Shown here one piece after another: positions 1 through 64,000 of a stretch of DNA of 64,000 nt (within the stretch, counting starts at the first letter, position 1; each line of letters begins with the position of its first letter). Under the pieces are notes generated by a model. That model made no database searches, was not told the DNA's origin, and worked only from the letters and a program-made list of their open reading frames with translations. The DNA comes from a bacterium. Lineage in GTDB: Bacteria > CG2-30-53-67. The stretch is taken from NCBI GenBank assembly GCA_919901565.1, contig CAKKPE010000138.1, positions 11,936 through 75,935 of the forward strand, in the 5' to 3' direction. Made by a program: the position numbers and the translations under genes.

Positions 1-748
1 GCGAAGATCCAGAACCCTGAACCGAAGGCTGACCAATCGCTTTTTTTTTCCCAGGATTTCCAGAATCATTGCCGTGTCTGAGGCTGTGCGACAGGATGTA
101 CTCCTGGCGAATCGATACCTGGATCCGGAGAAAATCGTGGTCATACACAATGGGATCAATCTGGATCGATTCCCGCTTCGTACTGGAACAGAACAAAGGG
201 AGACATGGCCGGTCCTCGGGACCGTAGGCAGACTGGTCCATACCAAGGGACAGATCTATCTTCTCAGGGCATTTGCTGAAGTGATAAAAGTTTTTCCCCA
301 TGCACTCCTGTTATTTGCCGGTACCGGGCCACTGTTGAAAGATCTGGAACAGGAAACGGAAAAGCTAAGCATTGTGTCTCGTGTCCGTTTCCAGGGTTTC
401 CAGGAGGATGTTCCAAAGTTTTTGAACGGTCTTGACCTGTTCATCTTCCCATCCCTTGCCGAAGGGCTTGCGCTCTCCGTGCTGGAGGCCATGGCGACCG
501 GAATTCCCGTGATTGCCTCCAAGGTTGGAGGCATTCCTGAGATTTTGCAGGGGCAGCCGTGCGGCCGTCTCGTAGAACCCCGGGATGTAGCAGGGCTGGC
601 GCAAGCCATTGTGGATCTGCTTTCCAAAGGCGAGCAAAGGCTCATCGAGATGGGCCGCCCGGGGCGGAAGCGGGTGGAGGAAACCTTCAGCTTGAGAAGG
701 ATGGCCAACGATACTGAAAGACTCTATTTGCAGGTGACCGGATCGTGA
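1..748 (+). CDS. Glycosyltransferase family 1 (GT4), C-terminal part; 5' end lies outside the window
   Basis: The frame stays open back to base 2. The sequence IIAVSEAVRQD...VVIHNGINLDRF...FPSLAEGLALSVLEAMATGIPVIASKVGGIPE is a typical GT4 C-terminal domain (E-x7-E region). Confidence 0.8.
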   Translation, partial: RRSRTLNRRLTNRFFFPRISRIIAVSEAVRQDVLLANRYLDPEKIVVIHNGINLDRFPLRTGTEQRETWPVLGTVGRLVHTKGQIYLLRAFAEVIKVFPHALLLFAGTGPLLKDLEQETEKLSIVSRVRFQGFQEDVPKFLNGLDLFIFPSLAEGLALSVLEAMATGIPVIASKVGGIPEILQGQPCGRLVEPRDVAGLAQAIVDLLSKGEQRLIEMGRPGRKRVEETFSLRRMANDTERLYLQVTGS

Positions 749-1647
749 TGGGGCGGCTGTTTATGTATCCGAGTATTGATCACGGGAAGCAGGCGATGAT
801 CCCGGTGCGGTTCGGGGCATTGCAGGGTTACATTTGTAAAAACTTATTCTCCCCGGCCCTTGAAAAACTTCTGGAGAATCCGGATCTGCTGTTCCAAGGA
901 TCGGATGCGCGGATCGTCAAGCAGATGGGGAATACACGTACAGTAAGGTTCTCCGTTGAAGAGGATGAATTTCTTTTGAAGCACTATCTTTCCCGAGGAT
1001 GGGGTCAGTCGCTCCTGGGGCCCTTCAGGGGGAGCCGGGGGCGAAAGGCCATGGGCAGTGCGGCCCTGTTTGCATCACGAGGTGTTCCGACACCTCAACC
1101 GATCGCTCTACTGGAAAAAAGAGAGCTCTTGCTTTCCAGTGAGAGCTATCTTCTGTTTGGGTTTCACGAGGATCTGGAGACGCTTTACCAGATGAACGGG
1201 AGGCTGGGTGAAGAGAGGTTTCTGAATACCGGCCTGTTGGATCAGGTGGGACGAGACGTGCTAAAGATGCATAGAGCGGGCTTGTATCATGGAGACCTGA
1301 AATGGTCAAACATCCTGGTTTCAGAAAACAACAAAGGGATCGGGGCGCTGGTAGACCTCGATGGGGCGGGAACGCTTGGATTCGGTAGAAAAGATAAAAT
1401 GGCCATGGACCTCAGTCGGTTCTTGGTGGATCTCTATGAGATTCTGACAAACAGAAGGTCCGGTACAGAGATGTTCCTCAGGGGCTATCTGAAGGAATGT
1501 GGCGAGTCCAGCGGAAAAATCATGAAACTGCTGAATCTGGTCGAACAAAAGGTCGCAAGGAAGCTCAAGGAACACTCGAGGGCCAGGGGCCATGACATCC
1601 GGCTGGCGCCGGGAGAGATCACGGGAGTTTTAAATCATCCCATATAG
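745..1647 (+). CDS. Lipopolysaccharide kinase, Kdo/WaaP family
   Basis: The motif LKMHRAGLYHGDLKWSNILV is the catalytic loop of the Kdo/WaaP/InaA kinase family. The start overlaps the upstream glycosyltransferase stop (ATGA). Confidence 0.7.
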   Translation: MMGRLFMYPSIDHGKQAMIPVRFGALQGYICKNLFSPALEKLLENPDLLFQGSDARIVKQMGNTRTVRFSVEEDEFLLKHYLSRGWGQSLLGPFRGSRGRKAMGSAALFASRGVPTPQPIALLEKRELLLSSESYLLFGFHEDLETLYQMNGRLGEERFLNTGLLDQVGRDVLKMHRAGLYHGDLKWSNILVSENNKGIGALVDLDGAGTLGFGRKDKMAMDLSRFLVDLYEILTNRRSGTEMFLRGYLKECGESSGKIMKLLNLVEQKVARKLKEHSRARGHDIRLAPGEITGVLNHPI

Positions 1648-1865
1648 CAGAGAATATTCGGTAACACTTTAAAATTCAGGGTTCAATGCAGGGGGAAAAG
1701 GGAGGACGGGAACAGGATTTTCCTTCTCCCCTTGGGGAGAAGGTTAGGATGAGGGGGCTCTTTCCGGTCAACCCCTCACTATTTCCCTCTGCCTATCATG
1801 GGGAAGAAGGCCTTTTTACGACTTAATCTACAGTTCAACTTAAACACGAAAGAGCAAATATATCT

Positions 1866-3053
1866 ATGTCTTTGAACGAGGATAAGAGATCTCAAAGATT
1901 GCGTATCGCTCTGGTGATGCGCGATTATTCTCAGGGCAGGGGAGGCGCGGAGCGGTATTTTGTGAATCTGAGCCGGGCCCTTGCAGCCATGGGGCATGAA
2001 GTCCACATCTTTGCGGCTGTGTTCACCGGGCCGCAAGAGCATGGAATCCATTTCCACAGGGTGCCCATGATGGCGAAGCCGGCCTTCCTGCGGCTCCTGA
2101 GTTTTTTTCTGAATGCAAGGCGTATGGTCCGGGAGTATCGGGACCGGCTGGATGTGGTGCAGTCCCTGACCATGGTCTATCCCAGTGACATCTTCCGGCT
2201 TGGAGGAGAGGTTCAGAAAGAATGGATGAAAATCCGGTGCCCTTCTCTGATTTTAAGGGTATTAAAATTCATCTTCAGCCCGGTCTATATTCTGAATCTT
2301 TACCTCGAAAGAAACATCATGGATCTGAATAACACCAGGGAAATCATCACGATCTCTGCGCTGGAAAAAAAGATCCTGCTTCAATACTATGACTATCCCG
2401 AAGACCGGATTACCGTTGTGTACAATGGTGTGGACCATCGGCAGTTCCATCCCGGCGTGAAACAATACCGTGATTTGCTTCGTAAGGAGCTTTGCATCAT
2501 GGATTCTGAACTTGTCGGGCTCTTTTCTGCGAACAATTTTCATAGGAAAGGTCTTGACGCTGTGATTGCAGCACTGCCGCTTATCCCGAAAGAAAAGCGC
2601 TCCAGGATTCTAGTGATCGGGAGGGGAAAGGCTTTTTCGTACCAGAGGCAGGCGAGGCGTCTCAAGGTTTCGGACTCGATCCTTTTCATCGGGCCGGTTG
2701 ACGATCCGGAAAGATTCTACGGTGCATCGGATTTTCTTGTACTGCCGAGCCGCTATGACTCGTTCGGGAACGTGCATCTGGAGGCGCTGGCCTGCGGGCT
2801 TCCTGTGATTACCACGAAAATGGCTGGAGGCTCAGAGGTGGTGAGGCCGGGAGAGACCGGCTTCGTTCTTGACGGAACGGACAGGATCGAGGCTCTTGCG
2901 GACGCCATGATTCGTTTAGGGGATCCCGGCCTCAGAGAGCAGATGGCCAGGCTGGCACCGGTGACGGTTCAGGATTTTACCTCCGAGAAGAATGCCAAAG
3001 AGACCCTGAACGTGCTGCAACGGGTGCTCCGGGGAAAATCTCCCCTGTCATAA
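1866..3053 (+). CDS. Glycosyltransferase family 1 (GT4)
   Basis: The N-terminus GGAERYFVNLSRALAAMGHEVHIF and the C-terminus LPSRYDSFGNVHLEALACGLPVITTKMAGGSEVV match GT4. The sequence GAAAGAG precedes the ATG. Confidence 0.85.
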   Translation: MSLNEDKRSQRLRIALVMRDYSQGRGGAERYFVNLSRALAAMGHEVHIFAAVFTGPQEHGIHFHRVPMMAKPAFLRLLSFFLNARRMVREYRDRLDVVQSLTMVYPSDIFRLGGEVQKEWMKIRCPSLILRVLKFIFSPVYILNLYLERNIMDLNNTREIITISALEKKILLQYYDYPEDRITVVYNGVDHRQFHPGVKQYRDLLRKELCIMDSELVGLFSANNFHRKGLDAVIAALPLIPKEKRSRILVIGRGKAFSYQRQARRLKVSDSILFIGPVDDPERFYGASDFLVLPSRYDSFGNVHLEALACGLPVITTKMAGGSEVVRPGETGFVLDGTDRIEALADAMIRLGDPGLREQMARLAPVTVQDFTSEKNAKETLNVLQRVLRGKSPLS

Positions 3054-3067
3054 GAGGTTGATGGATT

Positions 3068-4084
3068 ATGCGGATTGCATTCCTTGTCAAGGGGTTGGAC
3101 ACACCGAGGACGAGATATCGTGTCACGCAGTACTTGCCATACCTCGAAGAGAAGGGGGCCGCGGCTAAGGTAATCGATATCCCACACAGCCCGGTCAAGA
3201 GATGGAGCGTTTTTCAGACTCTGGGTAATTATGATGTAGTGGTTATTCAAAAAAAATTATTCAGCATTCTGGACTTTCACCTCTTGAGAAAGAGGGTTAG
3301 GCGGCTGATATTCGATGTGGACGATGCCGTGATGGTGAAGCCGGGCCCTGTGCCTCATGAATCGTGGAGACGAAGAAGGCGTTTTGAAAGGACCGTGAAG
3401 GGATGTGATCTTGTATTTGCCGGGAACTCCTATCTCTCGTCAATGGTCGGAAATCTGGGTGCCCGGTCGATCCTGGTTCCGACCTGCATTGATCTGGACC
3501 GGTATCCGGCGCCAGACCATAAACGGTCTCGTGGAGATAGGATCCTCCATCTCGGCTGGATCGGCTCCCGAAGCACCCTCCCGCATCTTGCGGATCTTGC
3601 CCCGGTATTCCTGGGCCTATCCAAAACCTCGATGCCCATGGACCTGACTATCATATGCGATACTTTCCTGGATAACGTTGGGATACCGGTAAGGAAAAAG
3701 ACATGGTCCAAAAACACGGAAGTCGCAGACCTCATGGAGCTTGACGTCGGTCTTGCCCCGCTGCCGGAAGATGCATGGACGCGCGGCAAGAGCGCGACCA
3801 AGGTTATACAGTACATGGCCGCCGGATTGCCGGTGGTCTGTTCTCCGGTCGGGGCGAATGCAGATATTGTTCGTGACGGTGTGACAGGGTATTATGCAAG
3901 AAACCCCGATGAATGGGTTGATAATATTTTACATCTGGCCAAGGATCCGGAGGCACGGGCCCGGATGGGAAGAGAAGGAAGGAAACTTGTAGAAGATTCC
4001 TATTCTGTCCAGGCGGTTTTTCCCAGTATGTATGTCGGGTTGGAAGGGTGTTCCGGGTTCCCGGAATCTGGAGGTTTAACGTGA
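3068..4084 (+). CDS. Glycosyltransferase family 1-like
   Basis: The C-terminal region KSATKVIQYMAAGLPVVCSPVGANADIVRDGVTGYY is typical of GT1 enzymes. Confidence 0.7.
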   Translation: MRIAFLVKGLDTPRTRYRVTQYLPYLEEKGAAAKVIDIPHSPVKRWSVFQTLGNYDVVVIQKKLFSILDFHLLRKRVRRLIFDVDDAVMVKPGPVPHESWRRRRRFERTVKGCDLVFAGNSYLSSMVGNLGARSILVPTCIDLDRYPAPDHKRSRGDRILHLGWIGSRSTLPHLADLAPVFLGLSKTSMPMDLTIICDTFLDNVGIPVRKKTWSKNTEVADLMELDVGLAPLPEDAWTRGKSATKVIQYMAAGLPVVCSPVGANADIVRDGVTGYYARNPDEWVDNILHLAKDPEARARMGREGRKLVEDSYSVQAVFPSMYVGLEGCSGFPESGGLT

Positions 4085-5070
4085 GCCTTAAATGCCGAAT
4101 CTGCAGTAACATGGATGGGAATGTCTCATACGAGGTAAGAGAGATGATGTTCGGCACGCTGGAAGAATTCGAATATTTCAAATGCGGCCGATGCGGTTGC
4201 CTGCAGATCAAGGAAATCCCGGAAAACCTGAATGCCTATTATCCCAAAGATTATTATTCATTTGTCGGCTATTCAAAGTATTCAAAGCGGGCACGCCGTG
4301 GTTTGAAGCGTTGGTTCGACACCATGCGATTGGAATATCACATAACCGGGCGAGGTCTCGTTGGAAGGTTGGCCGCTCTGAGGGTAAAACCGCCCAAATA
4401 TATTGTCTGGGTCCGGGAGACCGGTATATCCCGTGACTCCAGGATACTGGACGTGGGTTGCGGCAGCGGAAAGCTCCTGGTGAAAATGAGTCTGGCGGGT
4501 TTCCGCCAATGCACGGGTATTGATCAATTCATAGAGAAGTCCGTGGAGTACCCGGGTGGTGTGAAGGTTATCAGACAGGACCTCTCCAGTCTTGCAGAGG
4601 ACACGGAAGAGAAATTCGATCTCGTCATGTTCCACCACTCCTACGAACATGTTCCGGATCCATATTCCACATTGCAGGCGGCAGCGAGACTTATCACGCC
4701 GGGCGGCTGGATTCTGATGGAGATTCCCCTTTCGGACTCAGAAGCCTGGGAAACGTATCGGGAAAGGTGGGTGCAGCTCGACGCTCCCCGTCATCTGTAC
4801 CTGCATACCCGGAGAAGCATGGAGCTTTTAGCGGCGCATGCAGGCCTTTGCATCAAGAAGGTAGTGTATGACTCCTCGGAGTTTCAGTTTCTTGGGAGCG
4901 AACTTTACACAAGGGGCGTCCCGCTGACAGCGGCAAAGAAAAAGAAGCTTACTAATTTTTTCAACAAGAGAGAAATCCAGGCCTTCAAGGAAAGGGCAAA
5001 AGAAGTGAACAATCTGGGCAGAGGGGATCAGGCTACATTCTTTATGGTGAGAAAAGAATGCAATCCATAA
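4081..5070 (+). CDS. Class I SAM-dependent methyltransferase with an N-terminal CxxC...CxxC zinc ribbon
   Basis: The zinc-ribbon pattern is CRICS...CGRCGC. The SAM motif is ILDVGCGSGKLL. The likely start is GTG at 4081, preceded by GGAGG; the ORF frame opens at 4048. Confidence 0.7.
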   Translation: MSLKCRICSNMDGNVSYEVREMMFGTLEEFEYFKCGRCGCLQIKEIPENLNAYYPKDYYSFVGYSKYSKRARRGLKRWFDTMRLEYHITGRGLVGRLAALRVKPPKYIVWVRETGISRDSRILDVGCGSGKLLVKMSLAGFRQCTGIDQFIEKSVEYPGGVKVIRQDLSSLAEDTEEKFDLVMFHHSYEHVPDPYSTLQAAARLITPGGWILMEIPLSDSEAWETYRERWVQLDAPRHLYLHTRRSMELLAAHAGLCIKKVVYDSSEFQFLGSELYTRGVPLTAAKKKKLTNFFNKREIQAFKERAKEVNNLGRGDQATFFMVRKECNP

Positions 5071-6104
5071 AAGAAAAAGTTTACGACCTTTCCGAGATAC
5101 CTATTGAACACGCGGCGTCGCTGAGATGGATGCTCCTGGCCATCGACCAGCAGCCTCTATTAAAACTCATAGGAGCCAAGAGGAAGTTTTCGCGCGACAG
5201 CCTTCTAAAAGTTATAGAACAGGCAGCGGCTGACAACCACATCCAGGCGGTGAAAGGGCGCCTGCGTGACGGCACGATTGAAACCTTTGTCAATCGCGTT
5301 TCGTTTCCCGCTGAGTTTCCCGCTTTTCTCGGCAAGGTTGCCGCCGGCAAGGCAGGCCTTTCTATATCCTGGCTTCGTCACATTCTCCAATGCAGAGGGA
5401 AAAGACGGCGGACATACAGGCAGAAGGCCCTTCACTACATTTGCTCGCACCCGGTATTTCTTAGCATGGCCGAGTGGTTCTGCAGGGATCCCGATGCATA
5501 TATCAGGCTGGCTGATGCAAGCTGGTTCAGCCCAATCCAGATCCATGGGGAGATCCGGAGTCTTTTAGATTTGCTTGCAGGCGGAAAGCCAAAAGATGTG
5601 CTGGAAATAGGAACCAGCAAGGGGGGAAGTCTCTATCTGTTCACCAAAGTTGCCGATCCTTGCGCCACACTGGTGACAGTCGATCTCAAAATCATTAATA
5701 AAAAATTGCTGCAATCATTTACGCGTAAACAGCAGCGTATTGAACTCATCGAAGCCAATTCGACGGTACATGGGACCATTGCCAGGATCCGTGAAATCTT
5801 CCCTGAAGGCGTGGATCTCCTGTTTCTTGACGGTGACCACTCATACGAGGGCGTCAAGAAAGATTTTGAGATTTACTCAACACTTGTACGGCCTGGCGGC
5901 TGGATTGTCTTTCATGATATTGTAGAAGACAACGACAGCCGCTATGGAGTCTGTACAGGGGGGTGTTCCGGCGGTGTTCCGGCCTTCTGGCAGGAGATCA
6001 AAAAACATTTCCGGCACGTGGAGTTTGTGGACCACCCTGAGCAGGACGGCCTCGGCATCGGGGTGTTGTTTGTCCCGGAAACAGGTATTGGCATCAACAA
6101 GTGA
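5058..6104 (+). CDS. SAM-dependent methyltransferase (Methyltransf_24/CmcI-like fold)
   Basis: Motifs VLEIGTSKGGSLYLF and LFLDGDHSYEGVKKDFEIY are typical of class I O-methyltransferases in polysaccharide clusters. Confidence 0.6.
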   Translation: MQSIKEKVYDLSEIPIEHAASLRWMLLAIDQQPLLKLIGAKRKFSRDSLLKVIEQAAADNHIQAVKGRLRDGTIETFVNRVSFPAEFPAFLGKVAAGKAGLSISWLRHILQCRGKRRRTYRQKALHYICSHPVFLSMAEWFCRDPDAYIRLADASWFSPIQIHGEIRSLLDLLAGGKPKDVLEIGTSKGGSLYLFTKVADPCATLVTVDLKIINKKLLQSFTRKQQRIELIEANSTVHGTIARIREIFPEGVDLLFLDGDHSYEGVKKDFEIYSTLVRPGGWIVFHDIVEDNDSRYGVCTGGCSGGVPAFWQEIKKHFRHVEFVDHPEQDGLGIGVLFVPETGIGINK

Positions 6105-6117
6105 CCAGGAGGAGAGG

Positions 6118-7044
6118 GTGAATTCGAACCGGCCGCTCGTATCCGTTACCATACCGGCTTACAATCATGAATTTTATGTCCAGACTGCTATTGAAAGTGT
6201 GATCAAGCAGTCGTATGAGAACATAGAATTGATTGTTATTGATGATGGTTCCACGGATAAGACAGCGGACAAGATCAGGGAATCCTGCGAAAAATACAAG
6301 GGAAGAATACGGTTTGTCCCGCAAAAAAACCAGGGACTCATACGGACGCTGAATCTCGGTTTATCCCTTTCAAAAGGGGAATACTGGTGCCAGATGGCAT
6401 CGGATGATTTTATGGATGAGCGTAACATTGAGATAAAGGTCCGTTTTCTTGAGGAGCACAAAGAATTATACGCTGTTTGTTCCGATGCGTCTTGCCTTCG
6501 GCCTGATCAAACCGTCTCGAGGATGATCCCGGAAAAGGTGAAACCGGATCCGCTGCGGGTGGATCAAGTCAGAGATATTTTCCAGGTCAAGATGTTCTTC
6601 CCGAGCTTATTATTTAGAAAAAATGTTTTTAACCGCATTGGGAACTTTGACGAGTCCATGCGATACTACGAAGACATTGACATGAAGCTCCGGCTTCTGC
6701 TCTATTGCAAGGTCGGATATATTGATGAACCCCTTCTTACCTGGAGGTCTCACGGTTCGAACACGTCGCATCAGGCGCTCCTTCGCCGGAAAGAGAGAAT
6801 AATTGCCTATGAAAAGTTTTTTACTTTGCCGGAACTGCAGAGCCATAATCACTTGAGAAGGAAGATGCTGGGAAACGAGCATTACAAATATGCGCGATCC
6901 CTGGTCCAAAGCAAGGCATCTGACCCTGACCATACGGTCTCCTGGTATCTGCGCCGCTCGCTTTTCCATTTCCCATTCAGGTACAAGGGATATTACTATC
7001 TGCTCAAGTGCTCACTCCAAAATCTTTATACGATGAAAAAGTAG
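6118..7044 (+). CDS. Glycosyltransferase family 2
   Basis: The GT2 signature is VSVTIPAYNHEFYVQTAIESVIKQSYENIELIVIDDGSTD. The start is probably GTG at 6118 after GGAGAGGG, rather than the overlapping ATG at 5944. Confidence 0.8.
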   Translation: MNSNRPLVSVTIPAYNHEFYVQTAIESVIKQSYENIELIVIDDGSTDKTADKIRESCEKYKGRIRFVPQKNQGLIRTLNLGLSLSKGEYWCQMASDDFMDERNIEIKVRFLEEHKELYAVCSDASCLRPDQTVSRMIPEKVKPDPLRVDQVRDIFQVKMFFPSLLFRKNVFNRIGNFDESMRYYEDIDMKLRLLLYCKVGYIDEPLLTWRSHGSNTSHQALLRRKERIIAYEKFFTLPELQSHNHLRRKMLGNEHYKYARSLVQSKASDPDHTVSWYLRRSLFHFPFRYKGYYYLLKCSLQNLYTMKK

Positions 7045-7092
7045 CAGAACCGAGGTTCATGGTTTTGCTGCCTGGCCAGGGGGGATATATAG

Positions 7093-8292
7093 TTGATGTC
7101 AATATTCAATAAGCAAAAAACGTATCTTGTAATCAATCTGTTGCTGGAGATCTCGCTTTATATTTTTCCCGCCACGCTTCTTTTTAGATGGTCTCATGCG
7201 AATGCCATTTGCGTTTGGATTTTTGTGCTTTATTTAACAAGTCTCTCGACCGGGAGAAGTCTTCCTCAATTTGTTTCACCCCTGAGTCTGCCGGTCTTTC
7301 TTTTTTTATTGGCCGTTTTTATTCCTTCCATAATTACAATAGGCCTGGCAGATACCTGGAGAGAAGGGAAACATGTCTTATATAGCATTGGTATTTTCTT
7401 TATATACGTGGACCAGATCAGCCGTCAACCCGTTATTTTAAAAAGGTCTCTTCTTTCGTTGATGATGTTTTCGACTTTCCTGAGTTTGGATTCTTTCTTC
7501 CAGTGGTTCACCGGCAAGGATATCATAGGCATGGAACTGTTTGGAGGACGCTGTACGGCCGTCTTTGTCAACCCGAATTACCTCTGTTTCTTTATCTCAG
7601 GAACCATACCGGTTCTTTTCTTCCATCTGCAAGAAACCACAAATGTATGGTTCAAGATCTTAGATCTGCTATTGCTGATCTTTGCCTATATGACGATTAT
7701 GCTCGCCGGAGCAAAAACCGGTTTTTCCGTTATGGTTTTATTTTTTATTTTTTATCTTGTTCAGGAAAAGAAGAAAGAAGCATGGGCACTGACCGCCTTA
7801 GGATTGGGGACGATGGTGCTTTTTTTTTATGACCCGATAGGTATTAAGAATCGGTTTTTGGAATTTTATCTGCATGGGGATGACAGGTGGAGCCTTTGGA
7901 TGCAAACCTACACTGTTTTTATAAAACCGCATCAATTATTAGGGATGGGGTTGGACACGTTTAAGGCTATCTATCCTGCTGTAAAAATAAGTGGAATATC
8001 CTACTCAGCTCCTCACAATGTTTATCTGGAAATCTGGCAGACATCCGGCATTATTGCACTTTGTTTTTTTGTCTATATATCGTTTAAAACCATAGCCTTG
8101 AGTATGATGCAAATCCGTAAACAAAGAATTTACGTGTATCTGTTCATCTCCATCGTGATGTTATTTATTACTTCGGCAGTGAGCATTCCTGTTTTTTCTA
8201 AATATTTCTCATTCTATTTCTGGCTTTACCTCGGACTTTTTGCAGGTGCCATGCAGATCCATCCGGCAACGGAGAACAGCATGGGGGGCTAA
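7093..8292 (+). CDS. O-antigen ligase/polymerase-like (Wzy_C family) integral membrane protein
   Basis: The protein has about 10-12 hydrophobic helices and a large loop in the second half. It lies between glycosyltransferase genes. Confidence 0.65.
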   Translation: MMSIFNKQKTYLVINLLLEISLYIFPATLLFRWSHANAICVWIFVLYLTSLSTGRSLPQFVSPLSLPVFLFLLAVFIPSIITIGLADTWREGKHVLYSIGIFFIYVDQISRQPVILKRSLLSLMMFSTFLSLDSFFQWFTGKDIIGMELFGGRCTAVFVNPNYLCFFISGTIPVLFFHLQETTNVWFKILDLLLLIFAYMTIMLAGAKTGFSVMVLFFIFYLVQEKKKEAWALTALGLGTMVLFFYDPIGIKNRFLEFYLHGDDRWSLWMQTYTVFIKPHQLLGMGLDTFKAIYPAVKISGISYSAPHNVYLEIWQTSGIIALCFFVYISFKTIALSMMQIRKQRIYVYLFISIVMLFITSAVSIPVFSKYFSFYFWLYLGLFAGAMQIHPATENSMGG

Positions 8293-8323
8293 ACAACAAA
8301 GCCCAAATTTCCCGTGAGTGTAA

Positions 8324-9382
8324 ATGAAAAAAATCTTGATCATCAAACCCAGCTCTCGCGGCGATATCATGCATGCACTCCCTGTGGCCACGGCCATTTC
8401 CCGGCAGGTCCCCGGCGCAGTCATTGACTGGGTGGTGCGGCCCGAGTATGCAGAAATACTGGAAGCACATCCCGCCATTCGAAGGATCTTTCTTTTTGAC
8501 AGGGGGAAATGGTCGAGGTTATCGAGGATGCTGAAAACGTTGCCGGAAATGATCAGTCTGGTCCGCTCCTTGAGACGTGAAAACTACGATGAAGTCCTGG
8601 ACCTGCAGGGGCTCTTCCGAAGCGGCCTTTTATCTTTTCTCTCCGGCTCCAGTCTCCGTTTTGGTTTTGAAAATGCCAGGGAGTTTTCCCCTGTGTTTTA
8701 CAACCGGAAGGTCAAGGTACTAAAAGAGAGGATCCATGCCCTGGAACGGTATCAGCTCTTTTTGAAAGAGATGGGTCTTAAAATGTTGGATCCGGACTAC
8801 GGCCTTAAGCCTTCTGATGATGCATTCAGTTTTGTGGAGAATCTGCTTTCAAAAGCGGGTATCCGTCCAGACCGGCCTTTGATTATTCTGAATCCAAATG
8901 CGAGATGGGAGACCAAGAAATGGATTGCAGAGCGATGGCAGGAACTTGCGAAGCGCCTCGTCACCGAACTGCAGGCCGAGGTCATATTTGCAGGGGGAGA
9001 GGCTGAGGCCAGTGAATGTGACAGCTTGGCCAGGGGCGCAGGTGGGCTAGTGCACAATCTGGCCGGGAAGACCACACTCATGCAGCTTGCCGCTCTCCTC
9101 AAGAAGTCGTCTCTATTAGTGACCTGCGATTCCGGCCCCATGCACCTTTCTGTTGCTGTAGGCACCAGGGTTGTAGCCCTCTTCGGTCCCACGGATCCGG
9201 TCAGGACCGGTCCGTACGGCTCTGAAAACCGTGTCCTTCACAAAGACATGGACTGCTCTCCCTGTTTGAAGCGGTCGTGTCCTGAAAGAACTCATGCCTG
9301 CATGGAAGCCATCACCGTGGAGGAAGTTTTTCAGGAGGTGAAACAAATGATTGTGAAATTGGGGTCAGACACAAATTCGTAG
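8324..9382 (+). CDS. ADP-heptose:LPS heptosyltransferase (GT9)
   Basis: The N-terminus KILIIKPSSRGDIMHALPVATAI and the C-terminus TCDSGPMHLSVAVGTRVVALFGPTDP are GT9 motifs. Confidence 0.8.
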   Translation: MKKILIIKPSSRGDIMHALPVATAISRQVPGAVIDWVVRPEYAEILEAHPAIRRIFLFDRGKWSRLSRMLKTLPEMISLVRSLRRENYDEVLDLQGLFRSGLLSFLSGSSLRFGFENAREFSPVFYNRKVKVLKERIHALERYQLFLKEMGLKMLDPDYGLKPSDDAFSFVENLLSKAGIRPDRPLIILNPNARWETKKWIAERWQELAKRLVTELQAEVIFAGGEAEASECDSLARGAGGLVHNLAGKTTLMQLAALLKKSSLLVTCDSGPMHLSVAVGTRVVALFGPTDPVRTGPYGSENRVLHKDMDCSPCLKRSCPERTHACMEAITVEEVFQEVKQMIVKLGSDTNS

Positions 9383-9424
9383 AAAATGGGTGTCTGAGGG
9401 GCTGTTGAAAAAGTATTTTTCTGG

Positions 9425-9525
9425 TCTGATGCTGTCATTCCCGCGTAGGCGGGAATCCAGGACTCATTGATTCTTGTGGATTCCGGGTCTCGTTTCACTT
9501 GCCCGGAATGACAATCCAGCTTCTG
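9425..9525. repeat. MITE-like element with GTCATTCCCG terminal inverted repeats
   Basis: It contains gctGTCATTCCCGCGtaggCGGGAAT and an inverted end CCCGGAATGACAatcc. A related copy lies at 50236..50335. Confidence 0.5.
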
Positions 9526-9635
9526 TAGCAGACTTTTTCAACAGCTCCTCTGACCCCAATTTCACTCTTTCCTTCCTTACTTTCTTTTTCTTTTCATTCT
9601 CCTATAGTGTCGTGTCAACCTTTTAGTGTCACCCC

Positions 9636-9800
9636 CTCATCCTAACCTTCTCCCCTATGGGGAGAAGGAATTTATTGATTGCCCTAAACCTTGTCCCCAA
9701 AGGAACTGAATCTCCATAATTGTGACACAGTCTCTATTGGGATAAGGGATGTTTGACTTCCTCTCCCCTTGGGGAGGATTGAGGGGGGGATACGTCATTT
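9636..9800. repeat. REP-like GC-rich palindromic repeat family, two copies
   Basis: The copies read CCTTCTCCCCtaTGGGGAGAAGG plus a CCCCCTCATCCTAAC module (9640-9680) and CTCTCCCCttGGGGAGG plus a GAGGGGG module (9760-9790). Confidence 0.7.
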
Positions 9801-9939
9801 TAGACGTGACACGGCACTATAACTTCTTGAATTTTCTCCATCCTTCTCAAATTTAGACTGCATATCTTATATTTTGAACATGAAGGCGCTTTGTTCGCGA
9901 AAAATACATCTATCTGGGGTGTTGTGCCTCAGGTTTATA

Positions 9940-9968
9940 TTGACCTCTTCGCCGTGATTTGTTAATAT
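9940..9968 (+). promoter_or_regulatory. Candidate sigma-70 promoter for the kdsB operon
   Basis: TTGACC, a 17-bp spacer, then TAATAT. It sits about 45 bp upstream of the kdsB ATG. Confidence 0.4.
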
Positions 9969-10013
9969 ATCATTCCGTCCATTAGATACCATAATAATCA
10001 ACAGGTTAGATAC

Positions 10014-10766
10014 ATGACTGTCACCGCCGTGATTCCCGCCCGTTATGCGTCCACCAGGCTTCCGGGCAAACCTCTTCTGAAAATCGGCGGGAAGCCCATG
10101 ATTCAATGGGTCTATGAGCGGGTGGGCCGTGCCTCTCTGGTCCAGGATGTGATCGTGGCCACGGATGACCGCAGGATCCATGATGCAGTGCAGGCCTTCG
10201 GCGGGCGGTGCGTGATGACTTCTCCGAACCATACTACAGGCACGGACCGGCTTGCCGAGGCGGCCGCAGATTTGAAATCCGACATCATCGTTAATGTACA
10301 GGGGGATGAGCCGTTGATCGAGCCCGGGGTCATAGACGCCTGTATCCGACCCATGATGGACGGGGGGGCCTTTCCGGCGGCGACCTCCTGCACGAGGATT
10401 AGGTCCCGGGAGGAGCTTCTCAATCCGGACGTGGTCAAGGTGGTTACGGACCTGGACGGTTTTGCGCTCTATTTCTCCAGGTTCCCGATACCCTGCGACC
10501 GGGATCAAGGCCCGCTTTCGGTGGATCTGTTCCTGAACCAGTTTTTTAAGCATATAGGGCTTTATGTCTACCGGAGGGATTTTCTGCTGGAGTACAGCCG
10601 CATGGCGCCGACGCCGCTGGAGGTCCGGGAAAAACTGGAACAGTTGAGAATCCTGGAAAACGGGTACAGGATCCGGGTGGTGGAAACAAAGTACGATTCG
10701 ATCTCAGTGGATACGGAGGAGGATCTGAGGAGGGTGCAGGATCTCATGAAATCCGGTTCTGTTTGA
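10014..10766 (+). CDS. kdsB: 3-deoxy-manno-octulosonate cytidylyltransferase (CMP-KDO synthetase)
   Basis: The N-terminus AVIPARYASTRLPGKPLLKIGGKPMIQWVYER is the KdsB signature. Confidence 0.9.
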   Translation: MTVTAVIPARYASTRLPGKPLLKIGGKPMIQWVYERVGRASLVQDVIVATDDRRIHDAVQAFGGRCVMTSPNHTTGTDRLAEAAADLKSDIIVNVQGDEPLIEPGVIDACIRPMMDGGAFPAATSCTRIRSREELLNPDVVKVVTDLDGFALYFSRFPIPCDRDQGPLSVDLFLNQFFKHIGLYVYRRDFLLEYSRMAPTPLEVREKLEQLRILENGYRIRVVETKYDSISVDTEEDLRRVQDLMKSGSV

Positions 10767-10859
10767 AGAGTTTAAATCGTTCAAAAAGTTCAAATGGTTC
10801 AATTCGGTTAAACGGTTTAAACGGCTTAAACTATTTGAACGGCTTGAGCAGTTTTATAG

Positions 10860-12521
<1,662 letters not shown>

Positions 12522-12635
12522 GTAAAATAAGTAAGAGGGTTCTAAACAGTTCATTGTGGGTAACGTTCTGTTTTGTAAGCCAGATTGAACGCACATTGAA
12601 ACCGTGGAGTCCAGGATTAGGAGCCAAAGCGCTGA

Positions 12636-12790
12636 GGGCTGTCCCTTCTCCCCCGATGGGGGAGAAGGTTGGGATGAGGGGTAAAGATTCGATTTTCCCC
12701 CTCACCCCTGATTGATACATTCGAGGGCGGGCCTTTGTCCTCTCCCCCCTGCGGGGGAGAGGAGACTTCTCGATGTAAGTCTTCGCCCAC
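12636..12790. repeat. REP-like palindromic repeat cluster
   Basis: It contains CCCTTCTCCCCCgaTGGGGGAGAAGG, GTTGGGATGAGGGG, CCCTCACCCCTGATTGATACATTCGAGGGCGGGCCTTTGTCC and CTCTCCCCCCtgcGGGGGAGAGG. Confidence 0.7.
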
Positions 12791-12943
12791 CAATAGGGGC
12801 AAGGGGACGAGGGAGCAAGAGTAGAAGGTTGAAAGGTTGAAGAGTTGAAAGGTTCAAGGGTTTTTCTTGAGCCTATAAGCTTTGAAATCCTGAAATCCTT
12901 GAGCTTTGGAACCCCGTAACCCTCGATCCGTTCAGCCAAGTGA

Positions 12944-13804
12944 GTGGCAAGAGAACCTGTAGGTACTGACATGACACACAAAGTAAAGATCGGTCCGGTT
13001 ACCATCGGGGGCGGTGCCCCCCTGGTCCTGATCGCGGGGCCCTGCGTGATCGAGAGCGAAGCCATGGTCATGAACACGGCCGAGGCCCTGAAGAAGATCG
13101 CCCTTGATGCCGGGATCCCCCTGATCTTCAAGTCCTCCTATGACAAGGCCAACCGGTCCTCGCACTCGTCTTTCCGCGGGCCTGGCCTGCAAGCCGGGCT
13201 CAGGATTCTGCAGTGGGTCCGAGAGGAATTTTCCCTTCCTCTGATTTCGGATGTCCACACACAGGAGGAGATCGGACCGGCAGCGGAGGTACTGGACGTG
13301 CTCCAGATCCCGGCGTTCCTTTGCAGACAGAGCGATTTCATCATGCAGGTGGCCAGGGCCGGTCGTCCGGTCAATGTGAAGAAGGGTCAGTTCATGGCGC
13401 CCTGGGACATGAAGAATGTGGTGGAGAAGATCCGGCATGCGGGGAACCAGAATGTTTTGATCACAGAGCGGGGGGCCAGCTTCGGATATAACAACCTTGT
13501 GGCGGACATGCGAGCGCTTCCGATCATGCGCGGTTTCGGCGTTCCGGTGGTCTTCGACGGTACGCACAGTGTGCAGCTTCCCGGGGGACAGGGGACCTCT
13601 TCGGGCGGACAGCGGGAGTTTGTTCCATATCTTACGCGTGCGGCCGTTGCCGCCGGAGTGGACGGGATCTTCCTGGAGGTCCACCCCAGTCCCGATGAGG
13701 CGTTGTCTGACGGCCCTAATATGCTGGCGCTGAAAGACCTTCCGGATCTTTTGTCCCAGGTCATGGAGATTGATGCCGTCGTGAGGATAAACAAGGAGCA
13801 TTAA
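12944..13804 (+). CDS. kdsA: 3-deoxy-8-phosphooctulonate synthase
   Basis: The N-terminus [31 protein letters not shown] identifies KdsA. The true start may be the ATG at 12971. Confidence 0.9.
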
Positions 13805-13807
13805 CCC

Positions 13808-13985
13808 ATCACCTCTCTCCTCTCCCCGCGGGGGAGAGGAAGTAAGAAGGGATGCCATCTCTCCCCTTGCGGGAGAGGAAGCAAAGAGGGATACAACCTC
13901 TCCCCTTGCGGGAGGGGAAATAAAGAGAGATACTACCACCATATCCCCTTTCCCCTTGTGTGGGGGTTAGGGTGAGGGGGAGAAA
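13808..13985. repeat. Three tandem CTCTCCCC-N-GGGGAGAG hairpins plus GGGTGAGGGGG module (REP-like)
   Basis: The hairpins ctctccccgcgggggagagg, ctctccccttgcgggagagg and ctctccccttgcgggagggg are spaced about 36 bp apart within the kdsA-kdsD intergenic region. Confidence 0.7.
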
Positions 13986-14994
13986 ACTTCGGATGAGAGA
14001 GCCTATGAAGACCAAAGAAAATCTCGTGATCGCAACCGCCAAAGAGACCCTGAAGATCGAGGCCGAGGCCATTCTCTCCATGATGGACCGGATGAATGAG
14101 AGCTTCGGACAGGCGGTTGAAGCCATATACGACTGCAAGGGCCGGGTGGTCGTGACCGGGATGGGAAAATCCGGCATCATCGCCAGAAAGATCGCCTCCA
14201 CTTTCTCCAGTACCGGGACCCCGGCCTTGTTTTTCCATCCGGCCGAGGGGATACACGGAGACCTGGGGATGATCGTCAAAGGTGATCTGGCCCTGGCACT
14301 TTCCAACAGCGGTGAGACCGAAGAGTTGTCTGTGATCCTGCCCCTGATCAAGCGCCAGGGAAATATTCTGATCGCCATGACCGGGGATCTCGGCTCTACC
14401 CTTGCGAAACGGAGCGATATCGTACTCGATGTGGGGGTAAAGAAAGAAGCCTGTCCTTTGGGTCTCGCCCCTACGGCCAGCACCACCGCTGCCCTGGCCA
14501 TGGGCGATGCCCTGGCCGTGGCCCTGCTGAATAAGAGGGGGTTCAAGGCCGAAGACTTTGCCCTGTTCCACCCCGGCGGGACTCTGGGGAAGAAACTCCT
14601 GATCAAGGTCTCGGATGTGATGCACGTGGGGAATGAAGTGCCCCAGGTCAGGGGCTCTGACCCGATGAAGGACGCCATCTATGAGATCACCTCGAAGAAG
14701 CTCGGGATGACCACCGTCATTGACGGCAAGGGGAAATTCAAGGGGATCATCACCGACGGGGACCTCAGGAGATTCCTGGAGAAAGAGATCGGTTTCAGGA
14801 ATGATCCTCTTTCGAAAAAGGCTGAAGACGTGATGACCAGGAACCCCAAGACCATCGAGGGGGATGCATTGGCCGCTAAGGCCGTCCAGATCATGGAGAG
14901 CTGCTCCATTACCTCTCTGGTCATCCTGAACGATTCAAAGAAACCCATAGGCGTCGTCCATCTGCATGATTTGCTAAAGGCAGGAGTCGTATAA
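13960..14994 (+). CDS. kdsD: Arabinose-5-phosphate isomerase (KpsF/GutQ family; SIS domain plus tandem CBS)
   Basis: The SIS motif VVVTGMGKSGIIARKIASTFSSTGTPA is followed by two CBS-like repeats. The true start is probably internal (MKTKEN). Confidence 0.85.
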   Translation: MGVRVRGRKLRMREPMKTKENLVIATAKETLKIEAEAILSMMDRMNESFGQAVEAIYDCKGRVVVTGMGKSGIIARKIASTFSSTGTPALFFHPAEGIHGDLGMIVKGDLALALSNSGETEELSVILPLIKRQGNILIAMTGDLGSTLAKRSDIVLDVGVKKEACPLGLAPTASTTAALAMGDALAVALLNKRGFKAEDFALFHPGGTLGKKLLIKVSDVMHVGNEVPQVRGSDPMKDAIYEITSKKLGMTTVIDGKGKFKGIITDGDLRRFLEKEIGFRNDPLSKKAEDVMTRNPKTIEGDALAAKAVQIMESCSITSLVILNDSKKPIGVVHLHDLLKAGVV

Positions 14995-15028
14995 CCTTCA
15001 TTTCATTAATCAGAAAAGGAGTCCCGAT

Positions 15029-16210
15029 ATGGTTGAGGCCCGAGAGGTGCAGATGCAATCCGAGATCAGCAGGCTCCTGCTTCATGATTCCAAAGACAGA
15101 GAGAAATTCAGCCGGAAGGTGAATCACCTTGCCGAACGCATGGGAGATGAGCTATATCCCTCAATGCTCTTCACCACAGCCCACCTCGATTTTGAAAAAG
15201 CAGCGGCAAAAAAACACTGGAAAGAGATTCTCCGGCACTGGGAAGGAATGAGCCGTGACGTAAAACGGGATATTGATTTCCGGGTGGCCATGCTCGATTA
15301 TTTTATAGCCATCAACCGGAGGATCAGGAATCCGAAAATCATCGAGATCAAGATCTTCCAGAAGACGCAGCAGGAGACACTGATCGACGAGCTGACCCAG
15401 CTCTACAATTACCGCTACTTTATCAAGAGCCTGGACCAGGAGATCGTGAGGGCGAGCCGATATCATTCCCCCCTGACCCTGGTGATCTTTGATGCGGATG
15501 ATTTCAAACATTACAATGATAACAACGGCCATCTTGCCGGAAACAAGGCTCTGAAAAAGCTTGCCAGGATCATTCAGTCAAGCGTACGGAACGTGGACGT
15601 TGTGGCCAGGTACGGAGGGGAGGAGTTTGCCCTGATTCTTCCGGAGACCAACAAGGAAGGGGGCCTGGTTATTTCCGACCGGATCCGGGAGAAGGTCGAA
15701 AGGAACGCATTCCTGAAAGGTGAGAAGCAGCCGCTCAAGAGATTTACCGTGAGCGGAGGGATCGCCACCTTGAATGTGGATGCAACAATCGGGTCAGATC
15801 TGATCAAGAAGGCCGACCAGGCCCTCTACCGCGCCAAGGCCAGGGGCAAGAACCAGATCGCCCTGTACGTCGACGAGAGGCGGGACTTCGATCGGATCAG
15901 GATCTCCCTTTCGGGCCGGCTCGCCGTGGTTTCGGATACCGGTGATGTGTTTGAGGCCCTGAACATCAGCGTAGGGGGCATCCTGTTCCATTTTCACAAG
16001 GCCATCCCTGTGGGATCCATTCTCCATCTCTCCCTGAATCTTCCCGGACGAAAGAGGCCCATAAACTGCAAGGCCAAGGTCAGACGGGTGGAAGAAGTGA
16101 AAAAGAATAAAACATACGAGATCGGCGTCAGCATCACCCAGATCCGGCAGCCGGAAAAGAACGCACTCAAGCGCTTTATTACTATGTCGGCGGAAAAGAA
16201 AAAAAAATAG
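15029..16210 (+). CDS. Diguanylate cyclase (GGDEF) with a C-terminal PilZ domain
   Basis: The GGDEF core reads RYGGEEFALILPET. The C-terminus RISLSGRL...VGGILFHF...PINCKAKVRRVEE is PilZ-like. Confidence 0.75.
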   Translation: MVEAREVQMQSEISRLLLHDSKDREKFSRKVNHLAERMGDELYPSMLFTTAHLDFEKAAAKKHWKEILRHWEGMSRDVKRDIDFRVAMLDYFIAINRRIRNPKIIEIKIFQKTQQETLIDELTQLYNYRYFIKSLDQEIVRASRYHSPLTLVIFDADDFKHYNDNNGHLAGNKALKKLARIIQSSVRNVDVVARYGGEEFALILPETNKEGGLVISDRIREKVERNAFLKGEKQPLKRFTVSGGIATLNVDATIGSDLIKKADQALYRAKARGKNQIALYVDERRDFDRIRISLSGRLAVVSDTGDVFEALNISVGGILFHFHKAIPVGSILHLSLNLPGRKRPINCKAKVRRVEEVKKNKTYEIGVSITQIRQPEKNALKRFITMSAEKKKK

Positions 16211-16329
16211 CGTTCTCAACAGGATCGTGTGGGTAATAACAGGCAACGAAAAAGCAGGGGCATCCCGGGAGGCATCCCCCACAGGGTTGAGCGAGCAGTC
16301 TGGCATTGAGTCTCTTCTCCCTCATTTGT

Positions 16330-16515
16330 GGGCGAAGACTTAGTGGTACTGTTCATAAATACGGTCGTATTCGAGTGCCGTAGGGCGTTCTCCTCTGCGT
16401 TGTGCTCCTTGCGGTGTACCAGAGGGGTACGCCTCAGTCGCGCGCCTTGATGAGACCGCCCTACGACCATCTCGGTACGTTACCATATTTATGAACAGGA
16501 CCACTTAGATCGAGA
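16330..16515. repeat. Long imperfect hairpin element (~50-bp arms) of the GTGGTnCTGTTCATAAATA family
   Basis: Arm 1 is cttagtggtactgttcataaatacggtcgtattcgagtgccgtagggcg and arm 2 is its imperfect reverse complement. Related sequences lie at 33712..33748 and 50160..50205. Confidence 0.55.
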
Positions 16516-16548
16516 AGTCTCCTCTCCCCCGCAGGGGGGAGAGTCCGG
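16508..16548. repeat. REP-like palindrome (CTCTCCCCCgcaGGGGGGAGAG)
   Basis: It lies immediately 3' of the mazG stop codon. Confidence 0.6.
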
Positions 16549-16549
16549 C

Positions 16550-17338
16550 CTACCCCTTTTCCAGGCGCTTGGCTTCCTCCCAGAGACGGTCCATATCTTC
16601 AAGAGAGAGCGTATGGAGTTTAAGCCCGTTCCGGACGGCGTACTCTTCGATATGCTGGAACCGGGATATGAAACGCTGTGTGGATTTCTTCAGGGCGTCT
16701 TCCGAACTTACACGGATGAACCGGGAGAGGTTCACCAGGGCGAACAGGATGTCCCCGAGTTCGTGTTCCATTTCAACGGGATCGTTTCCATCCAAGGCAT
16801 GTTTCAACTCCTGAAATTCCTCCTCCACCTTCTTGAGGACCTCGGAGGTTTCTTCCCAGTCAAATCCCACGCGGGCGGCCCGGTCCTGCAGACGGCCCGC
16901 CCTGACCAGGGCCGGAAGGGCCTGCGGAATCCCCTCGAGGATAGACCGACGCTCCTTGCCTTTCCTCTCCTCCCGCTTGATCTGCTCCCATCGGTGGAGC
17001 ACCTCTTCGGCATTCTCCGCCTTCTCATCCCCGAACACGTGAGGGTGCCTCCTCAAAAGCTTTTCGTTGATCCCCCGGACCACATCCTCAAAGGAAAAGG
17101 CCTGGTCCTCCTTCCCGATCTGGGAGAGGAAAACGATCTGCAAAAGCAGGTCCCCCAGCTCCTCAGAGACCCGCCCCTTGTCCCCGCTTTCGATGGCCTC
17201 CAGCACCTCGTAGGTTTCCTCGATCAAAAAAGGTTTGAGTGACTCCATGGTCTGCTTCCTGTCCCAGGGGCAGCCCTTGTCCGAGCGGAGGTGTTCCATG
17301 ATCGAGAGAAGCTTGTCCATTCCGGTTTTGTTATCCAT
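16550..17338 (-). CDS. mazG: Nucleoside triphosphate pyrophosphohydrolase MazG
   Basis: The sequence LLSIMEHLRSDKGCPWDRKQTMESLKPFLIEETYEVLEAIE is followed by a second EExxE repeat in the C-terminal half. Confidence 0.85.
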   Translation of the reverse strand: MDNKTGMDKLLSIMEHLRSDKGCPWDRKQTMESLKPFLIEETYEVLEAIESGDKGRVSEELGDLLLQIVFLSQIGKEDQAFSFEDVVRGINEKLLRRHPHVFGDEKAENAEEVLHRWEQIKREERKGKERRSILEGIPQALPALVRAGRLQDRAARVGFDWEETSEVLKKVEEEFQELKHALDGNDPVEMEHELGDILFALVNLSRFIRVSSEDALKKSTQRFISRFQHIEEYAVRNGLKLHTLSLEDMDRLWEEAKRLEKG

Positions 17339-17387
17339 GGAGGAATCATAAAACTTTCAAGGTGCAGAGTCAATAAACGAATTATGC

Positions 17388-17640
17388 TCATTTCCCCCCT
17401 CACCCCCGATTGATAAATTCGAGGGCAGGCCTTTGTCCTATCCTCATGGAAAGAGGAAGTTCAATTGTCCCTTCTCCCCTGAGGGGAGAAGGTTAGGATG
17501 AGGGGGCTCCTTCCGGTCAACCCCTCACCCTTGCCCTCTCCCCATTCATGGGGAGAGGGTAGCTGCTATGGCCTAATTTTTTCTATGTCCCTTCTCCCCA
17601 TGGGGGAGAAGGTTAGGATGAGGGGGTATTATTATTGCTC
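17388..17640. repeat. REP-like palindromic repeat cluster (four units)
   Basis: The units read GTCCCTTCTCCCCtgaGGGGAGAAGGTTAGGATGAGGGGG, CCCCTCACCCTTGCCCTCTCCCCattcatGGGGAGAGGG and ttctatGTCCCTTCTCCCCatGGGGGAGAAGGTTAGGATGAGGGGG. Confidence 0.75.
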
Positions 17641-17782
17641 CTGAAATAACAAGATGTTATTAGAGCATTTTCATACAGTGCTTCTCCAGCCATAGCTCAA
17701 ATGAAAAATCACTTGCGAAAGCATGAAAATATGGCATAGTATTTACAACGGATATTTAAACCAAAGGAGACGAGATTATTGG

Positions 17783-17995
17783 ATCTTTCGTAAGAAAGTT
17801 AAACGGCCGTAGAAATTAAAGATGAAGAATCAAAAATCAAAATGACAGTGTAAAAATCAAATTTATATTTTTCAATTTTTATATTTTGATTTGTCATTTT
17901 GATTTTTTATATTTGACCCTTGATTCTTAAGATGTGCAAGAAATATTTTAATTTCCAATCTCTGTGTGGTTCAACTTAAACACGAAAGAGAGGAT
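17783..17995. mobile_element. ~200-bp MITE-like element: TIR (CTTTCGT..AAGTT.AAC), AT-rich long palindrome, conserved right module GTGCAAGAA...TTTGATTTCCAAT...GGTTCAACTTAAACACGAAAGAG
   Basis: Copies lie at 29120..29325 and 53285..53488. Palindrome-only copies lie at 36838..36930 and 38935..39040, and a right-end-only copy at 1806..1860. Confidence 0.6.
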
Positions 17996-18000
17996 TTGTT

Positions 18001-19365
18001 ATGAGTTTGAAATCCATCAACCCTGCAACCGGAGACGTTCTCAAGGTCTTTGAAGAATGGACCGACGGCAAGGTCCGCGCCACCCTTGAAGACGTGCACA
18101 AGGCCTTCCTGATCTGGCGGGAGGTTTCTTTCGAGCAGAGGGCGGGCCTCATGAAAAAGGCCGCCGGTCTATTGCGATCCCGTCAGGCTGGATATGCAAA
18201 GACCATGGCCCTGGAGATGGGGAAGCCTGTCACGCAGGGGAGGGCCGAGATCGAGAAGTGCGCCCTGGCCTGCGAGTACTATGCAGAACATGCCGCCGGT
18301 TTTTTAAAGGATGAAATCATCGAATCCGGTGCAGGGAAGAGCTATGTCCGCTTTCCGCCGCTGGGTACCATCCTGGCCGTCATGCCCTGGAACTTTCCGT
18401 TCTGGCAGGTCTTCCGGTTCGCGGCCCCGGCATTGATGGCCGGCAACACCGGTGTCCTCAAGCATGCCTCCAATGTGCCGGAATGCGCGCTCGCCATCGA
18501 AGAGGTCTTCAGGGACGCGGGCTTCCCGGAAAATGTCTTTCGTACCATCCTCATCGGATCATCCGGGGTGGGCCCTGTGATCGGGCACCCCCTAGTCAGG
18601 GCCGTGACCCTGACTGGGAGCGAAGCCGCAGGGCGTAGCGTGGCTGAAAAGGCGGGCAGGGCCTTGAAAAAGACCGTGCTGGAACTCGGCGGGAGTGATC
18701 CATTCATTGTGCTCCCGGATGCGGATCTTGCAAATTGTGTTGCTGTAGCGGCCCAGGCCCGCACCATCAATTCCGGCCAGAGCTGCATCGCCGCCAAACG
18801 GTTCATCGTGGCGGACGCAGCCGCGGATGAATTCCTTGGGCTCTTCCGGAAGAGCATGGAGTCCCTGATTGTGGGCGATCCCCTAAACGAGAAGACCCAG
18901 GTGGGGCCCCAGGCGCGTGAGGATCTGATGCGGGAGCTTCACTCCCAGGTTGAAAAATCCATTGGCATGGGGGCCCGCCTCATCACCGGCGGGAAGCCCC
19001 TGGACCGCCCGGGTTATTTCTATCCCCCCACGATTCTTGAAGACGTGAGGCCGGGCATGCCCGCCTTTGATCAAGAGCTCTTCGGGCCCGTGGCCGCGGT
19101 AGTCCGGGCCAAAGACGAAGATGAGGCCATTGATCTCGCCAACCGCACATCATTCGGACTGGGCGCATCCCTCTGGACACGTGATCAACAAAGAGGCGAG
19201 GCGCTCGCGCATCGCATAGAGGCCGGGGCGGTCTTTGTGAACGGCATGGTGGCAAGCGACCCCAGACTCCCTTTCGGAGGGATCAAGGCCTCAGGCTACG
19301 GCCGAGAACTGTCCCACTACGGCATCAAGGAATTCGTAAACATCCAGACCGTATGGATCAAATAA
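18001..19365 (+). CDS. NAD(P)-dependent aldehyde dehydrogenase (succinate-semialdehyde dehydrogenase-like)
   Basis: The catalytic region ELGGSDP...NSGQSCIAAKR and the 454-aa length match the ALDH family. Confidence 0.85.
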   Translation: MSLKSINPATGDVLKVFEEWTDGKVRATLEDVHKAFLIWREVSFEQRAGLMKKAAGLLRSRQAGYAKTMALEMGKPVTQGRAEIEKCALACEYYAEHAAGFLKDEIIESGAGKSYVRFPPLGTILAVMPWNFPFWQVFRFAAPALMAGNTGVLKHASNVPECALAIEEVFRDAGFPENVFRTILIGSSGVGPVIGHPLVRAVTLTGSEAAGRSVAEKAGRALKKTVLELGGSDPFIVLPDADLANCVAVAAQARTINSGQSCIAAKRFIVADAAADEFLGLFRKSMESLIVGDPLNEKTQVGPQAREDLMRELHSQVEKSIGMGARLITGGKPLDRPGYFYPPTILEDVRPGMPAFDQELFGPVAAVVRAKDEDEAIDLANRTSFGLGASLWTRDQQRGEALAHRIEAGAVFVNGMVASDPRLPFGGIKASGYGRELSHYGIKEFVNIQTVWIK

Positions 19366-19723
19366 ATGGCCTGTTCCTGGGTAACCCCAAGGGTGTGACC
19401 CCAAGGGTGTGCAATTGACTGCTGAAGAAACAGCGTCTTTGAGGTTCCATTTTGGAACCTCAAACATTGGAAGAGGCGGCAGAAGATACTTACCGTACGC
19501 CTTCACAGAGAACGGTGTGGTCATGCTTTCCAGCGTTTTGCAATGATGTTTTGAAACGAAATGCGGTTTTTTATTGAAATGCATGTGGTAGCAGTACAAA
19601 TGTGAGTCAAGAGCGCATGACCCCATGAGGGTTCTTTGTCGGTCCTCTATCCCTACATCCTTCCATCCTCCGGAATTATATTGACTTGATCTCTCAATAT
19701 CTGGTAAATAATAGAGATAATAG

Positions 19724-20053
19724 GTGGAAATCAGCAGACACCATGATGAGGGATTAAGAGTGAAGAAAGTTGAAGAAATCAAAAAGACTCTCGAAAAAAA
19801 CAAATCCACGATTCAAAGGCGATTCAAAGTAAAAGAAATCTGTATCTTCGGATCTTACGTCAGAGGGGAATCCAAAGATAAGAGCGATTTGGATATCCTT
19901 GTTGAGTTTTCTCAACCCGTAGGTTTTTTTGCCTTCCTGGATCTCGAGGAATACCTGACCGATTTGCTTGGAGTCAGAGTGGATCTTGTATCGAAAAAGG
20001 CATTGAAGCCTAAGATTGGCAAGAATATCCTGAAAGAGATGATCCCAGTATGA
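19724..20053 (+). CDS. mntA: Nucleotidyltransferase-family antitoxin (MntA-like, type VII TA)
   Basis: The minimal nucleotidyltransferase motif is [24 protein letters not shown]. The likely start is GTG at 19760. The stop overlaps the next start (ATGA). Confidence 0.7.
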
Positions 20054-20310
20054 CAAAAAGGGAGTATGGTGACTACCTTCAGGATATTCTCGATTCCATT
20101 ACCGACATGGACGAATTCGTGCAGGGCATGACATTTGAGACATTCCATAAAGACAAGAAGACAGTGAATGCAGTCATACGGAGCATTGAGATTATAGGTG
20201 AGGCGGCAAAAAACATACCCGCTTCATTCCGAAATCAACATCCAGAAATTCCGTGGAAGAAGATGGCGGGAATGCGCGATAAACTCATCCATGGATACCC
20301 ATCATCCTGA
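20050..20310 (+). CDS. hepT: HepT-like toxin (DUF86, RNase)
   Basis: The DUF86 motif reads [41 protein letters not shown]. There is a 4-bp overlap with the upstream nucleotidyltransferase gene. Confidence 0.7.
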
Positions 20311-20497
20311 CCTTCTCCCCGCAGGGGAGAAGGGACATAAGGAAGAGATCAGGATTAAGATTACGACACAGCCTCGTAGGGGAGAAGTGATCTTCACCGT
20401 TCATCCCCGGATACTCAAGACGAATACTCGTGACATAAAACTCTTGACGTTGCCTGCCTTGAGGATGTCCGCTTGGGGGATAAGATGAACCCGGGTA

Positions 20498-23400
20498 TCA
20501 GGGGCAAAAGGTCCTGCTGTAGCCGCAGGTGAGGCAGAGGTCCCGGTCCGGGCACATCGGGAAAGGGGAGGTGAGGCTCTGGATTTCTCGGACCATGGAG
20601 AGGATCTCTTGTTCAATCGCATCCGGATCGGTCTGCATGGGAAAGGTGACGCCGGGGTGAAGAAAGACGATGGCGGTTTCGATCGGTTCATTGAAGAGAC
20701 GATGCGCGGCCAGGGCATAGGCCGCGAGCTGGAAGCGGTATTCCCCGGCCTTGGATGCGGTTTCAGATTCGACAACCCGGTCGGTCTTGTAATCGATGAG
20801 GGTCAGATGTCCCGCTCTATCACGGAAGAGTTTGTCGATCACCCCCTGGACCTGGCAGGGGCCGAGCTTAAACACGAAGGGTACTTCGGTGAAGACCTCG
20901 GAGGATTTCCGGATATCCTCAGCGGTTTTTGCAGCAGAGAATCGCCTCAGGAGATCAAGGGATTGCACCCGGGCTTCTTTCTTGTCCCCGGCCGGAAGAT
21001 CAATGCGGTGAAGCTCCCGGTCCACAATCGCCGTGAGCGAGGATGTGTCCATGTCCCAGCGCTGAAGGATCCGGTGGACAAGGGTCCCGAGGCTTTTCCC
21101 TCCGGTAGGCGGTAGGTCCTGATCCGGGAGAGATGGTTCCGTGATCCCGCAGAGACATGAAAGCTCATATCCCCTGGGACATTTCCCGAAAGCCAGGAGT
21201 TGCGAGACCGTGAAGCGGCAGGGCCGCGGCGGCACCGGGGCCCGGACCGCCCGGTCGAGCATGGCCAGGGCAGCGTCATGCTCCTGGACCGGGGCCGGCT
21301 CTCCCTGCAGGATTCCCGGGTATGTTTCCATCCAGGTGGGCTCTTCAACGATGCGCTGGTCCGGAGATTTAACTTCAGTGAACACGCGGATCTTCCGGTC
21401 TCCATACGCGATGTCCTGGGGATAATTCTCTTCGGTGATGCCGAAGGCCTGCTTGAGCCAGTCCATGGGTACGGCCGAGTCGGGTTTGGCTTTTTTGGGG
21501 AAGCTTAGCTGTCCGGAGAGGACCAGGAAGTCTTTGGCCCTTGTGGCAGCGACATAGAAGAGCCGCTTTTCTTCATTGACATCATTGGTCCTGCATTCAT
21601 CAATGATCCGCTTGCTGGTGTAGGAATTCCTGAAACTTCCCCTGTCGTCCGGCGTCTGTATCCCGATGCCGATGTCCCGGTGGACCTGGATCGGCCCGGA
21701 CCTGGCCCCGTCCCTGGCCGCAAGATCCGGCAGGAAGACCACGGGGAACTCCAGCCCCTTGGCCCTGTGCACGGTGAGGATGCGCACCGTATCCTGCGTC
21801 TCCTCGTCTACCTGGGATTCGGCCTCACGCGTCTTTTTCTCCATGAGCTCTTCGATATGGCCGACGAAGTCCGAGAGGTCGAAGAACGGTTTGGCCGAGA
21901 ACTCCCGGGCGAAATCCATGAGTTTTTTGAGGTTGGCATAGCGCTGTTTCCCATGCACCGGGTCGGTCAGGATCATGGCCGGGTATCCGGACATATCGAG
22001 GAACCGTCCGATTAGCTCGGGGATCCGGATCCTGTCCCGCACAGATCTCAGTTTTCCGATCATCTCCCTGGCCCGGACCAGTATCCTCCTTTCGGACTCG
22101 TCTATCTTCTCAACCGATTCGGCCCCGCTCAATCCCTGGGACAGGGACTGCTCCCGTGTCATGAAAAACAGGGTCTCGTCCCTGATGCCAGCGCAGGGAC
22201 TGCGAAGGAACCCGGCCAGGGCCGCCTGGTCCTCGGGATAGAGGAGGACCCTTAAGAGATTCAGGACGTCGATGACCTCCTGCTTTTCGAAGAATCCGGC
22301 CCCGCCTATGACCGTGAAGGGGATGCCGAGCTGCCGGAGGGCCCCTTCATAGATCTTGAGCCCGGTCGTGGCCCGGAAGAGGATCGCGATATCACCGAAC
22401 TGCACGGCCCGTTTTTGGCCCGGGGAGAGATAGATCCTCTCTTCTTTGTTTTCGACCATCTCCCGGATGCGGGAGGCGATCCATGCGGACTCCTGCCGGC
22501 GGGTCTCCTCCATGGAGATCTTTTCCCCGTCACTGGACCCGGAGAAAAAGCATTCCACGAAGTGGCCCCCCTCGATACTCCCGAGGTGAGGCTCGAGCTT
22601 TTCGAAGAGGATATCCTCATCTGATTCAGGCCGGGATGGGAAGATCCTGGAGAAGAGGTGATTGAGGAAATGGAGGATCTCTTCCTGGCTCCGAAAATTC
22701 CTGTTCAGGGGGATGACCCCTTCAGGGTCATTCGCCCGGATCTGCTGCTGGAACGCCTGGAACACGGAGACGTCCGCTCCCCGGAATCCGTAGATGGACT
22801 GTTTAGCGTCTCCCACGGCGAAGATGCGACCGGGTTCGTCCCCTGCGATCTGCCGGACGATCTCCATCTGCAGACGGTCCGTATCCTGAAGCTCGTCGAT
22901 GAGAAGTGTCAAAAGCTCCCTCCGGTAAATGTTTCGCACCTCCGGGTTCTGTTTGAGCAGGCCCAGCGCCAGGATCAGGAGGTCGTCGAAGTCTACGGCC
23001 CCCCGTCCGGTCTTTTCCGCACGGTACCGCTCGTTCAAAAGATCGAACTCGGAGATGAGGGCGCGGAGCAGGGCGAGGTCCTGCCGGACCTTATCCTCAT
23101 CGTAGAGCAGGACAAGGCCTGCCGATAGCTCCTTAAGTTCCGAGAGAAGGGCCTTCGCATGTTTCAGCTCCTCTTCTCCCCATTTCTTTTTGCTTCCGCC
23201 TTTCAGGGTTATGGAGGAGAGAGCGGTTAATGCGTCTGCAGAGAGTTCCCTTGAACAAAGGAGGGTGATGGCATTCTGCCGGGTCTTTTCAATCAGGTCT
23301 TCCTGGTCCGGGCAGGAGATTGCTTCAAGGTCCCTGGACATGGATTGCAGCCTGGCCCGGGCATCTGATCGCAGGGGTTCCAGGATCTCCTCATCCGAGA

Positions 23401-23998
23401 GCCCGCGGTACTTATCGGACCAGGCGGAGACGATATCCCGATGTTCCAGCATCCGGACCAGGGTCTCCCGTGTGCGGCGCAGCCCGTACGCAGTGAGGAG
23501 CCGGACCATGGTTTCGGCCTCATGGTTCAGGCGGTCATTGATAAAATCCCGGACGGTCCTGTGAAGGAGGATGATGGTCTCGGTCTGGTTCAGGGTCATG
23601 AAGCTGGGATCGATGCCGGCCTCGATGGCATTCTCTTTGAGCAGGCGGGCGCAGAGGCCGTGAATGGTGTGGATCCAGGCTGAACCCGCGTCCCGGAATC
23701 TCAGCGACCAGATCTCCTTTTCCACAGGATCTTCAGCCAGCGCTATCTTTTTCTGGATCTTGCTGCGGATCTTTTCCTTCATCTGGTTGGCGGCTTTTTC
23801 AGTAAAGGTGATGGCGGCGATCCCGTTGACCTCCATGCCTCCGTGTTCGAGCAGGTAGAGGTACCGGTCCACCAGGACCGTGGTCTTCCCGGAACCGGCC
23901 CCGGCCGAGACGCAGATGTTGCGTCCCAGGGTGGTGATGGCCCGCTTCTGGTTTTCAGTCAGCTGGATATCCTGATGATCGGCTTGTGTTGTGTCCAA
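20498..23998 (-). CDS. addA: UvrD/PcrA-type helicase with a C-terminal PD-(D/E)xK nuclease, AddA/RecB-like
   Basis: Walker A CVSAGAGSGKTTVLVDRY, the UvrD helicase motifs, and the C-terminal nuclease motif LIDYKTD are present. The length is 1166 aa. Confidence 0.8.
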   Translation of the reverse strand: MDTTQADHQDIQLTENQKRAITTLGRNICVSAGAGSGKTTVLVDRYLYLLEHGGMEVNGIAAITFTEKAANQMKEKIRSKIQKKIALAEDPVEKEIWSLRFRDAGSAWIHTIHGLCARLLKENAIEAGIDPSFMTLNQTETIILLHRTVRDFINDRLNHEAETMVRLLTAYGLRRTRETLVRMLEHRDIVSAWSDKYRGLSDEEILEPLRSDARARLQSMSRDLEAISCPDQEDLIEKTRQNAITLLCSRELSADALTALSSITLKGGSKKKWGEEELKHAKALLSELKELSAGLVLLYDEDKVRQDLALLRALISEFDLLNERYRAEKTGRGAVDFDDLLILALGLLKQNPEVRNIYRRELLTLLIDELQDTDRLQMEIVRQIAGDEPGRIFAVGDAKQSIYGFRGADVSVFQAFQQQIRANDPEGVIPLNRNFRSQEEILHFLNHLFSRIFPSRPESDEDILFEKLEPHLGSIEGGHFVECFFSGSSDGEKISMEETRRQESAWIASRIREMVENKEERIYLSPGQKRAVQFGDIAILFRATTGLKIYEGALRQLGIPFTVIGGAGFFEKQEVIDVLNLLRVLLYPEDQAALAGFLRSPCAGIRDETLFFMTREQSLSQGLSGAESVEKIDESERRILVRAREMIGKLRSVRDRIRIPELIGRFLDMSGYPAMILTDPVHGKQRYANLKKLMDFAREFSAKPFFDLSDFVGHIEELMEKKTREAESQVDEETQDTVRILTVHRAKGLEFPVVFLPDLAARDGARSGPIQVHRDIGIGIQTPDDRGSFRNSYTSKRIIDECRTNDVNEEKRLFYVAATRAKDFLVLSGQLSFPKKAKPDSAVPMDWLKQAFGITEENYPQDIAYGDRKIRVFTEVKSPDQRIVEEPTWMETYPGILQGEPAPVQEHDAALAMLDRAVRAPVPPRPCRFTVSQLLAFGKCPRGYELSCLCGITEPSLPDQDLPPTGGKSLGTLVHRILQRWDMDTSSLTAIVDRELHRIDLPAGDKKEARVQSLDLLRRFSAAKTAEDIRKSSEVFTEVPFVFKLGPCQVQGVIDKLFRDRAGHLTLIDYKTDRVVESETASKAGEYRFQLAAYALAAHRLFNEPIETAIVFLHPGVTFPMQTDPDAIEQEILSMVREIQSLTSPFPMCPDRDLCLTCGYSRTFCP

Positions 23999-23999
23999 G

Positions 24000-24275
24000 G
24001 TTGTTTATTCCTTATGTTCCTTCTCCCTTTGGGGAGAAGGAACCCGAAAGTTTTTAATCTTCTCTATGTCCCTTCTCCCCTTTGGGGAGAGGGGACTTGC
24101 GAGGTTCTAATTTTTCTATGTCCCTTCTCCCCTTTGGGGAGAAGGTTAGGATGAGGGTGGCTCTCTTTCCTGTCAACCCCTCACCCTTGCCCTCCCCGGA
24201 GGGGAGAGGGGACTTGTGGTGATAATCTTTTCTATGTTCCTTCTCCCCTTTGGGGAGAAGGGATCTGAGGGTCCA
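24000..24275. repeat. Tandem array of 4-5 REP-like units (ttctatGTCCCTTCTCCCCtttGGGGAGA...)
   Basis: The units are spaced about 55-60 bp apart. The intervening sequences are partly similar to each other, so this is not a CRISPR array. It lies between addA and the DUF559 gene. Confidence 0.7.
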
Positions 24276-24627
24276 CCCCATTTTTTTCATCGATACGTTT
24301 CTTGATGGTTTCATAAACCCCTTCGATATTGTTCAATATTTCCAGATTATTGAACCTTAATATTTCTACTCCTGCTTTGGACAACACTTGTGTTCTGAAT
24401 ATATCTTGCTGTCTCCCATCATCTTCAAAGTGCTGCCCTCCATCTGCCTCGATCCCAAGTTTGTATTCAGCGGGATAGAAGTCCAGTATGTATTCGCCAA
24501 TTGGATACTGCCGCCTGAATTTTACTCCATCCATCTGACGATTTCGTAATATTGTCCAGATTTTCTTTTCCGCATCTGTTTGATTCTTTCGGAGTGACTG
24601 GCATTTATTTATATTTTTCCGTTTCAT
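24232..24627 (-). CDS. DUF559 (Vsr-like endonuclease fold) protein
   Basis: The sequence DAEKKIWTILRNRQMDGVKFRRQYPIGEYILDFY is typical of DUF559. The C-terminus runs into a REP-like repeat. Confidence 0.55.
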   Translation of the reverse strand: MKRKNINKCQSLRKNQTDAEKKIWTILRNRQMDGVKFRRQYPIGEYILDFYPAEYKLGIEADGGQHFEDDGRQQDIFRTQVLSKAGVEILRFNNLEILNNIEGVYETIKKRIDEKNGVDPQIPSPQRGEGT

Positions 24628-24689
24628 GGGTCACCTGCTTTCCCCCCCACCCTTGCCCTCCCCGAAGGGGAGAGGGGACTTGCGAGGAT

Positions 24690-27600
24690 CTAACCTTCCC
24701 GGATTCTGCATACCGGGCTTAACTCACAATAGTCCGGGCACTTTTTTTGCGTTACGGGGAACTTTCCCTGCCGGATCGCCTCCACATATTCCCGGATATA
24801 CCGCATGGAGGCTTCCATGAGTTCTTTGAAGTTCTCGTCGTTCTGGATCTGTGTCTTTTTTTCTCCTGAACGAAGAAGATAAAAAGAGCCGTTCTTCAAT
24901 TCCCGTTGATTGGAGAAGATCGTGCCGGCCCATGCGGCATAGACCGGGAGCTGAAGGCTTTCACCTTTCATGATCTGTGCTGCGCCCGGGGCGCTCTTTC
25001 CGGACTTGTAGTCCACGATGGAGAAGAACGGCTTGTCACCGGACGTGCTGAGGTCGATCCGGTCCACCTTGCCCAGGATCCGGATCTTTCCGGTCTCCGA
25101 ATCCATGGTAAGCGGCTCGGTGCTGGAGATGGGATCGTTCAGCTGGAAGGGTTTCATACCGAAGCAGGCCTCGAAGTGCGACGGCACGTCTCCGGTTTCC
25201 CGGTGTTCCTCGACCTCCTGGTCGATGAACCGGTCAAGGGTCCGGTGGACTTCCTCTTTTCGCACCTCCCATATCTTTCTGTGCCCCGGGATCCCCCTGG
25301 CCTCTGCCCTGTTGAGTTCCTCTTCGGCTGTCCGGTGCATGTTCTTTCTTGCCTGTTCCAGGTTGTCTGCGTTTATGCCCGTGCCGGTCTCCCGGAGATG
25401 CGCGGCATAGAAACGCTGAAGGATCCGGTGATAGAGGCTCCCCAGGTCCCTGGCCTCGACCTCGTCTTCCACCTCTTCCACGGGCTGGACCTTGAGCTCC
25501 CGTTCGCAGAAGTAGGTAAACGGGCATGCCCCGTAGCGCTCGAGCGCTGTGACCGAGAACGGGGCCTCCTGCTCCCGGAGGAGCGCCGCGGCCGCGGCCC
25601 CGAGAAGGCCTGAGTAGGGCCCGTCTCCGCTGTTGCGGTCTTCTGTGACCCGGAGCCCGTGCAGCAGGGGCCAGAGTTTATGCGGCCGTGTCCTCGCCAG
25701 GAGGTTGAAAAGGGAAGGGGCTTCCGGGTTTACGGATGCAGGGCGGCTGAGGTTCAGGAAGGTGTATTCCAGAAGCTCCTTGTCCCTGAAGATATCCTCC
25801 GGATCCGGAAGAGGGTCATTGATGGATACCTCTTTCTTTTCGATTGCGCCCTCTTCGAACAAGCTCCATACGCGGTCCATGAAACGGGAAGAGAGAAGCT
25901 CCCTCCCCTCGGCATCGGTACGGGGATAGGTGAGATACAGGGTCCGGGCCGCTGAGGCGGCGCAGAGGAGAAAGAGGACCTCTTCCTCTTCACGCCGGTG
26001 TGAGGCGAGGGTAATCCACCGGTCCGGGCCAAGGGTTTTGTTCAGAATGATCCGGTCTTTTTCCCTGAAGAGCGGGTCCGGGGGGTGGGCCCGGGGGAAG
26101 ACTTCTTCCACGAGCCCGCCGATAAAGACCACGGGCCTTCTGAGCCCGCGCATGCCGGGTGCGTCCGTGACCAGCACGGCATCTTCGGCCGGCGGGTCGG
26201 GGATGTACTGGGCCTCGGAGAGGGTATGGTTCAGGATGCGCACAAACTCGGAGAGCGGGATATTCATCCCGCTGTGTGAGGCTTCATACTCGCGGACCAT
26301 CTGGGCGAGAAGCTCCCTGAGGGCATCCAGCCCGCGCTGGTCCCGGCGGACCAGACGGAGCTCCGGGCAGGCGGATATCTGTTCCTCCATCCGGAAAGAC
26401 CGGACCATCTCTTCAATGGCCTCCGCGAACCTCCCCGGAGCGGCCTTGCCCGGCAGGGCCTCGATGGTCTTGAACAGGGCCCGAATGATTCTGGCGCAGG
26501 CCTGGTAGTCCCCGATATTTTTTGTACCCTGCTTTATGCGTTCTTCTCTTTTCTCCAGTTCTTCACTCTCCAGGCTTCCCTGCTGAAGCAGTTTCAGGTT
26601 CAGGTCCAGGTACTGTATCCTGGAGGCAAAGCGGCTCTCCCATTCCTCTTTGCCCCCGTGGACCATGGCCTCTCTCGAAAGGATGTCGAAACGTTCCGGA
26701 GGAAGATTCTCCTTGAGCAGAGGCTCGAACCGGATATAGTCTGATCGGATCAGCCGGACCACGGCTTCCCTCCGGTATCCCCCCAATGGGATTTCCAGGA
26801 TTCCCATGACGGTCCGGACCAGGGGGTTGCTTCTCAGGGGAAGGCCGCTCCCCATGCGTATGGGGATGCCGTGGGAGCGAAAGACCTCCGTGACCTTGTC
26901 CTGGTAGTCGCCGAGGCTTCGGAAGACTACGGCGAAATCCTTGAAGGAAAGTCCCTGTCCATATTGGAGCCTGCGGATCTTTCTCGCGATCTCTTCCACC
27001 TCCCGGTAGGCTCCGGGCGAGTTGAGTATCCGGATGGACCCCTTGCACTGGATCCGTGGCGCGATCTCTTCACTGTTGAGAAAATGCTTTCTTAGATGAT
27101 GGAGGGGATCGACCGGATCTTTTTCATCAGCGGAGAGAGGCTTGATTATTGCGTGCGGCCAGACGCTGTCCAGCCGGTCCAGGGTCCGCCGGGTGAACGT
27201 AGAGCCCGGTCCGGTACCATGGACATGTGGCAGGGTGATGAAGATCCCTTCTATGTTCCGGAGCCCGGAGAGTGCGGCAAGAAGACGAAGCTGAATGGGC
27301 GTAAAGTCATAGAATCCTGTGACGAAGATTTTTTGCAGACGGGTCATGGACCCGGGGTTCTGTTCGAGGATTCCCGCTGCGAGCGGGAAGAGATCCTCAC
27401 GGTCCAGCAGGCCCCGGGTCCTGCGCCGGGTTTCGTACTCGTGATAGATTCTTGCCGCCTCGATGATCCTGGGCGAGGCCTGGGCGGAAAGAGATTTTTT
27501 CAGGAACTCCTCTGAAGAGACGCCTCCATCCTTGAGTGTGCGGATGAGGTCGACAACCAGATCCATAAGCCCCCGGGTTTCCCTGACTTCGACAAGGTGC

Positions 27601-27971
27601 TGCAGCGGCATTTCAGCGAGGATCGCCTGGACCATCCACTTGCGGGCAAGGGGGGTGTTCACCCTGCCGGGGAAGGGAGATTCCTGGAAGATCTCCATGC
27701 AGAGGTCGAGAAAGGTCAGTATCCTGAGTCCGATGAACCCGTTGACGCCCTTTTGGGCAAGGATGGCCTCGCGGATGGCTTCGGCCTTGAGGTTGGAGGA
27801 GACCAGGACCATGACCATGTGGCAGCGGTTCTCCGTGACGGCCGGAAGAATTTCATTGAGAATGGTCTGCGTTTTTCCTGAGCCCGGCGGGCCGGTGAGG
27901 ATCTCTACATTGCACATGAGGTCTCTTTGTTCAGGTCCGTTCAAAAGGTTCAAAGAGCTTCTTGTATTCAT
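24690..27971 (-). CDS. addB: AddB-like helicase-nuclease subunit (degenerate helicase plus PD-(D/E)xK nuclease, C-terminal Cys cluster)
   Basis: The P-loop ILTGPPGSGKT, the nuclease motif IVDYKSGK and the C-terminal CPDYCELSPVCR (Fe-S-like Cys) are present. The gene lies upstream of addA on the same strand. Confidence 0.75.
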   Translation of the reverse strand: MNTRSSLNLLNGPEQRDLMCNVEILTGPPGSGKTQTILNEILPAVTENRCHMVMVLVSSNLKAEAIREAILAQKGVNGFIGLRILTFLDLCMEIFQESPFPGRVNTPLARKWMVQAILAEMPLQHLVEVRETRGLMDLVVDLIRTLKDGGVSSEEFLKKSLSAQASPRIIEAARIYHEYETRRRTRGLLDREDLFPLAAGILEQNPGSMTRLQKIFVTGFYDFTPIQLRLLAALSGLRNIEGIFITLPHVHGTGPGSTFTRRTLDRLDSVWPHAIIKPLSADEKDPVDPLHHLRKHFLNSEEIAPRIQCKGSIRILNSPGAYREVEEIARKIRRLQYGQGLSFKDFAVVFRSLGDYQDKVTEVFRSHGIPIRMGSGLPLRSNPLVRTVMGILEIPLGGYRREAVVRLIRSDYIRFEPLLKENLPPERFDILSREAMVHGGKEEWESRFASRIQYLDLNLKLLQQGSLESEELEKREERIKQGTKNIGDYQACARIIRALFKTIEALPGKAAPGRFAEAIEEMVRSFRMEEQISACPELRLVRRDQRGLDALRELLAQMVREYEASHSGMNIPLSEFVRILNHTLSEAQYIPDPPAEDAVLVTDAPGMRGLRRPVVFIGGLVEEVFPRAHPPDPLFREKDRIILNKTLGPDRWITLASHRREEEEVLFLLCAASAARTLYLTYPRTDAEGRELLSSRFMDRVWSLFEEGAIEKKEVSINDPLPDPEDIFRDKELLEYTFLNLSRPASVNPEAPSLFNLLARTRPHKLWPLLHGLRVTEDRNSGDGPYSGLLGAAAAALLREQEAPFSVTALERYGACPFTYFCERELKVQPVEEVEDEVEARDLGSLYHRILQRFYAAHLRETGTGINADNLEQARKNMHRTAEEELNRAEARGIPGHRKIWEVRKEEVHRTLDRFIDQEVEEHRETGDVPSHFEACFGMKPFQLNDPISSTEPLTMDSETGKIRILGKVDRIDLSTSGDKPFFSIVDYKSGKSAPGAAQIMKGESLQLPVYAAWAGTIFSNQRELKNGSFYLLRSGEKKTQIQNDENFKELMEASMRYIREYVEAIRQGKFPVTQKKCPDYCELSPVCRIREG

Positions 27972-29085
27972 CCAGGGCGTAGCGGTCGGTCATGCCGGCG
28001 ATGTAGTCGCAGATGACCCGCTCCTTGCCTGCATGTTCGAACATGCGCTGGTGTTTCTGGGGCAGAAGCGTGGGATTCTCATGGTAGGTCTTGAACAGGG
28101 CGGAGAGGACCATCTTCCCCTTGATCCGCATCCGCTCAACCCGGTAGTGCGTGTAAAGGTTCTGTGAGAGGAACTCCTTGAGCCGGCTGTTCTCCTGCCG
28201 GGTCTCCGGGCTGAAGCAGACCGCAGGGATGTTTTTTTCACGCAGATCGTTGAGGGATCGGATGTCATGCTCCCTGAGCATGGACGTGGAGTGCAGGACC
28301 AGGTCATTGATGAGATAGCCGATGAGAAAACTGATGGCCTGATATTTCTTGCGGGTCTCATCAATGCCCGGGTATAGGGTCTCGATCTGCCGGAATGTAC
28401 GGTCCACAAGAGGGGCAGCTTCCCTGAGTTCGATCAGGTCGAGCAGGCCCGATGTGAGGCCGTCGTCGATGTCATGGTTATTGTAGGCGATCTCGTCGGC
28501 CAGGTTGATGATCTGCGCCTCCAGGGTGGGGACAACGCCCGGAAGGTAGTCCTTCATCTCCGTGATGTCCGGCCGGTCATGGAACGAGGAATGCTTGATG
28601 ATTCCTTCCCGGGTTTCGAAGGTGAGGTTCAGGCCGGAGAAATTGGGGTAGCGCTCCTCCAGTTCTTCCACGATTCGGAGGCTCTGGCGGTTGTGTTCAA
28701 AACCGCCGTGGTCTTTCATCAGCTCATCCAGCAGGTCCTCGCCGGAATGGCCGAATGGGGTGTGCCCCAGGTCATGGGCTAGGGCGATGGCCTCTGCGAG
28801 TTCCTCGTTTAAGCCCATGGCCCGTGCCGTGCCGCGGGCGATCTGGGCCACTTCAAGGGTATGGGTCAGACGCGTTCTGTAATAATCTCCTTCATGGTTT
28901 ACAAAGACCTGGGTCTTGTACTCCAGCCTGCGGAAGGCCGCGCAATGGATGATCCGGTCCCGGTCCCGCTGGAAGTCTGTGCGGGAATCCTTGAAATTCT
29001 CTGAAAAACGCCGGCCCCTTGATGTCTCGCTCCTGGCCGCGTAGGGGGCCAGGTCCGGCCGCTCTTTCTCGTATGCCTGCATCAT
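27931..29085 (-). CDS. dgt: dGTPase-like HD-domain triphosphohydrolase
   Basis: The motifs RDRDRIIHCAAFRRLEYKTQVF and HTLEVAQIARGTARAMGL...LAHDLGHTPFGH identify the family. Confidence 0.8.
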   Translation of the reverse strand: MMQAYEKERPDLAPYAARSETSRGRRFSENFKDSRTDFQRDRDRIIHCAAFRRLEYKTQVFVNHEGDYYRTRLTHTLEVAQIARGTARAMGLNEELAEAIALAHDLGHTPFGHSGEDLLDELMKDHGGFEHNRQSLRIVEELEERYPNFSGLNLTFETREGIIKHSSFHDRPDITEMKDYLPGVVPTLEAQIINLADEIAYNNHDIDDGLTSGLLDLIELREAAPLVDRTFRQIETLYPGIDETRKKYQAISFLIGYLINDLVLHSTSMLREHDIRSLNDLREKNIPAVCFSPETRQENSRLKEFLSQNLYTHYRVERMRIKGKMVLSALFKTYHENPTLLPQKHQRMFEHAGKERVICDYIAGMTDRYALDEYKKLFEPFERT

Positions 29086-29355
29086 AGATTTTCCCCGGAT
29101 GGATGGAAAAAGTGTAGCACAAAATCAGGGCCGTTTAAAGAATAATAGAAATTAAAAATCAAAAATCAAAAATCAATATGACAGAGTAAAAATCAAATTT
29201 TGTATTTTGATTTGTCATTTTGATTTTTTATCTTTGATGTTTGATGCTTCAGGTGCGCAATAAAACCTTTGATTTCCAGTTTTTTACGCGGTTCAGCTTA
29301 AACTCGGAATAGGCAAATATGGCAGATGGATCAGGGGCTTACATCGGAGTTATTG

Positions 29356-30918
29356 TTAAAAGATACTCTGCACCACAGCGCTGATTTTATGCCACGGGAT
29401 CCTGTCAGCCGCTTTCTGCATGCCGTACGATCGGACACAGGCGAGAAAGGCATCGGCTGCAAGGGGGTCGAGCTGCGTGTTGCGGCTCCGGATGATCTCT
29501 TCCACGGCAAAGTCATGCCCTTTGGCCGTCCGGTAAGGGCGGGACGAGGTCATGGCATCATAGGTGTCAGCCACGGCCAGAATCCTGGCCAGCAGGGGGA
29601 TCTCTTCACCTTTGATCCCGTCCGGGTAACCCGTTCCATCAAACCGTTCATGATGGTGCCTGATGATGAGCCGTTCCTCATGGAGGAATTTCAGCGGTTT
29701 GACGATGTTTTCTCCGATCACCGGGTGGGTCCGGATGCTTTCCCACTCAGTATCCGTCAAACTCCCCGGCTTCAGGAGTATGGTGTCCTGGATGCCGATC
29801 TTTCCTATGTCATGGATGAAGCCCGAGAATCGGAGGGTTTCCATCTCGGCCCTGGAACGGCCCATCTCGTTTGCAATCAGGATGGCGAGATCGGTTACCC
29901 GCTGCGAATGGTCTTTGGTATAGAGGTCCTTGGCCTCTACGGCCATGACCAGGGACCTGAGCGTATCGGTCAGGTTCTCGTAGATGCTTTCGTACAAAGC
30001 GTGGTTCTCAATGGCCATGGTAAACTTGGAGAGCATGTTGTTCAGCAGGTGAAGTTCCTTGGCCGAGAATGGCGACGCCTTGGATATGTTCAGGGATCCG
30101 AAGACCTCATCCTTTATGGCCATGGGAAGGGCCAGAAAGTTACTGTTGGTTTTGCCAGCGGCGGAGATAGGGCTCAACTTTCCGGCAGGAATCATCAGGG
30201 TGCGATTTTCCAGTACCGCCTTTCCGATCGCCCCCTCTCTCAGGGGGATCGGGTGGATCAGGTTCCCGTCCCCATGCAGCCGTTTGGGGACCAGCGCATC
30301 GGTCTCCCGGTCTATGATGAGAATCGAGATATCCTCCCCTTTCGTGATGCTCGATGCCATCTCGATCATCCTATCGAAAAGGTCTTCCATGTTTTCTGAA
30401 TGGCAGGCCATCTCGCCTGTGGAATACATGATCGAGAGCTCCTCGATTTTACTCTGCAAATTTTCGTTCAGCTCCTCGATCTTCTTTTTATTTCTGAGTT
30501 CCCCTTCCAGGTACCGGTTTTTTTGCTGAAGGGACTTCTCTCTCAGGGTCCGCGTGATGATATGCTCGATATGCCCCATCTGGAAGGGTTTGGTGATGAA
30601 ATCCGAGGCCCCTTTTTTCATGGATTCCACGGCCAGGGTGATGCTTGGAAAGCCCGTGATCATGACCACTGGCGTTGTGTCACCTTTGGACCGGATGGAT
30701 TGAAGGAATTCAATTCCGTTCATCCTGGGCATGTTCACGTCGGTGAAGATCATCTCGTAAGACCGCTGGCCGGCCCGCTCGATGGCTTCAAGGCCGTCCC
30801 TGCAAAGGTCCGCCTGATAGCCGAGGTGCGTGATCAGGCGTTCGAGCACGGAAAGGTTCTCCTGGCTGTCGTCTATGATCAGGATGGTCTTGGTCTCTTC
30901 CATGGCCTCTTCCCCCAA
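29356..30918 (-). CDS. Response regulator with REC, GAF and HD-GYP domains (c-di-GMP phosphodiesterase type)
   Basis: The REC domain reads ILIIDDSQENL...TDVNMP. The HD-GYP domain reads HSQRVTD...HDIGKIG...HHERFDGTGYP. Confidence 0.8.
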   Translation of the reverse strand: MGEEAMEETKTILIIDDSQENLSVLERLITHLGYQADLCRDGLEAIERAGQRSYEMIFTDVNMPRMNGIEFLQSIRSKGDTTPVVMITGFPSITLAVESMKKGASDFITKPFQMGHIEHIITRTLREKSLQQKNRYLEGELRNKKKIEELNENLQSKIEELSIMYSTGEMACHSENMEDLFDRMIEMASSITKGEDISILIIDRETDALVPKRLHGDGNLIHPIPLREGAIGKAVLENRTLMIPAGKLSPISAAGKTNSNFLALPMAIKDEVFGSLNISKASPFSAKELHLLNNMLSKFTMAIENHALYESIYENLTDTLRSLVMAVEAKDLYTKDHSQRVTDLAILIANEMGRSRAEMETLRFSGFIHDIGKIGIQDTILLKPGSLTDTEWESIRTHPVIGENIVKPLKFLHEERLIIRHHHERFDGTGYPDGIKGEEIPLLARILAVADTYDAMTSSRPYRTAKGHDFAVEEIIRSRNTQLDPLAADAFLACVRSYGMQKAADRIPWHKISAVVQSIF

Positions 30919-30993
30919 AAGAGATTACGTCTGCTGCAGGGCCTTGTTCACGGGTCCGGAATATGCTTCCCCCTGCGGACCTCAGGGGGCCGA

Positions 30994-31632
30994 TCAGAAT
31001 CCGCTGACATTGCCTTTTTTCTTCATCCTCTTCAACTGGGAGATCAGCAGCTCACGATAGCTGACGACCCCGTCACCATGTCTTTCTCCGGGCGGAACAG
31101 GGGCCTGTGGGCCGTAATGATGAGGATCGAAATTCCCCAGGAACAGGCTCTGTTCCCTTTCTTCAAGCTGCTGGATCCGGTTCTGCATGCTGTTAACCCT
31201 TCTGGTGAAGTCGTCGATCTGCTTGAGTACGGCATCCCGTTCCTTTAAAAGGAGGATCTTCTCACAGGCGTTTTTGACCATGATATCCATCTCGGCCAGC
31301 TTGAAAGGCTTGGTGATGTAGTCGTAGGCGCCTTGGTCGATTGCCTTAAGGGCGCTCTCAATTGAGGCATATCCCGTAATGATGATTACGATGATCTCCG
31401 GGTACCGGGCCTTGACAAACCGTAAGAGTTCCATGCCGTCCATGCAGGGCATGTTCAGGTCGGTCAGGACCAGGTCGAAGCGTTCATGCTCAAGGATCTC
31501 TTTGGCCTCCAATCCATTTTGAGCGGTGACGAGTTCTCTCTCAGGATTGGAAAGAAGCCGCAGGAGGACATCCTGCGAAGAGGGCTCATCGTCTATGATC
31601 AGCAGCCTGATCCTGTCTTTATTTTCTGCCAT
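30994..31632 (-). CDS. Single-domain response regulator (REC) with a coiled-coil tail
   Basis: The REC motifs are LLIIDDEPSS and DLVLTDLNMPCMDG...YITKPF. Confidence 0.75.
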   Translation of the reverse strand: MAENKDRIRLLIIDDEPSSQDVLLRLLSNPERELVTAQNGLEAKEILEHERFDLVLTDLNMPCMDGMELLRFVKARYPEIIVIIITGYASIESALKAIDQGAYDYITKPFKLAEMDIMVKNACEKILLLKERDAVLKQIDDFTRRVNSMQNRIQQLEEREQSLFLGNFDPHHYGPQAPVPPGERHGDGVVSYRELLISQLKRMKKKGNVSGF

Positions 31633-31958
31633 GATGTTATGCCTCGGGAACCGCTACCGGATCCTTATCTTTTTTATGATCTCCGAGATGATCTCTTTCC
31701 TGATCTGTTCCCGCCGCCCTTCTTCGGATGTGCTCATACGGCCGGCCGATGCGTCATCTTTTGCATCCGAACATGTTGAATAGGCTGGTTTTTTAAGCGT
31801 TAAAAAGTTTCTGAATGATCGCCCTTTCCTGGAAGAATTCCTGTAGATTCTCAGGATGTTTTGAGTCTGGAAAGGGAGTATCTTCATACACAGCACCCCA
31901 ACGGAACGCGAATATGCTCTCATGTTCTAAGGTTTTATCGTCAGTTGAGCGGGGAAAC

Positions 31959-33569
31959 TTAAGTTTTTTTTGTCCGGACAATGATTTTGAGCAGATCTCC
32001 GGTGTCAGGGTAGAGATTGTAGATGTAGCCGTTGAGTTCGGCGATGTCTCTGGCCTTTTCTGCGGTCCCGTAGAAGTGCTCGGAAATTGACTCAAAGGTG
32101 TCATGTTCCCGGACCTCATAGATCGTGACCTTCCTGGGTTGAAGCTTATCAATATCCGGTTCGCTCATTAAGCGGACGCTGTCAAAGACCTGTTTGAAGT
32201 AGTAATCCGCCAGATCTTTCTTGTCCACGGGTGCAAAGGCCATGAGGATGAGCAGGTTTTTCTTGATGATCATGAAGTGCGCCGTGGTCGAGTAGAAACG
32301 CCCAAGAGAACTCTGGAGTTCATAATTGGCGATGAATGTCGGAATATCGTGAATCACCATTTGCTCTTCCGAGGATCGGCGCCATCCGCTCTGCGACTCG
32401 AACCGGTCCGCCATCTCCCGCAATTTGATGAAATAGTCCTCTCTTGATGTCAGGGATTCAAAGGAGGTATCGTCCTTGGGTTTGGGGGTGGGCCGCTGAT
32501 CGCCGTGCCGAGGATTGCTCCTATGGTCTGATTCAAACGAGGTATTCTCCTTGGGCTTGGTGGTGATGAGCTGCATGAAATAACTTTCGTCCGGTCTCTT
32601 CGAGACCACGGTCCCTTCAGATGAGAAGTTCTCCCAGTGTTCAGGAAAGCGGACGGAAACTCCGGATTCCGCGTTCTGATAGAGATTGTCTTCGAATTCT
32701 CCAAGCTCCGGACGGTTCCCATAGGGCATCCCATCCAGCAGCCGGAGGAATTCCTTGCGGTCGCGTTTTCCCGGCTCCCTGCCTTGAATTATATTCCGGG
32801 CACGGATCTCCGATTTCTCGATCCGTTCAACCGTCTCCGGATGGGATGCGAAGAATCCGTGAAAAACGGTGCGGTCCCTTCCGTGTTCGATCCGGTTCAA
32901 GGTCTTGAGGAACTGGGTGGTGTCCATGGGGTCCCAGCCGGCCTTGAAGGTATATTCCTGGCCGATCTCGTCGGCCTGAAGCTCGCTCTGACGGCCGAAA
33001 CTCTGATAAACCCCTACAAAAAGAAGGTCTATATACTGCTGTAGATAGAACCCCACTTCCCCCAGAAAGACGGTGGCGATCAGGGAGCCGATCTGCAGAC
33101 CCATGGCCCGGACCTGCTGCTGGGCATGGTGCCGGGCCGTGACATGCGCAATCTCATGCCCCACCACACCGGCCAGTTCCGCCTCGGAATTGCACTGCAC
33201 CAGTATCCCCCGGGTCACATAGATATACCCACCGGGTAGGGCGAAGGCATTGATCTCGCCGGAATCAATGACATTAAAATGGTATGTAAAAGGGCGTTTG
33301 TGGGCAACGCTCACCAGCTTTGAGCCCACGGATTGTATGTATTCCTGGAGATCCTTGTTCTCATATCTGCCGTAGAGTTTGGTGACTGCCTTATCCTGCT
33401 CCTCACCGAGCCTGACCTCCTCTTTGGAACTCATCAGCGTGACTTCATATTGGTGTGTAACGGGGTTCCTGGCACAGCCGGAGGGGAAGAACAAAAAGAG
33501 TACGAAGGTAAGGGTCAGGGCGGCAAAGGATATGACCAAGGGTTTCATGGGATCACGAAAAGGATTCAT
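31959..33569 (-). CDS. M48-family zinc metallopeptidase (BepA/YfgC-like lipoprotein) with a C-terminal LysM-like domain
   Basis: The HEIAHV zinc motif lies in an M48 context. An N-terminal lipobox-like sequence FFPSGC is present. The C-terminus YEVREHDTFESISEHFYG...IAELNG is LysM-like. Confidence 0.7.
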   Translation of the reverse strand: MNPFRDPMKPLVISFAALTLTFVLFLFFPSGCARNPVTHQYEVTLMSSKEEVRLGEEQDKAVTKLYGRYENKDLQEYIQSVGSKLVSVAHKRPFTYHFNVIDSGEINAFALPGGYIYVTRGILVQCNSEAELAGVVGHEIAHVTARHHAQQQVRAMGLQIGSLIATVFLGEVGFYLQQYIDLLFVGVYQSFGRQSELQADEIGQEYTFKAGWDPMDTTQFLKTLNRIEHGRDRTVFHGFFASHPETVERIEKSEIRARNIIQGREPGKRDRKEFLRLLDGMPYGNRPELGEFEDNLYQNAESGVSVRFPEHWENFSSEGTVVSKRPDESYFMQLITTKPKENTSFESDHRSNPRHGDQRPTPKPKDDTSFESLTSREDYFIKLREMADRFESQSGWRRSSEEQMVIHDIPTFIANYELQSSLGRFYSTTAHFMIIKKNLLILMAFAPVDKKDLADYYFKQVFDSVRLMSEPDIDKLQPRKVTIYEVREHDTFESISEHFYGTAEKARDIAELNGYIYNLYPDTGDLLKIIVRTKKT

Positions 33570-33683
33570 TACGTTCCACAGGATTGCGGTCTGTACTATA
33601 TACTTTTTTTTGCTTAGATGTCAAACCGGTATTCATCATGCGGGGGACGAGGACTTTTTACGAGTCCGTTAAAGTTGGCAGAC

Positions 33684-33711
33684 AAAAAAAAGAGAGGGGA
33701 AGACCCCTCTC
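33684..33711 (-). terminator. Rho-independent terminator of clpC
   Basis: On the minus strand the hairpin GAGAGGGGtcttCCCCTCTC is followed by a U8 run, 40 bp after the clpC stop. Confidence 0.7.
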
Positions 33712-33749
33712 TTGGTGGCACTGTTCGTAAATATGGTCACGTATCGACG

Positions 33750-36200
33750 TTATGTCTTGGCCTCGCTGAGCTCCTTTTCCGAGACCTCTTCGAAGGCGAG
33801 CTTCTGATTCTGTATGCTGACCCGGATCATCGAGGCCCCTTTGAAATGGCCCTTGAGGATTTCATCAGAAAGCGGGTCGGATATGTGCTTCTGAATGGCC
33901 CGCCTGAGCGGACGGGCGCCATACGATGGCTGATAACCCTTATCGATGATAAAGTCCTTGGCCTCATCGCTCAGGACGATCTTGAACCCTTTATCCTGGA
34001 TCTCGTCATTCAGCTGCCGGAGCAGGATGTCGATGATCGATGCGATATGGTTCTTGTTCAGGGCATGGAAGACGATTACCTCGTCCACCCGGTTCAGGAA
34101 TTCAGGGTTGAAGGTCTTTTTTACGGCAGACATGACCTCTTCCCGGATCTTTTCGGCTGAAGCGGAATCCCCTTCCTTCATGAATCCGAGGGGCGCCCCC
34201 TTGTCGATCTGCCGTGTCCCGAGATTGGAGGTCATGATCAGGACCGTATTGTTGAAATCAATGGTCCTTCCGTAGTTGTCGGTCAATCGGCCGTCGTCCA
34301 GGACCTGCAAAAGGATGTTGAACAGGTCCGGGTGCGCCTTTTCGATCTCGTCCAGGAGCACAACCGAGTAGGGCCTGCGCTTGACCTTTTCAGTCAACTG
34401 GCCTCCCTCTTCATACCCCACGTATCCGGGGGGCGCTCCGGTCAGTCCTGAGACGCTGAAGCGCTCCATGTATTCCGACATGTCGATCCGGATCAGGGCA
34501 TCTTCGCTGTCAAAGAGGAACTCGGCCAGGACGCGGGCCAGTTCGGTCTTTCCCACGCCGGTGGGGCCGAGGAAGATAAAGGATCCGATCGGTTTCTTCC
34601 GGTTTTTCAGACCGGCCCGTGACCGCCGTATGGCGCGGGACACGGCACTGATCGCCTCATCCTGCCCGACCACACGCATGTGGATCGACTCCTCCATGCG
34701 GAGGAGCTTTTCGCTCTCTTTTTCCTCGAGCTTGTAGATCGGCACACCGGTCATCTTGGAGACGATGTAGGCAATATCCTCATCATCGATCTGGGATTTG
34801 GTGGTCTCTCTCTCTTCCCGCCATTCCTGTTGCGCCTTGCTGAACTCTTCCTTCAACTTGTCTTCCTGGTCACGGAAGCGGGCGGCCTTCTCAAATTCCT
34901 GCAGGTGGATATGCAGGTTCTTCTGTTCAGTGACCTCCTTGATTTTGCTCTTTAGCTCCTTGATCTCCGGAGGCAGGGTGAACTTCTGGAGCTTGGACCG
35001 GGACCCGGCCTCATCGATGACATCAATTGCCTTGTCCGGCAAAAACTTGTTGGTGATGTAGCGGTCCGAAAGCCTTGCCGCCGCCTCAATGGCCTGATCC
35101 GTGATCACGGCATTGTGGTGCTCCTCATACCGGCTCCTGAGCCCCTTGATGATCCGAACGGTCTCTTCCACGGAAGGGGCCTGGACATTAATGGTCTGAA
35201 ACCTCCGTTCCAGGGCGCCGTCTTTTTCGATGTATTTCCGGTATTCATCATAGGTGGTCGCGCCGATACACTGGATTTCCCCCCGGGCCAGGGCGGGTTT
35301 CAGCATGTTGGAGGCGTCGAGCGATCCTTCTGCTGCGCCGGCACCGACCAGCGTATGAAGTTCATCTATAAAGATGATGATCTGATTGTTGGAGGAGACG
35401 ATCTCTTTGAGAACGATTTTCAATCGCTCCTCAAACTGGCCCCGGTATTTGGTTCCTGCAACCAGGGAGCCGAGGTCCAGGGCGATGACCTTCCTGTTGG
35501 TCAGGCCCAGAGGAACATCTCCGTTCACGATACGCTGGGCCAGCCCTTCCACAATGGCGGTCTTGCCCACGCCCGGTTCCCCGATCAGGACCGGATTATT
35601 CTTGGTCCTGCGACTCAGGATCTGCAGGACCCGTTCGATCTCTTCGTTGCGCCCCACCACGGGATCCAGTTCCCCTCTGCGGGCAAGCTCGGTGAAGTCC
35701 CGCCCGAATTCATCGAGGGCAGGGGTATTGCTCTTGGGTTTCGGGGTCTTGGACCGGATAGAGGTCTGGTGGAGCAGGTTGATGGTCTGCTGTCTGGCCC
35801 CTAACAGGCTTGCCCCCATACTCCGGAGGATGTTGCCTGCAATCCCTTCCTCTTCACGGACCAGACCCAGCAGGATGTGCTCGGTCCCCACGTAATTGTG
35901 ATTGAGAAGGCGGGCCTCCTCCACGGCCAGTTCGAGGACCTTCCGGGCTTTCGGCGTGAAGGGGATTTCGCCGAAGGTCAGTGTATCCGTTCCCTTGGGC
36001 AGGTTTCTTTCAACCTCGACCCTGAGGTGATCGAGATTGATCCCGAGGTTTTTCAAGACCTTGCCATGCAGTCCTTCTTCATCTCGAAGAATTCCGAGCA
36101 GGATATGTTCCGTGCCCAGGTATTCATGCTGATGTTTCTCCGCTTCTTCACGGGCAAGGATGATGGTCCTTCTTGCTTTATCAGTAAAACGTTCAAACAT
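33750..36200 (-). CDS. clpC: Clp ATPase ClpC/ClpA-family AAA+ chaperone (two Clp_N repeats, two AAA modules, UVR-like linker)
   Basis: The N-terminus [20 protein letters not shown], the two Walker A motifs GEPGVGKT and GPTGVGKT, and the 816-aa length match ClpC. Confidence 0.85.
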
Positions 36201-36949
36201 AATTTGAATACTCCATGATACACAGGTTATAATCTATTATTCTATATTATATTTATGGCATATAAGTGTCAAGTTGTTTCCCCTGCCAAACTGAATGAAC
36301 ATCATAAGAGACGTGATGATATCAGGTGTTATTCATGGGGTTTCTGTTAACCTGTTTCATGAAAGCGGTTGAAGAGAGGCGGTGTGGCTGAATATCCGGA
36401 TAAGTGAAACGCCGCGCCTTTCAGATTATGGTCTTATCCGAACAATGCGGCCCGGCCTGGCTTGATCATCACACAATCCGAACTAATAGAATCTTTTTAA
36501 AGGTTCTGTGGATTTAAAAAGAACCTTGCCGCTGCTTTGCCTGATCCCGTTTATGAAATCGTAAAAATTATGTAACTGTTTGAAATTCAAAGTAATTTAA
36601 GTGATTAAAATATAGGCAAACTGCTCTTTATCCTTGACTGATGCCCTTGCCCTCCGGTTCTTCACACAGATTTTCACAGGCTTTTCACATTTTTTGTGAA
36701 CATCACTCATAACCCTCTAAAATATCATGGGGATTTTTAGATACAGAGATGTGATGGCGTGTGAATCCCGTAAGTCAGGCGGCCGGACGCGGTCCAGGGT
36801 CTCTCGGCCAAAAAAAGTATTTCTTGCACGCATTAAGAATCAAAGATCAAATATAAAAAATCAAAATGACAAATCAAAATATAAAATTTGATTTTTAATC
36901 TGTCATTTTGATCTTTGATTCTTTATCTTTACTTTCTATATCAGAACGG

Positions 36950-37828
36950 TTACCCGATCCAGGTGTGCCAGTCTTCGCTGATATCCCCGCTCAATTTGTA
37001 ACGGAGCATGGCATCCGTGCACGGACATTCGCGTTTGAGCGCATCCAGATGCTTAAGGGTTTTCCTGAGGATTTCCGGAAACAGGGCCAGTGCCTGTTTT
37101 AATTTTTCTCTGTCCCGGGGAGGGAGGGTCCCCTCGAAGAGGACCCCTTTCTCATAGGGGAGCGGGCGCACCCCTTCAGCATAATTAGAGATATAGCAAA
37201 GCGGGGCGTAACAGATTTCAAGCTCACGGGAGAGAAAGGGCTCCGGGACCAGGGTCATACCCACCAGGTCTCCTCCTATCTGTTTCATGTATTTGATTTC
37301 AGCCGGTGTCTCCAGTCTCGGCCCTTCAGTGCAGACGTATGTCCCTTTTTCATGGCAAGGAAGGCCGAGTTCTCCCAATGCCTTTTGAAAGGAGAGGCGG
37401 ATCTCCGGACAGAAAACCGGGTTCTGGCGGATGAAGCCGATTCCTTTCCCTTTAAAGAAGGTAGAGACACGGTTCCGGGTCAGATCGATGAGATCGTCCG
37501 GGAGGATGAGCTCTCCGGGGTGCATGGAGGCGTGGATGGCTCCGGGCCCGGACCATGAAAGAATGCGCTCGGCCCCCAATTCCTTGGCGGCATAAATGTT
37601 GGCGCGGTAATTGACAAAAGGCGCGGTGACATGGTATCCGCTTACACCGTGGCGGGAGAGGAATCCGACATGGGTCCCGGATATCTCCAGAATACGAATG
37701 GGAGAGGCCTCGCCGTAAGGTGTTTGCAGGGTTGCGGTTTCTTTTTCCCGGCCGAATTTTTCTACCGGGATATCGTAGGCCCCGCTTCCGCCGATGATCA
37801 GGGTTTTGATTTTTGGTTTGTTTGTCAT
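36950..37828 (-). CDS. Purine nucleoside phosphorylase family protein, MTAP-like
   Basis: The N-terminus KTLIIGGSGAYD resembles the MTAP IIGGSG motif. It is adjacent to two futalosine-pathway radical-SAM genes. Confidence 0.6.
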   Translation of the reverse strand: MTNKPKIKTLIIGGSGAYDIPVEKFGREKETATLQTPYGEASPIRILEISGTHVGFLSRHGVSGYHVTAPFVNYRANIYAAKELGAERILSWSGPGAIHASMHPGELILPDDLIDLTRNRVSTFFKGKGIGFIRQNPVFCPEIRLSFQKALGELGLPCHEKGTYVCTEGPRLETPAEIKYMKQIGGDLVGMTLVPEPFLSRELEICYAPLCYISNYAEGVRPLPYEKGVLFEGTLPPRDREKLKQALALFPEILRKTLKHLDALKRECPCTDAMLRYKLSGDISEDWHTWIG

Positions 37829-37834
37829 TTCTTT

Positions 37835-38911
37835 TTAAAACCTTTTCAGAATCTGATATATCGTATTCCTTTGTGCCGGTGAAAATCCAGCATCGCGGAT
37901 CAGTCGGATGATTTCCTCGGCGCTCATCCGGTAAGAGACCCCGGTGGCCGAGACCACGTTCTCTTCGATCATGGTGCTCCCGAAGTCATTGGTCCCGAAG
38001 AACAGGGCCACCTGCCCCATCTTGGACCCCTGCGTGACCCATGAGGCCTGGATGTTGTCGACATTGTCGAGAAAGATCCTGGAAACGGAGAGGACCCGGA
38101 GATATTCCACGCCGGTCAGGGTCTTGCCTCCTAATTCGGTGTTGCCTGACTGGTAGCTCCACGGGATAAAGGCGGTAAAACCGCCGGTCTCGTCCTGCAG
38201 GTCCCGGATCCGGACCAGATGCTCTACCACGTCCTCCGGTCTTTCCACGCTTCCGAACATCATGGTGGCCGAGGTCGGGATCGAAAGCCCGTGGGCCTGT
38301 CTCATGACATCGATCCAGGCTTCCTGGCCGATCTTGTTGGGGCTTATTCTGGCCCGGACGCTGTCTACCAGGATCTCGGCGCCGCCGCCGGGAATGGAAT
38401 CGAGTCCTGCCTGCTTGAGCCGGACCAGCACATCCCGGATGGTGATGGAGGACTGGCGGGACAGGTGGACGATCTCGGGGGGAGAGAGAGCGTGTATATG
38501 GATCGGGTACCTCGCCTTGATTTCATGGAAGAGTTCCTCAAAGTATTCAATGGTGAGGTCCGGGTGAATCCCTCCCTGCATCAGGATCTGTGTGCCGTTC
38601 AGCTCCAGGGTTTCTTGGATTTTCCTGAAGATCTCTTCCCGGGCCAGGAGATAGGCGTCCGGGTCTCCTTTGGCGCGGTAGAAGGCGCAGAACCGGCACC
38701 GGTTGATGCAGATATTGGTGTAATTGATGTTCCGGTCAATGATGAAGGTCACGGTCTGGTCCGGGTGTTTACGGCGCCTGCTCATCTGCGCCCACTCTCC
38801 AAGCTCCAGAAGATCGGCCTTTTCCAGCAGGAACAAGCCCTCCTGCGGGGTGAGGCGGGCTCCTTCCCGGATCTTTTCCTCTATCAGCGATAATTTTGAA
38901 GTTGCATTCAT
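37835..38911 (-). CDS. Radical-SAM enzyme of the MqnC/MqnE family (menaquinone via futalosine)
   Basis: The CxxxCxxC motif is CINRCRFCAF. The rest resembles the CofH/MqnC/MqnE fold. Confidence 0.7.
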   Translation of the reverse strand: MNATSKLSLIEEKIREGARLTPQEGLFLLEKADLLELGEWAQMSRRRKHPDQTVTFIIDRNINYTNICINRCRFCAFYRAKGDPDAYLLAREEIFRKIQETLELNGTQILMQGGIHPDLTIEYFEELFHEIKARYPIHIHALSPPEIVHLSRQSSITIRDVLVRLKQAGLDSIPGGGAEILVDSVRARISPNKIGQEAWIDVMRQAHGLSIPTSATMMFGSVERPEDVVEHLVRIRDLQDETGGFTAFIPWSYQSGNTELGGKTLTGVEYLRVLSVSRIFLDNVDNIQASWVTQGSKMGQVALFFGTNDFGSTMIEENVVSATGVSYRMSAEEIIRLIRDAGFSPAQRNTIYQILKRF

Positions 38912-38989
38912 TTCTTCTCTTCTGTGGAATCCTTATAAATCAAAAATAAAATATCAAAGATCAAAAATACAGAGCAAAAATCAAAATTT

Positions 38990-40135
38990 TTAATTGTCAT
39001 TTTGATTTTTGATATTTAATTCTTGATTTTTATCATACCGCCTGATCTCGCGATAAAGCGTATCCCGTTCCACCGGGACCTTGCCGGCTTTTTGAATCAT
39101 CCGGACCAGGGCCTCCCGGGAGAGGGCCTCGGAGGTCATGGCCCCCGCGGCATGGGTGATCTTTTCCTCCACCACGGTGCCGTCTATATCGTCCACACCG
39201 AAAAGGAGCGAGACCTGCGCTATTTTTTCTCCGAGCATGATCCAGAACGCCTTGATGTGGCTGAAATTATCCAGGAAGATGCGGCTGACTGCCATGGTCT
39301 TGAGGTCGTCGAACCCCGTGGTCATTCCGGTCTGCGGGATGCGCGTATTTTCAGGATGAAAGGCCAGCGGGATAAAGGCCTGGAATCCGCCGGTACGGTC
39401 CTGCAGGTCCCTGAGCCTTGACATGTGGTCGATCCGGGCCCTGGTGTCCTCCACATGGCCATAGAGCATGGTGGCGTTGGATTTGAGGCCTGCGGCATGC
39501 ACCGCCTCCATGATCTCGAGCCACTTCTCCCCGGTGATCTTTTCCGGGCAGATGGACTGCCGGACCCGGGGGTCAAAGATCTCTGCGCCGCCTCCGGGCA
39601 GGGACCCGAGGCCCGCCTGCTTGAGTTCCCGCAGCAGGTCCCCGATGGGGAGTCCGGTGATCCGGCTGAGATAGTCGATCTCCACCGCGGTGAAGGCCTG
39701 GATGTGGATATGCGGGAAGCGCTGCCGGAGCGTGGAAAGGAGATCCAGGTAGTAGTCCAGGGTGAGGTGGGGGTGGAGCCCTCCCACGATATGGAACTCC
39801 GTGGCCCCCTCGGCCGCTCCCTGCTCTGCCTTCTGGATGACCTCGGAGAGGTCCATGGTATAGGCGTCCGGATCCTTCTCATCCCGGCTGAAGGCGCAGA
39901 ACGTGCAGCGGTTCACACAGATATTGGTATGATTGATGTGGCGGTTGACGATAAAGTAAGCCAGGTCCCCGTTTTTGGCCCGGCACCGCATGGAGGCGAT
40001 CTTTCCCAGCCGGATCAGGTCATGCGACGCCATCAGGGCCAATGCCTCGTCAGGGCTGATCCGCAGGCCTTCTTCCACCTTGTTCTGAACAATGTCAAGC
40101 AGGTCCATGGTTTGCTCCATTCCGGGTGGAACCAT
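38990..40135 (-). CDS. Radical-SAM enzyme of the MqnC/MqnE family, paralog of the upstream gene
   Basis: The CxxxCxxC motif is CVNRCTFCAF. It is paralogous to 37835..38911. Confidence 0.7.
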   Translation of the reverse strand: MVPPGMEQTMDLLDIVQNKVEEGLRISPDEALALMASHDLIRLGKIASMRCRAKNGDLAYFIVNRHINHTNICVNRCTFCAFSRDEKDPDAYTMDLSEVIQKAEQGAAEGATEFHIVGGLHPHLTLDYYLDLLSTLRQRFPHIHIQAFTAVEIDYLSRITGLPIGDLLRELKQAGLGSLPGGGAEIFDPRVRQSICPEKITGEKWLEIMEAVHAAGLKSNATMLYGHVEDTRARIDHMSRLRDLQDRTGGFQAFIPLAFHPENTRIPQTGMTTGFDDLKTMAVSRIFLDNFSHIKAFWIMLGEKIAQVSLLFGVDDIDGTVVEEKITHAAGAMTSEALSREALVRMIQKAGKVPVERDTLYREIRRYDKNQELNIKNQNDN

Positions 40136-40310
40136 ACCACAGTTGGAGAGGATGAATCAATGAAATGAAACAAGGCATGCTTACGGGGTCAGCATAAAAT
40201 TATAAATATAAGGGAGGCGGCTTATTGTAAAATGGGTGTGGAATAATTTTCTCAAAAGTGGAAAAACTTTTCCTGCATCTATGGGGTCAGGTCTTGCGGC
40301 TTGCTTTTGG

Positions 40311-41162
40311 TCATCGCTCACCCTTTGCGATCCTGCTGATCGTCGAATAATGAAGACCCAGATGGGAGGCGATTTCGGTCTGCCGATACCCATATTGCTC
40401 CACCGCTTTTATGATCAATAGCTGTCTCATCTGTCGGCTCATACGAGTCTCTTCCCGAAAGAGCTTCTCCAACGATGGACGGTGCGCATAACGCTGACTC
40501 CGGGGGATCTCAGGAATATCCTTGCATTTTTTAAGGTAGTCCGACAGCTTCTCGACAAAGCTTTCCTCTCCCAGGAGTGTCTGACCCCGGACCTCGTTCC
40601 ACATTGTCTTCTGTCCAACACCCAGGGATACGAACTGCCGGTACCCCTTTCCCGCTTCGCCTCTTTTCCCGTCAAACTGGCTGAGCACCCAGTCTGTTGT
40701 CAGGCAGGGATGGGGTTTTACCCGTCCTGCTGTGGCAAGGTAACTGGAGAATGCATAGTCCTCGGGCTTCGCAACCATTTTTGCACGAACCGGATTGAGC
40801 ACAACATATCGGCACACTTCAAGAAGGTGGCTGTCCTTCTGGATCAGGATGGCCTTGTACCGGCCCTGAAATATATGGCCTGTTTTTCCATGCCATTTAT
40901 TAAAGCGTTGCGTATAGAGGCCGTTCAGTTGGCGCATGCCGATGGAGAGATTTCCGTCCGGGGTTTCGATGAGGAGATGATAGTGGTTGGTCATGAGGCA
41001 GTAGGCGTGACAAAGCCAATGGTAACGTTTATTCACATGCTGAAGGGCATGGAGAAAGTTGTTGCGGTCCTGATCATCCTTGAATACCGGCTTTTTATCG
41101 TTGCCCCGTGAGGTCACGTGATAGACTGCGCCGGGATATTCTATGCGGAGGGGACGGGCCAT
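40311..41162 (-). CDS. IS200/IS605-like Y1 (HuH) transposase domain fused to a C-terminal HTH; RAYT-like
   Basis: The HuH motif is HYHLLIETP, with QGRYKA downstream. The C-terminal HTH reads YRQTEIASHLGLHYSTISRIAKG. The start is ATG at 41162 (MARPLRIEYPG); the longer ORF to 41450 looks like a spurious extension. Confidence 0.65.
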   Translation of the reverse strand: MARPLRIEYPGAVYHVTSRGNDKKPVFKDDQDRNNFLHALQHVNKRYHWLCHAYCLMTNHYHLLIETPDGNLSIGMRQLNGLYTQRFNKWHGKTGHIFQGRYKAILIQKDSHLLEVCRYVVLNPVRAKMVAKPEDYAFSSYLATAGRVKPHPCLTTDWVLSQFDGKRGEAGKGYRQFVSLGVGQKTMWNEVRGQTLLGEESFVEKLSDYLKKCKDIPEIPRSQRYAHRPSLEKLFREETRMSRQMRQLLIIKAVEQYGYRQTEIASHLGLHYSTISRIAKGER

Positions 41163-41324
41163 AAAAAGACAATAACAAGCGGGAAGGGAAAAGTCAAGCA
41201 GCAAGACCTGACCCTGGGTTTTCGAAGTGAAAAGGGCATTGACGCGGCACAAGAGCCGTTGTATGGTGATCATGAAACCGTTCAACGGTTTAAACAGTTT
41301 AAACGATTTAAATGGTTTTTCCCT

Positions 41325-42092
41325 ATGATCGATATTCACTGTCATATCCTTCCGGGACTGGACGACGGTCCTGAGAATTTTCAGGGGACTCTCGAGATGT
41401 GCCGCATGGCCGTTGACTGTGGGATCACATCTGTTTTTGCGACCCCGCATCTTTACAACAGCCTATTTACGACAAACAGGGCATCGATCCTTGATGTATA
41501 TGAGGAGACCCGGGCGGCCCTTGAATCTGAAGGGGTTCCCTTGAGCCTCTATCTGGGCGCTGATCTGCACCTGGTTCCTGACCTGGGGGAGAAGATATTG
41601 AAAAACCAGGCGCTGACCTTGAATAACAGCCGGTATTTCCTGCTGGAACTTCCGTCTACGATACTCCCGCCGAATTTGGACCAGGTCGTCCAGAAAATGA
41701 TCTCAGACAGTTTTGTGCCGATCATCACCCATCCGGAAAGAAACCCGGTAATCCTGAAACGGGAGGAGATTCTTTTTGACCTGCTGGAGCAGGGGGCCCT
41801 GTGCCAGATCACGGCCATGAGCCTGACCGGGGAATTTGGAAAAGATTGTGAACGTTTTGCCTGCAGGATGCTCGAGGCCGGCGCCGTGCATTTCATTGCC
41901 TCGGATGCCCATTCCACGGGCTGGCGCAAGCCCGATCTTTGCCCTGCGGTCAGCGTGGCCGAACAGATCATTGGAGCAGAGGATGCCCGGCGGTTGGTCA
42001 AGGACTATCCGGAAGCGATCCTTTCCGGGGGAGGCATAGGCCCGGTTTCGGTAAAAAGGCCTCCAAAACCCAAAAGGTTCTGGTTTTTCTGA
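41325..42092 (+). CDS. PHP-family tyrosine-protein phosphatase (CpsB/YwqE-like)
   Basis: The N-terminus MIDIHCHILPGLDDGP is the CpsB signature. Confidence 0.7.
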   Translation: MIDIHCHILPGLDDGPENFQGTLEMCRMAVDCGITSVFATPHLYNSLFTTNRASILDVYEETRAALESEGVPLSLYLGADLHLVPDLGEKILKNQALTLNNSRYFLLELPSTILPPNLDQVVQKMISDSFVPIITHPERNPVILKREEILFDLLEQGALCQITAMSLTGEFGKDCERFACRMLEAGAVHFIASDAHSTGWRKPDLCPAVSVAEQIIGAEDARRLVKDYPEAILSGGGIGPVSVKRPPKPKRFWFF

Positions 42093-42139
42093 GGATTCCT
42101 GTTTAATTTTATTATTTCAGGCCCTTGCCTTTTTTACAC

Positions 42140-42168
42140 TTGACAGATAAAAACATGTTGTATAAGAT
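42140..42168 (+). promoter_or_regulatory. Candidate sigma-70 promoter for gcvH-lpdA
   Basis: TTGACA, a 17-bp spacer, then TAAGAT. Confidence 0.5.
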
Positions 42169-42233
42169 CACCGCGTTTTCGGATATATAGCCGTAGGTAT
42201 ACGAGAAAGAAGGTCTCAACCATTAATAAGGAG

Positions 42234-42632
42234 GTGCTGGGGATGTATCCAGAGGATCTGAAATATTCGAAGGACCATACCTGGGTACGAGTTGAGGATG
42301 ACGAGGGGACGATCGGGATCACGGATTTTGCCCAGGAGAGCCTGGGAGATATCGTCTATGTAGACGTCCCCGAGGAGGATGAGGAGTTTGAGGCAGGGGA
42401 TGAGATTGCCGAGGTGGAGTCTACAAAGGCCACATCTTCGGTCATGAGTCCTGTCAGCGGGACGGTCATCGAGATCAACGAGGATATCGAGGACTCCCCG
42501 GACACGATCAATGAAAGCCCCTACGGGGACGGATGGATCGTGCGAATCAAACTTTCCGATCCATCTGAGCTCAAAGGCCTGATGAGTGCCGATGCCTATC
42601 AGAGTTTTCTGGAGGAAGAAGGCCAGGAATAA
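42234..42632 (+). CDS. gcvH: Glycine cleavage system H protein (lipoyl carrier)
   Basis: The lipoyl-lysine motif is EVESTKATSSVMSPVSGTV. The YSKDHTWVR sequence and the C-terminus are collinear with GcvH. Confidence 0.9.
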   Translation: MLGMYPEDLKYSKDHTWVRVEDDEGTIGITDFAQESLGDIVYVDVPEEDEEFEAGDEIAEVESTKATSSVMSPVSGTVIEINEDIEDSPDTINESPYGDGWIVRIKLSDPSELKGLMSADAYQSFLEEEGQE

Positions 42633-42654
42633 CGGACGGCATCTCTGTGGTATC

Positions 42655-42687
42655 AAAGGGATTCTATAAAGAATCCCTTTTTTTCTG
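42655..42687 (+). terminator. Rho-independent terminator after gcvH
   Basis: The hairpin AAAGGGATTCtataaaGAATCCCTTT is followed by TTTTTCT. Confidence 0.6.
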
Positions 42688-42722
42688 CCATGGCGAAGGT
42701 TTGCAAAGCAAGAGGGAACTGA

Positions 42723-44120
42723 ATGTCTAAACGAATCGTGGTAATCGGCGCCGGGCCGGGCGGGTATGTAGCCGCAATCCGGGCCGCTCAGCTTGGGGCT
42801 GAAGTGACGGTTGTGGAAGATCAGGAGGTGGGCGGGACATGCCTGAACTGGGGATGCATCCCGACCAAGGCACTGGTCTATTCGGCCGAGGCCCTCGCTA
42901 TGGTCCGTCATGCAAAGGATTATGGTGTTGAGATCAGCGGGGATATCACTTTCAGCCTGCAGGCCATGATGGACCGGAAGAACAAGATCGTGGCCACACA
43001 GGTCAAGGGGATCCGCTCCCTGCTCAAGAGCAGCAAGATCCGCCTCATGGAGGGCAAAGGCTCACTTGAGGACGAACGGACCGTGAGGGTCAAGCTCCGT
43101 GACGGGAGTGAAGAGAAGGTTTCCGCAGACTGCATCATTCTGGCCACGGGCTCCCGGCCGGCCAATATCCCCATGTTCCCGTTTGACGGGAAGAGGATTA
43201 TATCGAGTGATGAGGCCCTGCTGCTACAGCAGGTTCCAAAAACCCTGCTCATTATCGGAGCCGGTGTGGTCGGCTGCGAGTTTGCCTTTATTCTGAACGC
43301 ATTGGGGGCCGAGGTGACCATGGTCGAGATGATGCCCCACGCCGTCTCCCTTGCCGATGAGGAGATCTCCATCCTCCTGGAAAGGGAGTTGAAAAAGAGC
43401 AAGATCAAACTCCACTGCAATCAGAAGATCCAATCCGTGAAAGAGGGTGCTGACGGGAAAATGGTCGCAACCCTGGAGAGCGGGGAGAAACTGGTCTCTG
43501 ACCAGGTCCTGGTTTCCATAGGGCGGGCATTCAACACAGAGGGATTGAACCTCGATGGTGTGGGTGTTGCCTGCGGGCCGAGAGGAGAAATCAAAGTCAA
43601 TGACCGCATGGAGACCAATGTTACAGGGATCTATGCCATCGGCGATGTCGTCGGCGGGATCATGCTGGCGCACGTAGCCTCGACCGAAGGGATCACAGCC
43701 ATTGAAAACGCAATGGGAATGGACCGGGCCATGGATTATCGGGTTGTTCCTTCGGCGATATTCACCATGCCTGAGATCGGGATGGTCGGGCTGACCGAGC
43801 AGCAGGCCAGGGAGCAGGGATATGAAGTCCGGATAGGGAGCTTCCCTTACAGAGGGCTCGGCAAGTCCCATGCCATGGGGAAGATCACCGGGATGGCCAA
43901 GATCATCGCCGATGCCAAGACCGACCGGATCCTCGGCATGCACGTCATGGGTGCGCACGCCTCGGACCTGGTCCATGAAGGGGCGGTCATGATGAAGATG
44001 GGAGGGACGGTACGCGATCTCGGAGAGACCATTCACTCACATCCCACACTTTCTGAGGCCGTGATGGAGGCGGCACATGACGTTCACGGGGTCTCCATCC
44101 ATCTCCCAAAGGAAAAATGA
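42723..44120 (+). CDS. lpdA: Dihydrolipoyl dehydrogenase
   Basis: The motifs VIGAGPGGYVAAIRAAQLG...GGTCLNWGCIPTK identify the enzyme. The length is 465 aa. Confidence 0.9.
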   Translation: MSKRIVVIGAGPGGYVAAIRAAQLGAEVTVVEDQEVGGTCLNWGCIPTKALVYSAEALAMVRHAKDYGVEISGDITFSLQAMMDRKNKIVATQVKGIRSLLKSSKIRLMEGKGSLEDERTVRVKLRDGSEEKVSADCIILATGSRPANIPMFPFDGKRIISSDEALLLQQVPKTLLIIGAGVVGCEFAFILNALGAEVTMVEMMPHAVSLADEEISILLERELKKSKIKLHCNQKIQSVKEGADGKMVATLESGEKLVSDQVLVSIGRAFNTEGLNLDGVGVACGPRGEIKVNDRMETNVTGIYAIGDVVGGIMLAHVASTEGITAIENAMGMDRAMDYRVVPSAIFTMPEIGMVGLTEQQAREQGYEVRIGSFPYRGLGKSHAMGKITGMAKIIADAKTDRILGMHVMGAHASDLVHEGAVMMKMGGTVRDLGETIHSHPTLSEAVMEAAHDVHGVSIHLPKEK

Positions 44121-44491
44121 ACATTGGAGAAAAGTCTTGACAGTTCTTTCCTATTTAGGTATTTTACCAGACACTCTTTCGTAAAAATTGAATAAAATTA
44201 ATAAGTTATAAGTAAATTCTAATATTAGAATTTATAATTAATTTTCAGAAATGATCATTATAATTTAATAAATTCAAAGCAATACCTTGTTCACCAGGAG
44301 GGAACGCTTACTCAACTCATTGATAAAGAAAGGGGGGAGAAGAGAAGAAGCAAGGGCATTGGAGAAAAGAGATGAGGGGAAAGAGATCTGATAATGAATT
44401 TTGGTTGAGCAAATCCGTCTTGTAGGATGATGCAATGATGAGTGGGATGTATCGAAAAATTTTATGAAACTTTTCAAGGGAGGGATGATTT

Positions 44492-45541
44492 ATGAGACAT
44501 TTTTTTAAAAGAGGGAGTATTGTTTTTCCCGTTGCATTGGCCCTGATGGTATTCCTTGCCTCTTCAGCTATGGCCAAGGAAGAATTCGGCAGCTTTCAGA
44601 AGGTGATCGAGGCGGATGGGGATTTCACTGAGGCTACGGCCGCCCTGGAACAGAGCATCGCCGGTTCCAAACTTGAACTCCTCGGTAAGATGGACATCAC
44701 GGTTCCGGACAATGCCCAGAAGGCCAGAACCTATGTCCTGACCTCTCCGACATTCAATCAGGCGGCTACGGCCAACGGTTTGGCTTCGGATGCGATTTCT
44801 GTGCTGATCTTGAGGATCGGCGTCTATGAGGCCTACGGCAAGGTGAATGTCAATATCGCCAATCAGGATGCCCTGGCCAATGTCTACTTTGAAGGCGAAA
44901 AGAACAGGGATGCCCTGATGTCCGCTGCAACTGCGGCCAAAAACGAGCTGATCCAGGTAGTCCAGGCGGTTTCCGGTAAAGTTGTAAATAAACAGCAGGA
45001 ACCGATTCGCGGTGCCAAAAAATATCAAGGCTACAACGGGGACTTTCCGGCCCAGATGATGGCCAAGTTCAGGGATTTCAGAAAGAGTCTTCTCCCGTCA
45101 AAAGAAGTGGAAGGGACAACGAGCCTTGATTCGGTCATTGATGACATAAAGAACAACGCCAGCCAGAGCCTTCAGGCCGACCCTGAAAAAGGGTGGAAGA
45201 TCATAGGCGTGAAGAAATTCAACGACAATGTTGCATGGATGGGGATCACCAATACCTATACTGAACTCAAGTGCGTAAACATCAATTCTGATTTCCGGTT
45301 CGGCGATAAGACCGATAACACCAAATATCCGGGAGTGGACCATGCACCCGCCCTTCCCCTCGAACTCGTCATTTTTAAAGCGGATAACGGTAAGTGGCGG
45401 ATCGCTCAGTACGGTGAGATGTGGAGGATGCAGCTTTACTTCTGGGATTCAGGATATGCAGCCTTTGCGAAGAACATGTTAATCCCTGAGAGCATCATGA
45501 ATCAGATTGATGACATGGTTAATGGGAAAGTAAGTAAATAG
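44492..45541 (+). CDS. Secreted protein with N-terminal DUF302-like domain and a C-terminal domain of unknown function (paralog A)
   Basis: A signal peptide is followed by SVLILRIGVYEAYGKVNVNIANQDAL, which resembles DUF302. The C-terminus ends with the W-R-M-Q-L-Y-F-W-D motif shared with the next gene. Confidence 0.5.
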   Translation: MRHFFKRGSIVFPVALALMVFLASSAMAKEEFGSFQKVIEADGDFTEATAALEQSIAGSKLELLGKMDITVPDNAQKARTYVLTSPTFNQAATANGLASDAISVLILRIGVYEAYGKVNVNIANQDALANVYFEGEKNRDALMSAATAAKNELIQVVQAVSGKVVNKQQEPIRGAKKYQGYNGDFPAQMMAKFRDFRKSLLPSKEVEGTTSLDSVIDDIKNNASQSLQADPEKGWKIIGVKKFNDNVAWMGITNTYTELKCVNINSDFRFGDKTDNTKYPGVDHAPALPLELVIFKADNGKWRIAQYGEMWRMQLYFWDSGYAAFAKNMLIPESIMNQIDDMVNGKVSK

Positions 45542-45580
45542 GAATACTGAAAGTTCATTGCCGGTAAGCCCTGCCGTCTT

Positions 45581-46777
45581 TTGACGGCAGGGCTTTTTCT
45601 TTGGCCGGACAATCCACCCTTCGACAAATTTGTTGCACACCAGGATGAAAATAGTTTCTTGTCAACTTTGGAAGCTTGTGATAGATTGCATGAAAATGAT
45701 AGAGGCCTGAATGATTCGGAGGGGTTCATGAGACAACTCAAATGGACATCGTTTTACCTGTTGCTCCTGTTCTTCTATCTGGAGACGCCATCGCATGCTT
45801 TTTTAGACGATTTTCGCAGAGACATCAAGGAGCGGCTGGATCCGGGACAGAGCTACGGTCTTTACCAGAAGGTCCTGGAGGTGGAGGCTCCCTTCGAGTT
45901 CGTCTGTTCAAGAATAGAGACCAATATCAGTCAGTCCGACTGGGAACTCATCTCCAACTGGGACCTGGATGCGCCCGATGTCTGCCATACCCGTGCGAGA
46001 GTCTACCTTCTTCGCAACCAGGACTATGATCGTACGGTCCTTTCCAAGGGGCCCCGTCACCTCATCTTCCTTCCTGTCCGGATCGGGGTTTATGAAGAAG
46101 GGTCCAAGGTCGTGGTGGTATTTACCAATCCCGAGTTCCTTACAAAAGTTTTCTTTGCAGATCTCCCCTTCTCGGAACAGGACGAGATGATCGGCCTGGC
46201 CAAGGAGGTCCGGGAGGATCTGGTCACCTTCTGTGTCAAGGGGATGGAAGGGACCATTCTCACGCAGCAGCTTCCCCCCTTTCGCAATGACCGGGACGTT
46301 CGTTTCTTCTGGAGCCGGTTCCTGGACCATCTGGATATCGTTCAGGCTGTGCCGGTTCGCAAGGATCCTGCCGTGACCCTGAAAGAGGTCTGTGACCGGA
46401 TCGTGAAGACTTCATCCAAAAGCGAATCCGGGTGGAAGGTCATATCCCGCACCATGGTTGAAGACCAGGCCTGTATTCTTGGGGTGACTCAGAAGAATAC
46501 CGAGGACCAGGCGTTGAACTTCAGCGGTTTAAAGTGGCCTGCGATCCTGGGCAGAGAACCCTGCAGCGGGATTTACCACCTGACACAATTCCCCATCGAG
46601 ATTCTGGTCTTCGTGGAAGAGGGCGAGGTCCGCGTCGGGATCCTCGACCAGTTCTGGCGCATGCGGTTCTACCTATGGGACAACCCGTACAGAACCGGAA
46701 GCATCTTTCTTGCACGGGATCCCAATTTTTCAAGCAGGATCTACAAGTCGCTTCTGCAGTTAATCCAGAATCCATAG
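45581..46777 (+). CDS. Paralog B of the DUF302-like secreted protein
   Basis: The DUF302-like region reads LIFLPVRIGVYEEGSKVVVVFTNPEFL. The C-terminus FWRMRFYLWD matches paralog A. The start is uncertain; a hydrophobic segment follows an internal Met (MRQLKWTSFYLLLLFF). Confidence 0.5.
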   Translation: MTAGLFLWPDNPPFDKFVAHQDENSFLSTLEACDRLHENDRGLNDSEGFMRQLKWTSFYLLLLFFYLETPSHAFLDDFRRDIKERLDPGQSYGLYQKVLEVEAPFEFVCSRIETNISQSDWELISNWDLDAPDVCHTRARVYLLRNQDYDRTVLSKGPRHLIFLPVRIGVYEEGSKVVVVFTNPEFLTKVFFADLPFSEQDEMIGLAKEVREDLVTFCVKGMEGTILTQQLPPFRNDRDVRFFWSRFLDHLDIVQAVPVRKDPAVTLKEVCDRIVKTSSKSESGWKVISRTMVEDQACILGVTQKNTEDQALNFSGLKWPAILGREPCSGIYHLTQFPIEILVFVEEGEVRVGILDQFWRMRFYLWDNPYRTGSIFLARDPNFSSRIYKSLLQLIQNP

Positions 46778-46810
46778 CTTTTAAATCTGTCAAAAAAATA
46801 TAAATAAATC

Positions 46811-46839
46811 TTGACATAATCATATACCTGATTTATGAT
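46811..46839 (+). promoter_or_regulatory. Candidate sigma-70 promoter for the FadL-like gene
   Basis: TTGACA, a 17-bp spacer, then TATGAT. Confidence 0.5.
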
Positions 46840-47047
46840 TTCTAAAGATGTATGTTTAAGGTTCTATCCTAACCCTTGAAATAAGAATAGTTTTTTCCGT
46901 TTTTCCTCGATGAAATAAATGGGCGAAAAGCCTGCTTTCGGAGTGGAAAAATGAGGCAAAGGAGGTGATCATCGGGACATAATTAAGATCCTGGTCTTCC
47001 AGGCGGAAGTTCGTCTGCATTCTAACCTTCAAGAAAGGAGGAAGAAC

Positions 47048-48454
47048 ATGAAACGAATACTTTTATCTGCAGGTCTATTTTTATTCCTGTTCTGTTTTGC
47101 CGCAACGTCCTTTGCCACCAATGGTTTTCAATTGATGGGTATCGGCTCCACCCAGAAGGGTATGGGAGGCGCCGTGACCGCTGCGCCTGAAGATGCCATG
47201 ACCGCCATCACCAACCCGGCGGGTATGGCTGTAATCGGCAATCGGGCTGATTTCAACGGTGAGGCCTTCATGCCCAAACGGTCCATGGACTTTACAGAGT
47301 TGCCGGCCAGTCCTTTCATGGGGCCAGGAAAACAGACCTCGGGCGGATCCGAACTCTACGGGATCCCGGCTCTCGGTTGGACAGCACCGGCCTTCGGCCG
47401 TGATAATGTCTTCTTCGGCGGCGGCATGTATGCCACGGCCGGAATGGGAGTGGACTATGATATCACCAACGCAGGCAGTGGGTTTGGCGATGCCGACGTT
47501 TTCACGTCCATCCAGTTCTGGAAGATGCAGCCTACCTTGGCTTGGAAGGTGAACGAGCAATTGGCCCTGGGCGTGGGCGTGGACTTCGATTACCAGCAGG
47601 TGGAGATTAAAGAGGTCTTTGAAGCAGCCGCTTTTGGAGCGTACCCGAGTCTCGGCGCGGGCATAAGCATGGATCTGGGGCGTGCCATCGGGGTTTACGG
47701 AGGTGGTCTTTCTTTAGGCGCCATCTATAAGGTCAACGATATGGTGACCGTGGGTGCCTCTTATATCTCCAAGCAGTGGTTCCCGGACATGAAGTACCGT
47801 TTAGGTTCCGGCGCCGTTAACAACTTCCCCTACAAAGGTTACCTTGCCGATAATACCTCCGAAGGGACATACAAGCTGGACATGCAGTTCCCGCAACAGG
47901 CGGCTATAGGGGTAGCCGTGAAACCCATGGATGCCCTGACTGTGGAACTGGATGTAAAATGGATCAACTGGAAAGATACCCAAGACAAGGTCAAACTGTC
48001 CGGCGATTTTACACTCATTGATGCAAGTGATGCATTAGTTGAACGCATGGGTGGGGCGGCTCCAACTCCAGTTACTGCCTCAAGTATTGATCTTCCCTTC
48101 GGCTGGAAAAACCAGTGGGTTTTCGCAGTGGGCACCCGGTACGCTGTGAACCCGGACCTGACCCTCCGCATCGGGTACAACTATGCCAAGTCTCCCATCG
48201 ACGAAAAAGATGTCTTCAACAATGTTGCTTTTCCGGCCATTGTGGAGCAGCACCTTGGTCTTGGGTTGACCTACAACCTCGGTTCCCATTGGGCCGTTTC
48301 CGGCTCTTATATGAGGGCTTTTAAAGAGGAGCTTTCGGGAAAGAAGGATAATCCTCAGGCGTTCCAGGATGTAGGGTTTGCTTCGGATACCACAAAGACC
48401 AAGATCTCTCTGGAAGAGAATTCTGTAGGCGTTCAGGTTAGTTACCGGTTCTAA
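47048..48454 (+). CDS. FadL/TodX/OmpP1-family outer-membrane hydrophobic-compound channel
   Basis: A signal peptide is followed by GFQLMGIGSTQKGMGGAVTAAPEDAMTAITNPAGMA, the FadL N-terminal hatch motif. The C-terminus ends YRF. Confidence 0.75.
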   Translation: MKRILLSAGLFLFLFCFAATSFATNGFQLMGIGSTQKGMGGAVTAAPEDAMTAITNPAGMAVIGNRADFNGEAFMPKRSMDFTELPASPFMGPGKQTSGGSELYGIPALGWTAPAFGRDNVFFGGGMYATAGMGVDYDITNAGSGFGDADVFTSIQFWKMQPTLAWKVNEQLALGVGVDFDYQQVEIKEVFEAAAFGAYPSLGAGISMDLGRAIGVYGGGLSLGAIYKVNDMVTVGASYISKQWFPDMKYRLGSGAVNNFPYKGYLADNTSEGTYKLDMQFPQQAAIGVAVKPMDALTVELDVKWINWKDTQDKVKLSGDFTLIDASDALVERMGGAAPTPVTASSIDLPFGWKNQWVFAVGTRYAVNPDLTLRIGYNYAKSPIDEKDVFNNVAFPAIVEQHLGLGLTYNLGSHWAVSGSYMRAFKEELSGKKDNPQAFQDVGFASDTTKTKISLEENSVGVQVSYRF

Positions 48455-48488
48455 TTCGTATCTTTTAGTTTTCCGGTAAAATTTATAA

Positions 48489-48527
48489 AATCCCCGGGGG
48501 AGTTCTTCTTCCCCAGGGATTTTTATT
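48489..48527 (+). terminator. Rho-independent terminator after the FadL-like gene
   Basis: The hairpin ATCCCCGGGGGagttcttcttCCCCAGGGAT is followed by TTTTATT. Confidence 0.55.
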
Positions 48528-48611
48528 GACTTGAGGCCGGTTTCCATATTATAGATAGCTCCGGGTAGGAATTACTTCCAGGGTTTAACCAAATCTTAAA
48601 TCGGGACGGAT

Positions 48612-50168
48612 ATGAAAAATCTTGGCTTCAGGAATGTTGGGAATGTTTTCTGGAACCTTCCCACCGGGGCGCTTTATGAGGCGATCGTGAACCGGCGGGA
48701 GGGTCTGGTCGCTCACAAAGGGCCGATTGTGGTCCGGACCGGACATCAAACCGCAAGGACCCGAGAGGACAAGTTCGTGGTCAAGGATTCGGCCACAGAC
48801 CAGCACGTCTGGTGGGGCAAGGAAAACCATCCCTTTGAACAGGAACGGTTCGAATCCCTGTACAACCGTCTCAAGGCATACCTCCAGGGCAAGGATATTT
48901 TTATCCAGGACTGCTACGCCGGTGCGGACCCCAAATACCAGGTCCCGATCCGGATCATCACGGAGAATGCCTGGCACAGCCTTTATGCCCGGAACATGTT
49001 CATCCAGATCCAGGATACGGAGGCGCTCAAGAACCATGTTCCCGAATGCACCATCATCAATGTCCCCCGGTTCCATGCCTTTCCTGAATTCGACGGCACC
49101 CACTCCGAGGCCTTTGTGATCGTCAATTTCGGGAAAAAGATCATCCTCATCGGCGGGACCAGCTATGCCGGGGAGATCAAGCGTTCGTCTTTCACGGTGC
49201 TGAACTTTTCGTTCCTGTCTGAAGAGAACATTCTTCCCATGCATTGTGCCGCCAACACGGGTACCGGTGAACAAGACGATACGGCGATCTTCTTCGGGCT
49301 CTCCGGTACCGGGAAGACGGCGCTCTCCATGTCGTCTGACCGCAGACTGATCGGGAATGACGAACACGGCTGGTCCGATCACGGGGTCTTTAATTTTGAA
49401 GGAGGGTGCTACAGCCGTGTGGCGAACCTGACCTCGGAGACCAATCCCTTCATCTTTCGGTGCACCGAACGGTTCGGCACCATTCTCGAAAACGTATCCA
49501 TGAACATGGAGACCAGGAGGATTGATCTCTCCGATACCACTCTGACCGATAACACCCGTGCAACCTATCACATCTCTCAGATCGAGAATTCAGTGGCCTC
49601 GGGCATGGGCGGGCATCCAAAGAACATCTTCATGCTGACCTGTGATGCATCGGGCATCATGCCTCCGGTGGCCAGACTCAGCACGGAACAGGCCCTCTAT
49701 TACTACCTTTCCGGATATACCTCGAAAATTGAATCGGGGAGGCCGACGGCCACCTTTGATTCCTGTTTCGGCGCCCCCTTTCAGGCCCTATCTCCGCTGG
49801 TCTATGCGAGGATACTGGGAGAGAAGATAGCGAAGCACAATGTCAAGTGCTGGCTGATCAATACGGGCTGGGTCAAGGGCCCCTGCGGCGTGGGAGAGCG
49901 GATCGACATCCGGCTTTCCAGGGCGGTTGTGAAAGAGATCCTCTCCGGGCGGATGGATAAGGCCCGGATGCGCAAAGATCCGGTCTTCGGATTTTCTGTC
50001 CCGGAGCATTGCGAGGGGTTTCCTGTCGAACTCCTCAATCCGAAACAGAATTGGAAGAATTCTTCGGAATATGACGCGCTGGCCCAGGAACTCGCCAAAC
50101 AATTCAAGAAACATCTGGAACAATTTTCCTCGAAAATTCCCGTGGAAATTCGCAAGGCCGGGCCTTAG
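48612..50168 (+). CDS. pckA: Phosphoenolpyruvate carboxykinase (ATP)
   Basis: The kinase motif GLSGTGKT is present, and the N-terminus and 518-aa length are PckA-like. Confidence 0.9.
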   Translation: MKNLGFRNVGNVFWNLPTGALYEAIVNRREGLVAHKGPIVVRTGHQTARTREDKFVVKDSATDQHVWWGKENHPFEQERFESLYNRLKAYLQGKDIFIQDCYAGADPKYQVPIRIITENAWHSLYARNMFIQIQDTEALKNHVPECTIINVPRFHAFPEFDGTHSEAFVIVNFGKKIILIGGTSYAGEIKRSSFTVLNFSFLSEENILPMHCAANTGTGEQDDTAIFFGLSGTGKTALSMSSDRRLIGNDEHGWSDHGVFNFEGGCYSRVANLTSETNPFIFRCTERFGTILENVSMNMETRRIDLSDTTLTDNTRATYHISQIENSVASGMGGHPKNIFMLTCDASGIMPPVARLSTEQALYYYLSGYTSKIESGRPTATFDSCFGAPFQALSPLVYARILGEKIAKHNVKCWLINTGWVKGPCGVGERIDIRLSRAVVKEILSGRMDKARMRKDPVFGFSVPEHCEGFPVELLNPKQNWKNSSEYDALAQELAKQFKKHLEQFSSKIPVEIRKAGP

Positions 50169-50335
50169 TGGTCCTGTTCGTATTTACGAATAGGGACACT
50201 TAGCTCCAATATTGTTCACTTAAGGATAATCGGTCACGAATTTTGTCATTCCCGCAACGATTCTGAGCGGGAATCTGGTTTAAACTGCCTGAAAAACCAT
50301 ATCCCCGATAGAGGCATTCGGGGATGACTTCATCT
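50160..50335. repeat. Two repeat-family members 3' of pckA: a GTGGTCCTGTTCGTATTTACG element and a GTCATTCCCG MITE
   Basis: The first is tagtggtcctgttcgtatttacgaatagggacacttag. The second reads gtcattcccgcaacgattctgagcgggaatc ... cattcggggatgac. Confidence 0.5.
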
Positions 50336-50415
50336 TAACTGAACGGTATTGCACTTAGCTCTCTTAATGGCCGAGGTGATCCAAGGCTTCGTTCTATTCC
50401 AGAAAGGCCGGGAGC

Positions 50416-50937
50416 ATGAAAGAATCCAACCATAAAGAAAATGCACGGCAGAGAGGATCGATATCGGAAACCTTTTTCAAGACGGCAGGGGATGCCGTTA
50501 TCCTGAGCATGGCTTTGAAAAAGGAAGAGTATTCGATCAATCTGTATAAGGCCATGTTCAGCTTTGTGGAGAGAGAAGACTCCAAGTCCATATTGAAAAA
50601 CCTCATCGAAGAAGAGACGGAACATTTCAACCTCTTGCGCGAGGCCTTGGTCATGGGCAGGTATGATAAGATCGGTATCCCCTCGGAGGAGAAGAGCCTT
50701 GAGATGCCGGATTATCTAATCAAGGAAGAGCTTAAAAAGTTCTCCAAACCCGAGGAAATCGTGAAGCTGGCCATCAGGCGTGAAGAGGAGGCCGAGGAGT
50801 TCTATCTAAGCCGCATACATTTTATTGAGAATACCACACTCAAGAACCTCTACCAAAGGCTCGCTCAGGAAGAAACAAACCACCGGCAGAAACTGCTCAA
50901 GGGATACGATGACCTCATGTTCATGCACTTTGCCTGA
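50416..50937 (+). CDS. Ferritin-like/rubrerythrin-type diiron domain protein
   Basis: Two E-x2-H motifs (EEETEH and QEETNH) sit in a four-helix-bundle-like sequence. Confidence 0.5.
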   Translation: MKESNHKENARQRGSISETFFKTAGDAVILSMALKKEEYSINLYKAMFSFVEREDSKSILKNLIEEETEHFNLLREALVMGRYDKIGIPSEEKSLEMPDYLIKEELKKFSKPEEIVKLAIRREEEAEEFYLSRIHFIENTTLKNLYQRLAQEETNHRQKLLKGYDDLMFMHFA

Positions 50938-50946
50938 GCGTATACA

Positions 50947-51126
50947 ATGATGAAATGGTGTGACCTGCATTGTGAAGACGCATCATTCCCGGAAACCTCA
51001 GACGTGGACGGCTCCGGGAGCTGCAGGACGTTCCAGGCCCTCTACTGCAACAAACTCGGCCGGCTGGTCTACAAGAACGATCTCTGCCGCGCAGACCCTG
51101 CTCCAGAGGATGAAGGCGGCGAGTAA
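50947..51126 (+). CDS. Small Cys-rich ORF (59 aa, five Cys)
   Basis: The translation is MMKWCDLHCEDASFPETSDVDGSGSCRTFQALYCNKLGRLVYKNDLCRADPAPEDEGGE. It is below the ORF-track cutoff and has no strong RBS. Confidence 0.3.
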   Translation: MMKWCDLHCEDASFPETSDVDGSGSCRTFQALYCNKLGRLVYKNDLCRADPAPEDEGGE

Positions 51127-51136
51127 ATTCCGTTTA

Positions 51137-53221
51137 TCATTTTCCCCCCGATCTTGATAAGATTCTTTTTACTTCCTTGCTGTCGGTGAGCGGTTTCTTG
51201 CAGGTGTAATTCCTGCAGATATAGGCCGCGGGCTTGCCTGCCAGCGGGACTTTGCCTGCAAGGAAGGGGATGCCGTCCTCGAGTCCGGTTTGACCTTCCG
51301 GTGCAAATGCCACGACCTTGTTGGGGGCAAAGGGCTCCCGGACCGCCCGGACCATGGATTGCGTGGCCGATTCATCCCGTGTCCCGGTCACGGCGATCTC
51401 CATTGGATCGCTTACAAGGAAGTCCAGCGCGGCAAGACTCTGGGCATAGGCATTCGGCGAATCAGCCATGGAACCCGATATCCGCTGCAGGGTCTTGATC
51501 GCGGCCTCTTTCAATGGTGCTTCACCGGTGAATTCAAAGAGCCTGAGAAGGTTGAGCATGGCCACGGCATTTCCCGAGGGCTTGGCGCCGTCGTGGAACT
51601 CCTTGCTCCGGGCGAGGAGCGCAGGATCTCCATCCCGGGTGAAGAAGAAGCCTCCCTGCTCCGAATCATAGAAGTGCTCCATCATGGCCCGGTTGAGCTC
51701 AAAGGCCCTCCGGATCCATTCCGGGTTGAAGGTGGCCTGGTAGAGTTCAATCAACCCCTGTACGAAAAAGGCGTAATCATCCAGGTACGCCGGGATCCCG
51801 GCTTCTCCGTCCCGGTAGCACCGGAGCAGGCCCTGCTCTGTGAGGAGGCGCCGGACCACAAAGCGGGCGGCCTTTTCTGCAGCCTCGGCGTAACGGCGGT
51901 CATCCAGGACCTGGGCCGCATAGGCCATGGATCCGATCATCATGCCGTTCCAGGCCGTGAGGACCTTGTCGTCCCTGTGGGGCCGGACCCTTTGTGACCG
52001 GGCCTCCATCAGGAGCCTCCGGCCCTGAGAGAGGATTTCATTCAGTTCATTGAGGGGGATGTCCTGTTCCATGGCAAACGCCTCGGGCTCGATCCATTGA
52101 TGCAGGATGCTCCGGCCCCCTTCAAAATTTCCGTCCCTGGTCACACCGTAAAACAGGTTGAAGATTTTTGCGTTACCGGGCCCCAGGATGGATTCAACCT
52201 GTTCCGGCATCCAGACGTAGAAGGCCCCCTCCTCCCCCTCGCTGTCCGCGTCCTCCGCAGAATAGAATCCGCCCTCGGGATCGGTCATATCCCTGAGTAC
52301 ATAATCGAGGATCTCCCGTGCAGTTTCTTTGTATTCGGCCTTGCCCGTGACCTGAAAGGCTTCAACATAGACAAGGGAGAGAACCGCATTGTCATAGAGC
52401 ATCTTCTCGAAATGCGGGACCAGCCACTGTTCGTCCGTGGAATACCGATGGAAGCCGCCGCCGATCTGATCGTAGATCCCTCCCCGGGCCATGGACTCAA
52501 GGGTTTTCTCAACCATGTTCAGGGCCTCAGGCGAGCCGGTCCGGTGGTGATGACGAAGCAGGAAGGAGAGGGCCATCCCCTGTGGGAACTTGGGCGCAGT
52601 CCCGAAGCCGCCGTGCACCGGGTCAAAGTTTCTTGCGATTCCCATGAAGGCCCGGTCCAGCAGTTCCGGCCCGATCTTTGCCTGCGTTTCAGCCGAAGCT
52701 GAGCCTCGGATCACCTAGGTCAGCCGGTCCCCGCTTTTTACGACATCCTGGGGGTTCTCTTTCCAGAGTTTTACGATCTTGGGGAGCAGGGTCGTCATTC
52801 CGGCCCGTCCCCACTTGTCCCGCGGAGGGAAGTAGGTCCCCCCGAAGAAGGGTTTGAGGTCCGGCGTGAGAAAGACGTTCAGGGGCCACCCCCCGCCCCC
52901 GGTCAGGGCCTGCACCGCTGTCATGTAGATCTTATCCAGGTCAGGGCGCTCCTCCCGGTCCACCTTGATGCAGATGAAATCGCGGTTCAGCAGGGCTGCG
53001 ACCTCCTCGTCTTCAAAGGACTCCTCTTCCATCACGTGGCACCAGTGGCACGTGGAATATCCGATGGAGAGGAAGATCAGCCTGTTCTCTTTGCGTGCAC
53101 GATTTAGCGCCCCGGCGCCCCATGGATACCAGTCTACGGGATTGTAGGCATGCTGAAGCAGGTAAGGGCTCTTCTCCCCGATCAGGTGATTGGGCCGTCG
53201 GTGGTTTGGCTGCTTGGTCAT
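51137..53221 (-). pseudogene. DUF255/YyaL thioredoxin-domain protein interrupted by one in-frame TAG
   Basis: The N-terminal part (53221..52718) has the thioredoxin motif CHWCHVM. TAG at 52715..52717 is followed in the same frame by GTG and VIRGSAS...GGFGTAPKFPQGMALSFLL, the continuation of the same family. Confidence 0.6.
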
Positions 53222-53491
53222 GGGGTCTCCTTCTCTTTATTGAACCAGAGACGGCGGTTTCCGTCAATTTGAGAGATTATAAAATTTACGGTACTGTCGT
53301 AAGGAAGTTGAATGGCCATGGAAATCAAGAATAAAAAATCAAACATCAAAATGACAAAGTAAAAATCAAATTTTATATTTTGATTTGTGATTTTGATTTT
53401 TTATATTTGATTTTTGATTCTTAAGGCGTGCAAGAAGTCCTTTGATCTCCAATTTTTGCGTGGTTCAACTTAAACAGGAAAAAGGGAAATG

Positions 53492-55324
53492 TTATGCAGG
53501 TGTGACCGGTATCCTGAACTTAAAGCAGGTCCCTTTGCCGTTCTGCTTTTCCACCCAGATCTTCCCGCCGTGTTTGGCAATGATTTCTCTGGATATCGGG
53601 AGGCCCAGGCCGGTGCCCCCTTTGGCGAATTGAACGTCACTTTCGATCTGCTGGAATTTATCAAAGATCATCTCGTGAAACGCCTCTGGGATCCCTGGTC
53701 CTTGATCGGAGACCGAGATCTCGATCCATTCTGCCGGTTCTGCCGTACCGCCGGCCGGGCCAGGCCCCATGGGTGCTCCGGTCTCTTTGATGCACTCGGC
53801 CTCGATCCTGATCTCACCGCCCGGAGGGGAATAGTTGATGGCGTTCTTGATGAGATTTGAAAAAACCTGCCTCAGACGGTTGGGTTCCGCCAGGATGAGA
53901 GGGATCGTATTTTTTATCGTGGAGCTGATCCGGATATCCTTGATCCTGCATTCCCCCTGATTGATCTGTTCAAATTCCAGGACCATCTCCGAGAGGTTCA
54001 CTTTCTGGAAGCGGTAATGGATCATCCCGCTTTCAAGTTTGGTCAGGTCCAGGTAGTCATTGATCAGGGAGGCCATACGGTCCGCCTCCTTGAGGATGAT
54101 CTCGATGAATTCCCGCTTGGTTTTTTCGTCCTCATCCGGGAAGCGCAGGATCAGGTCCGCATAGGCCTTCACAGAGGTGAGGGGCGTCCGGAGATCATGG
54201 GCCACGGTATCAAGGAAATTTGTCTTTTTCCGGTCCTGTTCCTTTAAAGCCTTGTTGGTCTGTTCCAGCTCTTTGGTTCGTTTTCCCACGGCTTCGGCCA
54301 TGATGTTGAATTTCTGCGAGAGGAGGGCGATCTCATCCTTGCCCCTGGACGTGAGCCGGTATTCATATTCGCCTGATGCGACCCGCTCCGCCCCGCGGCT
54401 TAGATCCTCGATGGGTTTCATGATCCGGTATCCGAGGATCATGGCGATCCAAAACGCGGCCCAGACTATCGCCATCCCGGTCAGGATCATGTTCTGTGAC
54501 ATGGATGAGATGATCGTGTCCAGTCCGAGATAGTTCGGTTCGATCAGGATCGGAAGCCCCAGGTCAGGGATCATGGAGCCGATATTCAGAAGCTGTCCCC
54601 GGTTGTCGATTATCTCCTCAGTGTAAAAAGGATCGTCCCTGTTCACCAACTGTTTTTTATACCATTTGTCCAAATAAGACGGGTACTGATCTGTGCGCTC
54701 TCTTACAGCCGGTTCTTCCAACGTGCCGTAAAGCAGGTTCCCGGACCAGTCCCGGATACAGACACAGGTTTCTTTTAAGGGCCCCCGAAAAACCAGATCG
54801 TCCATGATCTGACGGATCCCCAGGAATATGAACCCTTCTCCTGCAAGGGCCCCTGTTTCATCGTAGAACCTCCTGGATACCCGGAGCAATGAGCGTGTCG
54901 GATCTTTCCTGGGGATGATCCGGAATGCAAGGTTTTTGTCTGACGGGTCCAAATCATTCTCCTCCGGTTCGCTGGCCCAATCGGCTGAGGGATCCCCCGG
55001 GGCAAGGAAGGCGGCGTTCATGATGAATTTTGTCTGTAATATATCGAACATATCTTTTTTTTGTTGAAGTGCATTTGTATCGGGGTTCTTTATGTAAAGG
55101 AGAAAGTCATTAAGAGAGAGATCAGCGAGCTCATCTTTACTATTATTCATGATTTGGGTGAACTGTGTGACAATGAACCTGCTGTACTGCATCGTGGTTT
55201 TTTTCTCGAAGGTACGCATCGGCTCCACTATGGAACTGTATGCGGCCAGGCCGTACAGTAAAGCGGTGAGAATGATCAGGAAGATAAAAGATGTGATGAG
55301 TTTGGCGCGGATCTTCATAGCCAT
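53492..55324 (-). CDS. Sensor histidine kinase (two TM segments, periplasmic domain, HAMP, HisKA, HATPase_c)
   Basis: The H-box reads LDTVAHDLRTPLTSV. The G-boxes read VSDQGPGIP and GTGLGLPISREI. Confidence 0.8.
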   Translation of the reverse strand: MAMKIRAKLITSFIFLIILTALLYGLAAYSSIVEPMRTFEKKTTMQYSRFIVTQFTQIMNNSKDELADLSLNDFLLYIKNPDTNALQQKKDMFDILQTKFIMNAAFLAPGDPSADWASEPEENDLDPSDKNLAFRIIPRKDPTRSLLRVSRRFYDETGALAGEGFIFLGIRQIMDDLVFRGPLKETCVCIRDWSGNLLYGTLEEPAVRERTDQYPSYLDKWYKKQLVNRDDPFYTEEIIDNRGQLLNIGSMIPDLGLPILIEPNYLGLDTIISSMSQNMILTGMAIVWAAFWIAMILGYRIMKPIEDLSRGAERVASGEYEYRLTSRGKDEIALLSQKFNIMAEAVGKRTKELEQTNKALKEQDRKKTNFLDTVAHDLRTPLTSVKAYADLILRFPDEDEKTKREFIEIILKEADRMASLINDYLDLTKLESGMIHYRFQKVNLSEMVLEFEQINQGECRIKDIRISSTIKNTIPLILAEPNRLRQVFSNLIKNAINYSPPGGEIRIEAECIKETGAPMGPGPAGGTAEPAEWIEISVSDQGPGIPEAFHEMIFDKFQQIESDVQFAKGGTGLGLPISREIIAKHGGKIWVEKQNGKGTCFKFRIPVTPA

Positions 55325-55485
55325 GAACCCATGGATGGTTCATGCACTTTCCTGCAGGCCCGCGCAATCAGAAAACCGGGTTGACTCAAGGCGCACTCCT
55401 TCCGGCGGTTTTAAATCCCGGCTCGGCTTTCACTTCTCAGCGTGCTTTTTATTGGCCGTGTTCACACCTGCGAACGGATAGGCCG

Positions 55486-55648
55486 GTCAATAACCCACCG
55501 AAGAGGTGATGACAAAGACCGCTCCCCAGAGGAGAAGAAAGATCCGAAGGGGCGTCACCAGTTGAGAGAGCAGGAAGCTGGCCGCGATGAAACAGCCCCC
55601 CAGAACGGTCCGGATTTCCCGGTCGATTTTTCCCATGTTTTTGACCAT
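55486..55648 (-). CDS. Small DUF2892 (YgaP-like) membrane protein, about 53 aa
   Basis: The translation MVKNMGKIDREIRTVLGGCFIAASFLLSQLVTPLRIFLLLWGAVFVITSSVGY holds if the C/G run near 55617-55622 reads cccgg. It is not in the ORF track because it is shorter than 60 aa. Confidence 0.4.
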
Positions 55649-55788
55649 GATTTTTTCCGCGCCCTACCCCCGATCGGGCCTGTCCTCCGACTTGATCGGG
55701 GGATCGGAGGGCATGCTTGATCGGGCAATCCACCCTTCGACAGGCTCAGGGTGACAATTGTCATGGTGAGCTTGTCGAACCATTTAAA

Positions 55789-56319
55789 TTATGGTTTCAA
55801 AGCCCTTTCAATGGCCCGGGGGCTGAAGCCTCTGAAAATCGTTCCATCGATATCAATGACCGGGATTCCCGTATATCCATTCGACTTCTCAAGCATTTCC
55901 TGGAGCCCTTTTCTATCTTTTTCTACGTTGACTTCGGTGTACTCGATCCCGTTTGTGACGAAGAAACTCTTCGCCTGTCTGCACGCCGGTCACCAGTCGG
56001 CCATATAGAGGATGACCTTGTGCTGCTTTGCCGCCCCTGCCTGCTGATCATCCTCTTTTGGTGTGCTTTGAAGCGACGGCACCTCCCCGGCCTGTTTTCC
56101 TGGGGCGCTCACCGGGGTTGGGTCGAATCGCACACTCCCCTTATGCTCTACCTTATCGAAATCCACGGCTTTTTCTTTAAACATTTCCGGAATTTTTTTA
56201 GGGTCGTCGGTGAAGTGGGTCTGCCCGGAATCATCCACCCATTGATAGATCGCAGTACTCGAAACCGAGGAGAACAGGCAAAAAAACACTGTAATGACAA
56301 CGAGATCACGAAATTTCAT
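55789..56319 (-). CDS. Candidate selenoprotein: DUF4124 domain fused to a glutaredoxin-like fold with U-P-A-C at the redox site (in-frame TGA at 55990..55992)
   Basis: The N-terminus has a signal peptide and AIYQWVDDSGQTHFTDDP (DUF4124). After the UGA the same frame reads PACRQAKSFFVTNGIEYTEVNVEKDRKGLQEMLEKSNGYTGIPVIDIDGTIFRGFSPRAIERALKP, an NrdH/Grx-like fold. A hairpin GGCGAAGaguuuCUUCGUC begins 14 nt after the UGA. Confidence 0.5.
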
Positions 56320-56411
56320 AGTTTCTCCTTTTTTACTGGGAAAAGGAACAGACGATTTTCTGATTTATTATAACCTTGCCGGTGAAACGGAATCAACCGA
56401 AAAAGATGATT

Positions 56412-57437
56412 TCAGACAGGGATCCGGAACCGGTCCAGATCCGGGTCGGCAATCGGCGCTGAAACAGATAAAACCTCTTCTTTTTCATGGAGATAAAGCC
56501 TCACACTCCCCGCTCCCCGGGCATGGGCGTATTTGAGCATGATCCGGGCGATCAGCTCCCTGTCCTTATGCTCCATCCTGCCGAGGGCCGCGCAGCTTGG
56601 ACCATTGAAATCCTCGGGGATAAAGAGCGGGTGTTTCCCTTTCGCGAAGGATTCGATCCGGTTGTTTTCTTCCTCGTCCCTGCCCACGATGATCTTGAGT
56701 TCCGGGCTGAGCCGCAAGTGCCGACCGGTCTTGAGGAGCCGGATCTCCTCCATGTCAAAGGTCTCCTGGTACAGGAACAGGTCCCTGAGCCTTGCCGCGA
56801 AGATGGCATCCGTGAGCAGACAGCCCCCGGCCGGGCAGGGATAGTCCTTGATCGAGAACTCATCCGCGAGCTGTATCTGCACCTTCCTGCTCCGGCCCGA
56901 GATGGAGAGAAGCCTGCTCCGGTCCACGATGCCTTGTTCTTCCGGGAGCGTGGGTTCCATGAACCCGGCGGAGAGCGGCCTTAAAATCCTCTGCTTGAGC
57001 CCTGACTCCCGGTCGATCAGGTTCATGGCGTCCCTCCTCTGAGACATGGGGCGCTGCCCCAGGACCTCCCCGGTGATCAGGAAGGTTGCTCCGATCTCCT
57101 CCATGAATGCCGCGGCCCTCTTGTGCATGAAGATCCGGCAGTCCAGGCAGGGGTTCATATGTTTCCCGTAGCCGAACTTCGGGTTCCTGATCATCTCGAT
57201 ATACTCTTTGTCCACGTAGATCAGCCTGGCCGGGATACCGAATTCCTTGGAGATCCGGGCCGCCTCATTGCCGCAGCCGTTCTTTCGGTTGCAGCAGCAG
57301 AATGGGGTCTTGAAATTGATGGCCGTGACCTCGATCCCCTGCATCAACATGAGTTTCACAGCGAGGGTGCTGTCGAGCCCCCCGGAAAGGAGGGCCACGG
57401 CCTTCTTGTTCATTATAAAGGCATGCTTTCCAGACAT
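56412..57437 (-). CDS. PP-loop ATP pyrophosphatase, ThiI-like (no THUMP domain)
   Basis: The PP-loop ALLSGGLDS and the ThiI-like motif ITGEVLGQRPMSQ are present. Cys pairs occur at NPCLDC and CPAGGC. Confidence 0.55.
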   Translation of the reverse strand: MSGKHAFIMNKKAVALLSGGLDSTLAVKLMLMQGIEVTAINFKTPFCCCNRKNGCGNEAARISKEFGIPARLIYVDKEYIEMIRNPKFGYGKHMNPCLDCRIFMHKRAAAFMEEIGATFLITGEVLGQRPMSQRRDAMNLIDRESGLKQRILRPLSAGFMEPTLPEEQGIVDRSRLLSISGRSRKVQIQLADEFSIKDYPCPAGGCLLTDAIFAARLRDLFLYQETFDMEEIRLLKTGRHLRLSPELKIIVGRDEEENNRIESFAKGKHPLFIPEDFNGPSCAALGRMEHKDRELIARIMLKYAHARGAGSVRLYLHEKEEVLSVSAPIADPDLDRFRIPV

Positions 57438-57740
57438 AAAAACTCCTTTTTCTTCTCATAACCATAAAGAATGGAGGCAGCAAAGTCAAGGATAAGGCTC
57501 GGAATTTATACCGTAACTATAAAAGATTAATTTTTTTGTTGACTTATTTTGAGAAAAGTAATAAGACTTCTTAAGTCACATCTATTCAGCATTATTTCTA
57601 GATATTTCATCTCTAAAATTGCAGCCGCTTTTCCAAAAAAGAAGTTCTGTAAAAAATACCGGGATCAGTCCGCCTTTTCTTAAAGAGGATGGATTGAAGA
57701 AATTTTTAACAATATTAAACGTCCTACGAGGAGACGGGAA

Positions 57741-60700
57741 ATGAAGAAAAGACACACTTTGCTTGGTTTGAAAATATTCGTAGTTTACTTGCTGGTTCTC
57801 CTGAACACTGCAATGCCTTCCTGGGCTCTCGACTCGGATGGAGATGGCATTGATGATGGCCTGGACAACTGTCCCAATACCTATAATCCCTCTCAGATAG
57901 ATCTGGATAGTGATGGGATGGGTGATGCATGTGATGACTATACAGACTCTCTCGATCAGTCCGTTTGGATGACTTTCCTTTCATCCGCCACAGCTCCGGA
58001 AAGTTCAATCTCTCCACAGGATATAACTTCCAGGATGAAGGACAGTTTGCTGTTTAATGAAGAATTTATCGTGCAGAAAAATAAGGGGAAATATTATACC
58101 TTGAGTTTTCGCTCCGACCTCGAAGCAAGCGGTCTTTCATCTCTTTATTTGAGTATCTATGTGAATATATACGGAGGGCCGACACAAACGGCGCACCTAT
58201 ATGCCTATAATGCCGACGGTGATTTAGTGAATACGTCCTTGGCATTGCAGTACACGCTTAACCAGGGGTGGAATGATCTGGATGTTGGCCCGTTTCTTCC
58301 GTTAATGCAAGGATTCGGGTTTGTGAAGTTCAGGGTCTACGCCACAGTCAGCAACGCTTTCGCGGTTTCCGAGGCGTACTTTACCGGAGACCTGCTTGTG
58401 CGAGAAGAACCAAACCAGGCCCCTGTGGCCGCCGCAAACGGTCCTTATAGCGGAATTTCCGGCGTTCCCATTTCATTTCGTAGTAACGGCTCGAATGACC
58501 CTGATGCGAATGCCATCACATTTCTTTGGGATTTTGGAGATGGTTCGACATCCACGGAAGCCAATCCGACATATACCTACACCTCAGCCGATACCAACAC
58601 CGTCACCCTTACAGTAACGGACTCGAAAGGGCTGTCAGATACCGACACGACCACCGCCACCATATTCAACAGCTCCTTCGAAACCATAAAACCCACCGAT
58701 GCATTCAACTCCGAAGGCTGGACAAACTCGTATAACGGCTATGACGCGGATATGAATTCTTACAGCTATGTAAAATCTCCCGCTGCAGTACCATCCATAT
58801 CCTTCGGCGGATCTGCCTCCGGTGAATCAACAAACGCATGGCAGAGCAAGCTTAACTATTGGAATGCAGCATGGCTATCCATTACTTTCGAGGCGTCGTC
58901 CGCAGCCAAGAAGGATGACTTGATCGAGATTGTAATCACAGACCGGAACGGAAATATAAAACATACAATGGTTGCCCCAACGCCGCAAGTCTGGCCCAGA
59001 CAAGAACTTGTTAAGAAACTGAATATGTCGGACTGGGGGGATGGGTTCAGTAGCATCGCTAATCTGCGGGTGCGAATCAATGGGTACAGAAAAAAAGGGG
59101 CGGACGGTGCGCAACCCAGGGTTTACGACGTTCATATCGATGGAGACGCTGCACCGGATACGAAGACCTATACGAGAGGCGTGTACAATGTGCTCCCATT
59201 AGACTCAACTGATTTATCAGTTGATTTTTCGCCCGCAGAAATCACGAATGTGGATTCCGATGATGATAAGAGGGTATCCCTATTTGCGCCATCCAATCAA
59301 TACCCAATGCACCTCTTCAAGCAAAAGGCCCCCTCCCACAATGTATCAATTATGTGGAACGGTCAGATCAGTCAGGGAGGAGTTGAGGCTTATGCACAAT
59401 CGTTTACGCCTAATCACTCGGGTGACCTCACTGCAATAAGAATATTTTTTGAAAAAACAGGGCAGCCCGGCGGGTTGTTGAGAGTCCGAGTGAAATCTGA
59501 ATTGGGCGGCGTCATTCTTGCCGAGAGCAATCCTGTAGCAGAAGCTACTCTTGATATAACTGGAAGTTGGAAGGCATTCACTTTTGCTGATCCTGCACCA
59601 TTGGTGGCGGGAAACACATATTATATAGAGATATGGCGGGATCAGGCAGACTTTATCAATTTTCCTGAATTAGTGATAAGGAGTTGTTCAGACATCCAGG
59701 CTTCTGCATGGCCGCGTAGTAATGGAGATTGGCCAGACATTACTACGTCCTCTCCCGACCCCATTTTGTTTGAGGTTGATTTAAATAATACTTTAGAGGT
59801 TAGTACCCTTGGGTGTATTATACCTATCACACCCGAGAGATCCATTTATGGCCTTGATTGGAGGAACATCTACCTGGAAGCTTATAACCGAACCACCTCT
59901 TCCTGGGTTCAGTTGGATACGGCCTTGTATGATGGTTCAACGACCGATGTTGACCTTTCCGGAACGGTGATTTTAGATGATTATTTCGATACGAACAACT
60001 GGATTGCTGTCAGGGTTTATTCGGATACCAACCCGCAGAGGGGATATAGCTTGGGCACGGACATGATAGGGATTGCTTCAGTAAGTGGAGAGATTAAAGT
60101 CGATCCTTTATTTTTGGATTTTGGATATCAGCAGACGGGTAGCGTGTCATCTTTGAACCTTGCAATATCCAATCTCGGCATGCTGGATTTGATGATCGGG
60201 ACAATTTTCTCTCCTTCAGCACCGTTCTCGGTTTCCTCTGATGGCTGCTCAGGCCAGACACTCGCTCCCTTGGCATCTTGCACTGTCACGGTAGCATTTA
60301 ATCCAACGTCTGAGCAGGCATTTTCAGATACCATGATCATCACTTCCAATGATCCCAATCATCCGAACATCACGGTGAATCTTAATGGGGTCGGAATCGT
60401 TCCATTGGCTTCTTTGACAGGAATGGTCACGGACTTATTGTCCGGCTTGCCATTGTCAAACGTTATGGTCGACGTGACCGATTCGCTGACCATGCATTCA
60501 GCAACCACCGATTCCAACGGCACCTACACCATGACCGGCTTGGCCGAAGGTAGTTTCACAGCAACTTTTTCAAGGTCCGGTTATGTGCCGCAGACAGCAA
60601 CCGGCACATTGACCGCGGGGGATACACAAACGTTTGATGTGCAGCTGAGCCCTGTCCAGGCCCTCAGCATTTCCATCACATCTCCGGCGGACGGCTCGGT

Positions 60701-62936
60701 CTTCAACTCATCTCCTGCTGCCGTGACAGGCACAGTGACAGACAATGCATCCGTCACGGTGAACGGTATTCCCGCTGTGCTCTCCAACGGCACCTTTACG
60801 GCTTTGATTGACCTCGCCGAGGGGACGAATACCATCACGGCATCTGCCTCGGACACATACGGCCAGACCGCATCGGACAGCATCACGGTGACCCTTAGCA
60901 TTTCGCAGGCTCCGATAATAAGCAATATTACGGTGACCGGCATCACCGCGGATTCAGCCGTCATCACATGGACCACGGACCAGCCCGCGGACAGCCTGGT
61001 GGACTACGGAGAAACAGTATCCTATGGAACCCAGGCCGCCGATTCAAACCTGGTCACGGCCCACGCCATCACTTTAAGCAGCCTGAATCCTGGTACGGCC
61101 TATCATTTCAGAGTCACATCCAAAAACGCAGAGGGCCTTTCCTCCTCATCCGGGAACAGCACCTTTACCACCCAAGGTGCTTTGTTTAATGCAGTAGCCC
61201 TTGGAGATTACGGCAATGTCACGGTCATGGAAGTGACCGGGAGCTATGATGCCGGTAATCCTGATGGTACCATAAACGATTCTCCGAGGCAGGCCATCGC
61301 AAAGGAGTTCTACAAGAATCATGCGGACTCTTATGACTTTCTTGTGATCTTTTCCAGCTTTGACTTCACCATGCCCGAACCTGCCGCAAAGGCATTCTAT
61401 CTCGAGGTTAAAAATGATACCCAGGGGATCGGAAAACTGCTTTTTAATAACTCCGGCCTGTACGGGAGCTCAAAACTCCAGGGCATCATAGATATGGGCA
61501 ATATCACAGCCATTATTTCGAATCCTGTTGACCCTATGTCCGATGATACCATTTCTACCCTTGCACATGAGCAGATGCACAGATGGGGTGCAAGTATTAA
61601 GTTCAGAGACGCATACGGTAATGATAGCACCGCACTTCTTGGAAAAGACGGGACCCACTGGAGCTTCCTGCTTAACTCCTATGCATCGGTTCTTTACGGC
61701 AATGACTGGATGGATAATGGAGACGGCACCTTCACATCCACAGGCGGCAGTAAATATTACAGTCCTCTTGATTTGTATCTCGCAGGTTTTTATGACAAAA
61801 CACAGGTTCCTCAGATGCTTCTTATTGATAATCCATTGATTGATGCAACAGGATTGCCTGAGGTCGGTGCAACGATTTCAGGGATCGCACGATACATCAC
61901 GATAGATGATATTATAGCGTCGGAAGGAGAGAGAATTCCAAATGTCTCCACATCACAAAAGCCCTTTAAAACAGCTTTTATACTGATAACAAGACCGGGG
62001 ACATTCGACAGCAATGTATTGCCCGGCATTGAGACAATAAGGAGCGCATGGGCAGGAAGATTTACAGAACTTACACATGGCAAGGGTATGATAATGGATA
62101 TTGCTCCATCAATTGCATTAGCTATCGGTTCTCCTTCGGATGGTGAAACGATAGCTGAACCTGAAGTGACAGTCAAAGGCGCTGTTATCAATAACACAGG
62201 GAATGAGACAGGAGTGATAGTAAACGGTATTCCTGCAACAGTATACGGCACGCAGTTCATAGCTGAAGATGTCCCATTGACAGAAGGATCAAATACCATT
62301 ACAGTCACAGCGACAGATACGGCTGGTATTGCGGCAACATCATCAATACCCGTGAACGCGGTGACAACCGGCGATTATATAAAGCTCTATTCCAATATGG
62401 AATCGGGAATATTACCTCTTGAATCAACATTAAAAATTGACGGCTCCTTCAGTATCACAAACTCAGGCTTGAATATAACTGGCCCCGTACAGCCAACAAT
62501 TCTCTTGTCAAGTGCTGATGAATATAGAGTTAAATTCATTGCTGAGGGAATCTATTTCATAACAGCGAGTACAACCGGACCTGATAATAATATCTATCAG
62601 GATACAATCGCGGTAATGATTTTCAATAAGACGCAGCTTGACGAACTTCTTAAAATGAGATGGGAGAGTATGAGGGGGCAGCTTTCAAGTCAGGATGTTG
62701 ATGGCGCGGTAGGATATTTCGAGACAAATTCTCATGAAGTATATAGGAATCAATTTACGGAATTATCATCCATTCTGCCTATCATAGGCAATGATATGGG
62801 ACAAATTCAATTGCTTACAATTAAAGATAATAGAGCCGAGTACGAAATAATTGTCACGAGGAATAGTGTTACATATTCTTTCAATCTCTTGTTTGTTAAA
62901 GATGTAAATGGATTCTGGAAAATAAGGAAATTCTAA
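57741..62936 (+). CDS. Giant secreted multidomain protein (1731 aa): TSP type-3 Ca-binding repeats, PKD, choice-of-anchor-D-like, CarboxypepD_reg-like, Ig-like, FN3, HExxH motif
   Basis: A signal peptide is followed by [36 protein letters not shown] (TSP3). The PKD domain reads [13 protein letters not shown]...[12 protein letters not shown]. The FN3 reads [23 protein letters not shown]. The HExxH motif is [10 protein letters not shown]. The region has lower GC. Confidence 0.8.
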   Translation: [1731 protein letters not shown]

Positions 62937-62942
62937 AATAGT

Positions 62943-63605
62943 TTGAAATGGAGGATTAAAGTGCGAAACATATTTTTATTGGCTTTAATAATTGGATCTA
63001 TGTTTGTAAATGGAGTAACAAAAGGTTATGCAGGTGGATGGTTGGTTTATAGCAAACCGGAATTTAAAGGGAAGGTTATAGACGCGGAGACGAAAGAACC
63101 GATAGAAGGAGCCGTTGTAGTAGCGGTGTACAGCAAGCAAGCTATCAGGGTTGCACCTGAGTCGGTGGGTATTACTATTGATGTCAAAGAAAGTCTTGCA
63201 GATAAAGACGGGAATTTCCGTATTCCGTCATACATAACAATAATAGACCCTTTTGCATGGAGTAAGCCGGTAACATTTATCATCTTTAAACCTGGATACG
63301 GCAGTTTTCCGGACTGGAGGGTACGTCCTCCCAAGGGCATGAGCATGGAAATAACCTTCGAGAAATTTTTCTCAGGTGAGGTAGGAGTTGAAAAAGAGGT
63401 ATGGGTTACTACTGATCCATGGAAGATTGGCTCAGAGTCTAAAAAAGAAAAGGTTGTTTTTGGCGTTGTTGAACTGCCTAAATTGAAGACGAGGGATGAG
63501 AGATGGAAGGCAAGTATGGTAGGCATAACAGGTTATACTTCAAAGGAATTGCCGCTTTTATATAAGGCACGCGATGAAGAAGATAAAACATTAGGCATAA
63601 AATAG
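62943..63605 (+). CDS. Secreted hypothetical protein (CarboxypepD_reg-like beta-sandwich motif)
   Basis: A signal peptide is followed by GKVIDAETKEPIEGAVVVAVY...KDGNFRIP. There is a 7-bp gap after the giant gene. Confidence 0.45.
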   Translation: MKWRIKVRNIFLLALIIGSMFVNGVTKGYAGGWLVYSKPEFKGKVIDAETKEPIEGAVVVAVYSKQAIRVAPESVGITIDVKESLADKDGNFRIPSYITIIDPFAWSKPVTFIIFKPGYGSFPDWRVRPPKGMSMEITFEKFFSGEVGVEKEVWVTTDPWKIGSESKKEKVVFGVVELPKLKTRDERWKASMVGITGYTSKELPLLYKARDEEDKTLGIK

Positions 63606-63617
63606 GGGAAAAACCAT

Positions 63618-64000
63618 ATGAAGAAGATATTCTTGAAAATATTTATTGCCTTAATATCTTTGTTTGTGTATGGAACAAATAGTGATGCATTAAATGTTAT
63701 GACTCATAAAGCAATAAATACTTATATTTCACAAAATATACTAAATGGAGTTTCTTTGGATATATATTCAAAAACCCAATTAGGATTCGGAAATGGTATA
63801 AAAGAAGAGTTTAACTCTTTAATGATATGGGAATGGCTTCGTGACGGTGGTGAATACGAAGACATTCCTTACTGGTACACTCCTTATTTTCGTTCTGTTA
63901 ATCACTTCCATAATCCGTTGAACGATCAAGGGTATAGTGGTTTTTGGGGTACCGGGATTATGTCCGGTATATCTTCCATGCAATGGGCATTATTGCCTCA
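63618..64000 (+). CDS. Secreted protein, Zn-dependent phospholipase C-like N-terminus (partial, runs off the window)
   Basis: A signal peptide is followed by VMTHKAINTYISQNIL...NHFHNP, which resembles the PLC N-terminal Zn-site region. No stop lies in the window. Confidence 0.4.
   Translation, partial: MKKIFLKIFIALISLFVYGTNSDALNVMTHKAINTYISQNILNGVSLDIYSKTQLGFGNGIKEEFNSLMIWEWLRDGGEYEDIPYWYTPYFRSVNHFHNPLNDQGYSGFWGTGIMSGISSMQWALLP

Follow-up and report, generated by a model that had tools for sequence, protein, structure and literature searches.

The window analysed here, a 64-kb stretch of bacterial DNA, contains a yyaL gene whose reading frame is interrupted once, by a TAG codon that is followed directly by GTG and by a long open stretch in the same frame. 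Why should 2 pieces of what looks like a single protein be separated by one amber codon? The initial annotation, made from the letters of the window alone, had listed four possible causes: a recent pseudogenization, a sequencing error, programmed read-through of the codon or, as the least likely, an amber-decoding event. We have compared the locus with its relatives, with other assemblies of the same DNA and with known systems in which TAG interrupts a gene.

The features of the locus are collected in Table 1. On re-reading of the sequence, the coordinates given earlier for the N-terminal piece, for the TAG and for the adjoining GTG were all exact. The N-terminal piece starts at an ATG on the minus strand (53221..53219) and its last residues before the TAG are ...SGDRLT; the frame after the TAG is open for 525 codons, from the GTG at 52714 to the TGA at 51139..51137. 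The altered base is window position 52717, which is T on the minus strand and A on the plus strand. We observed that the AAGGAGA sequence preceding the first ATG can form a duplex of -9.3 kcal/mol with the anti-Shine-Dalgarno sequence, and that this duplex is among the strongest in the window. Upstream of the GTG that follows the TAG there is only a G-run, GCGGGG, at a distance of ~14 nt and with a duplex energy of -6.2 kcal/mol; it is weak and poorly spaced, and is not a dedicated ribosome-binding site.

Table 1. Features of the yyaL locus and copies of the AT-rich element, in window coordinates
Feature	Position	Strand	Basis or remark
N-terminal piece, 168 codons	52718..53221	-	PF03190 match; NCBI MEK6777689.1
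C-terminal piece, 525 codons	51140..52714	-	NCBI MEK6777688.1
Shine-Dalgarno-like AAGGAGA, 4 nt 5' of the N-piece ATG	53226..53232	-	sequence and anti-SD duplex
In-frame amber TAG in place of GAG (Glu169)	52715..52717	-	comparison with seven orthologs
GTG right after the TAG; the only putative codon for re-initiation of the C-terminal piece	52712..52714	-	
Natural stop TGA of the full-length gene, then TAA	51137..51139	-	orthologs end there too
AT-rich imperfect palindrome with AATCAAA/TTTGATT heptamers, ~100 nt, upstream of yyaL	53322..53423	.	
Five copies of the AT-rich element	17790-17950, 29115-29280, 36800-36960, 38900-39065, 53290-53455		

The N-terminal piece is a complete thioredoxin-like DsbH/DUF255 domain with a CHWCH motif. 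It matched the Pfam profile PF03190 (Thioredox_DsbH) with an E value of 7e-77 and 257.3 bits, against a cut-off of 27, over profile positions 2-158 of 163. The CHWCHVM sequence that had been ascribed to this piece is present at residues 58-64, and C59, W61, C62 and H63 were invariant in a 36-sequence alignment. The C-terminal piece gave weak GH88 and GlcNAc 2-epimerase-like matches on Pfam, and its layout is that of a linker, an (alpha/alpha)6 six-hairpin domain and a C-terminal beta/alpha subdomain. When the 2 pieces were joined, the resulting sequence aligned with the full-length PDB chain 7TKV_A in one alignment (residues 10-684, E 1.5e-123), and homologs of about 700 aa covered 98-100% of the joined query. 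Because of the PF03190 match and the single alignment to 7TKV_A, we regard the pieces as halves of one protein, normally a single chain of 694 residues, and not as chance neighbors; the earlier statement that one family continues in the same frame on both sides of the TAG is thereby supported.

The locus thus has the PF03190 domain, the C-x-W-C-H motif and the collinear (alpha/alpha)6 domain of the YyaL/SSP411 (SPATA20) family, of which 7TKV is a full-length example; its domains come in the same order, it too has the CHWCH motif, and it aligns with the joined sequence from end to end. The close relatives in this family are single ORFs, whereas the window copy is broken by the TAG at codon 169 (52717..52715). 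The literature that we found under YyaL, DUF255, SSP411 and SPATA20 consisted only of mammalian sperm and biomarker papers, in which neither the bacterial function nor split forms are treated.

The codon in relatives and in the assemblies

In a homolog search that covered 5.8 billion protein clusters, and of which the best 120 matches were considered, every match was 683-895 aa in length with the exception of the window's own 525-aa fragment (P0003), which is identical to the C-terminal piece. The nearest orthologs, P0001 (84% identity, 700 aa) and P0002 (79%, 694 aa), are each encoded by one ORF, and their DNA at the site reads CTGACC-GAG-GTGATC, as compared with CTGACC-TAG-GTGATC in the window. 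We also scanned JGI metagenomes with this exact pattern, leaving the first base of the codon free. Five further orthologs (79-82% identity) were found in this way, all with GAG and none with TAG, and they were uninterrupted wherever the contig was complete; the other 46 of the 51 pattern matches were chance occurrences in unrelated genes. The ortholog alignment called for in the initial annotation therefore rests on seven sequences (79-84% identity), all of which have GAG (Glu) in the same context. Since this context is otherwise identical, the lesion consists of one G-to-T transversion in a codon for glutamate. The GTG after the TAG is an ancestral valine codon, which the orthologs share. Across the 120 homologs the aligned column is variable (E26 D21 K17 G14 A13 and others), so no special residue is to be expected at codon 169.

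More widely, among the matches listed, 80 species-representative genomes spread over many phyla were compared, and yyaL was uninterrupted in 77. The three exceptions were a Chloroflexia MAG (L071) with an internal stop elsewhere, at query position 200 (about nt 3553), a Zixibacteria MAG (L040) with a C-terminal frameshift near residue 621 (about nt 4859-4890), and a truncated match (L080). The lesions in the 2 MAGs are unrelated to that in the window, and amount to a background of ~2-3% broken yyaL copies in species-representative MAGs. The surroundings of the gene are also shared with the orthologs, which like the window have a histidine kinase gene upstream of yyaL and a rubrerythrin gene downstream. 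From the uninterrupted state of the relatives and from their GAG at the site, it follows that the halves are not normally separate genes and that the TAG is private to the lineage; the homologs compared, both close and distant, are each encoded by one ORF, in agreement with the expectation of one protein of ~690 aa. As to the organism itself, an uncultured bacterium, its ClpC is 95% identical to that of a Crystal Geyser 'Nitrospirae' MAG and 66-68% identical to those of other Nitrospirota, and judged by this protein it belongs in a Nitrospirota-related groundwater lineage.

Is the TAG present in the genome? The samples came from well H32 of the Hainich Critical Zone Exploratory groundwater and were sequenced on a NextSeq 500; filter replicates were assembled one by one with metaSPAdes (PMC8672522). 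We found the TAG in three assemblies. It is present in the 76,167-bp MAG contig at NCBI, where the pieces are annotated as the adjoining coding sequences MEK6777689.1 and MEK6777688.1, in the ENA metaSPAdes contig Hain_H32_02um_R1_1216 (20,511 bp, cov 7), which is 100% identical over the region, and in a Logan contig from run ERR3858122, which runs for 1,000 bp straight across the site and is also 100% identical.

An error at the level of the consensus would mean that the true genome has GAG and that the T is a sequencing error, or a minority variant, which became fixed at low coverage. The coverage is indeed low (about 7x k-mer coverage, as the ENA contig name itself states), the three assemblies may share reads, and lesions of this sort are met in comparable material, both as the background of ~2-3% broken yyaL copies described above and as other broken genes in MAGs of the lineage, such as a histidine kinase gene that is split in one of them (L002) and intact in the window. 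Illumina substitution errors, on the other hand, should not prevail in a consensus built at a coverage of 7x and above. Furthermore, the three assemblies (76 kb, 20.5 kb and 1 kb) were made with different software and agree fully over the region, the Logan contig without interruption, and the protein collection held no intact allele of the species, the nearest full-length match being 84% identical. The agreement of assemblies that differ in software and length makes an assembler artefact unlikely. Of the sequencing-error option, a consensus error or a captured minority allele keeps a small probability, given the low coverage and the reads that the assemblies may share. With GAG in the relatives and TAG in three assemblies, the evidence favors the first of the four causes that had been listed, a recent and real mutation.

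Possible decoding of the TAG codon

A real TAG could in principle be decoded, through pyrrolysine, a suppressor tRNA or context-dependent read-through, such that a full-length protein would still be made. The feature of the locus that invites this reading is the homology on both sides of the codon, a pattern that bioRxiv 10.1101/2024.09.30.615893 classes as 'Category 1'. We used the read-through classes of that report for the long ORFs of the window that end in TAG. TAG is the terminator of 13 of the 44 long ORFs, and yyaL was the sole case among the 13 with homology across the codon; reading through the other 12 adds 2-52 intergenic codons or, in one case, enters a separate gene. The window therefore lacks the pattern of genome-wide reassignment, in which TAG stops are rare and many genes are bridged.

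Two sets of further candidates were examined and set aside. The ORF at 62943-63605, considered as a second instance of an in-frame TAG, has a frame that is open beyond its TAG as far as the edge of the window, but on translation a new gene, with a signal peptide of its own, was seen to start at ATG 63618. Among 34 joins of long open stretches across a single stop, all except yyaL either lay opposite a long ORF on the other strand or were boundaries of adjacent genes.

The window was likewise searched for the components that decoding would involve. A tRNA scan and an Rfam scan of the 64 kb found no tRNA and no Rfam family, respectively. A Pfam scan of 43 long ORFs and one 59-aa ORF of the window detected no gene for pyrrolysine synthesis and no methylamine methyltransferase, and neither pylT nor pylSBCD was found within the 64 kb. 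A stimulatory RNA structure was looked for in the 121 nt after the TAG: the minimum free energy of -43.8 kcal/mol was no better than that of shuffled sequences (mean -42.0 kcal/mol, z = -0.47), and this segment is ordinary coding sequence that is common to the orthologs.

Comparison with the pyrrolysine genes mtmB, mtbB and mttB, which likewise have an in-frame TAG with homology on either side, brings out the differences. According to bioRxiv 10.1101/2024.09.30.615893, reports of bacterial pyrrolysine are limited to methylamine methyltransferases and a single serine dehydratase, whereas the window protein belongs to the YyaL/SSP411 family; its TAG is not conserved, seven orthologs having GAG; the residue concerned is unconstrained, lying in a variable column at the edge of a linker; and the window has neither pyl genes nor a tRNA-Pyl and uses TAG normally as a stop elsewhere. 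With these comparisons, and with a search for decoding components that covered the 64-kb window, we consider decoding of this codon extremely improbable. Amber decoding keeps the last place that it had been given, with an unconserved TAG, a variable column and an ordinary use of TAG as stop all speaking against it, and programmed read-through, for which the absence of RNA structure downstream has to be added, is left without support. The yyaL site should not be counted as evidence for amber recoding.

Selection, the domain boundary and the fate of the two pieces

With two intact orthologs as references, omega (dN/dS) on the branch leading to the window copy was 0.145 for the N-terminal half and 0.206 for the C-terminal half, values that are no higher than those between the intact orthologs (0.24-0.27) but that, being branch-wide, reflect mostly the history before the mutation and cannot separate a very recent loss from continued function. 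The dS of this branch was about 0.29. No second disabling lesion was present in the 693 codons of yyaL. The locus thus has one lesion and low omega, where an old pseudogene would have several lesions and relaxed selection. From the low omega and the single lesion we infer that either the mutation is very recent relative to the branch or both pieces are still useful; on the sequence comparisons, these observations would fit a recent loss and 2 functional pieces equally well.

The position of the break was examined on an AlphaFold model of the ortholog P0001 (pLDDT 90.1, pTM 0.93). In this model the thioredoxin-like domain closes with a helix at 158-173, and E170, the residue equivalent to codon 169, is three residues from the end of that helix; a disordered linker (177-185) follows, with the start of the second domain near residue 191. 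The break in the window therefore falls at a domain boundary. An isolated thioredoxin-like domain of 173 aa has been crystallized alone (PDB 3IRA) and aligns to residues 9-172. Since these boundaries nearly match those of the 168-residue product, and since the modelled domain ends at about the same place, the product should fold. As a stand-alone Thioredox_DsbH, however, it would differ from 3IRA in origin, its short form being derived from a fresh nonsense codon in a two-domain gene and not from an ancestrally separate one.

Our preferred reading, to which we assign a probability of roughly 0.6, is that of a real and recent nonsense mutation under the standard code, by which YyaL has been cut to its thioredoxin-like domain and the remainder of the gene has become an incipient pseudogene. 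A G-to-T transversion private to the lineage would have changed codon 169 from GAG (Glu) to TAG, at which translation is expected to end under the standard code. With the native promoter, the Shine-Dalgarno sequence and the ATG in place, translation would then yield the 168-residue thioredoxin-like domain alone, and of the 525-codon remainder, which lacks its own ribosome-binding site, little or nothing would be produced. The locus would accordingly be an incipient pseudogene, or else a truncation allele that retains the thioredoxin-like domain. The lesion differs in nothing substantive from recent bacterial pseudogenes with a single nonsense codon (annotated by PGAP as 'internal stop'), which are likewise due to one substitution in an otherwise intact, lineage-private copy; here the break happens to be located at a domain boundary, with an in-frame GTG after it.

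These last features also bear on a gene fission in progress, in which both pieces would be made and used, the second through re-initiation at the GTG and translational coupling, and in which the 2 polypeptides may associate with each other. The TAG and the in-frame GTG directly adjoin, such that termination-reinitiation would be possible; the break near the end of the last thioredoxin-like helix, ahead of the disordered linker, and the crystallization of such a domain alone with almost the same boundary speak for a split at this place; and both halves bear the marks of purifying selection with no further lesions. Yet the selection is open to the reading given above, the GTG lacks a proper Shine-Dalgarno sequence and is merely the ancestral valine codon, and none of ~200 family members examined, among the matches listed, is split at this place, so that there is no sign of lasting viability for such an arrangement. 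We regard a fission as unlikely, although it is the main rival of the preferred reading and ranks ahead of a sequence artefact and of decoding. The more specific proposal, that the locus is at the first step of a fission at which a nonsense codon at the linker and an in-frame GTG have yielded two coupled genes, both with products under selection, appears to us distinctly doubtful. If fission were true, the locus would be a small and clean natural example of a gene split by a nonsense codon at a domain boundary.

The biological weight of the observation is small: a widespread gene of unassigned function is broken in a single low-coverage MAG from groundwater, events of this kind are well known, and the public record already contains the 2 pieces. 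For annotation, it means that one gene has been entered as two halves, MEK6777689.1 and MEK6777688.1, which would be better flagged as a pseudogene with an internal stop or as a split gene.

Neighboring loci

The AT-rich palindrome upstream of yyaL is not involved in the lesion. It is part of a dispersed ~130-nt element, an AATCAAA...TTTGATT imperfect palindrome around an ATGACA...TGTCAT core. Matches to TTTGATTTTTGATT with up to 2 mismatches numbered 32 in the window, as against 1.1 expected, and all but two of them were located at five intergenic sites. The copies lie just upstream of the starts of a MazG/aldehyde dehydrogenase locus, an HD-domain gene, ClpC, an mqn-type radical-SAM gene and yyaL. 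The five copies can be aligned with a mean column identity of 64%, and three of them also have flanks in common. Within the copy upstream of yyaL we observed sigma-70-like hexamers on both strands, with promoter-like ones pointing to yyaL. The element had no Rfam match and was not conserved upstream of yyaL in 2 orthologous loci (L002 and L003); candidate identities are a mobile element, promoter-bearing or MITE-like, and an array of regulator-binding sites. An unusually long IS200-like Y1 transposase of 379 aa (PF01797 at residues 109-216, with a C-terminal HTH_23 domain) is encoded at 40314-41450 on the minus strand, ~1.3 kb from one copy.

On the other side of yyaL, where its 3' end faces that of the rubrerythrin gene, the two genes are separated by a 190-bp segment (50939-51128) that is specific to the window. 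It is absent at all five orthologous loci checked (L002, L003, L089, L118 and L125), in which the genes are 11-53 nt apart. The segment contains a 59-aa ORF (50947-51126, plus strand) with five cysteines, MMKWCDLHCEDASF..., which was also called by the ENA gene caller and which gave no Pfam match.

The histidine kinase gene (HAMP/HisKA/HATPase_c) at 53492-55324 on the minus strand of the window is a single ORF of 610 aa. In the MAG that carries the intact P0001 (L002, 1196-2534), the same kinase is split over a pair of called genes, one of 332 aa and one of 115 aa, which indicates that single-gene disruptions occur elsewhere in MAGs of this lineage.

Finally, the segment from 57741 to 64000 (plus strand) contains three successive genes in one frame, parted by TAA and two codons and by TAG and four codons, respectively. 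The first encodes a 1731-aa surface protein with PKD, ASH/HYDIN Ig-like, CarboxypepD_reg, Glucodextran_B and fn3 domains. The second, of 220 aa and with no Pfam match, has a stretch of hydrophobic residues at its N-terminus, and the N-terminus of the third, which starts at ATG 63618 and runs past the end of the window, resembles a signal peptide; in view of these N-termini, we take the three to be separate genes and not products of read-through.

What the first reader, a model, noticed from the sequence alone, without database searches (positions are those of the whole stretch)
55789..56319. Candidate selenoprotein: DUF4124-glutaredoxin fusion with UGA at a U-P-A-C active site and a SECIS-like hairpin
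- The annotated ORF 55990..56319 (-) ends ...KVILYMADW-TGA.
- Continuing in the same frame gives PACRQAKSFFVTNGIEYTEVNVEKDRKGLQEMLEKSNGYTGIPVIDIDGTIFRGFSPRAIERALKP-TAA.
- That continuation is collinear with NrdH/YruB-type glutaredoxins (C-P-x-C ... G-x-P-V-I-x-I-x-G-x-x-I-x-G-F).
- The UGA sits exactly where the first Cys of CxxC would be. UxxC is the standard selenoprotein redox motif.
- A 7-bp stem with a 5-nt loop (GGCGAAG-aguuu-CUUCGUC; + coordinates 55957..55975) starts 14 nt 3' of the UGA. The loop contains GU, as in bacterial SECIS elements.
- The N-terminal half is a signal peptide plus DUF4124.
- Grx-like selenoproteins are known in Deltaproteobacteria. I do not know of a DUF4124 fusion carrying Sec; that part is my inference.
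Basis: partly seen in the sequence, partly recalled or inferred. Interest (0 to 1): 0.8.

Follow-up and report, generated by a model that had tools for sequence, protein, structure and literature searches.

The report
Unannotated exported glutaredoxin-type selenoprotein gene
This gene almost certainly encodes a 176-residue secreted redox protein whose active-site residue is selenocysteine, read from a UGA "stop" codon; public databases cut it short at that codon, but it is a new variant of a known kind of selenoprotein, not a new principle.

Summary
Window 55789..56319 (-) is 109 codons, TGA (55990..55992), 66 more in-frame codons, then TAA. The product has a signal peptide, DUF4124, a disordered linker and a glutaredoxin fold with U-P-A-C.

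Evidence that the UGA is read through as Sec:
- The TGA and downstream frame are conserved in all orthologous contigs examined.
- dN/dS downstream of the TGA is 0.05-0.11.
- More than 150 DUF4124-Grx homologs have Cys at the aligned position.
- An 8-bp hairpin with a GUU loop, 22 nt after the UGA, meets the published bacterial SECIS consensus. It is present in Sec forms and absent in all 8 Cys forms tested.
- A second, separate DUF4124-Grx lineage (Syntrophales-like) shows the same TGA/TGC switch between true orthologs, with its own SECIS hairpin. Eleven of its database clusters are truncated exactly before the active site.

GenBank annotates the window gene as a 109-aa "DUF4124 domain-containing protein" (MEK6777692.1).

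Not shown: selA/selB/selD/tRNA-Sec (none in these 64 kb), actual Se incorporation, export, and substrate.

Glutaredoxin selenoproteins (UxxC) are already known. The fusion to an export signal and DUF4124 appears undescribed. Verdict: real and well supported; a new variant of a known kind; moderate interest.

The parts
55789..56319 (-). Full read-through coding sequence: 109 codons + UGA(Sec110) + 66 codons + TAA; 176-aa precursor
   Evidence: frame conserved in L001, L002, L007, L008-L012
56325..56328 (-). Shine-Dalgarno GGAG, 5 nt upstream of the ATG at 56317..56319
   Evidence: read directly; conserved AAGGAGA in the L001/L002 alignment
56251..56319 (-). Predicted Sec-type signal peptide, about aa 1-23 (MKFRD + hydrophobic core + small residues S-T-A before IYQW)
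   Evidence: by inspection. The equivalent N-termini of orthologs end AA|IY or AV|IY. Modelled as an N-terminal helix in a family member. No signal-peptide predictor was available, so this is inference.
56104..56286 (-). DUF4124 (PF13511) match, aa 12-72; conserved core IYQWVDDSGQTHFTDDP
   Evidence: 43 bits, cutoff 22; 25 of 34 aligned fusions hit PF13511; beta-hairpin in the model
56020..56103 (-). Low-complexity Pro/Gln/Ala-rich linker, aa 73-100; fastest-evolving part of the gene
   Evidence: upstream dN/dS 0.24-0.52; indels here in L007; pLDDT below 50 for the equivalent segment of the model
55792..56019 (-). Glutaredoxin-fold domain, aa 101-176, interrupted by the UGA at codon 110
   Evidence: Pfam PF00462; TIGR02196 6.5e-22; PDB 7c10 Grx 1e-10; pLDDT about 97 in the family model
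55990..55992 (-). In-frame UGA = predicted selenocysteine codon 110
   Evidence: TGA in all 6 distinct lineage-1 and L018 sequences, TGC/TGT in 8 Cys forms; aligned column invariant Cys
55981..55992 (-). Redox motif U-P-A-C (aa 110-113), at the N-terminus of helix alpha1 of the Grx fold
   Evidence: position of the first Cys relative to helix alpha1 in the model
55957..55975 (-). SECIS-like hairpin GGCGAAGA-GUU-UCUUCGUC: 8 bp, 3-nt loop starting with G-U, loop 22 nt after the UGA, -8.3 kcal/mol
   Evidence: Both changes in L002 keep pairing (A-U to G-U, G-U to G-C) although they alter amino acids. Same register in L007.

Best explanation
The gene encodes a selenoprotein. When the ribosome reaches UGA110, SelB carrying Sec-tRNA(Sec) binds the hairpin that begins 14 nt downstream (loop GUU 22 nt from the UGA). 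It inserts selenocysteine instead of allowing termination, giving a 176-aa precursor. The N-terminal signal peptide directs export across the inner membrane. The mature protein is a short DUF4124 beta-hairpin module joined by a flexible Pro/Gln-rich tether to a glutaredoxin-fold domain. That domain's redox centre is U-P-A-C, with Sec in the exposed, attacking first position. It most likely acts as an envelope (periplasmic) thiol-disulfide/selenosulfide oxidoreductase. Most relatives do the same job with Cys.

Shown here: the conserved UGA, a translated and selected downstream frame, Cys at the aligned site in homologs, a hairpin specific to Sec forms, and the domain architecture.

Inferred: SelB dependence, actual Se insertion, export, substrate, and physiological role.
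For: 1. The TGA plus an intact downstream frame is present in every ortholog examined: L001, L002, L007 (about 64% identity in the Grx part) and L008-L012. The 109-aa truncated call is recorded on 77 contigs.
2. Purifying selection downstream of the TGA: dN/dS 0.05-0.11, against 0.24-0.52 upstream. Differences fall mainly at third codon positions, e.g. [1,3,16]. The excess of synonymous change has p = 4e-8, 4e-5 and 7e-7.
3. No in-frame start codon for 31 codons after the TGA.
4. The aligned residue is Cys in 30 of 30 Cys-form fusions of alignment A3 and in 118 of 118 further members, as W-C-x-x-C. The family has 1,092 hits, nearly all PF00462 + PF13511.
5. bSECIS consensus (PMC13188914, read): 5 of 6 distinct Sec sequences pass all four criteria. 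None of 8 Cys forms pass, none of 11 genuine TGA stops in the window pass, and 7.8% of background Cys codons pass.
6. An independent second lineage. L018, L087-L091 (TGA) and L019 (TGC) are orthologs in the same neighbourhood. In L019 two synonymous changes break a stem pair (GCG to GCC) and remove the loop G (GAG to GAA). Eleven database clusters end exactly at ...YTTPT, before the C of CPYC.
7. The two lineages build nearly the same hairpin from different codons (K-S-F-F-V and K-E-F-L-S), offset by one inserted A-U pair.
8. TGA is an ordinary stop in 11 of 37 long ORFs of the window, so the organism uses the standard code.
9. The AlphaFold model of a family member shows a signal helix, a beta-hairpin, a disordered linker and a confident Grx fold.
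10. selB-selC loci are reported in a groundwater Nitrospirae lineage (PMC8124441). The window's closest relatives are groundwater Nitrospirota MAGs.
Against: - No selA, selB, selD or tRNA-Sec lies in the 64-kb window, so the organism's ability to make Sec is unverified.
- The hairpin is short (-8.3 kcal/mol) and the local fold is not significantly more stable than shuffles (z = -1.37).
- L007's upper stem alone reaches only -6.6 kcal/mol, short of the -7.5 threshold. Its full local fold is -21.6 kcal/mol.
- The Sec sequences represent only about three independent lineages. Counted that way, the Sec/Cys hairpin contrast is p = 0.055.
- Reduced synonymous change across the SECIS stretch is seen in lineage 2 (5/72 against 89/324) but not in lineage 1.
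- Rfam has no matching SECIS model.
- There is no experimental evidence of any kind.
Confidence: 0.87

Rival explanations
1. The UGA is recoded through the hairpin, but the residue inserted is cysteine, or a Sec/Cys mixture. It would be delivered by a tRNA-Sec-like tRNA-Cys(UCA) ('selC*') and a SelB paralog, as proposed for some anaerobes.
For: Mukai et al. (PMC5389517) found selC* tRNA-Cys genes in Thermodesulfovibrio, Smithella and contigs probably from Nitrospirae or Deltaproteobacteria. They found a second selB next to them in Syntrophobacterales and Desulfobacterales, and showed opal suppression with Cys in an E. coli reporter. These are the taxa of the two lineages found here. All the sequence evidence here (conserved UGA, hairpin, Cys in homologs) fits Cys insertion as well as Sec insertion.
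Against: In that paper the genomes carrying selC* also had the complete Sec apparatus, so Sec insertion remains the default. No selC*, selB* or cysS* was seen in the window. Keeping a costly UGA+SECIS only to insert Cys, when one TGA-to-TGC change does the same as in L019, is hard to explain by selection.
Confidence: 0.05
2. The UGA is a true stop. The gene product is a 109-aa DUF4124 protein and the downstream Grx-like frame is a decaying remnant or pseudogene. Alternatively the TGA is a sequencing or assembly error.
For: GenBank and every gene caller annotate it this way. Stand-alone DUF4124 proteins exist, e.g. P0003. TGA is a normal stop elsewhere in the window.
Against: - The same TGA occurs in independent assemblies from many samples.
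- dN/dS downstream is 0.05-0.11, lower than in the annotated part.
- The frame stays open for exactly the length of a Grx domain and ends at a conserved stop, after which sequence similarity is lost.
- A second lineage shows the same pattern in at least 11 clusters.
Confidence: 0.03
3. The Grx part is made as a separate polypeptide by re-initiation, or by SelB-independent near-cognate read-through (for example Trp at UGA). The hairpin would then be a by-product of the conserved A-K-x-F-[FL] peptide motif.
For: The 5' arm of the hairpin is encoded by Ala-Lys, which is conserved in nearly all family members, so some complementarity could arise from protein constraint. The local fold energy is not exceptional.
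Against: - There is no in-frame start codon until codon 142. A product from there lacks the active site.
- Cys forms with the same or similar peptide have no such hairpin: L019 AKEFLS (identical to L018), L016 AKAFL, L020 AKSFL.
- The differences between L018 and L019 in the stem and loop are synonymous.
- Trp or another residue at the catalytic position of a CxxC motif that is invariant Cys in more than 150 homologs would give an inactive protein, yet the domain is under strong purifying selection.
Confidence: 0.03

Closest known systems
Glutaredoxin selenoproteins (Pfam PF00462, UxxC), e.g. Clostridium oremlandii Grx; listed as an experimentally verified prokaryotic selenoprotein family in PMC13188914 and PMC9312934
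   Same: Same Pfam domain, with Sec at the first position of the UxxC motif at the start of helix alpha1 and a SECIS hairpin directly after the UGA in the coding region. The C. oremlandii Grx structures 4tr0 and 4tr1 are among the sequence-detectable PDB relatives.
   Different: As I recall them, the described members are small stand-alone cytoplasmic proteins of about 80-90 aa that use glutathione. This one has a signal peptide, DUF4124 and a long linker in front, and would work outside the cytoplasm, where glutathione and NADPH-linked reductases are not normally available. I could not fetch the reference sequence WP_010943784.1 to compare its architecture.
Cys-form DUF4124-glutaredoxin fusion proteins, annotated 'glutaredoxin family protein' in Syntrophales, Smithellaceae, Smithella and Syntrophus MAGs
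   Same: Same architecture and length (median 170 aa), same W-[C/U]-x-x-C motif, 27-36% identity over the full length and up to 49% in the Grx domain. This is the family the window protein belongs to.
   Different: They carry Cys (TGC/TGT) at the site and lack the downstream hairpin. None is functionally characterised.
Uxx-star family glutaredoxin-like (seleno)proteins (NCBIfam NF041212, NF041114, NF041211, NF047338; 'Distant Grx-like protein 1' in PMC13188914)
   Same: YruB-like Grx fold containing selenocysteine. The Grx domain of the second lineage (L018) scores above the NF041212 subfamily cutoff (74.6 bits, cutoff 66).
   Different: The window protein scores 45.7, below the cutoff of 66, and below the cutoffs of all the specific Uxx-star models. 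From the family name I take the defining feature to be a Sec three residues before the C-terminal stop, and the review lists a UxxT motif with 2 Sec. The window protein ends ...ALKP-TAA with one Sec in UxxC, and it has the N-terminal export/DUF4124 part.
Exported thioredoxin-fold selenoproteins: thiol:disulfide interchange protein (PF13098), DsbG-like and DsbA-like selenoproteins (UxxC), predicted families in PMC13188914
   Same: Thioredoxin-superfamily fold and a UxxC motif. An extracytoplasmic disulfide oxidoreductase role is the one I propose here.
   Different: A different branch of the superfamily (Dsb/Trx-like, larger domains). There is no detectable sequence relationship beyond the fold and no DUF4124.
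TfpC of Neisseria gonorrhoeae, the only functionally studied DUF4124 protein (bioRxiv 10.1101/2020.09.26.314724)
   Same: N-terminal cleavable signal, DUF4124 region, an extended proline-rich segment, then a C-terminal functional domain predicted to be periplasmic. The overall tethered layout is the same.
   Different: TfpC's C-terminal domain is a helical coiled coil needed for type IV pilus stability. It is not a redox domain and contains no Sec.

Membership tests
Bacterial selenoprotein gene (computational criteria of Zhang & Gladyshev as described in PMC1976440) | In-frame TGA conserved in at least two different sequences | tested here: met
   TGA in window, L001, L002, L007 and L008 (5 distinct sequences) and in the second lineage L018, L087, L089, L090
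Bacterial selenoprotein gene (computational criteria of Zhang & Gladyshev as described in PMC1976440) | At least two Cys-containing homologs with Cys aligned to the TGA | tested here: met
   Cys in 30 of 30 Cys-form sequences of A3 and in 118 of 118 further members; TGC/TGT confirmed at DNA level in 8 loci
Bacterial selenoprotein gene (computational criteria of Zhang & Gladyshev as described in PMC1976440) | Genome encodes selA, selB, selD and tRNA-Sec | not testable with these tools
   None in the 64-kb window and the rest of the MAG cannot be fetched. Indirect only: selB-selC are reported in groundwater Nitrospirae (PMC8124441).
Bacterial selenoprotein gene (computational criteria of Zhang & Gladyshev as described in PMC1976440) | Selenium actually incorporated (75Se labelling or mass spectrometry) | not testable with these tools
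   Experimental
Bacterial SECIS consensus (PMC13188914 Fig. 2 legend) | Apical loop of 3-9 nt on an upper stem of 4-16 bp | tested here: met
   3-nt loop GUU on 8 bp (or 5-nt AGUUU on 7 bp)
Bacterial SECIS consensus (PMC13188914 Fig. 2 legend) | G in one of the first two loop positions, usually followed by G or U | tested here: met
   The loop begins G-U in the window, L001, L002, L008 and all lineage-2 Sec forms. L007's loop is AGGUA. The Cys ortholog L019 has A at that position.
Bacterial SECIS consensus (PMC13188914 Fig. 2 legend) | 16-37 nt between the UGA and the apical loop | tested here: met
   22 nt in the window, 21 in L007, 23 in lineage 2
Bacterial SECIS consensus (PMC13188914 Fig. 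2 legend) | Minimum free energy of -7.5 kcal/mol or lower | tested here: met
   -8.3 kcal/mol for the hairpin alone in the window and -10.7 in L002. L007's upper stem alone gives -6.6, but its local fold is -21.6.
Glutaredoxin selenoprotein family (PF00462, UxxC) | Glutaredoxin Pfam domain above the gathering score | tested here: met
   51.5 bits, cutoff 22.9
Glutaredoxin selenoprotein family (PF00462, UxxC) | Sec at the first position of the CxxC-type motif | tested here: met
   W-U-P-A-C aligned to W-C-P-x-C
Glutaredoxin selenoprotein family (PF00462, UxxC) | Small stand-alone cytoplasmic protein (my recollection of the described members, not a curated criterion) | tested here: not met
   100 extra N-terminal residues: signal peptide, DUF4124 and linker
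Glutaredoxin selenoprotein family (PF00462, UxxC) | Glutathione-dependent disulfide reductase activity | not testable with these tools
   Biochemical
YruB-family glutaredoxin-like protein (TIGR02196) | Score at or above the curated cutoff of 88.55 bits | tested here: not met
   77.8 bits (best NCBIfam hit, E 6.5e-22); L007 81.6, L018 83.8
NrdH-redoxin (TIGR02194) | Score at or above the curated cutoff of 85.75 bits | tested here: not met
   40.1 bits
Uxx-star glutaredoxin-like (seleno)protein (NF041212 subfamily) | Score at or above the curated cutoff of 66 bits | tested here: not met
   45.7 bits for the window protein and 48.1 for L007. The second lineage, L018, does pass with 74.6.
Uxx-star glutaredoxin-like (seleno)protein (NF041212 subfamily) | Sec three residues before the C-terminal stop (as I infer from the family name) | tested here: not met
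   The product ends ...RALKP-TAA with no TGA near the end
DUF4124 (PF13511) | Score above the gathering score of 22 bits | tested here: met
   43 bits, aa 12-72; the truncated product is annotated as DUF4124 in GenBank

The most novel reading that the evidence does not exclude
The UGA acts as a selenium-sensing switch between two functional envelope proteins made from one gene. With selenium, the product is a tethered Sec-glutaredoxin. Without it, the product is a stand-alone DUF4124 protein of the kind that exists as a separate gene in many bacteria. The DUF4124-Grx family has toggled between Cys and Sec repeatedly, which would make it a natural system for asking what Sec buys an extracytoplasmic oxidoreductase. 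A related possibility is Sec/Cys ambiguity at this codon through selC*-type tRNA-Cys.
Probability: 0.12. Interest if true: 0.65.

Novelty: new variant of a known kind. Interest (0 to 1): 0.45.

Why it matters
- It adds an exported, DUF4124-tethered form to the known glutaredoxin selenoproteins. Few bacterial selenoproteins are thought to work outside the cytoplasm.
- It shows at least two separate Cys/Sec switches inside one otherwise Cys-using family. One of them is a clean ortholog pair (L018 and L019) in which the SECIS has decayed through synonymous changes only. That pair is good material for studying how Sec is gained or lost.
- There is a systematic annotation error. The window gene (MEK6777692.1), its Nitrospirota orthologs (OIP65616.1, PIS38491.1, PIV83005.1, PIW85102.1) and at least 11 clusters of the second lineage are deposited as 90-109-aa 'DUF4124' or 'hypothetical' proteins. 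Their redox domain is missing or is called as a 45-49-aa fragment.
- It does not change the understanding of how Sec is decoded.

Tried and rejected
- P0003 (176 aa, the same length as the read-through product) looked like a full-length Cys homolog. It is a DUF4124-only protein with an unrelated helical C-terminus.
- The genome-contig scan returned only an ordinary 83-aa CPYC glutaredoxin from a gammaproteobacterial MAG (L006). No close relative was found among 185,579 species genomes.
- I suspected that about ten 62-63-aa hits beginning 'MAKEFF...', just after the CxxC position, were further UGA-truncated selenoproteins. The DNA of two (L085, L086) shows normal CPYC glutaredoxins with mis-called start sites, so the idea is rejected.
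- Rfam found nothing at gathering thresholds for the whole window and only chance-level hits in a permissive scan of the gene. Bacterial SECIS elements are not modelled there, so this is uninformative.
- A scan of the window for other TGA-interrupted genes, which would have shown Sec use by this organism, found no convincing case other than this gene. Pfam annotation of about 45 ORFs found no sel genes.
- The in-frame TAG in the neighbouring DsbH-like gene was considered as a possible pyrrolysine or recoding site. It aligns with Gln (CAG) in the intact L007 ortholog, so a simple nonsense change or sequencing error is the economical reading.
- Genomic context as a clue to function gave little. 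The window lineage keeps Grx - YgaP-like TM - histidine kinase - DsbH-like protein. The second lineage sits between an OYE-type oxidoreductase and RidA. No shared context means no common inference.
- Reduced synonymous change across the SECIS stretch is a trend in lineage 2 only. No single pair is significant and pooled pairs are not independent.
- The structure was predicted for a Cys-form relative (P0214), not for the window protein itself, for the same reason.
Full report
**What is in the sequence**

On the minus strand, an ATG at 56317..56319 is preceded by a GGAG Shine-Dalgarno 5 nt upstream. It opens a frame of 109 codons that ends ...KVILYMADW-TGA. The listed ORF end includes the stop, so the TGA is 55990..55992. 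The same frame continues for 66 codons (PACRQAKS...RALKP) to a TAA at 55789..55791. With the UGA read as Cys, Pfam finds DUF4124 (aa 12-72, 43 bits, cutoff 22) and Glutaredoxin (aa 102-160, 51.5 bits, cutoff 22.9). NCBIfam's best match is the YruB-type glutaredoxin-like model, and the nearest solved structure by sequence is a small CPHC glutaredoxin, 7c10. RNAfold draws it as 8 bp with a GUU loop, starting 14 nt after the UGA.

**Is the downstream frame translated?**

The gene callers behind every database entry stop at the UGA. The two closest database proteins are 109 aa. GenBank lists the window's own gene as MEK6777692.1, 'DUF4124 domain-containing protein', 109 aa. Orthologs in four groundwater 'Nitrospirae bacterium' MAGs are 109-aa hypothetical proteins recorded on 77 contigs.

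Reading the DNA of the orthologous contigs gives a different picture. L001, L002, L008-L012 and the more distant L007 (about 64% identical in the Grx part) all keep TGA at the same codon. All keep the full downstream frame ending at the same place, and similarity is lost right after the final stop.

| Measure | Result |
|---|---|
| dN/dS downstream of the TGA (Nei-Gojobori) | 0.05-0.11 |
| dN/dS in the annotated upstream part | 0.24-0.52 |
| Downstream differences by codon position (window vs L001) | [1, 3, 16] |
| Excess of synonymous change over neutral expectation | p = 4e-8, 4e-5, 7e-7 |

There is no in-frame ATG, GTG or TTG for 31 codons after the TGA. The first, at codon 142, would give a fragment without strand beta1, the active site or helix alpha1. 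A pseudogene, a sequencing error or a separately initiated gene can therefore be set aside.

**What do homologs have at that position?**

An exhaustive HMMER search with the 66-aa C-terminal part found 829 relatives. Many of them are 150-230-aa proteins with an N-terminal signal sequence, the DUF4124 'IYxWxDxxG' core, a linker and a C-terminal Grx domain. Metagenome contigs added more at the DNA level.

- In a 34-sequence alignment, all have the Grx domain, 25 have a Pfam-significant DUF4124, and the column aligned to the UGA is invariant Cys.
- A profile search of the 5.8-billion-protein set returned 1,092 members. Nearly all of the best 120 are PF00462 + PF13511, with median length 170 aa. 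Their sources call them 'glutaredoxin family protein' from Syntrophales, Smithellaceae, Smithella and Syntrophus MAGs. All 118 new ones have W-C-x-x-C.

The window protein has W-U-P-A-C. This is the classical Sec/Cys homolog pairing used to define selenoproteins (PMC1976440).

**The SECIS element**

The published bacterial consensus (PMC13188914, Fig. 2 legend) has four requirements:
- a 3-9-nt apical loop on a 4-16-bp stem;
- a G in the first two loop positions, usually followed by G or U;
- 16-37 nt between the UGA and the loop;
- an MFE of -7.5 kcal/mol or lower.

The window hairpin has 8 bp, a GUU loop, a 22-nt spacing and -8.3 kcal/mol, so it meets all four. Taken alone this is weak evidence. 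The 66-nt fold is not unusual (z = -1.37), and 7.8% of Cys codons in the window's genes are followed by something that passes (1.2% with a stem of 7 bp or more). The comparison is what counts:

| Set | Pass all four criteria |
|---|---|
| Distinct Sec-form sequences | 5 of 6 |
| Cys-form fusions | 0 of 8 |
| Genuine TGA stops in the window | 0 of 11 |

The sixth Sec form, L007, has a 6-bp stem in the same register, an AGGUA loop and a strong lower stem. Its upper stem alone gives -6.6 kcal/mol and its local fold -21.6. In L002 two nucleotide changes in the stem alter amino acids (K to R, V to A) yet both preserve pairing (A-U to G-U, G-U to G-C).

**A second, independent lineage**

Among the metagenome hits, L018 encodes a different DUF4124-Grx (about 30% identical overall to the window protein) with ...VVIYTTPT-TGA-PYCKYAKEFLS.... 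L019 encodes its close relative with TGC at that codon. Both sit between an OYE-type FMN/FAD oxidoreductase and RidA, so they are true orthologs. dN/dS downstream is 0.13.

L018 has the hairpin GCGAAAGA-GUU-UCUUUCGC, with the loop 23 nt after the UGA. In L019 the peptide A-K-E-F-L-S is identical, but a synonymous GCG to GCC breaks a stem pair and a synonymous GAG to GAA replaces the loop G. This resembles the pattern reported for Sec and Cys variants of [NiFe] hydrogenases, where loss of the loop guanine in Cys types often involves synonymous substitutions (PMC13582414).

A database search with this lineage found 7 full-length Cys clusters and 11 clusters of 90-91-aa 'DUF4124' proteins. Every one of those 11 ends at ...YTTPT, one residue before the Cys of CPYC. 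The DNA of three more (L087/L088, L089, L090/L091; 68-84% identical to L018 in the N-terminal part) confirms the TGA, the 68-70-codon frame and an identical hairpin. Third-position differences among the lineage-2 Sec forms are rarer in the SECIS stretch (5/72) than in the rest of the frame (89/324). Between Sec and Cys forms they are not (18/48 against 72/216). This is suggestive only, because the pairs are not independent, and lineage 1 shows no such effect.

In a neighbour-joining tree of the Grx domains the two Sec groups fall in separate clades among Cys forms. The two lineages reach almost the same hairpin from different codons (K-S-F-F-V and K-E-F-L-S), offset by one inserted A-U pair. 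That argues for selection on the RNA and not on the peptide.

**Other readings**

TGA ends 11 of 37 long ORFs in the window, so the organism uses the standard code. One documented alternative cannot be excluded. Some anaerobes, including Thermodesulfovibrio, Smithella and contigs probably from Nitrospirae or Deltaproteobacteria, carry tRNA-Sec-like tRNA-Cys genes ('selC*'). Some of these have a UCA anticodon and a neighbouring selB paralog, and can decode UGA as Cys (PMC5389517). I rate this low, because the selC*-carrying genomes in that paper also had the full Sec apparatus, and because a single TGA-to-TGC change would reach the same result more cheaply.

**What could not be shown**

The window contains no tRNA, no Rfam hit and no selA, selB or selD among about 45 annotated ORFs. 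I found no other TGA-interrupted gene in it. The only support is indirect. The nearest relatives are unclassified Nitrospirota from groundwater, and selB-selC loci have been described in a groundwater Nitrospirae lineage (PMC8124441).

**How it probably works**

An AlphaFold model of a full-length Cys-form member (P0214) shows four parts:
- an N-terminal hydrophobic helix (the signal peptide);
- a short beta-hairpin formed by the DUF4124 core (pLDDT about 75-80);
- a disordered stretch of roughly 35 residues (pLDDT below 50);
- a very confident Grx fold (pLDDT about 97), with the first active-site Cys at the N-terminus of helix alpha1.

The window protein has the same layout. Its N-terminus (MKFRD, a hydrophobic core, then small residues before IYQW) looks like a Sec-type signal peptide. 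This is by inspection, as no predictor was available. The only studied DUF4124 protein, TfpC of Neisseria, is likewise a signal peptide plus DUF4124 plus a proline-rich extension carrying a periplasmic domain.

I therefore propose an exported, tethered thiol-disulfide/selenosulfide oxidoreductase in which Sec replaces the attacking Cys. Export, substrate and reductant are inferences. In the window lineage the gene is followed, in all contigs long enough to show it, by a YgaP-like small membrane protein (absent in L007), a HAMP/HisKA sensor kinase and a DsbH-type thioredoxin-domain protein. That hints at an envelope redox function, but the second lineage does not share the neighbourhood.

**Comparison with what is known, and novelty**

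Glutaredoxin (PF00462, UxxC) is already on the list of experimentally verified prokaryotic selenoprotein families (PMC13188914 and PMC9312934). Several Grx-like selenoprotein families have curated NCBIfam models. By domain and motif this protein belongs with them. It fails the curated cutoffs of every specific model:

| NCBIfam model | Window protein (bits) | Cutoff (bits) |
|---|---|---|
| YruB-type Grx (TIGR02196) | 77.8 | 88.55 |
| Uxx-star subfamily (NF041212) | 45.7 | 66 |
| NrdH (TIGR02194) | 40.1 | 85.75 |

The protein also differs in having an export signal and DUF4124. No paper in the library holds both 'selenoprotein' and 'DUF4124', and all database entries are truncated. I class it as a new variant of a known kind. 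It is a sound, useful annotation correction and a good evolutionary case, but not a surprise in mechanism.

Noticed in passing
window 51137..53221 (-), stop at 52715..52717: A DUF255/Thioredox_DsbH protein is split into 168-aa and 525-aa ORFs by a single in-frame TAG. In the intact 744-aa ortholog on L007 (68% identity over 550 aa) the aligned residue is Gln (CAG). This is probably a recent nonsense mutation (pseudogene) or a sequencing error, not a recoding site.
   Followed up: partly
window 53492..55648 (-); L001, L002, L007: Conserved gene order downstream of the selenoprotein gene: a 53-aa YgaP-like transmembrane protein (55487..55648; not called in L007), then a HAMP/HisKA/HATPase sensor kinase (53492..55324), then the DsbH-like protein. 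This may be a functionally linked envelope-redox module.
   Followed up: partly
L018, L019, L087-L091 (not in the window): A second DUF4124-Grx lineage (Syntrophales/Deltaproteobacteria-like) has roughly as many Sec as Cys members. At least 11 database clusters of it are mis-annotated as 90-91-aa DUF4124 or hypothetical proteins, each with a separate 47-49-aa 'Glutaredoxin (weak)' fragment.
   Followed up: yes
L085:1456-1692, L086:72-308: Small CPYC glutaredoxins are represented in the protein collection by 62-63-aa products that start at the Met just after the CxxC motif. These are start-site mis-calls that remove the active site, not UGA truncations.
   Followed up: yes
window 40311..41450 (-): A 379-aa ORF with an IS200-like Y1 transposase domain plus a C-terminal HTH_23, the only obvious mobile-element gene in the window. 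It lies between the futalosine-pathway genes and the GcvH/Lpd genes.
   Followed up: no
window 20498..27971 (-): An AddA/AddB-like helicase-nuclease pair (1166 aa and 1093 aa, both with PD-(D/E)XK domains), with a 131-aa DUF559 endonuclease-like ORF (24232..24627) between them.
   Followed up: no
window 10872..12596: Two long overlapping ORFs on opposite strands (549 aa on +, 561 aa on -). The minus-strand one has no Pfam match at 1e-5 and the plus-strand one was not scanned. Which is the real gene was not resolved.
   Followed up: no
window 57741..62936 (+): A 1731-aa protein with PKD, Ig-like, fibronectin-III, CarboxypepD_reg and glucodextranase-B domains; probably a large cell-surface protein.
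   Followed up: no
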